From positions 2,522 to 66,521 of the forward strand of contig CBFFRP010000191.1 in NCBI GenBank assembly GCA_965644295.1: a DNA stretch of 64,000 bases, given 5' to 3'. Numbering within the stretch: position 1 is the first letter of the stretch; every line of letters starts with the position of its first letter. The notes below the pieces were generated by a model. The model saw only the letters and a list, made by a program, of their open reading frames with translations. It had not been told where the DNA came from and searched no databases. A program made the position numbers and the translations under genes. Below are positions 1 through 64,000 of this stretch, one piece after another. The DNA is from Paraphysomonas bandaiensis (taxonomy: Eukaryota; Protista; Chrysophyceae).

Positions 1-1066
1 AAGGAACTAGTTGCAGAATTATAGGTCATTATGGGTCCCGCCTGAAGAGAAGTTAACCCACGAGTATAATTCCGCCAACAGACCTCTACATATTCCATTA
101 CGAGATAAAGGTTTTTGCTATCCGTTGAGTCAATGACTTCATGAAGCTTCACTAAATGGGGGTGCGATAGACGGGTAAGAACTTGAATTTCTTTAGCAAC
201 CTCTTCCGGAAGAGATTCAGTCTAAAAGAAACACTCATTACGCATCTCACATTTCTACTTTACTGCGACACAAAATTTCAGCTCACACCCAGCTCATACC
301 CATTTGCTAGGAAAATTTGGAGGCATATCTGTATAGGTCGGAGAAGTCTCAGGTGTTGTATTTGGGGTGGAATTATTACTTCCCACACTCCCTCGGCGAA
401 ACTGATTAGACTTCCGACGGCACTCCATCGCAGTCTTCTTTATCATTTTCACAGCATACCTGCAATTATACGTTATTAACTCATACAACAGTGAAAGAAA
501 CACTACTACATCTCAGTAGTAATGGCTGTGGTGCCATATTCTTCATGCGGTAACTTGACCGCAAGTTTGACCTCTGCGAAGGAACCCTACGTCACTATCA
601 TCACTGAAATTTGGATACACTTGCGAATAAAGGAACCTGCCCAATAGTCTTTAAAAAAGTATACTGATTTACTCCTAACTGCTTCCCCTTGCTCATCAGT
701 ACATCCACTCTAAATCAAGGACTTATTACATTCACAATGAATTTACAAATAAACATACTCTTGGGTAAATTGCACATGGGATTCCTTGTCGAAAAACCTG
801 GCGTTTGCATGCTCTGGACCTGAGGGTGACATTACATAACCGTAAAATACAAATTAACATGAATTTTACTCTTTATAATATCATTCTTGGTTTCAGGTGG
901 GTGAACATCACGGCGAATATAAGTGACGGAATCGGTTTCATCATTTAGCCCGATAGATATTGTATTTCTACAATTACACAACACAGATTATCAACTACTA
1001 CAAATAAATCAACAGCACTCACATGTCAATCTCTTCGCTTGATGCGTTTACTACTGTTTCCTCCAT
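1..1066 (-). CDS. Ser/Thr protein kinase, CaMKK-like (multi-exon, 5' part; continues beyond window start)
   Basis: Manual splicing of the minus strand gives MEETVVNASSEEID..., VNQYTFLKTIGQ|GSFAEVKLAVK (Gly loop), YAVKMIKK (VAIK-type lysine), and EEVAKEIQVLTRLSHPHLVKLHEVIDSTDSKNLYLVMEYVE|AGPIM. Introns are GT-AG, e.g. the 42-nt intron at 42-83. Confidence 0.85.
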
Positions 1067-3221
1067 ATTTATATATCCTGTAGATTATAATTATTTATTC
1101 TAATGTATATCCTTCTATTGCGGTCGCTCTCAGCTCTCAGTGTATGCTACTACTTAATCAGCGTCACTTTCAGCAAGTATAAGTTACCACACCATTCCAA
1201 AATGTGCGATAACAACCTTCCAATAACTGAAGGTGCGCACAGCTATATACTCACGATCGTATTCAAAGGATAGCTAATATACTAACCAGAGAACAAACGA
1301 TCCAATCATATGAATTTCCAGCCAATAAATGCTCCCCAAAAAAACTGCGTTGACCAACCAATCGAAATGTAATTTTTCATATGGAAGCTATAAAACAGGG
1401 CTGACCTTTAATAACCAATGATATAGCATCTATCAAAAATATTCATGAGCTATTGGTTACAGATTGCTGTTTGTGTTCCCTCAATCACATGCATGATATT
1501 CCTCTACAACATCTAGACATGAATCATATCTATATATAGTGTAGTGAAACATTGATATAAAGATATTCATAAGTGATTAAAAACTGGTCAACAATGTGGA
1601 AGGTGTGAAGGCCTACATTTCTAATATTCATAACCAGCAAATGCAGGGTAAAAGCCTGTCAATGTGGTTGAGACGCGTATTTTGTGATATTTGAGTTTGA
1701 TGAAGGGAGATATTTGGTTGAAGGTTTACTGTTGCCACACTCACATCTCATGACTTACGTGTCCCAGATAAACTTCCCATACTGGTATCACATGTACTCC
1801 GAGAGAAAACTGTCCAATGGGTTACTGCAGCACTGGCAAAACGATTCAAGAACAGTAACATGTGCATTGCTTTGTACACCATTTTACGATTCAAGTTCTA
1901 CGATATTGGTGGATGAGGACTTCGTTCGAGAATATTATCAAGTACATCATGAAGCTCTGTGAGCTTCAGTTGACTTAAAATACCTTTCCAACCTTTCGTC
2001 AAAGTCAACTGTTATATAATTTACTTCTTCCAGCCTATTCTCGTTTGGTGGATATTTCAAAATTAGTTCAAACGACGAGCTGTGCTATGTTTAGTGTTGT
2101 ATGTGGCACTGTAAAAATGCCTGCTTATTAGCAGTATATCTAGCGGTATAAGGCTAGGTTTACGTAAGCATAAATCTATTAATGGTCATCCTATCTCAGG
2201 AGAGTTTGGACAGGTTTTCGAACAGGCAAGCTGAAATACTTCCAATAGAGTATTGCAAACCAGGAGCACAGACTTTACTTGGGGCTAATCTCTAACTATT
2301 GGTCAAACCAGGGCCAAAATCAATCGAAACGAAACTTCGTGCTTAGGCTGCGATTCTCCTTCTGATTCCATCAAGCACATAAGCTTAAGCAGTCGACACC
2401 CACAAACCACATTCAGTCGAGGAACCTATCAACTACACATAGTATCCCAGATGTGTTTCTCAAGTATAATGCTAGTAAAGAGGTGTCATAACTTAAGTCA
2501 ACTTTCTATACTCTCTGGATCGCAGATGACAGATAGAAATGCCAAAACATCTCGAGAACCTCATGCCTTGGAATCCACCTGTTAGAAATGTAACGACCAC
2601 TCTTCTTCACAGTAAAAAAACTAGGGACCAAAGCCAGAGACAATCTACAGCAAAGATCGAATCACTCCTAGTATATTCACAAGCCAAGCACGTTCTACAA
2701 GTTGATGTGGTCATAAACCACGGTGCTGTAGTCAAAACTGGTAAAATTTAAGCTAATTATTGCAATTTAATTGCCAATTATTGTCTAATTAACTTAGTAA
2801 AGCCCAAGAACATAAAGCCCACCAATAGATGAAATGCCATAGATTTGCGCATTAAGAAAATGGATGATCGTCTATAGTTATCCACTCCAACCATATGAGC
2901 GCATTAAGAGAGAAAGGAGAAACTTTTCTCTCAACATAATAATTCATGGGACCAGCTCCCCGTAAAACTGTCTTGACCTCTTGGCATCTCAGCCTTCGTG
3001 TTGCTTTGCATGCTGATCCCAGTGAACCGTCCTGCTTATCTCTGTCACTGATACGATTTTTGACATTCTCTGCATTCTCATTTCTGATGACCATCATCTT
3101 GAGTCCTTGAGTTGGGTAGAAACATCCTTAAAAAGGACTCTGGTATTAAGTGTTCAGACACCTCTAGATTAATGATACACACACTCTTCTACATTATAAT
3201 GATGATATATATTTAGTAGCA

Positions 3222-3736
3222 CGATCACCCTCAACAAAGTCGGACTTTCACCCTTTCGTCGTGTTCTGGGGGATAAGTACCGGAGGTATTTCTCCGGGAA
3301 ACTAACGTGAGCCGCATATATAGTCAGCAGATATTGTTCTGCCCACTCATAGCCAATGCTTGTGTGGTACTAGGGACACTAATAAGTGTCAACTGTGTAG
3401 ACGTCTTTGGGCCCTGACGAATAAACAGGCATCCGGGAATGGGCCCACCTGATGGGCATCCGGGACAGGCCCCACCTGAAGGGTAACCGGGGTATTTGGC
3501 TGCCTGCTGAAGTCAAGCATCCGGGATGTTCACCTTAAGAACTCAGAGCGGAAGTGGTCGCACCTTGGTGCTTGCGGCGACGCACAAGCAGCTTCCGTAG
3601 CGTTAAATAGTAGGATAAAAAAGTGTGTACTGATTAGTCACAGGTAGAGGTCTAACTAGTTTGTCTAGCATTCATCTAGCTACTAAGTTGGTGCAGGTTT
3701 TTAACGCCTATTGCTAATAATAAGACTTTCAATATA
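3222..3736 (+). mobile_element. Non-autonomous retroposon (SINE/SIDE-like), copy A, body type 1
   Basis: Flanked by 8-bp direct repeat TAGTAGCA (3214-3221, 3737-3744). Its ~190-nt 3' tail recurs at ~7965-8100, 8312-8391(-), 12280-12455(-), ~46995-47185 and 52368-52425(-). Its 5' body recurs at 7619-7900. Confidence 0.8.
3232..3313 (+). ncRNA. Candidate HDV-like self-cleaving ribozyme at 5' end of retroposon copy A
   Basis: Element order fits the HDV fold: P2(ggactttc)-P3(acc)-L3(ctttcgt)-P3'(cgt, one mismatch)-P1'-gg-P4(ccggag/ctccgg)-CTAA-P2'(gtgagcc). P1 is not resolved. Confidence 0.45.
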
Positions 3737-4362
3737 TAGTAGCATGGTATGAAATGACCAAAACTCTAAATATCCAGGTTTTTGACTACAGAAAACAGTT
3801 ATAAGCCCTGATATTACCATATCCATGCCGCTGCGCGTCTAGTTCGTTCGTAGTGAACTTCAATCCTTCAGTGACCTCTGTCCTGTAAGGCAGGATCGGT
3901 AATATGATTGCCAAACTACTTAGAGATACATATCTTAAAACTAGAAGGGTATTACGCTATATGGGTCGAGCTGAACTTAGTCTTGTAGCTCAAGATCAAG
4001 AGGAAAGAAACGTAATCGACCGTTCAAAGAAACACTACTTCTCTTAATGTAAAGATATTAATAAGAGAGCCAGCCTTCCCACCATATTAATAGCAATTAT
4101 AATAGCTATGAAGGGAGACGGTCATTAAGGGCAATAAAGTAGGATTTATTATGTTCACCTTCTATGTTTACGTACATTTCACTTGCATCGAGATTTCATA
4201 AATGTATGAACAACGACAGGATCATTCCGGCAGTAGAGAAAGTATACAATATTTATAACAACTTACAATCTTGGAAGCCGATCATATTTACGACGATCCT
4301 ACTAAAAATGAGTACCCACTGCTTCCACGAGTTTACAGAGGTACTGAATTTAGCTTAGAAGA

Positions 4363-5821
4363 TTAACCACAGGATTTGGATGTTTTCGTCCGCCCTTTGC
4401 GGCGCGATGTATATATACGTGGCGTCTCATTGGCTTTGAAAACGCCATTGAAGAACATAGCTTGTATTTTCAGTTGGAAATCCAAACGGCAGGAGGCAAA
4501 AACACAAATGTCTCGTATCGTTATTGACACTGACTTAAAATCTTTGCTATTCAATCTCCATAAGCACTTAGACTCAATATTTGTCGACATGTCATCGTAT
4601 AGTGACGATATCGTTTCATTAGCATGGGCTGTCAGGCTGTCACCGGACTCGCAGTCTCCTTCCCATCTTGCGATCTCTTTTACTCGCTTGTTTTTTTTAA
4701 TATTATCTAAGGCGTAGTTGTATACGTCGCGAAGAAAAGATTCTATCGGGTCGTCTGTTCCTTTCACTCTCTTTCTGTGTTGAGGTGGAAAAAGAGTCTG
4801 CACGCTGGAGACAATACTACCGTAAGGAAGAGGAACACTGAAACAGAATCATTCTAGTGAAAACCGTTATATATATAACCTACGTGAGCATTAAATCCGA
4901 CAACTTTCGCCCCTTGTCTGATCTAGTTCGGCTGCCTGCGTACAGTGCCGACATGCAAGGGGCGGTCACACTTTCAGTCGGCGACGAGGGCTGACAACCC
5001 GCGTTGTTTTGTCGTGGACCAATCGGGGTAGTCGAAATACCACCACTGCAACGAGAAATTTCCCAAGCGATACCTTCCAATATTGCTCTGATCATCTGTT
5101 ATACATTCCATCACCTAAAATCTATTATCCTATAAACGTCAGGTGGGTACCTCATCAAAAGTGGAACAAACACGAAGGCTAGAAAACGCTACCACTGCAT
5201 AGAGTTGGTGCAAATACACAATTCCACGACGGTTGAAATCGAGCTCGCTAAATATCATGCCAGCAGTATGTTCAGGAAAACTAGGGATCGTTGCCAAGAT
5301 TGCCCGAATAAATATCTTGATGATGAATTACACAAATATTAATAACAGGTGCTAGAACGTACATTTCTGTGAACAAGTACCCCAGTGTCATCAAGAGCAC
5401 AAAACCCAATTGAATTTGAGTCTTCCAATAATACCATTGTACTTTCCATTATATCGAGTACGTCAGCTTCTGATGCATGAAGATAGCCAATCAGAATTTC
5501 GATGAGACTAAAAAGGCCACCTTTTGAGGAAGCAGGAATAACGTTTGCCTTGGTAACTTCTGTCGCTGTTGAGAGCGCAGGTAATGTAGGTTGACTATCG
5601 CAACATTTTAGTCAGAGTACCAGAAATGTATGTCATGTATACCTCGCAACTGTCACACGCTTCCATTTATTCTTGTGTGATTTTGAGTGTCGCTTAATAT
5701 ACTCTGGATTGAGGCTATCAAACACATTATCAGCAGATGGGCACAGTAAAGATCCATGAAGACTGTCCATGCTGAAGCTCTTTTTGGCTCGAGTACGCTG
5801 TCGAGTTGCTATTTTAGACAT
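4363..5821 (-). CDS. Hypothetical protein, probably one multi-exon gene
   Basis: Series of collinear minus-strand ORFs (5633-5821, 4880-5095, 4363-4803) separated by short intron-like AT-rich gaps. No recognised domain. Confidence 0.5.
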
Positions 5822-6448
5822 TACTATAGATGTATTGTTGTATCACAAATCAAGTTTGCTGTAGACTAATATTAGACTGAGATCAACTAAGAGCCAACTT
5901 GTCGAATTAATAACGAAGTATAATCCTATGTCCAGAATATAGAGTTGTCAGACATATTCAATGAACAATAGGTTGTCATTGATATCAATATAAATAGACA
6001 CATCTTCGCGTTGAGGTGATAGTTATAAACGACACACTGCGACGATGGTTCGTACGCTCAAAGAATCAATAAGTTTCACACACAAACATAAGTTTTACAT
6101 CAAATATGTATATTAAAAGTTGCATCTAATACAGCAAGACTGCGTAAATTAGCTGACTTTTACGTTCAGCTGATGGGGGAGGAAAGTTCAGTCATCTCTG
6201 TCACTTCAACCATCTGTGTATGGTTTCATAACGGATGTCAACCATATCTGTATCCGGGTCGAATACCGAATAGCCGGATCTTGTCATTTTTTTCGGGATG
6301 TATGTTCTATACAGCAGTATACCGTATACCGTATACTGGTGTACCAGTATGTAGCATCCAGAGTGTCATAAAGTATATGTGTTCTTGTGGATACATACAA
6401 CCCCTCATGGGGTGCGTGTACTTCCTGTGAAAAGAAGAAAGGCTTTTC

Positions 6449-7030
6449 GTGCAACCATATTTGATATCAGTGATGTTTTACACGATATTAGGTCAAATAT
6501 GCTCTTGTCTGGATCCCAATGGAAGCACCACGAGTGAGGAATTAAATATTCTTCATCGCGGCGGAAAATTTGCGAGGAGCATATATCTTGGACTATCCAG
6601 CCAAGAGCTCTTTATGGAACTAAGTAAAGATAATTCCACGATTGCGTGGAAAACGCTAAATAGTACATCAGTGGAATTTGGGGAAATAGATTTAGCTGGT
6701 AGTGTTAAATCTGTGCGCCCACAAGGTCACCAAGGAATACAATACATTGACAACAACGGCAAGTGTATATTTGAAGTAAACGCAGACGATAGAGCTGTCA
6801 GAGACCAGTGGATTGTTGCGCTGAATGAGTTACTATCATCATGGAATGAAGACCCTAGTAAAAGACCGCACTCAACTGTTTCTTCCAAAGGAACCTCAAA
6901 TAAAGCTGAGTATTTTAAAGCTCGTGAAGAAGAACTGTTGCGAAGGGAACAAGAAGCAGCAGAAAGAAAGAAGAAGTACAGTGCTGGCGGCATGAAGTAT
7001 ACTGCAATGGCGTTGGCCAACAAATCTTAG
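6449..7030 (+). CDS. Small PH-like domain protein with C-terminal charged helix
   Basis: 193-aa ORF with a beta-rich region ending in FEVNADDRAVRDQWIVALNELL, typical of the PH C-terminal helix. True start is uncertain. Confidence 0.65.
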   Translation: MQPYLISVMFYTILGQICSCLDPNGSTTSEELNILHRGGKFARSIYLGLSSQELFMELSKDNSTIAWKTLNSTSVEFGEIDLAGSVKSVRPQGHQGIQYIDNNGKCIFEVNADDRAVRDQWIVALNELLSSWNEDPSKRPHSTVSSKGTSNKAEYFKAREEELLRREQEAAERKKKYSAGGMKYTAMALANKS

Positions 7031-7618
7031 CATCACATATTCATTCAGCAATAAAATTTTCGTGGTGTGTATCTCCTGGCGAGTGTAGAAATAGTATAAC
7101 GTAGGTGCATTCTGCTTTTAAATCTAATATTTTATGTATATTCACGATGTATAAGTACTTTCGTAAAGGGTAGTCTATTTACCTTGCTGAGTAAATAGAA
7201 TACGAAATCCGTTCCGAGCGGTTACTCTGGCGTGTGGTGTTATACACAAGTAGTTCCGAAATGAGATAAATAAGAATGTCTGTGATTATTACTTCATGAG
7301 AACGGTTGTGTATAGAAACTAGTTTTACATCTATAGACTAACTAGTAACTGGACTCGAAATGATATAAAAAGTAGGTATTAGTAAGTGGGAATTAGTTTG
7401 ACTTGAGTGACTTTTTCCGTGTCAACTATATGGTTAAGGTATTCACGTCTACTATTTATAAGTTTTAGCCCAATCCTCACCTGATTTAGATTATATAGCA
7501 TAATAAGTATTTTTATAAGAATCACTGCATTTTTCTTCTAATAATAAGGTCTTCTTGATTATTCTTTTCCAAAGCTAGGGAACAAGGTGTTATATTTGCG
7601 TCAATGAGTAAAATGACT

Positions 7619-8100
7619 TCAACAAAGTCGGACTCGCACCTTTTGTGGTGTTATGATGGGGAATAAGTACCAGAGACATTTCTCCGGGAAACTAACGTGA
7701 GCCAAAAATATAGACGGCAGATAATTTTCTGTCCACTCATTGTCAAATAAATGCTTGTGTGGTATAATAAAATAAGGTCCTGACGTCTTAGATAGGGTCC
7801 TGACAAATAAACAGGCATCCAGGAATGGGCCCACCTGAAGGGCATCCGGAGGTTGGGCTGTCTGCTGAAGTCAAGCATCCAGGCTGTTCACCTTAAGGAC
7901 TCAAAATCCTGAAGTCAGCAGATGTCAGGTATATCAACATTCTGCTTGCTCACTGTGTTTGCTTTGAGAGCGACAGTGTTTGCTCCTTGGCTGGAGATGA
8001 CGCACAACCAGCTTTCGTAACGTTAAATAGTAGGAAAGCACTAGTTAGTTACATTGTTTTGCTACATTATTTTTGACCTATGAACGCCTATTGCTACAAC
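7619..8100 (+). mobile_element. Retroposon copy B, body type 1 (diverged)
   Basis: Colinear with copy A from caacaaagtcggact to aacgcctattgcta. No clear TSD. Confidence 0.75.
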
Positions 8101-8311
8101 TAGGAGATGTATGTAATGTGTTCACTACTATTTCAGAATAAAAGTCACCGACTACACATCATAATATAACATATATTATACAATACATCCAGCTTTTTTT
8201 TTCAGTCAAAAGCACAAAGCTATTCTTTGTACGAGACCCCACTACTACTACACGTTTTCCTGTCAAAGCATTCTCATATGAGAGCTGTTCACCTATTCTA
8301 ATTTTTAGTCC

Positions 8312-8391
8312 ATATATTGAAAGTCTTATTATTAGCAATAGGCGTTAAAAACCTGCACCAACTTTTAGTAGCTAGATGAATGCTAGACAAA
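8312..8391 (-). mobile_element. Retroposon 3'-tail fragment, copy C
   Basis: Near-exact reverse complement of the last ~80 nt of copy A (tttgtctagcattc...agactttcaatata). Confidence 0.75.
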
Positions 8392-8514
8392 CGTTTTAAA
8401 AGGATTTAAAGTGTACGCCAGCGGGCTGCTACACTGTTAAGCTCACCAGCGGGTGATGCTTCTCCACTCAGACGCAAATCGTGAAAGAATTTGTATAAAT
8501 CGTTATTTAAAACG

Positions 8515-10555
8515 TGTAATAGAAAAGTGAGTAACATGCTATATACAACTCTACAGTAACACACACATACAATATCATGTTCAGCATATCACTTCAGCAC
8601 ACAACACACCAGATCAGAAGTATTTTATCCGGTACGTATTTACAGCCTCAACACTCCGTGTATACACTGAAAGAGTAGAAACTGAATATGTATCTGAAAA
8701 CTGAAAATACAAAAACACTCTGTACGTGTTAGAGACTACAACAGAAGAGTAACATATAATACTACTAACAACGCAGAAAATAACCAGTACTGCGTTACAC
8801 TACCCTCTTTCCCCCCAGCTGGAGAAATTAGATTGTGAATACAGACTGTGATTCATGTATGCAAATACTTAAATCGGCCATAATAGTTAGCGTCATTCTA
8901 AGTATAAACAAACAAAATCAGATTTAAACAGATATGGAGAATAAACTAGATAGACAAGGTAGTATTGTAATAGAAATAAAAGAATATTGAGAATATTATC
9001 ATATGTAATAGAAGAATAAAACTTGTTTACAAGAGTATATCAGGAAAACTCTTGCAAAACTCCGCATCGACAAGCACCATAGTAGATGGATTAAAGTCAA
9101 AGCATATAGTCCATAGCAGTAAACGTCATATGCACTCCACTCATAAGTAGTATCAAATAGTGGACAGTATAAATCAATTCGTAGACGACGTTTGCCTGCC
9201 CATCGTTTACAACGACATAATACTACATAATTTGTGAAATAGCAATCCGGTAATGATAATGCGTCGTACACCGCTTGGCCTGGTTGAACTCCATCAATCT
9301 GCTGTTTCCGCATTCGTAGTCGTTGTTCTTTAGCTTCCTTAGCAGAAAATAAAAGTGGAAATAGCGCAGGAACAACTTTACAATACTGCTGAAAAGCCCG
9401 TGCTGTTGCAAGATCAGAATGATATGGAATCCACACTTTTGTGAATCATCACTAAATTATACGAGAAAATCCATAGTGGATCTCTTTTCAGGATCTCCCC
9501 GATAAGCCACAATCTTACGCACTTCATACTGGTTATAGTCTACTAAAGCAATGCGAAATGCCTCATCATGAGTACCAAAAAATGGTTTAAGCCAAGACAT
9601 ATGAAAGACTACCTCAAATCGCATTACAATATGTGTACAGGTGATATCTGCTTTGTACGTAGAAACAACCTCGTATGGACCTTTAAATCTAGGATATAGT
9701 TTTGACGGTTTAAATTTCGAAGAATTTGGTTGAAATAAAACGAGCTGTCCGGGTTGATATTCCGTTAGGGTCTCCGGAGGTGTTTTGGATTTTCTCTTTG
9801 CTTGGATCTTGCGTTGAACATCACATGCAATATCACGTATAGTTCTCAAATTCTGATTTATAAGAGATACATATTCCTTAGTATCAACCGAATCTGACAC
9901 AACATCTGACAATTTCAAATAAGGTTTGTCTATTGTACCAAATGTAAACTCAAAAAGTGACAATCCCGTTTCGCTACTTATTTCATCATTCAGTATGAAC
10001 TGGATTACCATATAGCACTCCGGCTCTCCCCAGCAATAATCTTGCAACCTTTCATCATGTACAAGAGCACTTAGAAATCGTAATGTCTTCCTATGGGTTC
10101 TCTCCACCATGTTGGACTCATGTCTATCTGTCAAAGACATTCTGAAACAATAACTGAACAACCTCTGCGGTAACATTCGAACCTGGGTCTGAAACTAACA
10201 CTTCCGATATAGTCCGTAGGAAAACAATGCTCGCGCTACTCCAACTGCCGTGTAATCGGTTGCTGGATACAGACCAACCAAACGCGATGGCAATTGCTTT
10301 AAGTCGGTGTGATCAATGATGGATGCAACAATGCCCTTTCTTGTCAAATCCTACGTAATGTCTACAATGCTCGGAGTCTAAAGATCTAATAGGTGCCTGC
10401 AAGGAAGCACTCATTCCCGCATTAAACTTCTGACAAATGGGACACCGATCTATGAAATCTTGTATCACCTCTGTGGTTAACTTGTGACCTGGAAATACCT
10501 TACTCAGCTCTAACCATGTTCGTTTAACTCCATGATGACCTATCCGACCATTGTG
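8515..10555 (-). mobile_element. Truncated Ty3/Gypsy chromovirus remnant: integrase + chromodomain + PPT + 3' LTR
   Basis: Integrase zinc finger (HNGRIGHH...CPIC), core (ESNMVERTH), KLYPRFKGPY motif, then chromodomain-like YEVRKIVAYRG...DFLV*...WIPY. Polypurine tract at 8800-8816(-) abuts a candidate LTR 8515-8799 bounded by TGTAA...TTACA. Stops and frameshifts present; 5' part lost at ~10555. Confidence 0.8.
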
Positions 10556-13500
10556 TACTAAGAACCAGGCAGAGCATTCAGCGAGAAAAATCAAGATGCA
10601 TCTGAAAAATAGAAACCATCTTGATTTGGAGGGTCCGCCAGCCGGAGGAAGGAGTTTAGAGTCATGGAGAGAGCGTATAATGATACCTGTGTTAGTTCTG
10701 TTTGGGAGGCTTGCGAGCATGACCCTGATGTGTTGGAGGTAGCCAATCAATATTTGGAGGGGAAGAGGCAATTTTACCTGCTGATGATCCTGCTAAGGAG
10801 GTGTTATCCAGTGAGCTCCTTCAGAGGCGAGATTGGGACTGTATTTTGGAGAAGACTACAGTAGAACACAATTCGTTCAAAATAAAGCCGGGGGGGAAAA
10901 AAGGTGTCTGTTTTGGGGTAGATCGACTGAACGGTATAATCCCGAAGCTCATAAAATTGGGACAACCCCAGACAGAGGCAAGTAAATTAGCAAAGATAAA
11001 AGCAGCGCTGCAGATAGAGGAATTACATGATTTATGGATGTCGGTAGCTATGATGCCTAAAGAAGCAACAACTACATTTGATTCGGTGAAAGAGGCTTTG
11101 TGAAGGGTATGACAAGCCTATTATGACGCAGTTGAAGAAACAACAAGTCTGAAGAGATCAATTTGACAGCGTCGAAGGAGCCAGTGGTCTGTTCATTTTG
11201 TCGGAAGAAGGGACATGTATGCTAAGGAACGAGAAAGAAAAATGGATAAGTTCAAAAGAAAAGGAAAGACAAAGGAAAAGGCTTCGAAGAGTGTGCAGCA
11301 GCTAGGATCAAAGGATTATACTGGTTGTCATATCTGTGGAGATTTTAGTCACAAATCCCGACAGTGCAAGTCGAAAAAACGGAGGACATAAAAGACCCGG
11401 ATATTGAGAATCCTCGAAAATCGAACAGGAAATTTGAGACAGAATGAAAGAAATACGTCAACGATATGTAGAGTCGTCGGATGATGAAGCGAATATGTTT
11501 GGAGAAGAGGTTTTGCTATCAGTGATACGTCTGAAGAACTTCGTGTATATCTGTACAGTTGTACAAGTAAAAGACTGTTTATAGTAAAGGATAAAATTGC
11601 ACTGGAATCATTTACTTCAGAGTTTGGGGCAAGTCAACTGACTAGAACTGTTATTACATTCGGGGAATGGAGAGACATCAGAGTTAGTGAAGAAGCGGTG
11701 ATGAACATTGTGTCAGGAGGTATGCTGCGATCAATGGGGTACGGATTACAACTGCTCCGAAAACCTAAAATTGTGGAATTGGACTCTGGAAATGAGGTGT
11801 TGACTGGAGATTACGATGAGCATGGAGTATATGTGAATTTGATGGTGTTAAATCTACCAAATGTGTCTATGTCATTGTGCAATCAGATGGAGGAGATGAG
11901 AGATAAGAGATGCGTTGGACCTCTTACATGAGCGTGCTGGACATGTCTCGATATCGAAGTTAATAGAAGCTCACCGACACATGTTATTCAGAGGATCAGG
12001 ACGACATCACCTTTCGAAGGAGAAGGAGAAGAGTTGCAAGAAGAACCCCTATGTAAATGGTGTACCAAGGCGAAGATAACCAGACATTCGCTCAAATCGC
12101 GGGACATTGAAGAGCAAAGCGCAGTCAGGTTTCTAGAAAGGGTGACAGCTGACATCTCAGTGTACTTGAACAAGACAGGGCTATAAATATGTACTTATAT
12201 GGCGACAAAGAGATGATATGGGAGTATGGTTTAAAGACTCGAAGTGGAGATGAAGTGTTCCAATGTCTACGACACTTATTAAAAGTCTTTTTACTTAACA
12301 ATAGGCGTTAAGAACCCGCACCAATGTAGTGGCTAGTTGAATGCTAGACCTCTACCCGTAACTAATCAATACAAATTCTATTATCCTTCTATTTAACGCT
12401 ACGGAAGCTGCTTTTGTGTCGCCGCAAGCACCAAGGTGCGACCACTTTCGTTCTTAGTGTGCATTATGAGTCTCGCTATACTCGTGCGTCCTGGGACTCA
12501 CTGGCGCGTGTGATCTGGAGGTCTCCCCTTGGAATGAGACTCCACACGCTATATGACTACACATACATTGTGTGCAATTTGCCTCGGAGACTGCCTTATG
12601 TACCTCACGGCAACCAGGGGAAACAGTACTATACCCTGCTGAGATTGGTGGCCTTCCGTCAGGAATTGTAGATGAGGTATGTAGATGAAGGTCTTGCAAA
12701 ACGTTATGGGCTACTGTGAAGAAGCGTCGAAATCGACTCTTTTGCTGTCTTAGCCAGAGAGCACATGGAAGAGAGTGTATAGCTGGACAGGAGTTGAGTA
12801 TGAGGGTCATCCGGTGTGTCCAGCAACAGAGAGTCAAGAGGGAGTGTGATGGTGCAAAAGAGAAAACATCTGATTGAGGAGAGTGGGACTGCGACGGAGT
12901 GAGCTGTGTGGTGTACTGCAGTATATTTGCACCGTATTGGAATTGTATACATCCTGTGGGTCACAGTAGTGCAGTAGTCGAGTATACTGTATGCGGAATA
13001 CTGTGTCCATCCAATGAGATTGTTAGACTGTACGACACTTATGTGAGGTTCATTTAGTGAAGTACGAGGGGCGGAACCGTAGAGTAGAGTATCATGTCGA
13101 TGGAGGATCCGAACTTATCAAGAGTACCTGTTGTGCAGCGATATGGGACTCGGGTGTCGCATACAACGAGAGACACGCCAGAGCTCAACGCGGTGTCTGA
13201 GAGGAAATTCCGAACAATTGGGGAGATGACACTGACGATGTTGACGGCATCCGGACTTCCAAAGTCATTCTGGTTTGATGCATATCAAACTGCATGTTTC
13301 ATTGTGCGACGAAAGCCAGCTCGGACGTGGCAAGGATGGATGTCTCCATAATATTATGATTGTGTTCCAGGGGGAGCGTTCTCAGTCTATCGTGGCTACG
13401 GAAATGTGGGAAAGGTTATTTCATAGGGTATCCACATACATGATCGAAAAGGATACAAGGTGCTAGTGGACACCGTAGTACACCCTGTACATGTATTGTT

Positions 13501-16000
13501 TGATGAATCGGTACCTGAGAGGTCTCAGGATTATTATATAGAGAGTTGGAGGAGGCTCAAGTGGCTATAGACCCCAACAAGGCTCGCCAACCGGGTGAGT
13601 TTGAGTATCTTATCGGAAAGCACCATGAGGACGGTGGTCTGCTATACAAGACCAACAGAGTGGTGATTAGGAAGGGGCTTATTGTGGGATACTGCTCGTT
13701 GGTTGCTGGTAACCAGGTTCAAGTGGAGGATAAAACTCCTATTCACATTGCTGACATCAAGAAGATGACAGAGGATCTTGCGCAGAGGGTGGTTAGGGCC
13801 AGAGTTACTGACAACCGTGACGGTGGTATCAGCGAGCGGAGTGGTGCCACAGCAGTCGGAAAGTGGGCAGGTGCAGCCCCAGGCTGACTCAGCATCACCT
13901 TTTGGGGAACGGACCCCTGCCGAGAACCATCCGCACGGCAAACGCGCAAGAACTCCAAGGACGGTAACGAATGTGTCGGTGTTAGGACAAATCCATCATT
14001 TGAGTGATGAGAGTGATGAGAGTGATGTGAGTGACCTTTTACAGGAGGCAGACTCAGTGTGGATGTCAGCGGAAGAGTCGACAGTGCCTCAGACACATCG
14101 TGAGTCCTTGGAGAGTGGCGAGCACAGGGAGTGGAGACGAGCTCGCGGTGTAGCGAAGCGAGACACCATGGAGGTGACTCGTATACCGGACGGAGTCGTC
14201 CCACTGCACTCCAAGTACGTCTATTGAAAGAAGTACGATAAGGAGGTAGAGGTCCGCCGATATAAGTCTCGTCCTGTAGCAATGGGTTGTGGACAACAGT
14301 CGAGTGGTTGGGCGAACCAGTTCGCTCCCGTTGTTAAGGGGGTAACACAGTGCGACTGGTAATTGCCATAGCCTTCGTGATCAACTGCCTGAGGAGTACT
14401 GCTTTAAGTTGAAGAAGTCGTTATAATACGGGCTTCGGAGTTCCCCGCGGTCGTGGTGGAAAACATTGGATAAATTCATACGATCTAATAAACCATGTGT
14501 ATTAGACCCGTGTTTGTATTATCAGTATAAGGGCGATGAATTGGTATTATTAACGATATATGTGCATGATATCAACATAGTGAAGGATATTATAAAGCTC
14601 AACTGTGTGCCCGGTTTGATATGAAGGACATGGGCGAGATGGAACATTTTCTGAATGTTCGAGTCACAAGGACGCCAGAGTATATTCGTCTTGACCAATC
14701 AGTATATGCGGCTAAGATCTTAGAAAAGTTTGAAAAGTATCTTGGGTCACCGCGAAAGGTACGGAAGAGTCCTCTACCGGCGGAAGCAATGGATTTAGTG
14801 GCAAAAGGGGCGCGGCATGAGCATACCGAGGATGAACACAGCTTATAGTATATAACTTCCCATATCGGGCGCTGATAGGTGCATTACTATATATATCGAT
14901 GAACACGAGGCCGGATATTGCCTATGCAGTGGGAGTACTGTCTCGGTTCAGTAATAAGGTGAATATTGAAGTAGGCAAGCTATTAACGCACGTATGACAA
15001 TATATTCGTGGTTATTGACAAAGCGCTTCAATATGGGAGTAGACGGTTCGACTTCCATATGTTTACTGACGCGGATTGGGCGGGAGACCAGCTGTCCAGG
15101 AAGTCCACGTCGGGGTACGTTGGGTTTGCAGCGGGAGGGCCTATAGTCTGACAGTCCAAACTGCAGACGACAGTGGCAACGTCAAGCATGCAGTCTGAGT
15201 ATCAGTGTATTTACTCGGGTCTCCAAGAAGTGCTATGGGTTCGGGGAGTGACGGGTGAGATTAAGTTGAGGCTCATCAAACCTACACCATTCTTCATCGA
15301 CAGTCAGAGTGCCCAGGATATGGCCGAAAACCCAGTGTTTCACAAGAAGTCGAAACACATTATTATTGAGATTAAGTATCACATGGTGAGAGAGCATGTG
15401 GATCCTAATCAGTTCAATACAATTAAGTTAGTGCATGTGCATACACCGCAACATGCAGCAGATATTTATACAAAGTCACTGGTTGGTTTATCATGCATGG
15501 AGCAGAGAAAGAGAAATCTTGGAGAGAAAATTAAGAGTTCCACTGAAGTGATTAATGAGGGACCAAGAGATAAAAGAAAACGCAAGTAGGTACTGAGTTT
15601 TTTTAAACAGAGGTTTAGACTTAGAGATGAGTCTATTTTACTGTCAAGAATTTTTATCTCAGGCATTCAATAGCTAGGAGGCGTCATGGTACAACACTCA
15701 ATTGAGGGGGAGTGTTAAGATCTGAAGATTCTATATACTTGCAATTGAGTGCAGTATTATGTGAGATGCAAGGATCGAAAGATATATATGTAATTAGTAC
15801 ATTATTATATTGTGTAGTATGAAACTGAAGTAGAAGTGGGTGACTATACAGGATACGATCACTGAGTGTGTGGTTTGTACATTATAGTAGTAAATGAATG
15901 GTGTTGAACACATCGAATACAACTTAGGTTCTTTATCATGTAATGTTTATAATTTCATCCTATCAATTGAGAATAGCAAACCTTAGCAAATAATGTCAAC
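10556..16000 (+). mobile_element. Degenerate Ty1/Copia LTR retrotransposon (Copia-1), 5' LTR missing
   Basis: Fragmented gag-PR-IN-RT-RH homologous to 47270-51874 (PELNAVSERKFRT, DADWAG, KHI.IKYH). PPT TTGAGGGGGAG at 15702-15712 followed by LTR start TGTTAAGA at 15713. LTR right end is uncertain. Confidence 0.85.
12280..13030 (-). mobile_element. Retroposon copy D, body type 2, inserted in Copia-1 integrase
   Basis: 12-bp TSD TACGACACTTAT (12268-12279, 13031-13042). Shares the 3' tail with copy A and the body with copy E. Confidence 0.85.
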
Positions 16001-16040
16001 TTCTGTTATCGTGTTGTTGTTGGATCGGCACATGGGCCAA

Positions 16041-16160
16041 GTCACTGATATTAACGATCGTTATGATGACGATCACGTATCTTCAACAGATACTCTCTCA
16101 AATTCAGTTCATGATATGTTTCATTGAACATCATAATTCACATATACTATCTTATATTAC
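16041..16160 (-). repeat. Fragment of a third Copia-like family (3' internal end/PPT/LTR start)
   Basis: Inverted copy of ~40017-40135. Junction reads TTGAGAGAGTATC|TGTTGAAGA, resembling a Copia PPT-LTR junction. Confidence 0.55.
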
Positions 16161-16374
16161 GACGAATCCTAATAGCTGGCGATACATAAAAACTTGAAAG
16201 TAGGCTTTTTTTATTCTTCTACCGATATTTATGTACATAGGGGTATATATTTTGCACCCTACAGATAAGAATGATTTCGTAAAATACTATCATAATATTG
16301 ATTGCAATACGATTGTGAGCCACTTCTACAGAAACAATACTGATGGAATATTTGACCAGTCCACCAATCAATAT

Positions 16375-17256
16375 TGTAATAACCAGCTATCAGGTTATTC
16401 TATTCTACAAGCTCTCTATTGTATATGCTTAAGTTTGTACATACCATCTGTGCAAACATAGATTGAATAATATTATTATTATTATTACCATAACTCACAC
16501 TGAGATATATGATATATTATGACTATGACAATTCATGCTTATCATTGATATTTACATAATCATTCAAAAGACAAAGAAAGACATGATTATCAATAATGAG
16601 ACATAATGATGATACTGATGATGGATGATATATATATATGTTCTTATTATATATATATATTGACTTTAAGGCTGGAGAAGTTTACTGGAGAATTCCGGGT
16701 TTGATATCCATGCTGATAGATGTGTATTGCCAGATTATCCAGTAATACAGTTATACATTACGTATTTCCTTCAGTGCTTATTGGGGATTGATTGTACTTA
16801 GGAGTACGAATACCAGGCTTCAACTACAATGAGAATACTGAATGTATCTTCCCTTATACAGTTGTAATGAGTTATTATGATCAACTGTGTTAGACTGATG
16901 TGTTTGGTATTGAATATGAATGATGTTCATTCCATTGATCACGGAATCGTAGGTAGACATATTTATATTATTGATAATAAGATGCAATTTCCTTACTCTT
17001 GAAATTGCTGGTAGATAGCATTGTAGTTGTAGACACATATTTGTTCATTGTGATTTGATTATATTGTTATTATTATGGAGGAGGAGACTCTTGATAGCGC
17101 ACAAGAGTCTACTAAATTCGAGTCAGTGAGAAGGACCCTCAGGCTTATGCTTGGAGGGTTAGACCCTTCCATTGCCAATGCCAGTGAGGATCAAATCCGG
17201 GATATAGGCTTGGCATTTGGGTTGTCCGAGATCGAATCAGAGACGTTGGTGTCTCA
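16375..17256 (+). repeat. 5' LTR (882 bp); contains the gag ATG and first ~61 codons
   Basis: Constant offset of 9407 to the 3' copy; no difference seen by eye; internal ORF translations are identical in both copies. Confidence 0.9.
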
Positions 17257-20200
17257 ATTTTTTAAGGAAATTTCATCTCTCAATAAACAAAGTGACGACT
17301 TTAGAGAGACAGAAACTCATGAAGCAGACAGTCAAGCAACGACTGTTCCAGAACTGGTGGATCGTCTTAGTAGTCCGGAGGAGGTACCCTTGTCAGCCCG
17401 AAAACCTCTCGCATTCGGTAAGGACGCTATTCAACCATTGAGGGCTCAGGATGATTTTTGTTCGTTTGATGCAGATGCGACAGGAGATAGTCCATTACAT
17501 ATGGACCCCTTGCCATTCAAGGAACAAAGTAACAAGGAGGCTGAGGCAAAGGAGTGTCATTATACACCCTTACCTCACGCAGGGGATGAGGCACACAATG
17601 TGCTACATTCCACCTCTGGATTGCAAGGTGTATATAACACCAGCAGACCAGACCAACTAGGTAGAGATGCAGATAGGTGTCAAATCTGTCAGCGACTCAC
17701 AGATCCCAAGCGTCTCACCGCTGGAGGAATATGTTATTATTGCTCGGAAAATCAATGTATTGATTGTAAGGACCAGGTAAATTCAATGGAAATTCAGGGT
17801 GGTCTATGTTATCGATGCCGAGTAAGAAGGGGGATACTCAGATCAAAGAGACCCACCACAGACACTTTAGAGAAGTGCATAATATTGGGCCATAGAAGAT
17901 TGCGTCCTCGGCCAGACCTAAACGAGGACACATATATGGAGCATTTGTACCTGGATCGTGGGGCTAGAGACCCTATGGACCTAAAGATTTCTCTTGACAT
18001 CCTGCAACAGTACGCAGATCGACGGAGGGTGCATACCACCAGATGGTCAAAACAGCGATACACCGCTCATATAGCAGAGCCACTGCAGCATTGGGAGCAG
18101 CAGATTTACATGGCTTGTACAGCTACTGAGGTCACTGATCGTTTACAGGACCACTTTTTTGAGCAAATGAAAATAGCAAGAGAGAGTTCTGCGGAAGATA
18201 TTTCTCAGCTTGCCCAACTAGTCTTAAATCGAGGAAACGGCTTGCAATTACCATCAAATGTTCGCGAGTGGTTAAGTAGGCTGACAGTTCTTGACAATGT
18301 ACATGAGTTAGTGGCTGAAGAGCACATTTACGAAACAGCGGAATTGTGCATGGTGCTGAACCAATACCTTGATATAAGAGACATGGCTGAAACTATGTGG
18401 GAGGAGGCCGATAGCCAACTAATGATGCGCTGCAATCTCCTCAGCAAACAACTCAGTCAGCAAAATAAAAAATTTGGATCTTGGGAAGAGAGGACCGTTG
18501 ACTCTGACGATGAGTCATACCACTCCTTCGTCAGCAATGGTAGTCGGGGTTCCTTTGTCAGCAGAGGAAGTCGGTCAGCAGATACCAGATCAAGTACATC
18601 CCGAGTGTTGAGTTCTAGGGGTTCAAGATCGAATTCCCGTATTTATCCAACTGAAGATGGCAGACTGCTAGACGCACAAGCATTCGGGTGTCACCTTCAA
18701 CAAATTGGAGAGCAACACTGGTCACTGCTCTGTAACCAAATGCGATCGTCTAGAGCCATGCGGTTAATGTCTAAAGCATTGCCCAAAGCTACTCCATGGA
18801 GAAGAGAAGTCAAGGAGCCTACTCTCTACATGAAGACTGATGACAAGATGCGTCTAGAGAAAGATCAATCTAATCGATACCCCATTGAACGAGGACTCCG
18901 TTTTGCTGTCCAGAAGGCACGTCAGGCCAAGATGGGGCTGAAAGATCTGGTCATACAGACGAAGAATGGTTGGTGTTTTAAGGGCGGCTTTAAAGAGGAA
19001 CTGCAACGGTTGTCTTTGAATCGTGTGCCAGAGATATGGGATGACCAGGAGGATAGCCAATTAGCCACTGAATATGAATTTTGGATGCGTCGTTGGGTGC
19101 ATTTCTGCCATTGGGCTATCCGTAATTATTGTCCCGTACAGACCAATGAACAGCGTGCCAAACAGATTGAGGACTGGGCTGCTCCTGATCTCGCTACGCC
19201 TACAGCAGTTATGCAACTATATTATGAACTAAAAGAGGTAGTTGAACATAATACGCCGGATTGCCAGACGGCACAGGTGATGGAAGAATCGATGCGCCGA
19301 GTGGTAGGAAAAGAGCCTGTTTGGGGTAAATCGTTGGTTGCAGCGTACGACAATAAGATCACAAAAATTGAAAGGGCGAAGTCGACTGAAAATTGGAGTC
19401 TATCATGGGAGGAGGTAGAATCAATCTGGCGAGAGATTCAGGAAGAATTCCAGCAGGGAACGCTGCTATACATTATACGTCCTGATGTCCAATCTAGTAA
19501 ACAACCAGACACAACTAAGGGTGAGGGTGGCTTACGACGACATCACAAAGTTCATGCCGGCATACGCGAGGAACCCAAACCATCTCTCACACCGATTGAG
19601 ATTGCGAAGCTTACATGTTCACGATGTGGCCTTCGACATAGTATTAACAACGCTCAATGCCGGCGCATCACGAATGGGAAATTTGACCCACTTGGATTTG
19701 TGTCTGAGACACCACGTAACATTGAAAGGAATCGAATATACAATTTTTGGTTGTCCAGATTGAATAAGTATAGCCAACCTTGGTCTCAGTTGCCTACGGC
19801 TCAGAAGGAGGAATTTCAGGCAGCATTTCGGGATTTGACTAGCCGGTGGGATGGAGGGAGTGCTTTGCATACGACATTCATTGGTGGCGAACGGAAGAAA
19901 TCTAATTCCATAGCATCAAGTGTTTCTAGTACACCACAAGTACATTGGGCGGATAGTGATGATGACTCTTCTTTCTCTACACTGGATGACTCTATACCTG
20001 CTCACAGTACAGACTCACTTTCCGGTTCACGATCTACTAAGTCAAAATCAAAACCCAAACGAAAGGTTCATGCTGCACAAAAAGTTCGATACTTAGTGCA
20101 CACTGTGACACCTAGGGATGAATCTCAAGATACATTATCCATGTTTCGTGTTCTATATGATACAGTTGATGAAACTGGTAAACCAGTACAGAGAGTCGGT

Positions 20201-21145
20201 TGGCACCAGGTGGATCATGGCTCTATGGAGTCCTTGATCGACGAAGAGTGTGCAGCCCTCTTGAATCTTAAGCGAGTACGAATCCCAAAGAGAGACCGGT
20301 ACATTATTCGGGGAATAGGTTCACACGATATCGCTGTGAGTTGGAGAGCTTGTCTTACCTACACTGTTACTGCACAACGGGTCTTACCTGTGGCAGTGTT
20401 GCCGGGAGAGGCACCACTTTTGAACAATGCAAGGGAACAAGTTCAGTTGAAAGCATGGATACCAATTATCCCGAATTGTTCCATGAATGTAATCTTTGGA
20501 GGGCATGCATTACGACGTATCAAAATGATTGACTTGTTTGATCATAAACTGCTGTTGTTCCAAACTAATGGTATTCAGTATGCAATGCCTCAATTCAACT
20601 GGAATGAGACTGTTACGCAAATGGCATCAGCTCAGGACCCTGTGGTACAGAAATGTGTTGCACGCCATCTCCGTGAAAACAAACCTCAACCTCACAAGGC
20701 TGCAGTCTGCATATCGAAACATATCCCACCGCATTCTAAGATGCGGATTCCTGTTCAAGTGGGCAAGGGTGCTCCGTTAGGTGGATGGATACAGACTCTG
20801 CCAGAGGTTGCAAGGATTAATTCAGGTGATGATGCTAATGAGCCCGTCTTACAATTTGAAGATGCTATTTGTACGGCGAACAGACCTTATATATGGGCTT
20901 CTAATCATACCGATGATTGGATCCATCTACCGGGTAGACCGCGTTTAGTTGTACGACTTCAACCCATATTATTGGGGATGCAGGTTCATAATCAGGAGAC
21001 GGTGGAATCTGCTATGAATGGCAGTGTCGAGACGGAGGATACCGCTATCATGCCTACTGATGACAAATTCCAGCATTCAGATATTTCTATGTTATCTGAA
21101 GAGAATCACGAAAATGTCACTAGGCTGGTGTCCTCATCGAAATGA
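17075..21145 (+). CDS. gag: Gypsy ORF1: Gag-like region + aspartic protease + dUTPase-like spacer
   Basis: 1356 aa. N-terminal Cys cluster, CCHC-like knuckle CSRCGLRHSINNAQC, protease-like VDHGSMESLI...VIFGGHAL, and post-protease IPPHSKMRIPV...SNHTDDWIHLP spacer. Confidence 0.8.
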   Translation: MEEETLDSAQESTKFESVRRTLRLMLGGLDPSIANASEDQIRDIGLAFGLSEIESETLVSQFFKEISSLNKQSDDFRETETHEADSQATTVPELVDRLSSPEEVPLSARKPLAFGKDAIQPLRAQDDFCSFDADATGDSPLHMDPLPFKEQSNKEAEAKECHYTPLPHAGDEAHNVLHSTSGLQGVYNTSRPDQLGRDADRCQICQRLTDPKRLTAGGICYYCSENQCIDCKDQVNSMEIQGGLCYRCRVRRGILRSKRPTTDTLEKCIILGHRRLRPRPDLNEDTYMEHLYLDRGARDPMDLKISLDILQQYADRRRVHTTRWSKQRYTAHIAEPLQHWEQQIYMACTATEVTDRLQDHFFEQMKIARESSAEDISQLAQLVLNRGNGLQLPSNVREWLSRLTVLDNVHELVAEEHIYETAELCMVLNQYLDIRDMAETMWEEADSQLMMRCNLLSKQLSQQNKKFGSWEERTVDSDDESYHSFVSNGSRGSFVSRGSRSADTRSSTSRVLSSRGSRSNSRIYPTEDGRLLDAQAFGCHLQQIGEQHWSLLCNQMRSSRAMRLMSKALPKATPWRREVKEPTLYMKTDDKMRLEKDQSNRYPIERGLRFAVQKARQAKMGLKDLVIQTKNGWCFKGGFKEELQRLSLNRVPEIWDDQEDSQLATEYEFWMRRWVHFCHWAIRNYCPVQTNEQRAKQIEDWAAPDLATPTAVMQLYYELKEVVEHNTPDCQTAQVMEESMRRVVGKEPVWGKSLVAAYDNKITKIERAKSTENWSLSWEEVESIWREIQEEFQQGTLLYIIRPDVQSSKQPDTTKGEGGLRRHHKVHAGIREEPKPSLTPIEIAKLTCSRCGLRHSINNAQCRRITNGKFDPLGFVSETPRNIERNRIYNFWLSRLNKYSQPWSQLPTAQKEEFQAAFRDLTSRWDGGSALHTTFIGGERKKSNSIASSVSSTPQVHWADSDDDSSFSTLDDSIPAHSTDSLSGSRSTKSKSKPKRKVHAAQKVRYLVHTVTPRDESQDTLSMFRVLYDTVDETGKPVQRVGWHQVDHGSMESLIDEECAALLNLKRVRIPKRDRYIIRGIGSHDIAVSWRACLTYTVTAQRVLPVAVLPGEAPLLNNAREQVQLKAWIPIIPNCSMNVIFGGHALRRIKMIDLFDHKLLLFQTNGIQYAMPQFNWNETVTQMASAQDPVVQKCVARHLRENKPQPHKAAVCISKHIPPHSKMRIPVQVGKGAPLGGWIQTLPEVARINSGDDANEPVLQFEDAICTANRPYIWASNHTDDWIHLPGRPRLVVRLQPILLGMQVHNQETVESAMNGSVETEDTAIMPTDDKFQHSDISMLSEENHENVTRLVSSSK

Positions 21146-21160
21146 GTAGACGGCAAAGAG

Positions 21161-24100
21161 GTGAATCGGCCACCTCCGGAGCCACCGCCTGTTAACATAG
21201 CCGATACGACTTCGGATTGTCCACGACCGGAGTCAATCCCTGTGGAATTATGGAATTTAGTGGATTTGTGTCAGCGAAATTCAGTTCAACCACGATTTGA
21301 CAAGTACACTCCTGACCGTCTTCAAGAGTGTATTGAACTGATTTTAACTAAGCTGGATATATATAAGGATGATGAAGCAGTCTCGTTGCAAGGGGAGATT
21401 TCTATCGACGCGGATACTATAGCTTCACATCATAATGAACGTGATTATTTTTTGGCTCAAGCTTTGGCCAATATTGATGTTTTCTGTTTTCCTGATCCCG
21501 ATAACCCTCCACGGATTAAGGATTATAAAGTGAGTATTGAAACTACTGATGAAGTTCCGGTTCGGGCGCGACCTCGGAAATATTCTTTATTGCAACAAGC
21601 ATTTTTAGAGGCTAAAACTGGTATGATGCTTCGTCAGAAAAAGCTTCAACCCTCAAACAGTGATTGGAGCCATGGTTTAGTTCTGGTTCCTTATCATGAC
21701 CGTATTCAGAAATTTTTAGATAAATGGGGAGACACGGCACATTTAGAAATCTTCAAAAAGGTTAATTGGCCTGAAGTGGCCACATTTTTTCGGATGTGTT
21801 CAGATGTCCGATCGCTCAATCAGAAAACTAAGGTAGATATTTTTCCACTTCCCAGGATTGATGACTTGCTAGATAGCATTCCTGTGGGAACTGACCGGTT
21901 TTCAGCGGGCGATATTGCTGATGCATTTTTCTGTGTGGAGCTTGACGCTGATAGTCGATTTAAAACGGCATTCCGCACTCATAACGCTCATTTACAGTAT
22001 ACGGTGATGTTACAAGGCTGGGTCAATGCACCTTCACACTTTAGTAGAGTCATTGCCCAGACTTTTGAAGACATGGATCGGTTTCAAGTCTCTGCATACC
22101 TGGACGATGTGCTTAACCATACTGGGGGTTTTCGTGCACATTTCCTGACACAGCAGTCCATATACGATAGACTTCGAAATCGTCATCTTACATTTAAAAT
22201 TGAAAAGACTCATATTAATTATCGGGAGCTGCGGTTCCTTGGACATATTCTGTCCAGAAACGGCCGATGCCCTGATCCGAAGAAGGTTGAGGCGATTACA
22301 AATCTTGCAGACCCAGAGGACGTTACGGCTGTTCGATGTTTTTTAGGAAGTACTTCATTCTACCGTCAGTATATTCCTCAATACGCAGACGTTGCGTTGC
22401 CTCTGTATGACTTGACGAAGAAAAATGTCAACGTGAAGAAACTCTGGCGCCCAGAGATACACGGCCATGCCATGGAGAGGCTTAAAGAGGCGCTGCGGAA
22501 GGCTCCTGTGCTTCGTTACATTGATAATTCTAAACCGTTTGTCATTCACCTGGATGCTTCCAAGACAAAGCGTGGTATCGGTGGGGTTCTCATGCAGCAT
22601 GATGACGCAGGGCAGCTCCATCCGGTGGAATATTTCAGTCGTAAGTTAACTCCTGCTGAACGAAATTACTCGGCCACGGATTTGGAATGTAAGGCCCTCA
22701 GGGATGTTATTCTCCATTGGCATATTTATCTGAGTAGTGGTCGTAAATTTGAAGTCCACTCTGACCACAATTGCCTGAAATATATGGTCCATTCAGTGAC
22801 TGCAACACTTAATCCACGATTGCTGGGATACCTCATGGATCTTCAATCATATCGTTTTGCTTTACATTACAAAAAAGGGGTGGAAAATGTAGTTGCTGAT
22901 ATGTTAAGTCGCCTTTGGCAAATAGGGGATGTACCGCCAGCTACTAGGGAGGAGCTCTCCGATCATCTCGGGCCGGTGGTTGATAATGAGGATCCAGACC
23001 TCATCCGATCATGGGGGGCTGCAAAACGACAGTTGAGTAAATTGAAACGCCAAGCGGTTGTGGAGGCGCAAACTATTAAGAAAACTCATACTTGCTCTAG
23101 CAAATTTGAGGTTCAAATCTGTAATTGTGATGCGCTGGATTTGGATTTGTTGTCTTCTTTGACTAATGTCAAGAAAGGGGGAGTATTAGGGGAAAGTTCA
23201 GAATTAGAAAATTCTGAAGTTAGATTTAAAGTGGCTGGCTCTACATTAAAAAGAAGGAAGCAGCCGAGCATCGATGTAGAACAATATAGTTGCCAGGTTG
23301 AGAATCTACTTAAAGAATTGAATATTACGGAAGTTCAGGAAACTGGTGAGTCAAGGATGAAATTCAGCAATTCGGGACAGAATATACAACATGCAACTGC
23401 ACACTCGAACCGAACTAGCTTTCATCCATCTCGAACAAACTATATGGATAATCCAGATGAGTCAGAAGATATGAAGTTAATTCGAGAACGACGAATTTCT
23501 GGTTACAATCAATGTACTATTCTTCCATCGACAAAGCTAAAAGCAGGATGGGGACTTTTTGCCACCAAACAGATCTGTCCAAATGTTGAGATTTGTGATT
23601 ATGTGGGTCCGGTTGTATCTGAAGGAGTGGATCAATTAAGCTCCAATTATGGGATGCAGATGATTGCTGGAGCACATCGTAAGATTGTTTTTGATGGATG
23701 GGAACCTGGTTCAAGCTTAGGTCGATATGCGAATGATGGGATATCCAAACAATTGATTAATGCGAAATTGATATGGAAAAAATCTAAAGGAGTTTTGATG
23801 GCTCTTAGAGAGATCTTGCCTGGGGATGAAATATTTTTTGACTATGGTAAAGAATTTTGGAGTACTAGAAGTGATCAACTTAGTCCAGAAGATAATCAAA
23901 TTCTGAATTTAGATGGATCTCGACGGAAGACTACCGTGTCTTTTAAAGATGAATTTGAGTTAATTGTGTACGATCAAAAACGGAAAGTTCAGGAGAAACT
24001 ATATTCCAAAATCTTTAAGTACAGCGATGAAGAAAATTCCAGAATCCAGGAACTTGTTGAGATGGAGGAACGAAATACTAGGAATTTCGAGAGAACTCTC

Positions 24101-25726
24101 CGATATCTAGAAACCGACGCTTTGGAGAAGTACTCTTATGAGAACCTAGTACAATGCCAATCACTTGCTGACGAATTGCAATATCTGGTAGGCAGAAAGT
24201 ATATTGATGACGATAATTTCCAAAAATATGAGATTGCTTCAATACATTATGATGAAACGCATAAGTTAGTGGTTGGTCATAGGAGGCCTTTGTCAGGGAA
24301 ATTGGATAGATATGATACTCACCCATTCGCCGTATGTGGAGAATCTGGATTATGGGAGTTATCAGATCAATATTTATTAGATCATCCGGAAGTAGATCCG
24401 GAGATTAAGTGGCCTTCGAGTAGAGAGAGTATGTTTCAGATCCAAGAAAATGATACTCAACTGGGATTGATTATATCACAGTTATCAAATTTTGAAACTG
24501 GCCATGAGTTAGAAGTGGATGGTCATGATTACAAGTTACATGAGAATGCAGATGAACCATCGCACAAGATACTATTGAGAAAACATGTTCAGAAAAACAA
24601 GGGATCGATAGATTGGCAAATTATGGTCCCTCAGGTGTTACGTTTTCAACTAATGAAGTATTTCCATGAAGGATATACGCATCCAGGAACACAACGAATG
24701 CTTGAAACTTTGAAATTGAGATATTTTTGGCCGTCAATACGCAAGGATGTACAGAAACATGTGGAGGAATGTATACCTTGTAAATTACGTAAGACCTATC
24801 AAACGCGACCAAAGATTCCAATAATGAAATACCCTGATGCAAAATTTCCTTTGTCACGAATACATATTGATTTAACAGGAAGATTGGTGAAAACCAAAAG
24901 TGGTTTCAGTTATATTCTAGTGGTAAAGGATTTCCTTACTAAATTTGTTTGGCTTATGCCTCTTAAGAACAAGACGCCTTTGGAAGTGGCTAATGCTTTG
25001 ATTACTCATGTGTTTTGTCCATTTGGGTTACCAGAATTACTGGTGAGTGATAAAGGCACAGAGTTTGTCAATAAACTGACCAAAGCAATATCCAAGTTAT
25101 TCAAGTATAGAAGGATTAACACTACTCCTTATACTCCAAGGAGCCAGGGTTTAGTTAAGAATCACAACAAGACGTTGAAGGATCAGTTGTACCATTTTGT
25201 AGGTGTATTACAGGATGACTGGGATACATTTTTGCCTACAGTACAATTGATGTATAATACTACAGTGTCCTCGAGCACAAGTTTTACTCCATATTATATG
25301 ATGTTCGGTAGAGAATGCCGTTTACCATCTATAGAGTTTACATTGTCCTCGAAACTTTCCGAGCTTCGATTACAACCTGGAACTATTGAAGCTGAATGGA
25401 TAGATAATTTGTTGATTTCTTTGGAACAAGCTTGGAATTATGCAACGAAGAAAGCTCAAAAGAATCATCTCCGACATAATATGGTATCTAGGCGACCTCG
25501 AGAGTTCAAAGAATATAATGCTGGTGATTTATTCTTCAGAATTCGACGTCCAATTAATGTGTTTAAATCGGCTGATGATGAGGAGTTGTATAAAATCAAT
25601 GCCAAATTACAAGCTAGATTTGAAGGACCTTATAAAGTTATTCGGCGACTAAGTCCAATACTTTATGATGCTGAAATTGAAGGAAAAGAGGTTCGAATAA
25701 ATGCTACTAATATGAAGCCATTTTAG
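21161..25726 (+). CDS. pol: Gypsy ORF2 Pol: RT - RNase H - SET domain - novel domain - integrase (same frame as ORF1, one TGA between)
   Basis: RT FPLPRIDDLL and YLDD; RH LDAS, SDH, NVVADMLSR; SET GWGLFA/DYVG/RYAND/GDEIFFDYG; IN H-H-C-C, HIDL, SDKGTEF, FEGPY. Confidence 0.93.
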   Translation: MNRPPPEPPPVNIADTTSDCPRPESIPVELWNLVDLCQRNSVQPRFDKYTPDRLQECIELILTKLDIYKDDEAVSLQGEISIDADTIASHHNERDYFLAQALANIDVFCFPDPDNPPRIKDYKVSIETTDEVPVRARPRKYSLLQQAFLEAKTGMMLRQKKLQPSNSDWSHGLVLVPYHDRIQKFLDKWGDTAHLEIFKKVNWPEVATFFRMCSDVRSLNQKTKVDIFPLPRIDDLLDSIPVGTDRFSAGDIADAFFCVELDADSRFKTAFRTHNAHLQYTVMLQGWVNAPSHFSRVIAQTFEDMDRFQVSAYLDDVLNHTGGFRAHFLTQQSIYDRLRNRHLTFKIEKTHINYRELRFLGHILSRNGRCPDPKKVEAITNLADPEDVTAVRCFLGSTSFYRQYIPQYADVALPLYDLTKKNVNVKKLWRPEIHGHAMERLKEALRKAPVLRYIDNSKPFVIHLDASKTKRGIGGVLMQHDDAGQLHPVEYFSRKLTPAERNYSATDLECKALRDVILHWHIYLSSGRKFEVHSDHNCLKYMVHSVTATLNPRLLGYLMDLQSYRFALHYKKGVENVVADMLSRLWQIGDVPPATREELSDHLGPVVDNEDPDLIRSWGAAKRQLSKLKRQAVVEAQTIKKTHTCSSKFEVQICNCDALDLDLLSSLTNVKKGGVLGESSELENSEVRFKVAGSTLKRRKQPSIDVEQYSCQVENLLKELNITEVQETGESRMKFSNSGQNIQHATAHSNRTSFHPSRTNYMDNPDESEDMKLIRERRISGYNQCTILPSTKLKAGWGLFATKQICPNVEICDYVGPVVSEGVDQLSSNYGMQMIAGAHRKIVFDGWEPGSSLGRYANDGISKQLINAKLIWKKSKGVLMALREILPGDEIFFDYGKEFWSTRSDQLSPEDNQILNLDGSRRKTTVSFKDEFELIVYDQKRKVQEKLYSKIFKYSDEENSRIQELVEMEERNTRNFERTLRYLETDALEKYSYENLVQCQSLADELQYLVGRKYIDDDNFQKYEIASIHYDETHKLVVGHRRPLSGKLDRYDTHPFAVCGESGLWELSDQYLLDHPEVDPEIKWPSSRESMFQIQENDTQLGLIISQLSNFETGHELEVDGHDYKLHENADEPSHKILLRKHVQKNKGSIDWQIMVPQVLRFQLMKYFHEGYTHPGTQRMLETLKLRYFWPSIRKDVQKHVEECIPCKLRKTYQTRPKIPIMKYPDAKFPLSRIHIDLTGRLVKTKSGFSYILVVKDFLTKFVWLMPLKNKTPLEVANALITHVFCPFGLPELLVSDKGTEFVNKLTKAISKLFKYRRINTTPYTPRSQGLVKNHNKTLKDQLYHFVGVLQDDWDTFLPTVQLMYNTTVSSSTSFTPYYMMFGRECRLPSIEFTLSSKLSELRLQPGTIEAEWIDNLLISLEQAWNYATKKAQKNHLRHNMVSRRPREFKEYNAGDLFFRIRRPINVFKSADDEELYKINAKLQARFEGPYKVIRRLSPILYDAEIEGKEVRINATNMKPF

Positions 25727-25781
25727 GTTCGCAGTGAACTTCGTTCCGCATACTGGCGTATGCGACTGCTGGAGGGGGTAG

Positions 25782-26663
25782 TGTAATAACCAGCTATCAG
25801 GTTATTCTATTCTACAAGCTCTCTATTGTATATGCTTAAGTTTGTACATACCATCTGTGCAAACATAGATTGAATAATATTATTATTATTATTACCATAA
25901 CTCACACTGAGATATATGATATATTATGACTATGACAATTCATGCTTATCATTGATATTTACATAATCATTCAAAAGACAAAGAAAGACATGATTATCAA
26001 TAATGAGACATAATGATGATACTGATGATGGATGATATATATATATGTTCTTATTATATATATATATTGACTTTAAGGCTGGAGAAGTTTACTGGAGAAT
26101 TCCGGGTTTGATATCCATGCTGATAGATGTGTATTGCCAGATTATCCAGTAATACAGTTATACATTACGTATTTCCTTCAGTGCTTATTGGGGATTGATT
26201 GTACTTAGGAGTACGAATACCAGGCTTCAACTACAATGAGAATACTGAATGTATCTTCCCTTATACAGTTGTAATGAGTTATTATGATCAACTGTGTTAG
26301 ACTGATGTGTTTGGTATTGAATATGAATGATGTTCATTCCATTGATCACGGAATCGTAGGTAGACATATTTATATTATTGATAATAAGATGCAATTTCCT
26401 TACTCTTGAAATTGCTGGTAGATAGCATTGTAGTTGTAGACACATATTTGTTCATTGTGATTTGATTATATTGTTATTATTATGGAGGAGGAGACTCTTG
26501 ATAGCGCACAAGAGTCTACTAAATTCGAGTCAGTGAGAAGGACCCTCAGGCTTATGCTTGGAGGGTTAGACCCTTCCATTGCCAATGCCAGTGAGGATCA
26601 AATCCGGGATATAGGCTTGGCATTTGGGTTGTCCGAGATCGAATCAGAGACGTTGGTGTCTCA
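25782..26663 (+). repeat. 3' LTR (882 bp)
   Basis: Preceded by the PPT and followed by TSD ATAT. Confidence 0.9.
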
Positions 26664-27048
26664 ATATATTTTACATTATATTGTTCCCTAACCCTGACTG
26701 AAAGTATGTTCTTTGCATATGAGTTCGCTTCCCCTGTTTACATCAAACTCTATTCACTTGCACAATGTATATCCCATCAGACGGAAGAGCTCAGCACATA
26801 CATGTCCTTGGTGCTATTTACAAAATGAGAGTTTGCATGATAAACTCATAATAAAAGTTAATTTCATTTGGATAGTTTTGCCTCAAGAAAAAATCACCGA
26901 AATATAAAAACCAATTATTACTGCATATACACTTACTACAGCTGTTTGTTTTTTGTAGTTGCCTTCTAGGTGCCTTCACCCACATAGCACTTCTAAATCA
27001 TGTCCAATAACAGTGATTGAACAAGCACCAATGTATAAAGAAACTCCA

Positions 27049-30000
27049 CTACTCTACAGTGGCGTTTGTACAATATTGTTGATATAATAGACCATCTGCG
27101 AAGCATTGGTGAGCATGCACGTCCGGCCCCGCAATATCAAGCTCTTTAAGTGCTCGTATTAAAGGTAGAAGAAAAGCTGAGTTTCTTTCTAGGTCATCAG
27201 CATTTGCAGATACTTTAGTACTCTCTTCCTCTCTGACATGACTACCTGCTGGCACTTCTTCAGGTGGAGTGGCGTTGTCAACAACATCGTCAGCATCTGC
27301 CCCTTCTATATTTACCACATCCTCTACATTTTCCTCCTTACTATTCATAACGTCACCGTCACAAGCATGTTCAGATTGTTCTTGTATCCCAAGCTCATTG
27401 CAAATTTTTATGTTTTCTCTCTCCAATTTCATTAGAAGGGAATCGGTTTCTCCTTTGCAGAGTAACAGCCGCTCTATGACATCAGCCTTATTGGCAGAAA
27501 GCAATAAATTTAACACCGTGGTATCTTCTTGTAGCAACGCAGCTTCAACACATGTATCTCCATTATTGTCTTCGATCAATATATTTAACTCTTCTGCACA
27601 TTCAACGAAAACATTAACAGTATCGACATCGTTGCCATCAATGGCAAGGTGAAGAGCTGTTTTCCCCGATATGTCGTCCGTAACATTCGGGTCAACTTGA
27701 GGTATTGATAACGCTCGACGCATATAAGCAATATTTTTTGCTGACACTGCTCTGTGGAGTGGCCGATCAGGATATATCTTGACGGAGGCATTCAACAGCG
27801 AGCCATGAACTGGAGTTTTGGATGCTCGACTGACTACACCTTGCACAATATCATCAGACACATTTGATAATCCCGCAACGTAATGTGCGTACGGAAATTT
27901 ATATATTGTGACACCTTTCTCCCATATAATATCAACTAATTTAGCATAATTGCTAACAATCGCAACATGAAGAATTGTAAATATCTTCGGAAGGTCCAAC
28001 TTCAGTATTGCTACCTCACAAGTATAATCACAACTAAAACTTTCATCTGCAAAACACTTTCGGAAACAGGGTAACACCAATTCAAATATCGAGTCCAACG
28101 AAACGTCCTTATTTCTGGAAGCACTAGCAAAAAAAAGAGCAGTTGCAACAGCAGGATTTATCTTTTCATTGCAATCTACATTCCGAATCAAATCATAAAA
28201 GTCCCCATCGTACATGTCACATAAAAATTTAAAAAACTCAAATCTCCTCTCTGGAGTAGAGGTAGGAATCTCAGTGAGACACCTATGCTGTGGTGCCGTG
28301 TCTAGTACATCACCACATAGACATAATGTAGCAGGACTGATCCCATCATCGGACCGCAGCATGAGGATATCAGCCAACGTCATTCGGATATATTTTACGG
28401 AAGACGGACAAAGTGCATTTGCCATTGCATTATCCAAGACCCGCCGCGCATCAATATCGTACTTTTCTTCCCTGGTTTTACCTGTCCGCACATCGGAATA
28501 TTCCATTCGTTGTTTCGGTCTGCGCACAGAGTGGTCAACAAGCGACTGACCAACTTCAACACAGTTTTCAGGACAAGTTGCAGCGAGGTAATGCAATGGA
28601 CTGAATCCCTTGTTGTCTAATGCATTAGCCACAGCGCCAAGCTTCAAAGCTGACATGACAGCCATTTTATCACCCAACCCAGCCAATACATGCAAAGCGG
28701 TAACACCATTTTTATTCGGGGAATTAATAGGCGCCCCAGCTGCAACTAAGCGCTCAATAGTTTCCACCGGAGTTCTTCCTTCTTTCGCCTGGACATTGCT
28801 CTTTATGGTAGCAACAACACCACCAATGGAATATACGATGCACCCCAATCCGATAGAATAGTGTAACGGATAGTTTCCACATTCAGAATCACTAACATTC
28901 AAATCCACACCAGCAGCAATCAAACTCTGAATAAAGAATTCTCCACCAGAGAGATCTATCCTGTCCGTGTGATTTTCAGCATTACACATTTGAAACATGA
29001 ACGATCTATCTTCAGGACTCAGTGAAAAGAAAGCGTATTTGATAGATGGGTTTCCTTCCATATCTAGCTGGTCAATATATACACCGGCAGCTACAAGCGC
29101 AGCTGCAACTTCTTCATTTCCAAGTATAAGACAATGGTCTAACGGTGTGACGCCCATGCTATCCCCTCTATTAATATCAGCACCAACCGCGATCAACGCA
29201 ATGGCCAGTGCCGTATGCCCTCCTTGAATACACGCCGTTAGTGGCTGCGCACGCAGCGCTTTCGAATGCAAATCATCACAAGATGTGTTTATAAATGCAG
29301 ACCACGTTGATGTATCTGGACCATGATTAGGGTCACTATGCGTCAAGTCTGGTTCAAATGGCAATGACAATTCGTCTTCAACTCCCTTCTTTTTCCCGTC
29401 TTTTCCTTTATCTTTTCCACCAGATGTGGGTTTCTTGGCTTTCAATTTTTGTGTTTCATCAGGTATGTCAACATTTTTCTGCTTTGCTATGTCATTCCAA
29501 TATTTTTCTCGTACCATTCCTCTGTTGAATATGTACATCAAGACATCTTGGCCCCACTGTACATCTCCAAGTGGACCAAATCGCCCCATACTACCTCCGA
29601 TAATAACAGCACCTCCAAGACTTAAAACACATGCACTAAATATATCAACAACTGCGGGCTGAATCACGTCTGATACTGTTGGTACCCTACTCAAACCTGA
29701 TACTGCAGAAAGCGCAATTGTCATAGTTGGCTTACGGGTGGTTGGGTTTGCAAGAACTCCAAGAATTGCACCAGCAACTGCTATAAAAGGCCAATACTCT
29801 TTCATATAGAGAATTTTATATGCATTTGTCACTGTTTTGCCATGTAATTTATCCAGGTTACATAGAGTCGGAAAATCCCATGAAAAAGGCGCATCAATGG
29901 CTTCAGGTGATATGCTATCATTATCAATTGGTTGCAGCGGAAGGACCTTGTGCGACAAAAAATCCTTCATGTGAATCATTGCAGGAACAAAAGATTTATC

Positions 30001-32733
30001 AGCACTATCATCGTTAGCGAACCCATACTGCGCAATTGCCTTGTAAAATATATCCAATCCTCGTACACCAGCACTGGCCATTGAAGCCAAAAGCCGAAGC
30101 GCAGCGTTGCAAACTGGTTCAGATAGATTATGTGACAGAGGACACGCAAGAATGTTGTCGTCTTCTAATTTCAGTGATGAACAACAGGATACTGTGGCAA
30201 CGCAAGGGTTTGCACACAATCTTATCACACGGGCTGCCTCATCAGCACATGAACAGGAAGAACTCGGAAAAGGTGTGAGTGGTTGCTGTGGAAGCTCTCC
30301 ATCCCCATAGTCTCTATATTTCGCATCAGAGGCAGCAACAACAGCTAAAATATCGAAAGAAATTTCTCGAAGTATAATCTTATCAACTGGTTCAGCTTCT
30401 TGCTCCATGGACCAGCTGAAATCCCGAGGATCCTGAATTGTCACGTGAAACTCCGTCATTGATGCCTCATTCTCGTCAAGATATTTTCCGCAGACAGGAC
30501 CACATCGATATAATAACCCAGCAAATGCGGTCACTTGATCTTCTGTAGCAAACACAGAAATGTAGCTTGGAGATACATCGAGAAGATACTCAATACAACA
30601 CAATATATGACACAGAGAATCACATGGTTGCAGTGGATCCATTTTAAGAATTAGCGAGTCAGATGGCTCGTCGATTACTTCAGGTGCCGATAATCCCTCA
30701 AGCTCAGAATCTTTTACTTCTTCCGCGCCCTCTAGTGGTTCACAATTTTCTACGGGATCTATCGTGGACAGCTCTTCCCGGATTTCAGCTTTCGTCACAA
30801 ATTCCTTAGTTGCAGATAATACAGAACTGTCAACGCAGTTCGCAGCCGCAACAGCACGCTTCACGCTAACAAGTGAAAGGTTCGCCAACGCTGTACTATC
30901 CACTTGCTGAGATTGGAGAAACGAAACAATATCTTCATCAGCACAGCTTTGCATAATGATATTTAACAATCGGGCTCCACGATTACTCAGATCTACATCT
31001 GCGTGTTTGATGAAGTCTACAATGAGAGAAATGTTGGTAGCTTGGGTTGCTTCATTAGAAACTTCTAGATTCGACGCTAAGGCACGCAAATCTAGCTTGT
31101 AATTCTTGTACGACTGACATCGCATTGAACACCTTGATTCAAGTCTATCACTACAGATTTTCGGACTGGATATATTTTCCCCACTTTGTGTGTTTCCATC
31201 GCTCCCTTCTATGTCAGTATCACAAACAACTCTGTCGGTCAGAAGATGCAGCAGCGCTTTTTCAATAACGTGACGAAGCGCGTACAGTACCTCTAATTTT
31301 TCTGGAGGTATGATTATATCACCACGAGGAGAATCTTCTTTACCTTTCTTCGTAGGTGGTTCAGGTTTCTCTATACCGGCAACAAGTGTCGAGTTTGACA
31401 TAAGATTGAGTAAAAATCGCACTGCTCCTTTTTCTGCAGCACAGATACGAATATCTTCCGATATTAAACCATAGCATCCCATCAACATGCTGACATCACG
31501 TATAAAATTCGAAACATCTGGATCAGGACGAGAAGGCTGGACATCTTCACATGCAGCCCATACATGTGGGTTTTGAGCAACAGCGATAACTGCTTCCATC
31601 ACACGACTCACAGAATCCGTTGACACAGAAGCTTTCGCATTCTGTGCCAGCGCAACACATATCATAACAGCAGTTCGTACGAGAGAAATATCTCTATAGG
31701 CATTGCTGCGTGGACTATTCACCTGTTCCTGTGCCTTAACAGAGCCTTTGGTATCCTTGCCCTTACCAGTAGGCGCCTTTCCTTGGATAGGGTCGGAGAC
31801 AATTCTTTCTGAAGCCTCTTCCAAGACTGACAACACTAGCTCAATGTATTCCTGAGTCGAAATTATTTGAAGACCGGCAGGCTGTGTGGATAAATACTCA
31901 AACAACAGCATGCAGTGTAAACTTAATCGCTCTTCTCGACATAACTTCTGAGCCAATTCCAAAACTCCATCAACCGAAAGAAACACGGAAATTGAATCGC
32001 TACCATATCTTAATACAACCAACAATATCTGCATTACCCATACACATGCGTCGATGATTCTTTCTTTTGTTTCTTCGTTGTCGAGTCGAGCAGACAAGTA
32101 CTTCAGTGCTCTACACGAGGTTAATACAATATCTGGAATAGAAGCAAAGGCTGTTGCAATATCATGATTTCTTGGCTCCATATTATACACAGCATACGCA
32201 AAGAGTGACATGCCTTGTATTGCATAAAATCGAAGAGATTCACCTAAAATCTCCTCTGGGGTTGGCTCGGAATTCTTCTTTTTCTTTTTCTTGACTTCCT
32301 CTTCGTACATCATTATTTCAGACAAGTTCTGAAGGACATTAAGAGACCCTGATGATGAAAATAGAGCCTCTGTCCCATGTAGGCACAATTTTAATCCGGT
32401 AGAATCTTTCTTGTTCAGGAATGTCAACAGAGATTCAAGAGTAAGTTTACATAACTGCAGGGTTTTCTATCATAACAAATAAATAAATTATGGAATGTAC
32501 ATCCGCACCATTATATATACCTTCTTAGGAACCAATGACTCGAGTAAAGGGGTAAGGCAACCGCCTTCGAGTAGATACCTTTCATCTTTTATTTTCTCCA
32601 ACGCATGATTCTTTTTTGCTGGGTCTTTCGTTTTAACCTCCTTAGCAGTCGTCTTGAACTCTTTTGCGCGCTGCTTCGCAGTTAGAGCGTCTAAATCCAC
32701 GATAGCAGTATCCCCACTATCCATTTTAATCAC
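27049..32733 (-). CDS. Large ARM-like helical + ankyrin-repeat protein (2 exons, intron ~32467-32520)
   Basis: 1792-aa ORF plus an upstream exon. Ankyrin motifs GADINRGDSMGVTPLDH, NKNGVTALHVLA, DNKGFSPLHY, GKTALHLAIDG. Confidence 0.85.
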
Positions 32734-32887
32734 TTATCTTATACTATATTTGGCATGCCAGTGCTCCCTGTATATAGATAGGGATTGCAGTGATGTGTGT
32801 ACATATATATTCGGATGGATATATACACGACTCAGTCTGCAAAAAATGAAACGGACGGTCACACACACATTCCTACATATCCAGATG

Positions 32888-33177
32888 TACATACATACAT
32901 ACATACATACATACATACATACATACATACATACATACATACATACATACATACATACATACATACATACATACATACATACATACATACATACATACAT
33001 ACATACATACATACATACATACATACATACATACATACATACATACATACATACATACATACATACATACATACATACATACATACATACATACATACAT
33101 ACATACATACATACATACATACATACATACATACATACATACATACATACATACATACATACATACATACATACATA
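32888..33177. repeat. (TACA)n microsatellite, ~72 units
   Basis: Perfect tetranucleotide array directly abutting the left TIR of the pogo-like element. Confidence 0.98.
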
Positions 33178-35025
33178 CAGCGCATTCTCGATATATCGCG
33201 GTATGTATATCGCGATACCCTTTTATATCGCGGATTTTGGTCCAGGACACTTCATCACACATAATTATAATGGAAAACTGAGGTCATTTTCTGTTACAAG
33301 GGTAAGCATTTTTTTGGTAAGCATTCCTTACCAAAAAACGCCGAAAATCAATTTCTGTTTACCCTGGTAAGCATTTTCGGGGTAAGTTTTTGAAAATGCT
33401 TACCAAAATGCTTACCCTGGAGAGAGAGTGGGGGGGTAAAATTTGGAATCCTTACCATGTAGATTTTTTGTCGGGGTAAGGATTTTGGGGAGCATAAAAA
33501 CCTCTAGATGAACATATATCCATAGTATATTAATCACATTTATTGATAACATGAGTGATAGTGAGTCAATATAAGATCCTGTCGACGACACTCTCGTTGA
33601 ATGCGAACCTGAGGATGAAATGTAATGAAGCGCAAGAGTCTTTTTCTCTCATCGAAGGACGTCTGCTCATAAGAAGGATATATGTCTCATGATATTCAAT
33701 GTCGCGTGCTGCAAGAACTTCGAATACCTGTTATTGAGAAATTTCTTCGTTACATACCCTCAATAACAGGAGGCTCATGAGACCATTCTGGAGTCATTCC
33801 CTGAGAATGCATGGAGTTCACAAATAGCAACACTTGGACACCTGATTGAAACTTGGGCAAAAGCCGAAAAAGGCGGAGACATGTTTGGCACTTACTGAAG
33901 AGTACACTAAGGAAAATGCACTGGGGGATATTTACCTCAAACAAATGCGTAATATGACTTTGGAGTGAACATCGAAGTGCAGGCAATTGAAAGCTGAATT
34001 GAAGCATTGAGTATAAGTTTACCTTCTGTTGTTAAGTTAATACTTCTCATATAATGTCAAACTTTGATACAGAGGATGAGTATGAGAAAACTTTTAATTG
34101 GTTAAGCAGTAGGGTTTCATTATCAAGTGACATTATAAGACAAGTACTAATAATTCAATTTACGGAAACCTTAATGCGTGTAAGAACCAGCTATCAGGTT
34201 ATTTTATGCTATATGAGCTCTCTATTGTATATGCTTAAGTTTGTACATACCATCTGTACAACATAGGTTGAATATTGCTATGTTCTATATTGTTATTCAT
34301 AATTTTCACTCTATCGTGTTCATTACTAACACTCTAATAATCACAACATTGTTTTACTATTATAAAGATCAATTCTTTATTATAATGACACATAATGAAG
34401 AACAAATAAGAGCAGTATCACTGCACTTCAGCAGTCAATGTCTTTAGAGGACGAAGGCGATGACGATGACGAGGATGATTGTATTAACACCAATGGAAAT
34501 GATAGTGCTATTACTGCTGTGCAAGCCGACAATGCTGTTTTAATGTTACTCGATTATGCTACCCAGGAGGGGCATTCAACAGCGCATATTGAGCTCCTCA
34601 GAAAAGTGCAGAATAATATTCATACAGAAAGGCACAAGAATCATTCTAAGGTACAAACTTCTCTGCATCAGTTTTTTTCAGCACGTACTAAAGGTTCTGA
34701 AGTCCATGAAATTTAATAATTTTATCTTATTGTTAGCTAGGAATGTAGTAAGTGTGTTAAGAAATTGAATACCATAAATTCCATAAATAATGATATATAA
34801 CTTATTTCACAAATTCTTTGCATGTGCCATTCAGTACAAGGAGTACTATGCTATACAGACACGACATTGTGGATATATTGCACAGTCTTAAGCTCCTTAA
34901 ACTTGTTCTCTATGACTTTGCGGAATACAGTGCTGTATTTTACTATTAAATTGTATATCGCGATATTGCGATATATCGCGATTTCCTCTCCAGGACACTT
35001 TCCGCGATATATCGAGAATGCGCTG
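33178..35025 (+). mobile_element. Non-autonomous pogo/Tigger-like (Tc1/mariner superfamily) DNA transposon
   Basis: Perfect 24-bp TIRs CAGCGCATTCTCGATATATCGCGG (33178-33201 / 35002-35025), TA on both sides. Internal remnant 34438-34716 has an acidic stretch and a C-terminal PIP-box-like QTSLHQFF, as in pogo transposases. Confidence 0.85.
34179..34400 (+). repeat. Diverged 5' fragment of the SET-Gypsy LTR nested in the pogo element
   Basis: tgtaagaaccagctatcaggttatt...gcttaagtttgtacataccatctgt matches 16375 onward, starting exactly at the LTR TG. Confidence 0.8.
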
Positions 35026-35360
35026 TACATACATACATACATACATACATACATACATACATACATACATACATACAGTACATACATACATACATACATA
35101 CATACATACATACATACATACATACATACATACATACATACATACATACATACATACATACATACATACATACATACATACATACATACATACATACATA
35201 CATACATACATACATACATACATACATACATACATACATACATACATACATACATACATACATACATACATACATACATACATACATACATACATACATA
35301 CATACATACATACATACATACATACATACATACATACATACATACATACATACATACATA
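35026..35360. repeat. (TACA)n microsatellite, ~83 units, one TACAGTA interruption at 35074-35080
   Basis: Directly visible. Confidence 0.98.
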
Positions 35361-35364
35361 CATG

Positions 35365-38300
35365 GAGACGTTTTTCGACAAAGTGGACCAACCCTCCACT
35401 TGTAGGACCGCAGATGGTCCCACTCGTCCTAAAAAAACAGGCACTCACCATCCCACACCCAAACTCACACTCACCATCACCACCACTTTTATGTATGAGT
35501 ATACTGCTGTATACCGGTATACAATGCAGTGGAACAGCACATGAGACTCTGAATATGTGCGTATGTATGTATAAGATACAGTCACTTACAGGCAGCTCGA
35601 CAGCATGTACCACCTTCAGAGACATTAAAGTGCATGCATCATAAGTATATTTACTATGGCAGCGTATGATCTAAGAAATAGATGATTTTATCGAAAGATT
35701 TTCTTGTAATATGTCATAACAATACAGATGTCGGCCTCCTATAGATTGCAACCGCCAGGAGCGTTGGACGACCCTCAGAGGGTGACCAACACGACAGATA
35801 CATTGTAGACTATATATACATTGTTAGTGAAGCCGTAATTTAGCATTTATATACGTCTTAAACATATTTTCCTTCTAATTGTAACGCTATCACATGCACC
35901 GACACGTGCCACCCCAGACGCCCATAGATCACCCCCAGAGTGCAAAGTAGACTTCCGGTACATTATAAACCATGTGTCTAATATATTTTTTCTATAACGT
36001 TACATTGCCATATATATATGTGATTTAATACATTTTAATATTAAGTACCCCTATTTTATTTTCTGTAATACCATAGGCACCGCTATGGACCACCCCACAA
36101 GCCCCCAGATCTTTGCTTGTAGACGACCTGAGAAAGTTTGAAAGCGTTTCTAAGCTACTTCAAACAGGAGTCTAGTCAAGTGAATATTTATGAAGACCGG
36201 AACATTTTTGGCGGCTTGTTGATGGACTTCGGGGTTAGGTATCCCAAACCTGCTTTAAAGAAAACAGTTCCATTGCTAGTGATCCGAATTCTGAGAATGG
36301 AATTTGAAAAAATCCAAGCAAGCGAATAATTTGAGTTGACAAGATCTGGGAAAGATTCTGTTAGAATATATCTCCGTACAGACAGCGAATGTAACAGTAC
36401 AGATGATGATGAAGCTGAGGTTGGCTATGCGGAAAAATTTCTTCAGTGAGCTAAAAAAATTAAGAAATGAAAGATTGAAATATCTAAGTACAGGTGCTCG
36501 AGTCTTGTAGTATGTACTTCCAATACACTTGAACGCCAATGCAGTAGTGGTTTTGGATATCATGTGATTTTAATGACTAATACTAAAACTGGAATCTACT
36601 GATGTGTTTACTTACTGAATAGTGATACTCATATGTACGGATACTCCGTCAATACAACCCTATTTAACAACAGTATTGCAATATATTGTTCCCTAGCCCT
36701 GCTACAAGGACTTAATAATAAGGTGAAACAAATGGATGACGCTGTTCTTTATTGAATGTTAACATATTTATCTTAATGTTTGTTAAGAGTATATTTATAT
36801 ATTATTGTTTTTACTTCTTAGATGTGATTGTACCAGATACCTTTTCTTGTTTTGTACTACTTAAAGTTATTATCATTCATAAATGTGTTACAATTATCAT
36901 ACGATTTCTGGAGAGGGAAGGACTGAAAGGACGTTATTTTTCTCTCTCGTTTTCATGCTAATCCAAGAGGAAATCTGACCAACAGTAAGCCATTTCCAAG
37001 GCTCTACAAAGTGTAATTTCATGTACCGTCGGATTGTAGGAGCCTGTCTTTTATCACGCATATCGTACTGTAATGTCAACCAGTCTTTGATTTCATCAGT
37101 AAATGATTCCACTACGTTTTCCTTGTTTAGTCGACGGGCATATCCTGGACTGAGGGGAAATACTTTCCGAGGTCCCATGGTGAAATGGCAAATGAGAAAA
37201 TCGTTTTCACAGGAAAATGTCCTATGTAGAAATTCAACCACACCCTCGTGGAGATGGGCTGCACTGATCACCACGTCATTTACTTTGTGCAACCTTATTC
37301 CCACTGAAATCGTCACGGCATTGATTGAAGAGCAACTAACTTTCGAGACAACGTTCCCTTGAACATCCATTTGGGGTAATTCCTGTAAGGAAGATATTCT
37401 GATGCTTATCTCTTTCTGTGATATATCCATTTTCCCACCTAGCAGTATGTTCGAGGGATGAGATTTCATGCCAGAATCAAGCAGATCTAGAATTCGGACT
37501 ACAGGTGTCGGAAATTTGCGAGTCGTGGAATGAGTTTCCACAGTAGCTGGCGTTGAGGAAGAGCATGTCGACCGTGCTGAGGGAATAGTAGGTTTGTACT
37601 GGCTTAATACGGACTCTATTCTATCACACTCCATTCGATCTTTCATTAATCTCTTCGTCTTTGCGTCAAGCTTTCTCTGTTGAACCGCTCTCTTAATTTT
37701 GAGCCTTGTTTCGTGAGTCGGCTTCGGTAATAGTTGTCGACTAATTGCTTCAACAGACTGCACTGATGACTCAACAATATGTGCCCCGGTTGGCACTAGA
37801 GACATCGCACCTCTACGCTTACTTACAAGATCCTACTAAAAAAATCAGCATTATCAGACGGCAGTATTAGTGTTGAAAAGAATTATTAAACAGCAGATTA
37901 TTACACTTACTGTGTGAGGCAATATAACTCCTTTTCCCAAGGGTGGTACTTCCTGCAAAACAACCGCTGAAGGCAAGAACTTATACCCAATTATGTCGCT
38001 GATCCCTTTGATGGCGGACGGTACTCTGACAGACTTTTTGTGTCGAGGTAGAACATCTCTTGAACATGATACCCTACAGGGGATTTTTGTGGAAGTTCGT
38101 TGACAACATCAGCGACATTGACAAAACTCTTTCCATTATTTCTTGCCCTCTTTACAGTCCCTTTGATAAAAGCAGTGATGGTAGCGGATCGACATTTCCC
38201 ATGTCCAGGCTCCTCAAATTCTCCAGGATACGAATGCTCGTGTCATCAGTAGCAGTCGTTTTCAAGTGTTCATTCATATCTACCAAAGCACAAAGTGGCA

Positions 38301-38631
38301 AAGTTGACTTGTAGTAATCGACGTTATCTGTTGCTCGAACTGGGGGTGTTAAAAGATACAGTCACCATCTCCGACTGGGAGATGGTCTCCGGCAGCAAGG
38401 CGAGTCTTCTTGCCGGAGTTTCTTCCATCAAGCTCAACAATATGGGTCTACACTACAATAATACACACTTTTTATTCTCTATCTATATGGATATGGCGCC
38501 TGGCTCCTTAATAGAAATTGTGGTCATTTTGACCACAATTTCAAAGCTCTACACTCATGTTCCATACGAAAAAACACAATACAAAAAAATGAAGTGGGAC
38601 CAGACTGGTCCGCTTTGTCGAAAAACGTCTC
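35365..38631 (-). mobile_element. Sola-like DNA transposon (degenerate)
   Basis: 26-bp TIRs GAGACGTTTTTCGACAAAG(T/C)GGACCA (35365-35390 / 38606-38631), GAG...CTC termini, CATG on both sides as 4-bp TSD. Disrupted minus-strand coding includes FEEPGHGK...AFIKGTVKR (~38150-38222) and ORF 36897-37805. Confidence 0.7.
36897..37805 (-). pseudogene. C-terminal part of the Sola-like element protein (ends in an HTH/homeodomain-like WLTVGQISSWIS)
   Basis: 302-aa ORF inside the TIRs; upstream coding is broken by stops. Confidence 0.5.
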
Positions 38632-38996
38632 CATGGCACTGACACATACAGCTGTAGATACTTGGGCTGTATTCTGTTTTTTTATTCATACCTAGGAATT
38701 CCTATGTAGTGCTATGCATATACTGTACATGTACATACAAACCGATCTACAGTAGTATACAACATAGCATGAATTGACCCACCCACCCAGAGAGATGTAC
38801 GGTAGAAATATAACCACAAATCACATTAACCACTATATACCCTTCAAGGCAACACTAGATTTATTCCTGCTTTGAAGTTACTTTGGCGCCCTGAATATTT
38901 GTGTGGCTCAACGGATGCTGTTTTGTTTGCACCGAAATCTCAAGATTTTACACCAGCCTCAGAGGTTTCCTTCTCCGTTCCTTCGGCCTTCCACAA

Positions 38997-39827
38997 ATGG
39001 GATCTGGCATTTCATCTAAAATGAAAAATTACTCGCTCGCTCTCTGTAATACAATGTTTTTTTGCAAAGTTTCCAACAGTGAACGGGGCTTTTCTGACTT
39101 TCTCCCCGCTGATTGTGTATTAGAAGTATTATTAGAGTCTCTCCATGTGCTTGAGAAAAATACTCTGGAATTGCTGTTTGTTATTCCATTATACAAAGTG
39201 GAATCTGTGAGTCAGAGTGGCTATGTACTCCGTTTAATGGTGTCGAAGAATTTATTTAAGCCCACAACATTAGGAAGTTGCACGATAACATTCACCACTT
39301 ATCGCAGCGAGCAAATGTCAACTTTAATTAATCGTGTTTCGGATGCTTTGATTTTTGCCAAAGGGAAGGCGTATTTATCCACAGTGAGCTTTCAATACTT
39401 TCACTCCTATGTCTTGTCTGGTGCGACTCTTGGCATTGGTGGCTGGGTGCGCAAAGCGGACACATTTCTCCATGGTAGGAAACTATCAGCAGAGCAAGGG
39501 GTACACACCATTCAGCACCTTGTGCAATGTGGAATTGAAAGTTATACGGCATTCAGGTTTGTGTTTAATCGTCTTTTTTGTGAGCAGTCGCTAGGCATCT
39601 TGCTACAGGAATGTTTCAACCCCAGTCAAAGGGAAGCCCTTGCTAACCATTTTAAAGAAAGCAAGCTACAGTTATCTCCATACAGTGCAAATCAGCATGA
39701 AGGACTGATTAATTTTACCGTAAAAGCGAAAAGGAGAGTGTCAGCTAGTGCTACTGAAGACGGCACGGAAAATGAAACTTCTGAGTGTGGATGTTGTAGT
39801 AATGCTTCGGATAATGCCTGTGATTAA
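38997..39827 (+). CDS. Hypothetical protein with possible N-myristoylation start (MGSGISS)
   Basis: Uninterrupted ORF 38901-39827; first ATG at 38997. Confidence 0.6.
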   Translation: MGSGISSKMKNYSLALCNTMFFCKVSNSERGFSDFLPADCVLEVLLESLHVLEKNTLELLFVIPLYKVESVSQSGYVLRLMVSKNLFKPTTLGSCTITFTTYRSEQMSTLINRVSDALIFAKGKAYLSTVSFQYFHSYVLSGATLGIGGWVRKADTFLHGRKLSAEQGVHTIQHLVQCGIESYTAFRFVFNRLFCEQSLGILLQECFNPSQREALANHFKESKLQLSPYSANQHEGLINFTVKAKRRVSASATEDGTENETSECGCCSNASDNACD

Positions 39828-40016
39828 ATGTGAACAGATACAGTCTAAAAAGAGCAGTGGATAGTGTTTTCTCTGTCCCTTTACGTATATTTTAAATCTA
39901 TATTTATGTTTTTGTGATTCTGTAGCTATAGATGCACAATATATAATTATAACTACATGTATATTTTGTTTCCATTTATGGCTATATTCAAATGTGACAT
40001 TTTATTAGGATTCATC

Positions 40017-40280
40017 TTAATATAGGATAGTACATACGAATTATGATGTTCAATGAAATATATCATGAACTGAATTAGAGAAAGTATCTGTTGAAGATAC
40101 GTGATCGTCATCATAATGATCGTCATTATCAGTTATACTTGAAGACAATGTACGAGAATACAGTGAAATATTGTGATGTACTACTTATAATAATGCTGTG
40201 ATGATATTAAGAAACTGAAATAGTTTGATCGTTCAAGATATATATTTATATATGTTTAGTAACGAGAGGTTCACATGTGT
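40017..40280 (+). repeat. Third Copia-like family PPT/LTR fragment
   Basis: Matches 16041-16160 inverted; 40137-40178 also matches 45191-45231. Confidence 0.55.
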
Positions 40281-40359
40281 AGGAGATTATGCTTTTCACG
40301 CAGACCATTGAGGACGCCATCCAGGGCTCTCGGGTATGCATGTTGCTTCATATTGAAGC

Positions 40360-40723
40360 ACAATCTAAAGTTGTTGAGAGGCTTTTCGTCGTGCAAAGTT
40401 AATTATCACACCTGAGCGTAAAAACATGAATCTATATCGTCTAGAATCATTGCTATTCCTACGAGCCAATTACATGTTGTGGGATGCTTACAGCCTCGAT
40501 GAAGCCCTGCAAGAAGATCCTGATGTGCCAGTAGAGAGCGAGAAGTAGTTACAATTCGTAGTCTGCTATTTAATTAAAAATTAGTAATTAAGGGAGCACC
40601 ACATTATCTATTATCAGCGGTATTATCTGCTTTAAGTTAGTAGGTATTAATGGCCATTAACGGCATTATAATTGCCGGGAACTGGACTACCACTAATGGG
40701 CCATTAATGGTTAGCAGGCCCTG
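40360..40723 (+). mobile_element. hAT transposon 3' remnant (dimerisation domain + subterminal repeats + TIR)
   Basis: With a frameshift reads VVERLF/RAKLIITPERKNMNLYRLESLLFLRANYMLWDA; repeated ccattaa motifs; ends ...gcaggccctg (CAGGG-type TIR). Confidence 0.65.
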
Positions 40724-41690
40724 AATTATAGTGCCCTTCACACATGGCACACCTATTTGAGAAGAAACAACCTCGAAAGTATTTTGAACACTCCAAGCAT
40801 AAAATACTCATTTTGAATCAAGACAAACAATATTGTCAAAACATTCCAAATACCATGACAAAAGCATTTCTGAAAATTTGATACCGCTGAACAAATATTC
40901 TTCGTAACCTTCTTGTACGAACCCTCAAAGTTGAATACGAAGAACCATTGAAACAACTATCAACACCTCTCTATTACGTGGAATGCTATCATATATTCTG
41001 GACGAGGAATCCTGGTTGCATACAAACAAAGAAAACAAGGCATGGAGAGGGCAGAGCCTCCAATCTATAATACAATCAATAGGCTATACATACCTGTTGA
41101 GATTAACTTACAAAGCTTGAACATGTCCAGACATTCGTTGCCTGATATCGGCCCACTGCATTGCCAAAATCTCGGATATTCTTCCCAATGTTTGCCACTG
41201 GAAGATCAACAAACACCGATGAGAAATTGACTTCGATGTGTCTTTTAATTTTACCACTATATACGTAGTACTAACACAACTCACAGCTGTTGGGATACGG
41301 ACCGACTGGATACTGTGTGCTATGATGTTATTTCGGCTCCCAACAGCTGGAGTTTCTACAATGGTATAGGGAATATACGTTATAGTGGGGCCCTCTTGGA
41401 TCCACAACTATCATATGAAAAATCCTGTAGAAAATGGTCATGCGTTTTCATTCCTACATACACACACCAGCAGGAGCAGCAGCAAGCATAACAACAAAAG
41501 AAAAATACATACATGTGTACTGTATTTATTATATCCAAAGACCAGTTCGATAGTGCCCTTAAAACTATTCCATGTCGTAATATGATGATGGGCATGGCGC
41601 TATTAGCAGTATGAGGCCGAAAGTTTATTACTTATATACATAACATCTTGCTGTAATTTACTTGGTTTCAGAATCCTGATCGAGGATAGA

Positions 41691-44600
41691 ATGACATCAG
41701 TGGAGTCGGAAGCTGAGGAGAATGGGTTTGGTACGGGTACGCGCATTGTTCCATTCATTCTTCTTGTCGTATATGCCTTTGTTGGGGTATTTGCAGTTGG
41801 AATGGATGAGATGTTAAATGGCTTAGAGTATTACGCTAAGGACACGACTTATCAGTCAATGATGCAAAGGATATATCGAGAGGTTATGGTTATGGGATTG
41901 TCATCTTTTGTATTGGGTATTATGGAATCGGGAAATATCTCTCTTGGCGAGGATTGGGATTTGGCCTATTACTTCGCTGACCAATGTTCATTTATTACGG
42001 CCTTGTTTTTCGCATTCCACGGGTTTGGAATCATGGCAATTTCTATCCGGGATGCCCGGGCATGGGAACGGGCTGGAAAAATAAAGTGTGACGACTTGGT
42101 ACGTGATGTGGAAGAGTTCCGTGCATTCCACCCACTGTTGTGGCGATATCGTGTACTTCCCCTGTCATCTACTAGAAATCAGGTCGAATTCCGCATGTTT
42201 CGGGCTCTCTTCTCTTCTACTTATCACATTGGTGCGGACACTCGTACATTCGACTTCAGTCATTTCTTACGTAAGACACACGAAAATAACTTATTAGAAC
42301 TAATCAATCTGAATCCATGGAAGTGGTGCCTTATGATAGTTATGATAGGCTTTGCCTCTCTTGAAGGAAGTGTATATACCCCGTCATGTTCGACTCCAGA
42401 CTGTGAACGACGCATACAACTGTCTTTATTTATAGCCGGGGGGTGTCTAGTCTTCCTCTGCTCCGTTGTACTGGTGTATATTGGCCGCAAAAGTGAATAT
42501 TTACTGCTTAGAAAAATGGGTGTATTCGGTGTGGCTGACTATGATATATTTCTTATGAAAGAAAGGAGAGTAATTGAGCTCATAAGCAGCAGGATACTCG
42601 ATAGACATACCATAGTCAGTACCATTGCAGAGCTCAAACATGAAAGTGCTGTAAAGAGCTTTCATAAGCAAGAAGGATTGTTGTTGTCCGCCACTGAAAC
42701 TGGGCGCACAAGTAGTTCTCATGGCCCATTAGATACGTCAGGAACATCCAAGAAGCGAATTAAAAAGAAAATTAAACTGACAAAAAAACACATCAGTCCG
42801 GCGATAGGGAGGGCACGCGGAATACGATCGAATTCGAAAGCTGCTGACCGTACTAGTAGTCCTAAGGATGATGCTACATGTGGTGCTTCATGCGGAGACA
42901 GTAGCGCCCCCGGAAGCGTAACAGATGTGGCATGTGTTTCCCCTGTGGGTTCGCTTCAGCTAGCTCCAACGTACTCTCTACAATCGAATGGGTCTTTGTC
43001 TTCTCCTCGGTGTGATAGTGTTGAGTCAGTCACACCAAATGCAAGTTTCATTGAACTTGGAGGTAAGCACTAATATGTGCGTAATACTTGGGTTTCATTA
43101 CATTGATATACAGACTCAACTGTTTATCCCGAAAGAGAGTTGAGCTCCGAGACGAAAGACAGCGAACTGAAAATTGAGGTGGATTCTATAGAAAACATCT
43201 CAGCTGAGGACTGTATTGAGCAATTAGCTGGAGATACAATCGAAGACTTACCAGAAATTGGTACTATCTCAAAGCTGAATTCAGCCGTGACCTCCATGGG
43301 TTCTATCGAGTACACCTCAGTGGATGATGACGCAGTTGAAACGGATAGCGACGCTGGTTCCACGAAGTCTCGACCCCAACGGTTTAGTCTATCGAAAGTT
43401 GCGTCATCACGTATGATGAGAAGTTTGAGGGGGCTGACATCTGAGTGTAAATCAGATTCCAAGGATTCATATGAGGAACCGAAACAAAACCTTTGGAAAC
43501 AGATTTCACGCAAGGGAAGTAGTTTTAAGAACCGCCCAAAGGATGCGATATCGAGTTTAGATCACAGCGCATCTAGAGGTAAACTTCCTCTACCCCCCAA
43601 ACAACAACAAGCACGTACGAATTCTGCGAAAAATATATTTGATAGCTTTACTCCTGATGGAAGGAAAATAACTAAATCCGGTTTAGCACTGATGTCGGAA
43701 TTTTCACCGTCAGTGCTTCTGAGTAAAGACTCCACGCCAGCGCCTGTGCTTCGAGTTGAAAGAGGGTCTTCAGAAGAGTTGTTAGAGGTCAACAAGGCCA
43801 CAGCAAATAACACTTCAGATAACGTGAAGCCTCCCATTACAGCAAATAAACCGAGAGAACTCACACGCGACCAGCAGCTCGCGAGAGAAGCACTGAAGGA
43901 CAAGCTAAGAATAGGATTCAATGATGGTGCTGACCACATCACTAATTTTCGTGATATATTTTTATGGAAGCGCCCAGAATTATTTTATGGACTGATAGAT
44001 GTTGTCATGACAGCGAACTCTCTCTATTTGTCGTGGTGGGTGACTACTTTCTCTTTCGTTGCATACCGTTTGGGGCATACCGGGGAAAGTTTTATGTGGA
44101 TGTTTGTGGCGCTCTTGCCTCCTCTATGTACTTTTCCTCTTCTAGCTATAGTTATCCGCACCGCAACCATTCTGCGATCGTTAACGGAGCTCGATCTTGA
44201 TGTTGTAGCTTCTGTCATGGAAAAAACTCAAGAAATACGCAAAAATGTGAACTTGTTGCGTGGGAATTTGAGAACGCGCATCGAGCGCCTAGATGCGGAC
44301 AGCCGGGACCAAGCTGTCGCAGATCTATTCCGGAATGTTGACGATACTGAGAATGGCGAGTTGACGCGTGAAGACTTTAGACGCATGCTAGTCCGACTAC
44401 AGGTAGATCAATTGAGCATTGACGGTTTGGTCCGTTATAATTGCTATGACAGATGTTTCTGGATAAAACCACATGGAATAGTATATTTTCTGCGATTGAT
44501 TTAAACAGCGACAATGTCATCACACTACAGGTGCGTATTACTAGAAATGTAGCATACCGAGTGTAATTCTATACAGGAGTTTGAGTATTTTTTATACCCT

Positions 44601-44768
44601 GAAAAACAAGCTGAAATTGATGGAGAAAATGATAAGAAGTCTGATGAGCACTACGAAAAAATCATAGCACAAAGAGGGGAAGAGGAGGTGGCGGATAGGA
44701 TATTAGATGTGATCAACCCACAAAACAGTCACCCCAACCACTTGAGTTCAGAGGACTTCTTTGGGTGA
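41691..44768 (+). CDS. MLO-like multi-TM membrane protein with C-terminal EF-hands (4 exons)
   Basis: MLO-type motifs RIYREVMVMGLSSFVL, FDFSHFLRKT...NPWKW and FLWKRPEL...NSLYLSWW. EF-hands DDTENGELTREDF and DLNSDNVITLQEF after splicing short introns (~43063-43113, 44403-44452, 44531-44576). Confidence 0.75.
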
Positions 44769-45541
44769 GAAAGAGGCCTATATAGTCGTGTATATAATAT
44801 ATATACATATATTTGATTGTCCTGGTAGTAAAGGTTGAGGAAACGATTTAATTGTATAATACATGATTTATTGCTGTCATACTAATTACCTAAATCTCCC
44901 CAATACCTTTGGAACTGGGACAGTTAATACGATGATCAACTGTTGGCATATTGCTTACATGTCAGACATACTTATAGTCAACATTATTTTTATTACAACT
45001 CTACGGTTACGGAACTCGACACACACCAGTGTGGTGCTGAAGCCCTGTTCTAACGTGTCTTGCTATATATTATTAGGCCTTCTTATCCTTCATGTGAAGT
45101 TCATATAATCAATCTTTATCTCTAATAATACGAAGTGTACCATTACTGAATATTAGAATATGGATCTTATTCTAGTATATTCAGTATGTCACTTGAAGAC
45201 AGTGTACGAGAATACAGTGAAATATAGTGATTGTTGAGTTCTGCAATATGATGTGATATATATTGTGCAATTGAAGTGAGTTAACAGTGTGCAATAGGTA
45301 AAGTCAACTCATAGGTGTAACGGGTGATTATAGTTACAAAGAAGGAATTAAATTCAGTTACTGATGTGTGACTATACAAGATATAGAACTGACTGATGAA
45401 CATATGATAAACAGATGTTGCTATAAGAACAGATGTTTCAACATATGTTACACGAATATGTAGTGAAGTGTTCAGAATAATAATCATAATTTCTTACTTG
45501 ATTGAAAGTGCATTGTGTTCAACAGCAAGGTTAAGGTTTAC

Positions 45542-47185
45542 ATTCTCTGCCCTACGATGGCAAATACAGTCCAACATAAAGTTTCACCCTATTAACCAGC
45601 TCCAAGCCCAATGTCTCTATTGAGACCGTGGCTGAGTCACATCAGTGTGCCCAGGGCCTTTTACACTCCCTTACTGCTGCATTTTGTTGACCACCACGCT
45701 TCCGACAAATTACCTGTCACACCATGTTGTACACGCTCCAAGCCCCCCTGCCTGGCCTTGCAACCTTCACCCTACTCAACTACTTCAGTTAAACCACGTG
45801 CCTGCACCAATGCAGCGCTGACCGCACCTATGTGCTATCCCCTCAGCAGACAACTTCGTCTCACCCATCGCTTTCTACGGCTACAACCTCTCAGAACATG
45901 GCTCGTGCGAGCAGGCTCACGAAAACGACCCCCATGGACCCCCTATGCAATCACTGAATACTCTCGATCCCTCTCAACTGTGCAACAGGGCTGCCTTCTG
46001 CCGCCCACTCAACCCAACCCAACATGATTTGTCTGTACCCCCTCACCCTGTTCACCTATCACCCCCACAGCCCATCCATCTCATTGGATAGACACTGTAT
46101 TCCGCATACGGTATACTCGACTACTGTACTACTGTGTCCTACAGGATGTATACCATTCCGTGTATACCTCTACTGCTGTTGGACACATCACCATGTCCAT
46201 GTACCTGTCTACCTGTACTGTTGGACACATCACCAGCTCTCTCTCCCTGTCCAACACACTCATAACACCACTGCAGTGTCATACACACACACAGTACACT
46301 TACCTCCTCCTAGAAAACCCCCGGACAAACTATCTCCCCTCCCTTCGTCTCTGATACCTTGCCGTCATCTTCCTTCCACACATACTCTATGCCTCAGCCT
46401 GTACCCCCCTGCACCAACACAGACACTAACAAGGGCAGCTGAGGACGTCCGAGTGTCTCCTCCAGACCATCATCATCATCACGATCATCTCGTGCATAGG
46501 GCTATCAGAGTACTCGACCTCAGTGACTCTTGTTCTGTTGCGCAGTCTCACTCTCCTCAATCAGATGTTGCCTCTCTTGCACCATCACACTCCCTCTCGA
46601 CTCCCTGTAGCTGGACACACCGGATGACCCTCACATCCCACCCCTGTACAGCTATACACCCTCTTGCATGTGTTCTCTACCGCTGGCTAAGACAGCAAAA
46701 GAGCCGATTTCGACGCTTCTTCACAGTAGGCCATAACCTTTTGCAAGACCTTCATCCACATACCTCCGAGCCACTTGGAACAATGCCTAAAGGAAGGCCA
46801 CCAGATCGCCAATCTCAGAAGGGCATATTACTGTTTCCCCTAACTGCCATAAGGCTAATAAGTCAGTCCCCGTGAGGTACATAAGGCTATCTATCATATA
46901 GCGAGTGGAGTCTCATCCCAAGAGGAGACCTCCAGATCACACGCGCCGGTGAGTCCCAGGACACACGATCATGGCGAGCCTCATAACACACACTAAGAAC
47001 GGAAGTGGTTGCACCTTGGTGCTTGCGGCGACGCACAAGCAGCTTCTGTAGCGTTAAATAGTAGGATAAAAGAGTTTGTATTGATTAGTTACGGGTAGTA
47101 GTCTAACTAGTATGACTAGCATTCTTCTAGCCACTAATTGGTGCAGGCTTTCAACGCCTATTGCTAAATAATCAGACATTCAATA
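45542..47185 (+). mobile_element. Retroposon copy E, body type 2, inserted in the Copia-2 5' LTR
   Basis: 10-bp TSD TAAGGTTTAC (45532-45541, 47186-47195), single-copy in the 3' LTR; shared 3' tail. Confidence 0.88.
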
Positions 47186-48739
47186 TAAGGTTTACGTGTA
47201 GAGCAAAGTTAACTTCAGTGAAATGTCCTATGTTAACATGGTAGCGAGTGGTAGCACTGAAGAGACGAAGGAGGACAGCAAGGTGCTGAAGTTCGACAAG
47301 TACTAGGCCGAGGCGTCTGCTCAGAAAATAAAGATTCATCTGATGAAGAAAAATCGGAACCATCTGGGGTTAGAGCCGAAACCTGCTGGAGGAGGCAGAG
47401 CACAAGAATTATGGCATGAGCGAAATGACACGTGTGTTGCAACGATTAGGGAGGCTTGTGAACATGACGCTGATGTATTAGAGGTTGCCAATCAATACAT
47501 GGAGGCGAAGGCGTTACTTCCAGATGATGATCCCAAAATAAGGAAGTTTTGTCCAATGAAATGCTTCAGACGCTGGTGGATAGGTTTAGGGGTGAGTTGT
47601 GAAATGTACTCGAGAAGACTACAGCGGAATACCATAGCTTTAAAATTAGAGCCAATGAAAAGGTCGCTATTGGTATTGATAGGTTGAATGGGATAATACA
47701 GAAATTGACTAAGTTGGGACAATCGCCAACCGAGGAGAGCAAGCTCGCCAAGATCAAAAAGTCCATACATACTCCAGAGCTGAAGGAGTTGTGGTTAGCT
47801 ATTGCAATGCTGCCTAAAGCAACGACCACGTATCAGATAGTTAAAGACGCGTGCGAAGAATTCGATGAGGCTAAAAACGACAACTGGAGGAGTTCGAAAT
47901 TGACAAACAAGGAGAACAGGTCAATATGCTCGGACCACAAGGAGGTGTGGAGAATGTCAAACGCTCATTCTGTATGAAAAAAGGGCATACTGCAAGTGTG
48001 TGTCGTGTCAAACACAAAAATAAAATTTTCCAGAAGTTCAAGCGAAATGGGAAGGCTAAAGCAAAGAATATGAGGAAAGGAGCGCAACAAGTGGGTTCAG
48101 AAGCATATACAGGGTGTTTTCATTGTGGTAGCAAAGAACACAAGGCTGCTGAGAGTGTAAAAGAGGGAACAAGAGGAAGATCGATAGGAAATATGAGAAA
48201 AAAGGCTCCAAGAAGGTTAAGAAGAGTTCATCAGTGGGGTGGTCCAAATACGTAGATGATGACGTTTCATCTGGAGAGGAGACCAACATGATAGATGGTG
48301 AAGTATTTCTGACTGAAACTGGAGATGAACGAGTGTACCTGGATAGTTGTGTGCTGGAAAGCAGTTGTTTATCGTCAAGGATGATAGAGTGCTGGAGAAG
48401 TATGTAGAAGAGCCGGGAGTAATATCACTGACCAAAAAGGGATCGGCGATGGAGATCCAAGGAGTGGGAAGTTTTCAGCAGTGGCGCGGCATCAAAGTAT
48501 GTAATGATGCAGTGAAGAATATTGTCTCTGGAGGTATGCTGCGGGCTATAAGTCGAGGTAATACCAAAACCTGGGTTTTGATGTAAAACCTGGTAAGTAG
48601 TACTGTTCATGAAGATGGTGACGGGGTCGTCGTAGGTATATATGCGGTATTGTTCTGATTATTGTTGTGTGCTGTTACTATAATACACTGTACTAACTGT
48701 GTAGTATAATGGTGTAGGAGAAGTACAAAGGGAAGAAGA

Positions 48740-51700
48740 ATGTCGTCGAAATTCGTGGCGACATATCCAACGACGACTCGGAGGAAGAGGTACCACGAAA
48801 GCTCACGAGCAGGGACAGTAGTACTGTTCATGAAGATGCTGATCAAGGGAACAGGGCTACAGCGACATCATTTATCTAAGACTACCAAAAAGAAGTGTGA
48901 GACCAGTTTGTGCAAGTGGTGTGCTAAGGCGAAGATCACTAGGCATGCATTTCGAGGACAAAGTGACCAGAATGTGGAGATGAAGGCGACAGCATTCCTG
49001 GAGCGTATTACAGTGAATATTTCGGTTTATATGAATTGTCCATCTGTGGAGGGGTATAAGTACGCACTTGTATTTGTAGATACGGCTACGAAAGAATTCT
49101 GGGAATACGGTCTACGAACGAGAACTGGGGATGAAGTGTTAAAATGCGTGAAGCATCTCTGTGAAGTCAGGCTACCAAAATACCCAGGGTGGAACAGGAT
49201 ACAGCAGTACCATGCTGATGGTGGACCAGAGTTGATGGACAGGCGAATTAAAGAATACTTGTTACAAAAATTTGGAACCACATTCTCCTACACTACTAGG
49301 GAGACACCAGAATTAAACGGTGTTTCAGAACGGAAATTCAGGACACTAGGAGAAATGACATTATCACTTTTATTGTCATCGGGTATGCCAAAAGCAGAGT
49401 GGTGGAAAGCCTTTAGACATGCATGCTGGGTTCTTAGGAGATTACCCACAAAGACCTATAGAGGTTGGATGTCACCCTACGAGTGTGTTCCTGGAGGAAC
49501 GGTGCCAGATTTTTCTTGGTTACGGAAATGGGGGTGCAAGGCGTACGTTCTCATCCCGAAGGCAGATCGCAGGAAAGACTGGGAAGAAAAGGCACAGACT
49601 GGATACTTTGTAGGGTTCCCAGAGGAGCAAATGGGATACCAAGTATTGATTGGAGATACTATAGTTACGTCTGTGCATGTTTTATTCGATGAATCTGTGC
49701 CTGAGAGATCGGCGGATTATTATCGAGAAATGGACGAGGCCATGGTTGCTGTGGATCCTCAGGAAAGAAATATTAGAGACTTCGATTACTTAATCGGAAA
49801 GACCCATGAAGATGGCGGCCACCTATACAAGACCACACGAATATTGGTTCGAAAAGGTTTGATTGTAGGGTATAGATCCCTATTGTCTGGTGGTGCGGAG
49901 CAAGTGGAAGATAAGACTCCTATTCACATCGCCGATATACAGCGGATGAGTGAAGACCTTGCAACAAGAGTATCTGCAAGTTCTGGATCTCGTGACGACG
50001 GGACCAGCGGACATTTATCACAGCAGTTGACTGGGACGGTTCCATCCCCTTCTGACTTCGTAAGTGCTCCGGGAGAGGAAGCTCCATCAGATCGCTCATC
50101 AAGGGGCAGGCGTGCAAGGGCTCCAAGGGTGGTGACGAATGTGTCAGTTTTGGGTGAGATGCATTTATTGTCGTCATGTGTCGAAGACGAGTGCAGCCTA
50201 TTACAGGAGGCAGATTCCATCTGGTGCTCGTCAGCGGGACCTAAGGTGCCTCAGACATATTCCGAATCCTTGGAGTTGCCGGAACGGAAGCAATGGAGTT
50301 CAGCAAGACAAGCTGAACGTGACGGTTTAGAACGTAGGGGAGTCATGGAAGTTAAGCCCATCCCTACCGGGGTCACTCCATTGAAATCTAAGTATGTTTT
50401 CGCCTTGAAACGCAACAAAGAGGGTGCGATTCAACGATATAAGGCAAGACTTGTGGTACTTGGATGCGGAGACCATGAAGGTGGCAGAGCCAACAATTAT
50501 GCTCCAGTGGTAAAAGCGGTAACAGTGAGATTGCTTTTAGCAATCGCTTTTGTTATGAATATGGTGGTGCATCAACTCGACGTATCTAATGCATTTTTGT
50601 ATGCAGATATACAAGGAGATGTGTATATGTATGCTACACCAGATTTTAAATTGCCACCAGGACACTGCTTTAAACTGAAGAAAAGTTTATATGGTCTTCG
50701 AAGCTCACCACGGTCATGGTATAAATGTCTTAATAAGTTTATTAAGTCCTTGCATTTTATATCATGTATACTTGACCCATGTTTATATTTTACACGGATC
50801 AGGGGTGAATTAGTTCTGTTAGTAATATATGTAGATGATATGCTGATAGCATGTCGAGATACGAGTATTATTTTGGAAATTAAGCGACGAGTATGTGAAA
50901 GGTTCGATATTACAGATATGAATGAGATTGGCCAGTTTTTGAACGTGAGAGTGACGAGAACTCAGAATTGTCTCAAACTTGACCAAACAGTGTACATCAA
51001 AAAGATATTGGCGAAGTATATGGATTTTCTGGGTCCAAGGGACAAGACTCGGCGATACCCACTACCTAGTGATGTCATGGATAGGATCAAAGTGGGAGTG
51101 GAACATGTGCATTCGACTGAAGAGCAGGAATTAGTTGACAATTTTCCCTATCGTCCACTAATAGGAGCGTTACTTTATTTATCTATGAATACAAGGCCGG
51201 ATATATCATATGCAGTGGGAGTATTGTCACGATTCTCAACGAAAGTGAATATCACTGTATGTAAACTAATGATACATTTAATGCAGTATGTACGAGGTAC
51301 TACGGAAAAAGGCATTCAATATAGAGGGAAAGATTTTGATCTTCATATGTTCACGGATGCTGACTGGGCGGGTGACCCGTTGACGAGGAGATCAACTTCA
51401 GGTTATGTTATGTTTGGAGCTGGTGGACCACTATCGTGGGGTTCCAAACTTCAGTCTACTGTAGCTACATCGACTATGCAAGCAGAGTATCAATGCTTAT
51501 ATAATGGATTACAGGAAATGATATGGTCTCGGGGGGTGACTGGTGAAGTAGGATTGAAAATTGACGAGCCCACACCATTATTCCTGGATAGTCAAAGTGC
51601 TCAGGATATATCGGAAAATCCAGTGCAACATCAACGATCGAAACATATTGAGATTAAGTATCATATGATTAGAGAGCATGTGGATCCCGAACAGTTTAAT

Positions 51701-51874
51701 ACAGCGAAATTAATTCATGTGAGCAGTCGACAACAGATGGCTGATATATATACCAAGGCTTTGAGTGGTCCAATATTCATTGAACAGAGGGAGCGAAATC
51801 TTGGGGAAAAATTTAAGACTACTGCACAAATTATCGCAGAGGTACCCAAGGTAAAGAGAGTTCGTCGTAACTAG
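48740..51874 (+). CDS. pol: Copia Pol fragment: integrase - novel domain - RT - RNase H
   Basis: CKWC, HADGGPEL, PELNGVSER, YKARLV, QLDVSNAFL, YVDD, DADWAG, KHIEIKYH. First integrase Asp reads Asn (TVNIS vs TADIS in Copia-1). Confidence 0.93.
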   Translation: MSSKFVATYPTTTRRKRYHESSRAGTVVLFMKMLIKGTGLQRHHLSKTTKKKCETSLCKWCAKAKITRHAFRGQSDQNVEMKATAFLERITVNISVYMNCPSVEGYKYALVFVDTATKEFWEYGLRTRTGDEVLKCVKHLCEVRLPKYPGWNRIQQYHADGGPELMDRRIKEYLLQKFGTTFSYTTRETPELNGVSERKFRTLGEMTLSLLLSSGMPKAEWWKAFRHACWVLRRLPTKTYRGWMSPYECVPGGTVPDFSWLRKWGCKAYVLIPKADRRKDWEEKAQTGYFVGFPEEQMGYQVLIGDTIVTSVHVLFDESVPERSADYYREMDEAMVAVDPQERNIRDFDYLIGKTHEDGGHLYKTTRILVRKGLIVGYRSLLSGGAEQVEDKTPIHIADIQRMSEDLATRVSASSGSRDDGTSGHLSQQLTGTVPSPSDFVSAPGEEAPSDRSSRGRRARAPRVVTNVSVLGEMHLLSSCVEDECSLLQEADSIWCSSAGPKVPQTYSESLELPERKQWSSARQAERDGLERRGVMEVKPIPTGVTPLKSKYVFALKRNKEGAIQRYKARLVVLGCGDHEGGRANNYAPVVKAVTVRLLLAIAFVMNMVVHQLDVSNAFLYADIQGDVYMYATPDFKLPPGHCFKLKKSLYGLRSSPRSWYKCLNKFIKSLHFISCILDPCLYFTRIRGELVLLVIYVDDMLIACRDTSIILEIKRRVCERFDITDMNEIGQFLNVRVTRTQNCLKLDQTVYIKKILAKYMDFLGPRDKTRRYPLPSDVMDRIKVGVEHVHSTEEQELVDNFPYRPLIGALLYLSMNTRPDISYAVGVLSRFSTKVNITVCKLMIHLMQYVRGTTEKGIQYRGKDFDLHMFTDADWAGDPLTRRSTSGYVMFGAGGPLSWGSKLQSTVATSTMQAEYQCLYNGLQEMIWSRGVTGEVGLKIDEPTPLFLDSQSAQDISENPVQHQRSKHIEIKYHMIREHVDPEQFNTAKLIHVSSRQQMADIYTKALSGPIFIEQRERNLGEKFKTTAQIIAEVPKVKRVRRN

Positions 51875-52367
51875 ATAGAGGTGAATGAATGGTGGGAGCT
51901 AGCTATACCAGCGGAGTCATACGTCCACCAGTGTCCTATGAGGTTCGGTGGTTGCGTATCCGATAGCAATGTTCTTCACAAATTTTAGAATGGTTAACTA
52001 CATCCAATTGAGTGGGAGTGTTGAGTTCTGCAATATGATGTGATATATATTGTGCAATTGAAGTGAGTTAACAGTGTGCAATAGGTAAAGTCAACTCATA
52101 GGTGTAACGGGTGATTATAGTTACAAAGGAATTAAATTCAGTTACTGATGTGTGACTATACAAGATATAGAACTGACTGATGAACATATGATAAACAGAT
52201 GTTGCTATAAGAACAGATGTTTCAACATATGTTACACGAATAATATGTAGTGAAGTGTCCAGAATAATAATCATAATTTCTTACTTGAAAGTGCATTGTG
52301 TTCAACAGCAAGGTTAAGGTTTACGTGAAGAGCAAAGTTAACTTCAGTGAGATGTCCATTGTTAACA

Positions 52368-53200
52368 CTACAGAAGCTGCTTGTGCGTCGCCGCAAGCAC
52401 CAAGGTGCGACCACTTCCGTTCTTGATGTTGATTGCGAGTTGTGACCACGTGGCATCTCGCGTGCCCTACTTATGTGGCTATAGTGCGTTACTACAAGTG
52501 ATACTTCAAGTCTATAATGTTGTGCTTGGAAGCGCAGAGCGCGACTAACTATTAATAACGCATTCATCAGCAGACAACAAATAATCACTCATATTATTAT
52601 TATTCATAGCAAAACACAGAAGTAAAGAACTCGTTCCACGATGACTAAAGCCTCAAGCTTCTCTCATACCTGAACCAGTACTCGGACTGCAGCTCTTCAG
52701 CATTGAATAGGACTCCTAGCATGGCAACCCAGCCTCAGCGACCAGTATGTCAGAGACAGGCCATGCAGACCCTTACACCCGCATCGGAAGTATTGCACAG
52801 ACCCTGCATGCACTGGTCACGGGTAGAAAGTGCATCCAGAGACCATTACCTCCATTTGAGGGTATACGTGGGTGGACTGCCTCTAGTAGTAGGCTCCCAG
52901 GAGGGGGGAGTGTGCTCTGGGCCTGGTTCACCATGCGCTTCATAGGAACTGAAGCCGGTAAACACCCTCCTGCTCCATCGCTAACAAGCTCCAACCAGCT
53001 TGCGCTTAATCTGCCCTTACGGACCATACTGGCCTGCACAGCCTCCTTATGCTCCTTGTTGGGGGGTTCGCTGCCTCATTGAGATGCTGCAACATGCGCT
53101 TATCGAGGTCGTTAGGAGAGACTGCAATGTGAATTATGGTCTACTGGACTCATATGCGACCCTTCGAGAGTCTGTCGGGGGCTCCAGCTGCCTGTGCGAG
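52368..53200 (-). mobile_element. Retroposon copy F: partial shared tail plus a third body, possibly a decayed LINE 3' end
   Basis: 52368-52425 is the reverse complement of the conserved tail core. The GC-richer upstream region reads with stops as ...TLKW..WSLDALSTRDQC...VCMAC, loosely like an L1 C-terminal zinc region. Confidence 0.4.
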
Positions 53201-53569
53201 CAACACTGAGTGAGCTTGCCACACTAACATACACACTCGACTTCAGGTGAAAAAGTCATAAAAATAGATGATTTTATGTCTATTTTTTAGAATATACCAC
53301 TTTTTCAATATTTGGGTATAAATACTGTGTTTTTTATATAAAAAGCCCCCATTCTAAGGTGTCTGTTGTTATACTGTCTGTATACATACATGTATGTCCT
53401 GAACATACTAGTAGAGGGGTGTCTGGTTCCCACAATATGCTCGGATGGTTCTGCTCTGTGGAACTTCGTGCATCCAGCTGGACAATTTTTATCCAAAGAA
53501 CAATAGCGATGCTCGACCATACGACAGTCCCTCGTATGCATTACAAGATGCCCTCATGTGTGTATGTAT

Positions 53570-56500
53570 ATGAATCCACTCATTCTCTGTGTGTTTGTGT
53601 CTCTGATAACACTCACAGTTGCCTCAGTTGTCTCTCAAGAGGCAGCGCTGTGTGACTTCATTCAGGCGACTGATGTTACCTCCGCATGGTCTGAGTGGAC
53701 CTGTGCGGGTGTGGGGAACAAGTGCAGCTTCAGAGGAGTCACCTGCACAGGATCGAACATAACCAGCGTGGACTTATCTGATGATGATATATCAGGATCT
53801 CTCCCCTCATCTATCAGCGATATGACTGCATTGACATATCTGGATATTGGTCACAACTCTCTCATCGGTACACTCCCCTCATCACTGGGTCAGATGACTT
53901 CTCTTAGTTATCTCTATCTAGATGGCAATTCCTTAACGGGTTCTCTCCCCTCATCTATCAGTGACATGACTGCATTGACTTATTTGAATATTGGTTACAA
54001 CTCTCTCTACGGTACACTCCCCTCATCATTGGGTCAGATGACTTCTCTTAGTGATCTATATCTACATTATAATTCCTTAACGGGTCCTCTCCCCTCATCA
54101 CTGGGTCAGATGACTTCTCTTGGCAGACTCTATCTACGTGACAATTCCTTAACGGGATCTCTCCCCTCATCTATCGGTGATATGACTGCATTGACATATC
54201 TGGATATTGGTCACAACTCTCTCAACGGTACACTCCCCTCATCACTGGGTCAGATGACTTCTCTTAGTTATCTCTATCTAGATGGCAATTCCTTAACGGG
54301 TTCTCTCCCCTCATCTATCAGCGATATGACTGCATTGACATATCTGGATATTGGTTACAACTCTCTCAACGGTACACTCCCCTCATCACTGGGTCAGATG
54401 ACTTCTCTTAGTTATCTCCGTCTATCTTCCAATTCCTTAACGGGTCCTCTCCCCTCATCTATCAGTGACATGACTGCATTGACATATTTGGATATTGGTT
54501 CCAACTCTCTCTACGGTACACTCCCCTCATCACTGGGTCAGATGACTTCTCTTAGTTATCTCCGTCTATATGACAATTCCTTAACGGGTTCTCTCCCCTC
54601 ATCTATCGGTGATATGACTGCATTGACATATTTGCATATTGCTGATAACTATCTCATCGGTACACTCCCCTCATCACTGGGTCAGATGACTTCTCTTAGT
54701 TATCTCTATCTAGATGGCAATTCCTTAACGGGTTCTCTCCCCTCATCTATCAGCGATATGACTGCATTGACATATCTGGATATTGGTTACAACTCTCTCA
54801 ACGGTACACTCCCCTCATCACTGGGTCAGATGACTTCTCTTAGTTATCTCCGTCTATCTTCCAATTCCTTAACGGGTCCTCTCCCCTCATCACTGGGTCA
54901 GATGACTTCTCTTACTGATCTCAGTCTACGTGACAATTCCTTTACGGGTCCTCTCCCCTACTCTCTTTCCAGTCTAACTAAATTACGAGTTCTAAGGGGT
55001 GATAGCAATATGTTCACAGGTGTCTACCCTTCCGAGCTATGCACAATGACTAAATTAACAACATTCTACCTCACACAAACCAGTTACCATGAATGCTTGA
55101 GACCCACATCAGCCCCGACCCCTTTCCCTTCAGGACAACCATCTAGTGAACCGACAATTAACCTGGAAGAGGCAGCGCTGTGTGACTTCATTGAGGCGAC
55201 TGATGTTACCTCCAAACGGTCTGAGTGGACCTGTGCGGGTGTGGGGAACAAGTGCAGCTTCACTGGAGTCACCTGCACAGGATCGAACATAGCCAGAGTG
55301 GACTTACATGATGATGATATATCAGGATCCCTCCCCTCATCTATCGGTGATATGTCTGCATTGACGTTTTTGGATATTGCTTACAACTCTCTAATCGGGA
55401 CACTCCCCTCATCACTGGGTCAGATGACTTCTCTTATTGATCTCCGTCTACTTGGCAATTCCTTTACGGGTACTCTCCCCTCATCTATCAGTGATATGAC
55501 GGCATTGATATATTTGAATACTCATTCCAACTCTCTCATCGGTACACTCCCCTCATCATTGGGTCAGCTGAATTCTCTTGGTTTTCTCGATCTATCTTCC
55601 AATTCCTTTACGGGTCCTCTCCCCGACTCTCTTTCCAGTCTAACCAAATTGCAATATCTAAGGGGTGATGGCAATATGTTCTCAGGTGTCTACCCTTCCG
55701 AGCTATGCACAATGACTCAATTAACAACATTCTACCTCACACAAACCAGTTACCATGAATGCTTGAGACCCACACCTGCACCGACTCCTTTCCCTTCAGG
55801 ACAACCATCTAGTGAACCGACAATTAACCTGGAAGAGTCAACGCTATGTGACTTCATTCAGGCGACTGATGTTACCTCCGTATGGTCTGAGTGGACCTGT
55901 GCGGATGTGGGGAACAAGTGCAGCTTCACTGGAGTCACCTGCACAGGATCGAACATAGCCAGGGTGCACTTATATGATGATGATATATCAGGATCTCTCC
56001 CCTCATCACTGGGTCAGATGACTTCTCTTAGTTATCTCAATCTATATTCCAATTCCTTAACGGGTACTCTCCCCTCATCTATCAGTGATATCACTGCATT
56101 GACATATTTGCATATTGGCGTCAACTCTCTCAACGGTACACTCCCCTCATCACTGGGTCTGATGACTTCTCTTAGTAAACTCCTTCTATATGGCAATTCC
56201 TTAACGGGTACACTCCCCTCATCACTGGGTCAGATGACTTCTCTTGTTGATCTCTATCTATCTTCCAATTCCTTTACGGGTCCTCTCCCCGACTCTCTTT
56301 CCAGTCTAACCAAATTACGAATTCTAAGGGGTGAGAACAATATGTTCACAGGTGTCTACCCTTCCGAGCTATGCACAATGACTCAATTATCAACATTCTA
56401 CCTCACACAAACCAGTCACCATGAATGCTTGAGACCCACATCAGCCCCTACCCCTTTCCCTTCAGGACAACCATCTAGTGAACCGACAATTAACCTGGAA

Positions 56501-59500
56501 GAGGCAGCGCTGTGTGACTTCATTGAGGCGACTGATGTTACCTCCAAACGGTCTGAGTGGACCTGTGCGGATGTGGGGAACAAGTGCAGCTTCACTGGAG
56601 TCACCTGCACAGGATCGAACATAACCGGAGTGAACTTATATTTTGATGGTATATCAGGATCTCTCCCCTCATCTATCGGTGACATGACTGCATTGACATA
56701 TTTGAATATTGGTCGCAACTCTCTCATCGGTACACTCCCCTCATCACTGGGTCAGATGACTTCTCTTAGTTATCTATATCTACATTACAATTCCTTAACG
56801 GGTCCTCTCCCCTCATCACTGGGTCAGATGACTTCTCTTAGTGATCTCAATCTACGTGACAATTCCTTAACGGGTCCTCTCCCCTCATCTATCAGCGATA
56901 TGACTGCATTGACATATTTGCATATTGGTCACAACTCTCTCATCGGTACACTCCCCTCATCACTGGATCAGATGACTTCTCTTCGTGAACTCCATCTACG
57001 TGACAATTCCTTAACGGGTCCTCTCCCCGACTCTTTTTCCAGTCTAACTAAATTACGAGTTCTAAGGGGTGATGGCAATATGTTCACAGGTGTCTACCCT
57101 TCCGAGCTATGCACAATGACTCAATTAACAGCATTCTACCTCACACAAACCAGTTACCATGAATGCTTGAGACCCACATCAGCCCCGACCCCTTCCCCTT
57201 CCGCACAACCGACAATTAACCTGGAAGAGGCAGCGCTGTGTGACTTCATTGAGGCGACTGATGTTACCTCCGTATGGTCTGAGTGGACCTGTGCGGATGT
57301 GGGGAACAAGTGCAGCTTCACTGGAGTCACCTGCACAGGATCGAACATAGCCAGAGTGGACTTATATGATGATGGAATATCAGGATCTCTCCCCTCATCA
57401 CTGGGTCAGATGACTTCTCTTAGTGTTCTCAATCTACGTGACAATTCCTTAACGGGTCCTCTCCCCTCATCACTGGGTCAGATGACTTCTCTTAGTGATC
57501 TCCGTCTACATGACAATTCCTTAACGGGTCCTCTCCCCTCATCACTGGGTCAGATGACTTCTCTTAGTGTTCTAAGTCTACATTCCAATTCCTTAACGGG
57601 TACACTCCCCTCATCACTGGGTCAGATGACTTCTCTTAATTATCTCTATCTATATTCCAATTCCTTAACGGGTTCTCTCCCCGACTCTCTTTCCAGTCTA
57701 ACCAAATTGCAACTTCTAAGGGGTGATGGCAATATGTTCACAGGTGTCTACCCTTCCGAGCTATGCACAATGACTCAATTAACAACATTCTACCTCACAC
57801 AAACCAGTTACCATGAATGCTTGAGGCCCACATCAGCACCGACCCCTTTCCCTTCAGGACAACCATCTACCGAACCAACAGGACAGCCATCTCGTCAACC
57901 TAGTGGACAACCATCTGGTCAACCTACAGGTGAGCCATCTGGTGAACCGACAGGACAGCCATCATGCCAACCCACAGGTGAGCCATCTGGTGAACCGACA
58001 GGACAGCCATCTCGTCAACCTAGTGGACAACCATCTGGTCAACCTACAGGTGAGCCATCTGGTGAACCAACAGGACAGCCATCTGGCCAACCTAGTGGAC
58101 AACCATCTGGTGAACCGACAGGACAGCCATCATGCCAACCCACAGGTGAGCCATCTGGTGAACCGACAGGACAGCCATCTCGTCAACCTAGTGGACAACC
58201 ATCTGGTCAACCTAGTGGACCGCCATCTGGTGAACCAACAGGACAGCCATCTGGCCAACCTAGTGGACAACCATCTGGGATCCCTACTGGACAGCCATCA
58301 TGCCAACCCACAGGTGAGCCATCTGGTGAACCGACAGGACAGCCATCTCGTCAACCTAGTGGACAACCATCTGGGATCCCTACTGGGCAGCCATCTGATG
58401 AACCTAGTGGACAACCATCATGTCAACCCACAGGTGAGCCATCTGTGATCTCTACTGGACAGCCATCTGGTGAACCTAGTGGACAGCCATCTGGGATCCC
58501 TACTGGACAGCCATCTAGTGAACCCACAGGACAACCATCTGGCCAACCTAGTGGACCGCCATCTGGGCAACCTATGGGGCAGCCATCTCGTCAACCTAGT
58601 GGACAACCATCTGGCCTACCTAGTGAACCGCCATCTTGTGAACCCACAGGACAGCCATCTGGTGAACCTAGTCGACCGCCATCTAGGATCCCTACTGGAC
58701 AGCCATCATGTCAACCCACAGGTGAGCCATCTGGTGAACCGACAGGACAGCCATCTGGGCAACCTAGTGGACAACCATCTGGGATCCCTACTGGGCAGCC
58801 ATCATGTCAACCCACAGGTGAGCCATCTGGTGAACCGACAGGACAGCCATCTCGTCAACCTAGTGGACAACCATCTGGTCAACCTAGTGGACCGCCATCT
58901 GGGCAACCTACGGGGCAGCCATCATGCCAACCTAGTGGACAACCATCTGGCCTACCTAGTGAACCGCCATCTTGTGAACCCACAGGACAGCCATCTGGGA
59001 TCCCTACTGGACAGCCATCATGTCAACCTAGTGAACCGCCATCTGGTGAACCGACAGGACAGCCATCTGGTCAACCTAGTGGACCGCCATCTGGGCAACC
59101 TACGGGGCAGCCATCATGCCAACCTAGTGGACAACCATCTGGCCTACCTAGTGAATCGCCATCTGGTGAACCCACAGGACAGCCATCTGGGATCCCTACT
59201 GGACAGCCATCTGGTCAACCCAGTGGACAGCCATCTAGTGAACCCACAGGTGAGCCATCTGGTCAACCCAGTGCACAGCCATCAATCGAACCGACAGGAC
59301 AGCCATCATGTCAACCTAGTGGACGACCATCTGGGATCCCTGCTGGACAGCCATCATGTCAACCTAGTGAACCGCCATCTTGTGAACCGACAGGACAGCC
59401 ATCTGGTCAACCTAGTGGACAACCATCTGGGATCCCTACTGGACAGCCATCTAGTGAACCCACATGTGAGCCATCTGGTCAACCTAGTGGACCGCCATCT

Positions 59501-62500
59501 GGGCAACCTACGGGGCAGCCATCATGCCAACCTAGTGGACAACCATCTGGCCTACCTAGTGAACCGCCATCTTGTGAACCCACAGGACAGCCATCTGGGA
59601 TCCCTACTGGACAGCCATCTAGTGAACCCACAGGTGAGCCATCTGGTCAACCTAGTGGACAACCATCTGGCCTACCTAGTGAACCGCCATCTGGTGAACC
59701 TAGTGGACAACCATCTGGGATCCCTACTGGACAGCCATCTGGTCAACCCAGTGGACAACCATCTGGTCAACCTAGTGGACAGCCGTCAAGTGTACCAACA
59801 GGGCAACCATCTAGTGAACCAGCAGGACTGCCATCAAGTGAATCAACAGGACAACCATCTGGAATTTCTTCTAGATTACCATCAGAACAACCTATAGTAC
59901 AGCCATCTCGGATTCCAACACTACCGTCATCAAGTCAACCATCTCGAATACCCACAGGACAGCCATTTGGTGAACCAACAGCACCACCATTTGTCCAACC
60001 TACTGCACTGCCATCTGGACAACTACATTCGATTTTTCCATCGACGCATGCTCCTTCAGTTGCACGTTTACCTGAGATATTACATATGGACTGGACTGTG
60101 TATCGAGATCACGTTACACTTTCAATTCAGCTCTCTAACAGAGGCTATGTGTATTGCGCAAGCTTTGAATCTATGGTAATCGTCGACTCTGTAAATTCTG
60201 TAATTTCTACAAACAATTTTGACTACGTGGACGATGCTTCTGTTAACGCCTCAATCACAATAACATCTCTAACACCGTCCACGAATTACACACTCTATTG
60301 TGTCACGCAAAACAATCACCTGTTAGCTCCCTCGTATGAAGAAATGCTCTCGAATGCAGTCGTTTGGGAAACTCTCTGTTGTAAGAGCATATTTCTGGAT
60401 TTGAATATGTTTGTACTGCAAGAAAATAGTGTGGGCTGGAATATGGTTGTAGTAACCCTTTCGGCAGCTCCGTCATCCAGCAGTGGTATGTGGATATCTG
60501 CTGGGGTGTCAAACAGCAGTGGTTCGTACACTGTATCCCCCTTTCTGGATGACATTGTGACTGTTACACGTTCCTCATGGTCGAAGACACATTACTTCAC
60601 TGTCGCCAACTGTGCGCCGGGACTGTACACACTACAGGTGACTATGATGGATTTTGCAGTGCAGCAGGAGTATGATGTAATCTTCCGAAGTGGGCAGTCG
60701 TTCACTGTAGAGCCCTCTGAAGTAGAACCCAGCACCCCGCGTTTAATGTCAGCGCAGTTCTCAAAGAGTGGTGAGTCCGCTGTCCTGAAATTTGATTCGC
60801 CTACAGACAAGGCGCAGTATTCCTCATATTTCAAGTGCTCTCGTCTCCTGGATGTAGCTGGGGCCTTATCGTCGGACTGCCTTTGGACCTCGGCCACCAC
60901 ACTTACTGTGTATTTCAAAGGACCTCTTCTACCTGAAGTGGGTGATAGTGTGGTGCTACTGCGGGGTAAACTGAGAGCTCAATGCACCTCCACATCGTCA
61001 GAGTGTACTGGCTGGGCTACTGTGAACAGGACAGAGATGGTTTTAGCTGCCCCCTACGACCCCATCTCACCCACCCTCGTTGTGACACACCCAAAAGTCT
61101 CCGGTCCCTGCGACAGACCTGTGATCGATATTACTGCCTCCTCTGGTTCGGGTGGTCGACCATGGAAACACTTCAACATCACTGTGACCAGTTTTAGCGA
61201 TACCGTCCATACAGTTCAGGAATGGCTTATAGAGAATTACGTGATTAGCCCACCACCCGCAATGCCAGCGCAATTATTTCAAGGTGGTTATAGGTACATT
61301 TTTGAGCTATGGCTGTGCAATTTTTTCGGTGAATGCAGCTCTGCCATAGCTATCATAAAAACCGTAAATGATATTCTGCCGTATGTTTCTATGGTGGGAC
61401 AACTCTCTCGACAGATATTCACTTACACTCCTCTGGTACTGCAGTCTAATGCTTTTTTAACTGAATGCGACGGTTCTGCATCGTATTCCAACTTAATCTA
61501 TGATTGGAAAATATTCGAGGATGAAGTGGAGCACTTTGAGTTAGTGTCGTTGTCGAGTGACCCGAGAAAATTTAAGTTGCTACCTTATTCTTTTAACGTA
61601 AGTTCTGTTTACGAAATAAAGTTATCTGTGACAAACTCTCTGTCGGGGCTGTCCTCATCCACAGTTGTATACGTGTCAGTAGTTCAGTCCGGATATTGTG
61701 GCAATCATTGAGGGAGGATCCACAGCAATCATTGCGAATCGGCGGAAGTGTGTTATTGGATGCATCTGGCAGTTATGATAAAAATATTCCACCCGAATTA
61801 CGCCCTCCAGCTGAGAGCAGTGGGTTTGAATTCCGCTGGACTTGTATGCAGTTGTTTCCAGCTCTCCTTCTGCGGTGTGATGATTTGAATATACAATCAA
61901 ATGCTATCACAACTCCACATTTACTTCATATATTTACAACGAATAAGACAAAGGAGCACTCGGAGTATTCGATAAGTGTGGAAGTGCTTAGTGTTGCTGG
62001 ACGGCAGGCAAGCGGAGAGCTCAGTGGTTGTGCGAGTGACTGAAGCATTGGCTCCGATTGTGTCTATAAGGAGAAGCGGAGCAGCGAATGGTGTCAACCC
62101 TTTGTCTTCTCTGGTTTTGCTGGGAACTGCGCAATTAAGTGTGGCCCAATCAGCATTTTGGGCTATCAACGAGCCATCTGTTGATCTGGCTTCTATCACA
62201 TCTACGGCAACGTATGTATTACTAGCAAAAGGGCTACAGTCAGTCAATTTGGTTGTTAGTGCCGGCTCTATTCCTGGTCGGTCGGTTCCCTATGTATTTT
62301 CACTTACCTGTGGCTCGTCCACAGTATCATTGACAGTGATGTTTAATACTCCTCCTCAGCCTGGTCTACTTTCAGTGTTCCCTCCCTCAGGTATAGCGTG
62401 GGATACAGTCTTTACGCTCATTGCGGAGTCTTGGTCTGATGAAGACTTGCCATTGTCCTATGTAATGGGTTATGTGGAGGATGGCCACTATCCGATTGTG

Positions 62501-64000
62501 AGAAGTCGGTTGGAGATGTCTTATGCCAGCTCCACATTTCCACCTGGGGACAGTATGAATGGATACACATTGTTGTGTTATGTTCGTGTGCTGGATAGTT
62601 TGGATGCAGCTTCTCGGTTGCAGACGTCAGTTGTGGTTCGTTCTAATACAGCCCTCTCGACAACTTTAGCACGTGAGAAGTTTCGATTGGAACTAGAATC
62701 GAGTGGAAACAATATTGAGTTGACGAAGCAAATCCTCTCATTGTCCAGTTCTTATCTGAATACCAAGAACTGCTCCTCAGCACCCAACTGTACCACTCTG
62801 AACCGTCATGAGTGTTTTAGTGTTGATCATACATGTGGATCATGCTTGGCTGGGTATGTAGGAGAAGAGGGTGCATCTAACCATGGTTGTGTACCTGAAA
62901 GCGATATGTTAACACATTCTCCTGGTGTGATTTGTGACACTGACTATGACTGCAGTGTATGGGAGTACTGTAAGATTACAGAGTCACCCTCCGTCCACGA
63001 TTATCTTCGGAAGACATGTACCGGCAACTGCTCGCATCGAGGCACTTGCATACTTCAGGACAGTGACAGCGGAGCTGCTGTGTCCGAGTGGGTCTGATTG
63101 ATTGACTCTTCATGTGAGGCGAAGTGTCTATGTGATAAAGGATTCAGTGGTTTGTTTTGTGAGTATACAGCCGAGGAGGCGAGAGTACGCACTATTATGA
63201 GAAGCCAATCTGAATGAGCTAGATGGTGTCATCAGAGTGGATGATCCAACTGTGGAGTCGATTTTGGAGTGGCAGCAAATTTTAGTTACACTTACGACAC
63301 AATCGAGTGAACTATCTGAAGTGGGGGCAGAGCATGGTCTCAATATTGCTGATGATTTTAAGGAACTCTACACTGCTATCGGTGGACGCATATGAGGTAT
63401 ATTATAGTGACACTCTGACAGCAGTAGATAGCATTGCCACTGTTTCAATGAATATCACTTTGTCATCCTCATTGGCCTCGTCGAGTATCACTCATCCCTC
63501 ACGGCAGCCTCTCCTCAACAAGAGCTCATCTATCGCGTGTCCCGAGTTGCGTCTCGCACTGGACACGTATGGGTCAGGTGTAAGAAGATCTCTGATTGAG
63601 GGCTAACGCGGGAACCGGATTTTACGAAAGTCATTTCAACAAATCACAGAAGTTTTTACCTCTTCAGTTAATAATGAAGATATTTCAATGGCAGTACCAC
63701 AGTCATTTGCAAAGACGTCGGCTGGATTACTGCCTTCGTCTCTCCAATTTCATAGAAATAGTACACGGCACCCTCGCGGAGTTTAAAGGTTTCATTGAGT
63801 AGTATTCGGTCGAAGCTTTATGACAATGGGAATTACAATTCGGATGTGTTGCAAATGGCTATTGATGGCTCGATATACACCAACGATTCTTTCAAGATAA
63901 TTATACAAAAATAATAATCCTATCTACTACGGCCGAGTACACGCCAGCAATACCACATTGAACGTGACTTGTGATCATGATGTGTACACCACTCACATAG
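53570..64000 (+). CDS. Giant secreted/surface protein: signal peptide, 5 capped LRR modules, P-S/T-x-Q/E stalk, REJ/PKD-like and EGF-like regions; frameshifted after ~61690
   Basis: MNPLILCVFVSLITLTVAS signal; plant-type 24-aa LRRs (LxLxxNSLTGxLPSS); 12-nt repeat stalk; VLLDASGSYD...FRWTC, NTPPQPG...WSDEDLPLSY, CTGNCSHRGTC. Confidence 0.85.
53639..57825 (+). repeat. Five tandem LRR modules (starts ~53639, 55166, 55832, 56498, 57224) built from 72-bp units
   Basis: Near-identical N-cap and C-cap DNA, with different numbers of internal LRR units per module. Confidence 0.95.
57829..60020 (+). repeat. 12-bp-unit coding minisatellite (PSGQ/PTGE tetrapeptides)
   Basis: ccatctggtcaa / cctagtggacaa / cccacaggtgag units. 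Confidence 0.95.

Follow-up and report, generated by a model that had tools for sequence, protein, structure and literature searches.

The window, a 64,000-nucleotide stretch of contig CBFFRP010000191.1 from the chrysophyte Paraphysomonas bandaiensis, carries on its plus strand an LTR retrotransposon with a SET domain inside Pol. Its two 882-bp LTRs (5′ LTR, 16375..17256; 3′ LTR, 25782..26663) begin with TG, end with CA and show 0 mismatches over their full length, and the same four bases, ATAT, flank the element on the 5′ side (16371..16374) and on the 3′ side (26664..26667) as a target-site duplication. A polypurine tract, GGAGGGGG (25771..25778), lies 3 bases 5′ of the 3′ LTR, and no canonical tRNA primer-binding site was recognised after the 5′ LTR. 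The LTR termini, the duplication and the polypurine tract, together with the order RVT_1, RT_RNaseH, Integrase_H2C2 and rve in Pol and a protease-like region upstream in ORF1, identify the element as Ty3/Gypsy. The insertion is intergenic, near the 3′ end of a gene; a 1792-aa intron-free ORF on the minus strand (27049-32427), with apparent ankyrin repeats when read by eye, stops some 380 bases away from the 3′ LTR.

ORF1 (17075..21145, plus strand), a Gag-protease frame of 1356 aa in the ORF list, has no Pfam match. Its protease-like region (approximately aa 1018-1185) was located by alignment to the DSG region of a metagenomic relative, P0017; the active-site triplet is DSG in that relative, whereas in the window element it reads DHG (20213-20221, plus strand). 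ORF1 has its first ATG within the 5′ LTR, 182 bases short of the LTR end, and the first 61 codons are repeated in the 3′ LTR. Read directly, the junction shows ORF1 ending in a TGA (21143-21145) that is in frame with Pol, and all intact copies have this arrangement of one shared frame with a single TGA between its two parts. Because 7 copies agree in the length of the open frame downstream of the TGA, 1526 aa, we regard the split as a trait of the family and not a lesion of the window copy, and it suggests stop-codon readthrough between Gag-protease and Pol.

The Pol ORF (21161..25726, plus strand; 1521 aa) encodes, in this order, reverse transcriptase (RT), RNase H, a linker, the SET domain, a second linker, a conserved middle domain and integrase. 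RT (aa 210-364) and RNase H (aa 434-564) occupy 21788..22852 and are matched by the Pfam families RVT_1 (1.3e-18), RT_RNaseH (1e-27) and RT_RNaseH_2 (3.7e-28). They are followed by a fast-evolving linker that is mostly unalignable between families (approximately aa 565-784; 22853..23512), by the SET domain with its C-flanking helix (aa 785-922; 23513..23926; assigned from Pfam and PDB profile matches, the predicted fold, conserved catalytic columns and sister-family dN/dS), by a linker predicted to be disordered (aa 923-954; 23927..24022; pLDDT below 50 at model residues 149-179) and by the middle domain (aa 955-1150; 24023..24610; pLDDT 80-96). The integrase (24626..25669) comprises an HHCC zinc finger (aa 1156-1212; Integrase_H2C2, 1.5e-16), a catalytic core (aa 1230-1326; rve, 8.7e-9) and a weak C-terminal SH3-like part (aa 1477-1503), for which the SH3_Tf2-1 match (0.0023) is below cut-off; all of these features are on the plus strand. 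A Pfam scan of Pol found no Chromo match at E up to 0.1, so that the integrase C-terminus has only the weak SH3_Tf2-1 match in place of the chromodomain that defines chromoviruses.

The SET domain and its predicted fold

The original prediction had placed a minimal SET domain in a Ty3/Gypsy Pol, between RNase H and integrase, with the SET signature motifs in order in an uninterrupted frame and no Cys-rich post-SET region, and had proposed that HMM and fold comparison would recognise it. The Pfam domain order along the 1521-aa ORF agrees with this placement, and positions 23513-23860 (348 bases) form a stop-free stretch of the Pol ORF with the motifs in the predicted order. Pfam SET aligns to aa 796-896 (23546-23848, plus strand) with 30.0 bits in the whole Pol, above the cut-off of 22.4, and with 33.6 bits (E 5.4e-8) in an isolated 183-aa segment, and PDB profiles match the domain as well. 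Its architecture is minimal, with neither the pre-SET nor the post-SET zinc clusters.

An earlier structure prediction from a 4-sequence alignment was unusable (pLDDT 43) and was replaced by an AlphaFold2 model of Pol aa 775-1150 built on an alignment of 118 sequences, which has a mean pLDDT of 84.9 and an uncertain inter-domain arrangement (pTM 0.44). Model residues 1-148 match solved SET domains, PRDM9 with a Foldseek E of 7e-8 and an rmsd of 2.3 Å, and further fold matches were to the PR domains of PRDM3 and PRDM12 and to G9a, SET8 and SET7/9. The predicted model has the SET beta-fold with its C-terminal pseudoknot region, and after the catalytic Tyr it places a helix where a zinc post-SET would be, as in SET7/9 and SET8. 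The domain is thus recognised by HMM as well as by predicted fold.

The residues GxG, Y814, Y830, R855, N858, E890, Y895 and W900 are kept in the 15 element SETs and in nearly all of the 118 relatives, with exceptions at N858, which is Gln in 5 of the 15. GxG, Y814, Y830, Y895 and W900 hardly vary among lineages that share less than 50% identity, and EHMT2 has the Tyr of its ICEYVGE motif at the position aligned to Y814. In nearly all 118 relatives, Asp stands where the classical NH motif has His, so that the motif reads ND. Together, the ND motif and the Gln substitutions resemble, in sequence, the pattern of PR-type SET domains; many PR domains are weak or inactive enzymes, but PRDM9 is active. 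The window copy has no PRDM2_PR match and none of the zinc-finger arrays of the PR/SET (PRDM) subfamily, and its SET domain is PR-like only in motif and fold. Judging from these sequence features, methyltransferase activity is likely.

These substitutions also bear on a different reading, in which SET would be a non-catalytic module that grips a histone tail or lysine peptide and tethers the integration complex, in a chromodomain-like role. Such a module would suit a lineage that lacks a chromodomain at the integrase C-terminus, as well as the loss of the NH His to Asp, the change of Asn to Gln in five members and the general weakness of many PR domains as enzymes. However, what is nearly invariant here extends beyond peptide-binding positions to the catalytic and SAM-binding residues, and we consider a purely binding role distinctly unlikely. 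A co-fold of SET with SAM and residues 1-45 of host histone H3 scored 0.01, which is evidence neither way, and reading a product specificity or target lysine from the sequence was rejected as unsafe.

In the same predicted model, the middle domain consists of a long helix and then a beta/alpha module that ends 5 residues before the integrase zinc finger. This domain is 31-39% identical across families, its divergence tracks that of integrase closely (rho 0.76), and a genome-wide search found it confined to the SET-bearing Gypsy lineage in this genome. It has no Pfam or Atlas match, and searches with the two-domain model, where SET dominates the matches, returned no structural assignment for it. 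We infer that it is an N-terminal extension of integrase. Elsewhere in the window, positions 49778-49891 show a non-significant resemblance to the middle domain (E 3.3).

Copies, sister families and selection

Across the 62.6 Mb of genome searched (669 contigs), we found 9 copies of the element at different loci, 95-100% identical in the SET region, 7 of which have the full open Pol frame. Target duplications were checked in five copies including that in the window, and all five have their own, the four further full copies being flanked by perfect 4-bp duplications of TTTT, AATA, AGTC and CAAA. Since the LTRs are identical and each checked copy has its own target duplication, the family was recently active. 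A 2739-bp contig from independent runs of the same organism spans 22187-24925 unbroken, with no joints seen, and the same element occurs on 2 metagenome contigs. We therefore give almost no credence to the architecture being an artefact of assembly or annotation, for example through contig chimerism or through insertion of an element into a host SET gene, which is contradicted by the single uninterrupted ORF, by nine copies at different loci, five of them with their own duplications, and by the same contiguity in independent runs and metagenome contigs. In RNA, the window family is represented only by a few short contigs, covering 24277-24569 and 24953-25269, from a single poly(A) metatranscriptome; the runs that contain the element are probably DNA.

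A second family lies on contigs C476, C661, C339 and C463, with a related one on C654; both are about 36% identical to the window element in SET and have the same order of RT, RNase H, SET and integrase. The family-2 SET is matched more strongly than that of the window copy (51 bits, E 1.7e-13) and also matches PRDM2_PR with 31.5 bits against a cut-off of 27. With a further diverged member on C656, this genome has at least two to three diverged SET-bearing families that share the order. Family-2 copies are 98% identical to Paraphysomonas transcripts of MMETSP1103, and hence this family is transcribed. When elements are ranked by integrase similarity, those 43-50% identical to the window element are the SET-bearing families, and the next Gypsy families are at 25-29%; two of these were read and have the spacing typical of Gypsy, 45-60 aa, and no SET between RNase H and the integrase zinc finger, so that the SET lineage is marked by an insert of about 590 aa. 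A search for related RT-RH-SET-IN elements, which the original prediction had proposed, thus found SET in all copies, in the diverged families and in elements of other organisms (see below), and every intact lineage member found has it.

Two decayed relatives were also seen. At G000:C297:799961-803016 (L027), an internal deletion has removed the SET-containing middle of Pol, and at G000:C133:272000-273600 (L057), a copy with many stops retains only the middle domain and integrase. Their presence indicates that the lineage has been resident in the genome for some time; as decayed or truncated copies, they were rejected as SET-less sisters for dating the capture.

Selection, which the original prediction had suggested measuring as dN/dS across copies, was tested in a pair of family-2 copies with a dS of about 0.2, and it proved purifying. 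dN/dS is 0.06 for SET (18 synonymous and 4 non-synonymous changes), 0.04 for the middle domain and 0-0.02 for RT, RNase H and integrase, and it rises to 0.39 in the linker after SET. In family 1, the family of the window element, SET has 6 synonymous vs 4 non-synonymous changes, the latter conservative, RT, RNase H and integrase together have 20 vs 2, and the linkers are near 1:1, the one between RNase H and SET having 15 vs 16. Between families, SET is 34-40% identical vs 51-58% for RT/RNase H or integrase, and the linker before SET is unalignable between most families. SET is under purifying selection.

Relatives in other organisms and origin

A profile of 4 element SETs was scored exhaustively against 1.84 billion cluster representatives and gave 8435 SET matches, 22 of them below 1e-30. 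Finding the relatives required this exhaustive profile search, as a word-indexed protein search over the SET region returned only one near-identical metagenome protein. Among the best matches, at least 15 clusters, mutually less than 50% identical, link SET to RT/RNase H, integrase or the middle domain, and one protein, P0019, is collinear with the window Pol over RT/RNase H, SET and integrase at 41-51% identity. The sources of these relatives are mostly marine and other metagenomes; one cluster contains a Symbiodinium microadriaticum protein (CAE7285478.1), and another contains Paraphysomonas transcripts from MMETSP1103.

In a tree of 140 SET domains made by a quick method, all 15 element-linked SETs fall in one 32-row clade (SH-aLRT 89), the remaining rows of which are mostly short fragments, with one 5-member subclade from contigs without RT or integrase. 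Pairwise divergence of SET correlates with that of integrase (Spearman 0.47, Mantel p 0.002). This sequence co-divergence fits a single capture followed by vertical co-inheritance, though it is not proof of it. Outside the elements, the closest SETs come from metagenome contigs on which no genes were recognisable, and with respect to the donor (host, bacterial or giant-virus), the predicted model matches SETs of giant viruses about as well as cellular ones.

Five metagenomic SET proteins of non-element type group inside the element SET clade or next to it, and two of their contigs, L029 (encoding P0063) and L030 (encoding P0032), carry same-strand ORFs with no Pfam matches. These proteins may be donors, parts of other mobile elements or large-virus genes.

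Retrotransposons do capture host fragments, and SET is less conserved here than RT and integrase, as might be expected if the domain were a neutral passenger, a fragment of a host or viral gene captured recently and without a role. This account is contradicted by the SET dN/dS of 0.06, and SET moreover keeps the same position and order in families 30-40% identical and in other organisms, retains its catalytic residues and co-diverges with integrase. We regard it as highly improbable.

Possible roles and known systems

Chromodomains and PHD fingers allow retroelements to read chromatin, and retroelements of a few algae carry DNA methyltransferases; the lineage described here may write protein or chromatin marks itself. 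In the reading that we favour, and consider fairly probable, the domain is a genuine SET protein-lysine methyltransferase module, integral to and inherited in the Pol of an active Ty3/Gypsy lineage, and active through SAM, most likely on a histone tail at the insertion. The parts of the element stand in the order Gag-PR, in-frame TGA, RT, RNase H, linker, SET, flexible linker, middle domain and integrase, and SET, co-translated with integrase, would methylate a lysine using SAM, to the benefit of element replication. Because SET would be translated with integrase, and only some 30 disordered residues and a helix lie between it and the middle domain, its site of action would most likely be the pre-integration complex or the target chromatin, where it may methylate histone tails around the new insertion. 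As the original prediction proposed, SET may stay fused to the integrase N-terminus after proteolytic processing and act on histones or host defence proteins at the integration site. Points against this reading are the ND in place of NH, the Gln for Asn in 5 element SETs, the faster evolution of SET than of RT and integrase, the restriction of RNA evidence for the window family to a few short contigs and the uncertain inter-domain arrangement of the model.

SET could instead be active on a non-histone substrate, either a protein of the element (integrase, Gag or RT) or a host restriction or silencing factor. SET7/9, SMYD and SETD6 methylate non-histone substrates, and SET7/9 is among the fold matches of the element domain. 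However, nothing points to any particular substrate of this kind, the other close matches (PRDM9, SET8, G9a, MLL and EZH2) are histone enzymes, and the location beside integrase fits target chromatin, so that we think a non-histone substrate rather unlikely. A more far-reaching form of the histone reading is that one widespread SET-Gypsy lineage of marine SAR protists (chrysophytes and dinoflagellates) delivers a histone lysine methyltransferase of its own to the nucleus, together with integrase, and writes a specific mark at integration-site nucleosomes. We put this forward only tentatively, as a possibility on the doubtful side; if true, a mobile element would set the chromatin state of its own new copies, beyond reading host marks.

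A selected histone-type lysine methyltransferase in an active LTR Pol would extend the retroelement repertoire to writing protein marks, and it opens the question of whether mobile elements evade or attract silencing by altering histone marks. As a young multi-copy family with intact ORFs and known empty-site junctions, the element offers a testable system, for which Gypsy families without SET, such as the C111 and C168 types of this genome, provide controls. For annotation, SET/PRDM-like gene models in protist, dinoflagellate and metagenome data may in part be fragments of retroelement Pol, and such misannotation would bias the numbers of chromatin enzymes that comparative studies arrive at.

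It is established that Gypsy integrases can carry chromodomains and that retrotransposons can carry DNA methyltransferases (DNMTs; PMC5890265), and the chromodomain steers integration to H3K9me chromatin (Gao et al. 2008, as cited in Grau-Bove et al. 2022). Chromoviruses such as MAGGY and Tf1 are likewise Ty3/Gypsy elements with a chromatin-related domain physically tied to integrase, but theirs is a reader at the integrase C-terminus, whereas the window element has a writer-type SET fold N-terminal of integrase and no chromodomain. The DNMT retrotransposons of Symbiodinium and Klebsormidium (de Mendoza et al. 2018, PMC5890265, in which SET domains are unmentioned) have likewise captured and kept an epigenetic writer, and dinoflagellate hosts are common to them and to the SET-bearing Gypsy elements; they encode C5 cytosine DNA methyltransferases, in contrast to the protein-lysine methyltransferase fold in the Gypsy Pol.

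Several known proteins share aspects of this architecture. SET7/9, SET8 (KMT5A), the PR domain of PRDM9 and giant-virus SETs have the same fold, no pre-SET or post-SET zinc clusters and a C-flanking helix, and such minimal SET enzymes share with the window SET a PR-like RYxN motif without His, but they are only 18-26% identical to it; PRDM proteins have zinc-finger arrays, whereas the element has none and its SET is embedded in a retroelement polyprotein. SETMAR and other SET-transposon fusions likewise combine SET and transposon domains on one polypeptide, but SETMAR is a host gene with a captured mariner transposase and is not mobile, unlike the window element. The survey of Grau-Bove et al. 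2022 (bioRxiv 10.1101/2021.11.30.470311) covers 823 TE-fusion gene models, lists SET as one of the chromatin domains in them and discusses only SETMAR; among the listed rows of its supplementary table, none has the RH-SET-IN architecture, and there is a Symbiodinium ‘SET RVT_1 DnaJ’ model.

The original prediction had held that no characterised LTR retrotransposon was known to encode a lysine methyltransferase. The open-access full-text literature yielded no description of an RH-SET-IN Gypsy lineage or of SET in any LTR element, but the statement needs qualifying for retrotransposons at large: besides the SET-transposon fusion models counted in the survey, a SET methyltransferase domain forms part of the 5287-aa protein of a cryptophyte LINE of the Dualen type, Dualen-1_GCr (Lescot et al. 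2016, PMC5029228). Compared by description only, Dualen-1_GCr is likewise a marine-protist retrotransposon polyprotein with SET, and the only described SET retroelement that we found in the open-access literature. It is a non-LTR element with, in this order, SET, a C48 peptidase, an apurinic-type endonuclease (APE), RT, RNase H, a CCHC zinc finger and a restriction-like endonuclease and without integrase, whereas the window element has LTRs and carries SET between RNase H and integrase. An apurinic-type endonuclease is also present in some relatives of the window element: an Exo_endo_phos domain occurs in several SET-bearing metagenome Gypsy relatives (P0017, P0020 and P0048; locus L055:6206-9751), and the window element itself is without one. 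To our knowledge, an APE domain and an integrase together in an LTR-type Pol are unusual. In P0017 and P0020, the endonuclease lies in the same ORF, upstream of RT, giving P0017 the order PR-APE-RT-RH-SET-IN.

Follow-up and report, generated by a model that had tools for sequence, protein, structure and literature searches.

Do the Pol proteins of Ty3/Gypsy and Ty1/Copia retrotransposons carry the same small domain beside their integrases, and what could it do there? The question arises from a 64,000-nucleotide stretch of Paraphysomonas bandaiensis DNA (the window), in which a Gypsy element and two Copia copies (Copia-1 and Copia-2) contain similar segments. We use X as the working name for this integrase-linked domain common to the Gypsy and Copia Pols. 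Modules appended to integrase decide where retroelements land, the textbook examples being the chromovirus chromodomain and the host-factor-binding tails of the Ty1, Ty5, MLV and HIV integrases. A so far uncharacterised barrel attached to integrase in two LTR superfamilies, on opposite sides of the enzyme, would add a case to this list and would indicate that superfamilies exchange accessory domains.

X adjoins integrase in recently transposed elements

The Gypsy and Copia-2 elements of the window are organized as follows.

16375-26663, forward strand: complete Ty3/Gypsy element with SET and X
16375-17256 and 25782-26663, forward strand: Gypsy LTRs, 882 nt each, 0 mismatches
16371-16374 and 26664-26667: Gypsy target-site duplication, ATAT, 4 bp
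21161-25726, forward strand: Gypsy Pol ORF, 1521 aa, with RT, RNase H, SET, X and integrase
23546-23848, forward strand: Gypsy SET domain, Pol aa 796-896 (Pfam SET, E = 7.6e-7, 30 bits, cut-off 22.4)
24626-25138, forward strand: Gypsy integrase H2C2 (aa 1156-1212) and rve (aa 1230-1326), directly 3' of X
45229-52324, forward strand: Copia-2 element
45229-45541 and 52016-52324, forward strand: Copia-2 LTRs, 96% identical
49496-49702, forward strand: Copia-2 integrase C-terminal SH3 (SH3_retrovirus, aa 253-321), directly 5' of X

The repeat search gave the first 300 nt of the Gypsy LTRs, whose ends were then extended by script. Together with the LTRs and the target-site duplication, the Pol domain order RVT_1, RT_RNaseH, Integrase_H2C2, rve places this element in Ty3/Gypsy; the C-terminal end of Pol has a weak SH3_Tf2-1 match. 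The Pol open frame is 1526 aa in every full copy, and Pol shares its frame with ORF1 (17075-21145), from which one stop codon separates it. Copia-2 is assigned to Ty1/Copia by its LTRs and the order rve, SH3_retrovirus, RVT_2. Its coding region is interrupted relative to full-length copies (1551 aa), and the ORF at 48740-51874 carries the SH3_retrovirus match followed by RVT_2 at aa 538-760.

The X-bearing elements transposed recently. Identical 882-nt LTRs and 4-bp target-site duplications indicate that the Gypsy copy was recently active, and five other genomic Gypsy copies are also flanked by their own 4-bp duplications. The six insertion sites (ATAT, CAAA, AGTC, AATA, CTAG and TTTT) have no consensus and are too few to define a preference. 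Among the X-bearing Copia Pols, one matches a protein from a Paraphysomonas MMETSP transcript at 100% identity. For the Gypsy element, marine polyA metatranscriptomes, in which DNA carry-over is possible, contain contigs that match 24277-24569 and the integrase region at identities of 95-100%.

Domain matches in both ORFs bear out the first-pass annotation, which had placed X next to integrase on the N-terminal side in Gypsy and the C-terminal side in Copia. The Gypsy X sits between SET and Integrase_H2C2. Within this Ty3/Gypsy lineage, where SET usually precedes it, X lies some 60 aa N-terminal to the integrase zinc domain. The Copia lineages of this Paraphysomonas genome that carry X, at least five, have it right behind the integrase SH3 domain and before a basic, disordered linker leading to RT.

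X is a conserved domain with a predicted small barrel

Translating 24176-24360 (Gypsy), 49781-49930 (Copia-2) and 13600-13749 (Copia-1) reproduces exactly the peptides in which the similarity had been noticed. The Gypsy interval falls inside the conserved block, but the proposed unit of about 55 aa is too short: the conserved unit exceeds this length in both Gypsy and Copia-2.

24089-24427, forward strand: Gypsy-side X, conserved block of 113 aa (alignments A1, A3 and A5; AF2 model; database relatives), with its structured core at 24158-24382
24158-24187 and 24350-24382, forward strand: predicted helices of the Gypsy X
24197-24205, 24224-24253, 24266-24289 and 24326-24331, forward strand: predicted strands of the Gypsy X
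24410-24415, forward strand: conserved WP of the Gypsy X
49700-49972, forward strand: Copia-2-side X, 91 aa (alignments A2, A4, A6 and A7; AF2 model), with its structured core at 49772-49969
49772-49792 and 49928-49969, forward strand: predicted helices of the Copia-2 X
49802-49813, 49820-49852, 49859-49888 and 49895-49927, forward strand: predicted strands of the Copia-2 X
13546-13791, forward strand: Copia-1 X remnant, a degenerate copy

The X block is retained between Gypsy lineages at just 36-46% identity while the flanking linkers are not conserved, and a comparison of at least five Copia lineages shows the same contrast. The Copia-1 remnant has GYCSL where the family has GYRSL, a Cys replacing the family-invariant Arg. 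X is a genuine, conserved and hitherto undescribed domain family of about 75-110 aa; the passages of the literature retrieved by our searches contain no description of it.

AF2 modelled both versions as ordered helix-β-β-β-β-helix structures (pLDDT 86.7 for the Gypsy X and 78.8 for the Copia-2 X). In these models a four-stranded SH3-like small β-barrel stands between an N-terminal and a C-terminal helix, and both versions belong to the same predicted fold class, as the first-pass annotation had anticipated. The two models share their top PDB neighbours: 6fc6, 6zn8, 6if4, 2f5k, 6bph and Spt5 KOW domains. No Foldseek match reached E < 0.01, either against the PDB (both models) or against BFVD (Gypsy model). 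The ESM Atlas returned only generic neighbours by shape (Rep3, phage hypothetical proteins and CAP-Gly) and no usable match by feature.

For the further suggestion of a Tudor or chromo relationship, neither sequence nor profile comparison gave a link to any Pfam reader family, Tudor and Chromo included. Pfam hmmscan at E ≤ 10 of 33 Gypsy-side and 10 Copia-side members gave no Tudor, Chromo, Agenet, PWWP or MBT match, profile searches of PDB sequences with X gave 0 matches, and direct sequence searches of the PDB likewise identified no family. X is a new domain family missing from Pfam and the PDB. A weak RNR_N match in 6 of the 33 Gypsy-side members (best E = 7.5e-4, 19.9 bits, cut-off 29.4) was rejected as spurious because it covers the helix and first strands alone and lies below threshold.

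The Gypsy and Copia versions are most likely homologous

The Copia-1 and Copia-2 copies are 61% identical (E = 3e-39). Between the superfamilies, BLASTP reproduces the alignment originally made by eye (13 of 42 residues identical), but its E value of 0.021, for a single comparison, is not significant alone. At the level of family profiles, built from 33 Gypsy-side sequences (A5) and from 10 (A6) or 17 (A7) Copia-side sequences, the similarity clearly exceeds chance. Aligning A5 with A7 in hhalign gives a probability of 92.6% (E = 4.7e-7, score 40.7, 57 columns), and this probability grows with alignment depth, from 33.6% to 89.5% to 92.6%. For A5 against A6 the real score is 37.4; the scores of 600 column-shuffled controls peak at 23.7 with a median of about 10.5, and a reversed profile scores 13.5. 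Scoring each family's sequences with the HMM of the other gives 25.2 and 17.5 bits, where shuffled controls reach at most 13.3 and 10.6. Eight Gypsy columns are conserved at ≥90%; six of them (L33, G35, Y47, R65, D76 and V82) fall in the aligned region, and all six pair with Copia columns in which 76-100% of residues are the same or similar. The secondary-structure elements of the two AF2 models also match one-to-one through the hhalign register, which was made without secondary structure.

The competing explanation is that these are unrelated small barrels whose common motif, YL[VI]G...LY...[IV]VG[YF]R, is a product of chance or convergence that caught the eye among the many residues scanned. 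Small β-barrels occur in many unrelated families, pairwise identity here is low (26-31%), and the alignment covers just 57 columns with two 2-residue gaps. Single-profile searching also failed to cross between the families: an exhaustive hmmsearch with the Gypsy profile recovered zero Copia proteins at E ≤ 1e-3. The region was chosen by eye within the 64-kb window, which calls for some look-elsewhere discount, and in an unbiased Pol-versus-Pol profile comparison the X-X match has a P value of just 0.0077. It is nevertheless hit 2 in that comparison (score 37.2), behind integrase alone. An hhalign E value that strengthens with depth, shuffled controls that stay below the real scores, the coincidence of the most conserved columns, the common order of secondary structure and the shared structural neighbours all argue against unrelated barrels, an explanation that is already disfavoured and that we consider improbable. 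Taken together, the profile alignments, the reciprocal HMM scores, the coincidence of conserved columns and the agreement in secondary-structure order make it most likely that the Gypsy and Copia segments are homologous.

Gypsy and Copia integrases have SH3 domains of ancient common descent. These fail to align in the same hhalign test (score 10.5, against 40.7 for X-X), and from this difference we infer that the capture or exchange of X postdates the split between Gypsy and Copia. The earlier idea of a mobile module fits these scores and the attachment of X to opposite sides of integrase. An origin of X by duplication of the integrase C-terminal SH3 domain was rejected: A5 and A7 score a non-significant 10-16 against the Copia and Gypsy SH3 blocks.

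Distribution of X

Exhaustive hmmsearch with the Gypsy profile found 75 database relatives at E ≤ 1e-3, and the long relatives that were checked are all Ty3/Gypsy Pols or fragments bearing integrase or SET domains. The Copia version is present in 19 external Copia Pols. Word-based searches for further relatives gave few matches (6, 13 and 1). One short divergent relative, P0066, the only such sequence examined for genomic context, lies on a 1.2-kb contig. As judged by the profile comparisons, X is present, most likely as one homologous domain, in LTR retrotransposons of two superfamilies, both in the chrysophyte Paraphysomonas and in marine protists related to it. Its partner appears to be integrase rather than SET, because X lies upstream of H2C2 in the relative P0072 and occurs without a detectable SET in P0068, a Gypsy Pol.

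X as a candidate integrase accessory module

The best explanation overall is that X is a real homologous domain family acting as an integrase accessory module, to which we assign a probability of about 0.5. If the protease cleaves as in related elements, X would stay on mature integrase in both superfamilies. Like chromodomains and other targeting modules carried by integrases, it could anchor the intasome to some feature of chromatin or nucleic acid, the candidate ligands being a histone tail, a nucleosome surface, DNA or a host protein. Such tethering would influence where, or how efficiently, integration occurs, and on this analogy X probably helps integration.

A rival and less probable reading is that X is a structural or nucleic-acid-binding accessory of the intasome that serves DNA binding or multimer assembly rather than chromatin recognition, like the N-terminal extension domain of spuma- and gammaretroviruses or a second C-terminal SH3. 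The Gypsy X occupies the position of the retroviral extension domain, N-terminal to the zinc domain as in PFV and MLV, and its SH3-like barrel fold resembles that of the DNA-binding integrase C-terminal domain. An invariant Arg and conserved basic residues (R65/R59 and R/K36-37; R47, R51 and K52 in Copia) would suit nucleic-acid binding, and RNA- or DNA-binding barrels (KOW, PAZ and RimM PRC) are among the structural neighbours. However, hhalign detects no relation between X and integrase SH3 domains, PFV and MLV integrase chains are absent from the top 50 structural neighbours, and most LTR elements dispense with such a domain. Were X a structural spacer only, its recognition would be a modest gain in annotation.

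The first-pass annotation had instead proposed a Royal-family-type (Tudor or chromo-barrel) reader of methyl-lysine that in Gypsy pairs with SET as reader and writer, targeting integration to a repressive histone mark or spreading that mark. Aromatic positions are kept in both families (Y32/Y30, F/Y38 with H/Y36, Y47 with Y/F43, and Y/F64 with Y/F58), as is an acidic residue in the β1-β2 loop, but the aromatics may be mere core residues. The Gypsy SET, whose relatives match Pfam at up to E = 1e-13, has as its closest solved chains the H3K9 and H3K27 methyltransferases EHMT2 and EZH2 (E about 3e-5). Grau-Bove et al. document fusions of chromatin domains, SET included, to transposable elements (doi 10.1101/2021.11.30.470311). 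Against a reader, none of the 43 members matches a Pfam reader family even at the permissive threshold used, and the structural scores of CAP-Gly, VapX and KOW equal or exceed those of reader domains. Nor is the pairing with SET obligate, since SET is absent from all X-bearing Copia elements and undetected in P0068. We regard a Royal-family-type reader as unlikely. Less likely still is the most ambitious version, in which X represents a novel type of reader of histone marks or nucleosomes, was transferred horizontally between Ty3/Gypsy and Ty1/Copia elements within stramenopile hosts, and cooperates with the Gypsy SET. If true, the retrotransposon would be writer and reader of one repressive mark, and would thereby guide its integrase to safe-haven chromatin or make such chromatin for itself.

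In one lineage, whose elements transposed recently, X occurs together with a SET methyltransferase encoded by the element. Recombinant X and a chrysophyte whose copies are polymorphic and were active recently offer a tractable system for retrotransposon-chromatin interaction in poorly studied eukaryotes.

Comparison with known systems

X resembles the chromodomain of chromoviruses (the C-terminal CHD of Ty3/Gypsy integrases, as in MAGGY and Tf1) in being a small β-rich module fused to an LTR-retrotransposon integrase. Both are lineage-specific additions to a canonical Pol, in a position that suggests a role in tethering or targeting. Unlike the chromodomain, X has no Chromo Pfam match in any member, lies N-terminal to integrase in Gypsy, and occurs also in Ty1/Copia. 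Helices flank its barrel, and its conserved signature is a different one. The Gypsy Pol itself has no Chromo match; its end shows the weak SH3_Tf2-1 match, and X lies N-terminal to integrase.

The Royal-family barrels (Tudor, the chromo-barrel of MRG15/MSL3 and the UHRF1 TTD) are among the closest known systems, but X has no Pfam match to them. X likewise differs from CAP-Gly (Bik1, 6fc6) and Spt5 KOW in lacking CAP_GLY and KOW Pfam matches. GKNDG is the glycine-rich CAP-Gly signature, and no motif of this type is visible in alignments A5 or A7. The biology of CAP-Gly, of the VapX antitoxin (6zn8) and of Spt5 KOW is unrelated to that of X, and the resemblance most likely reflects shared small-barrel architecture only. 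Like the N-terminal extension domain of PFV and MLV, the Gypsy X is an extra small domain N-terminal to the integrase zinc domain; unlike it, X shows no structural or sequence match, and the Copia X is C-terminal to integrase.

LTR retrotransposons capture epigenetic domains in a modular way, as described for the DNMT, DAM and chromodomain 'EpiLTRs' and for transposable-element fusions with SET, PHD and Chromo (doi 10.64898/2026.05.21.726589; doi 10.1101/2021.11.30.470311). The passages of these papers retrieved by our searches mention neither X nor an accessory module common to Gypsy and Copia, and unlike the domains described there X belongs to no annotated family. As in those captures, the Gypsy element bears chromatin-related cargo, its SET domain, inside pol, which fits modular acquisition.

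Position and extent of the shared segment

The three peptides in which the first-pass annotation had recognized a common segment are all present where it had placed them, one in the Gypsy Pol, one in the Pol of the Copia copy Copia-2 and the third inside a degenerate copy, Copia-1. The segment of about 55 aa is real, but the conserved unit, a predicted small β-barrel domain that we call X, is longer (24089-24427 in Gypsy and 49700-49972 in Copia-2). As had been proposed, domain order puts X on opposite sides of integrase, N-terminal in Gypsy and C-terminal in Copia. Gypsy Pol aa 900-1155 carries no Pfam annotation.

Features of the Gypsy and Copia-2 Pols
21161-25726, + strand: Gypsy Pol ORF, 1521 aa, containing the first peptide
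Gypsy Pol aa 210-364: RVT_1 (Pfam)
Gypsy Pol aa 434-564: RNase H (Pfam)
Gypsy Pol aa 796-896 (23546-23848): SET (Pfam, E 7.6e-7, above cut-off)
Gypsy Pol aa 1156-1212: Integrase_H2C2 (Pfam)
Gypsy Pol aa 1230-1326: rve (Pfam)
48740-51874: Copia-2 Pol, with SH3_retrovirus (aa 253-321), RVT_2 (aa 538-760) and the second peptide between them

Between the two window Copia copies the relationship is clear, at 61% identity (E 3e-39). BLASTP recovered the Gypsy-Copia alignment made by eye (13/42 identities), but with an E of only 0.021 for a single comparison, so this pairwise likeness taken alone is not beyond chance. The Copia-1 copy (X at 13546-13791) is decayed, with many frame breaks; the young Gypsy insertion lies a short way downstream of it. 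In Copia-1, a Cys replaces the family-invariant Arg of X, as expected from lost constraint in a dead copy.

Searching the genome (62.6 Mb in 669 contigs, window included) identified eight near-identical full-length Gypsy copies, two others that are broken or truncated, and three lineages that diverge from them; in these lineages the segment is 43-51% identical and the whole SET-to-integrase linker 36-37%. All of these genomic Gypsy copies and lineages have the order SET, X, integrase. Their SET-to-integrase alignment contains a sharply conserved block of ~95-110 aa (consensus EKYxYDNvLQCxxLAEELQYLVGRKFiDDENGxLYEV..I.Y......V.GYRR.L.G....YDD..F.V.G..GL..LTDLY.......WP.) flanked by charged linkers of little conservation. 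Among the 150 of 516 candidate Copia loci that were scored there are at least five lineages (43-100% identity to the window copy), in each of which X comes directly behind the integrase SH3 domain, while a low-complexity, variable linker and then a conserved basic motif separate X from RT.

Probable homology of the Gypsy and Copia versions

Profile-profile likeness between the two versions rises steadily with alignment depth (hhalign probability 33.6%, E 4.4e-4 for 4 Gypsy and 6 Copia sequences; 89.5%, E 2e-6 for 33 and 10; 92.6%, E 4.7e-7 over 57 columns for 33 and 17). Shuffling, which the first-pass annotation had suggested as a check, bears the likeness out: the 33 x 10 pair scores 37.4, against a maximum of 23.7 for 600 column-shuffled profiles (median ~10.5; reversed profile 13.5). 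Comparison of whole-Pol profiles (6 Gypsy against 11 Copia), which removes the bias of a region picked by eye, ranks integrase first (score 83.5) and X-X second (Gypsy aa 999-1058, Copia aa 848-904; score 37.2, P 0.0077), with all remaining alignments below 25. The Gypsy HMM scores 25.2 bits on Copia X (17/17 positive; best shuffled set 13.3) and the Copia HMM 17.5 bits on Gypsy X (31/33 positive; best shuffled set 10.6). Column by column, the highly conserved Copia positions are the counterparts of the most conserved Gypsy positions. We put the probability that Gypsy X and Copia X are homologous at roughly 0.8.

Equivalent conserved positions, Gypsy = Copia
L33 = L31; G35 = G33; F/Y38 = H/Y36; D40 = D/E38; G44 = G40; L46 = L42; Y47 = Y/F43
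[VI]61-62 = I55-V56; G/A63 = G/A57; Y/F64 = Y/F58; R65 = R59; D76 = D/E71; P79 = P74; V82 = I/V77

AlphaFold2 gave confident models from the X alignments. Their helices and strands match one to one through the hhalign register, which was made without secondary structure.

AlphaFold2 models of X
Gypsy: pLDDT 86.7 (core > 93); helix 24-33; strands 37-39, 46-55, 60-67, 80-81; helix 88-98
Copia: pLDDT 78.8 (core about 90); helix 25-31; strands 35-38, 41-51, 54-63, 66-76; helix 77-90

PDB neighbours of both models (values for the two in brackets) are VapX 6zn8 (6.0 and 5.4), a trypanosome Tudor domain, 6if4 (4.8 and 4.9), the MRG15 chromo-barrel 2f5k (4.7 and 4.6), RBBP1 6bph (4.7 and 4.4), Spt5 KOW domains and R67 DHFR.

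Relatives and origin

An exhaustive profile search with the Gypsy-side block against 1.8 billion representative proteins returned 75 proteins at E <= 1e-3 (33 at <= 1e-10), none of them a Copia protein. The long matches examined are Ty3/Gypsy Pols or fragments with integrase or SET domains, apart from P0046 and P0077 (no Pfam match), P0065 (a low-complexity repeat protein) and P0066 (389 aa); most contain RT, RNase H, SET, X and integrase. In P0072 X immediately precedes Integrase_H2C2, and in P0068, a full Gypsy Pol with X, SET is undetectable even at E <= 1. At the level of domain architecture, these two proteins show that X goes with integrase rather than with SET.

Nineteen external Pols of Copia type, identified by word-based searches, contain Copia X, two of them MMETSP proteins and the rest metagenome or assembly proteins; the apparent taxonomic range of X rests on metagenome proteins. 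No host-gene source of X was found among the database matches, the short ones of which lack context. A weak sub-threshold match to Pfam RNR_N (ribonucleotide reductase N-terminal) in 6/33 Gypsy-side alignment members is probably spurious, as it covers only the N-terminal helix and first strands. Two representatives of separate 50%-identity clusters, P0025 (aa 522-808) and P0032 (aa 472-766), contain an APE-type endonuclease domain (Exo_endo_phos) ahead of a complete Gypsy RT-RNase H-SET-X-integrase array, on its N-terminal side. Either gene models were fused recurrently, or these proteins belong to an LTR element with an APE endonuclease.

The integrase SH3 domains of Gypsy and Copia are ancient homologues. 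X has no profile similarity to those of either superfamily (scores 10-16). In the profile test that gave X-X a score of 40.7, the two SH3 domains did not align (10.5); by this measure, X-X likeness far exceeds what a domain passed down from the Gypsy/Copia ancestor shows. Together with the opposite sides of integrase, this favours capture or exchange of X after the Gypsy/Copia split over vertical inheritance, in line with the mobile module first proposed.

Activity of the host elements

Gypsy element and host-like genes
16375-26663: Gypsy element; LTRs 16375-17256 and 25782-26663, 882 nt, no mismatch; 4-bp duplication ATAT
27052-32427, - strand: ankyrin-repeat protein
53558-61708, + strand: 2717-aa protein with LRR and PT repeats
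61976-63094, + strand: REJ-domain protein

The elements lie among genes and not in a pure repeat island, since host-like genes flank them. An initial repeat search had given only 300 nt of the Gypsy LTRs (16372-16671/25779-26078). Five further Gypsy copies each have their own 4-bp duplication (CAAA, AGTC, AATA, CTAG and TTTT); the copies are independent, recent insertions, and no target-site consensus is visible among them (n = 6). Copia-2 is older than the Gypsy element, because its LTRs are 96% identical.

One genomic Copia Pol with X is 100% identical to an MMETSP1103 transcriptome protein (labelled Paraphysomonas, a chrysophyte). Two marine samples contain polyA metatranscriptome contigs with 95-100% matches to 24277-24569, which takes in the end of X, and to the integrase region. 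These contigs are suggestive of transcription of the Gypsy X/integrase region, DNA carry-over being possible in metatranscriptomes.

ORF1 (1356 aa, 17075-21145) and Pol share a frame with one stop codon between them (21143-21145), and in every full Gypsy copy the same open frame of 1526 aa begins directly after it, which suggests that Pol is made by stop-codon readthrough. ORF1, whose listed ATG is within the 5' LTR, has no gag or protease match in Pfam at E <= 0.1.

Possible function and known integrase appendages

If protease cleavage is as in related elements, then in either architecture X would remain attached to integrase. In Gypsy, X abuts the pre-H2C2 segment. The Copia basic motif may be a nuclear localization signal and protease cleavage region; in Copia-2 Pol aa 458-472 (50111-50155) and its equivalents in six genomic loci (L046-L051) it is invariant and followed by TNVSVLGE, giving the pattern R..R..R...N.S.LG in an otherwise variable integrase-RT linker.

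Reasoning from chromodomains and other modules appended to integrase, we infer that the most economical reading of X is an accessory module that would act as a tether between the intasome and chromatin, nucleic acid or a host factor. More specifically, X might be a methyl-lysine reader paired with SET, a possibility with which its conserved aromatic residues agree, as do the nearest solved chains of SET, EHMT2 (H3K9) and EZH2 (H3K27) (E about 3e-5). However, X has no family-level match to such readers, and its pairing with SET is not obligate, as P0068 illustrates. SET itself has RYANDG where NH(S/C) is usual, and its ELxFDY-like motif is present as EIFFDYG.

Two sources document epigenetic-domain captures by retrotransposons, including chromodomains, DNMT/DAM 'EpiLTRs' and SET/PHD/Chromo fusions (doi 10.64898/2026.05.21.726589; doi 10.1101/2021.11.30.470311). 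A text search of the diatom CoDi/GyDi survey returned no chromodomain, 'additional domain' or 'unknown function' wording, and the portions of the literature examined hold no description of X. Like chromodomains and other integrase appendages, X belongs to a known kind, the integrase-linked accessory domain; what is new here is a domain family common to two superfamilies, Gypsy and Copia.
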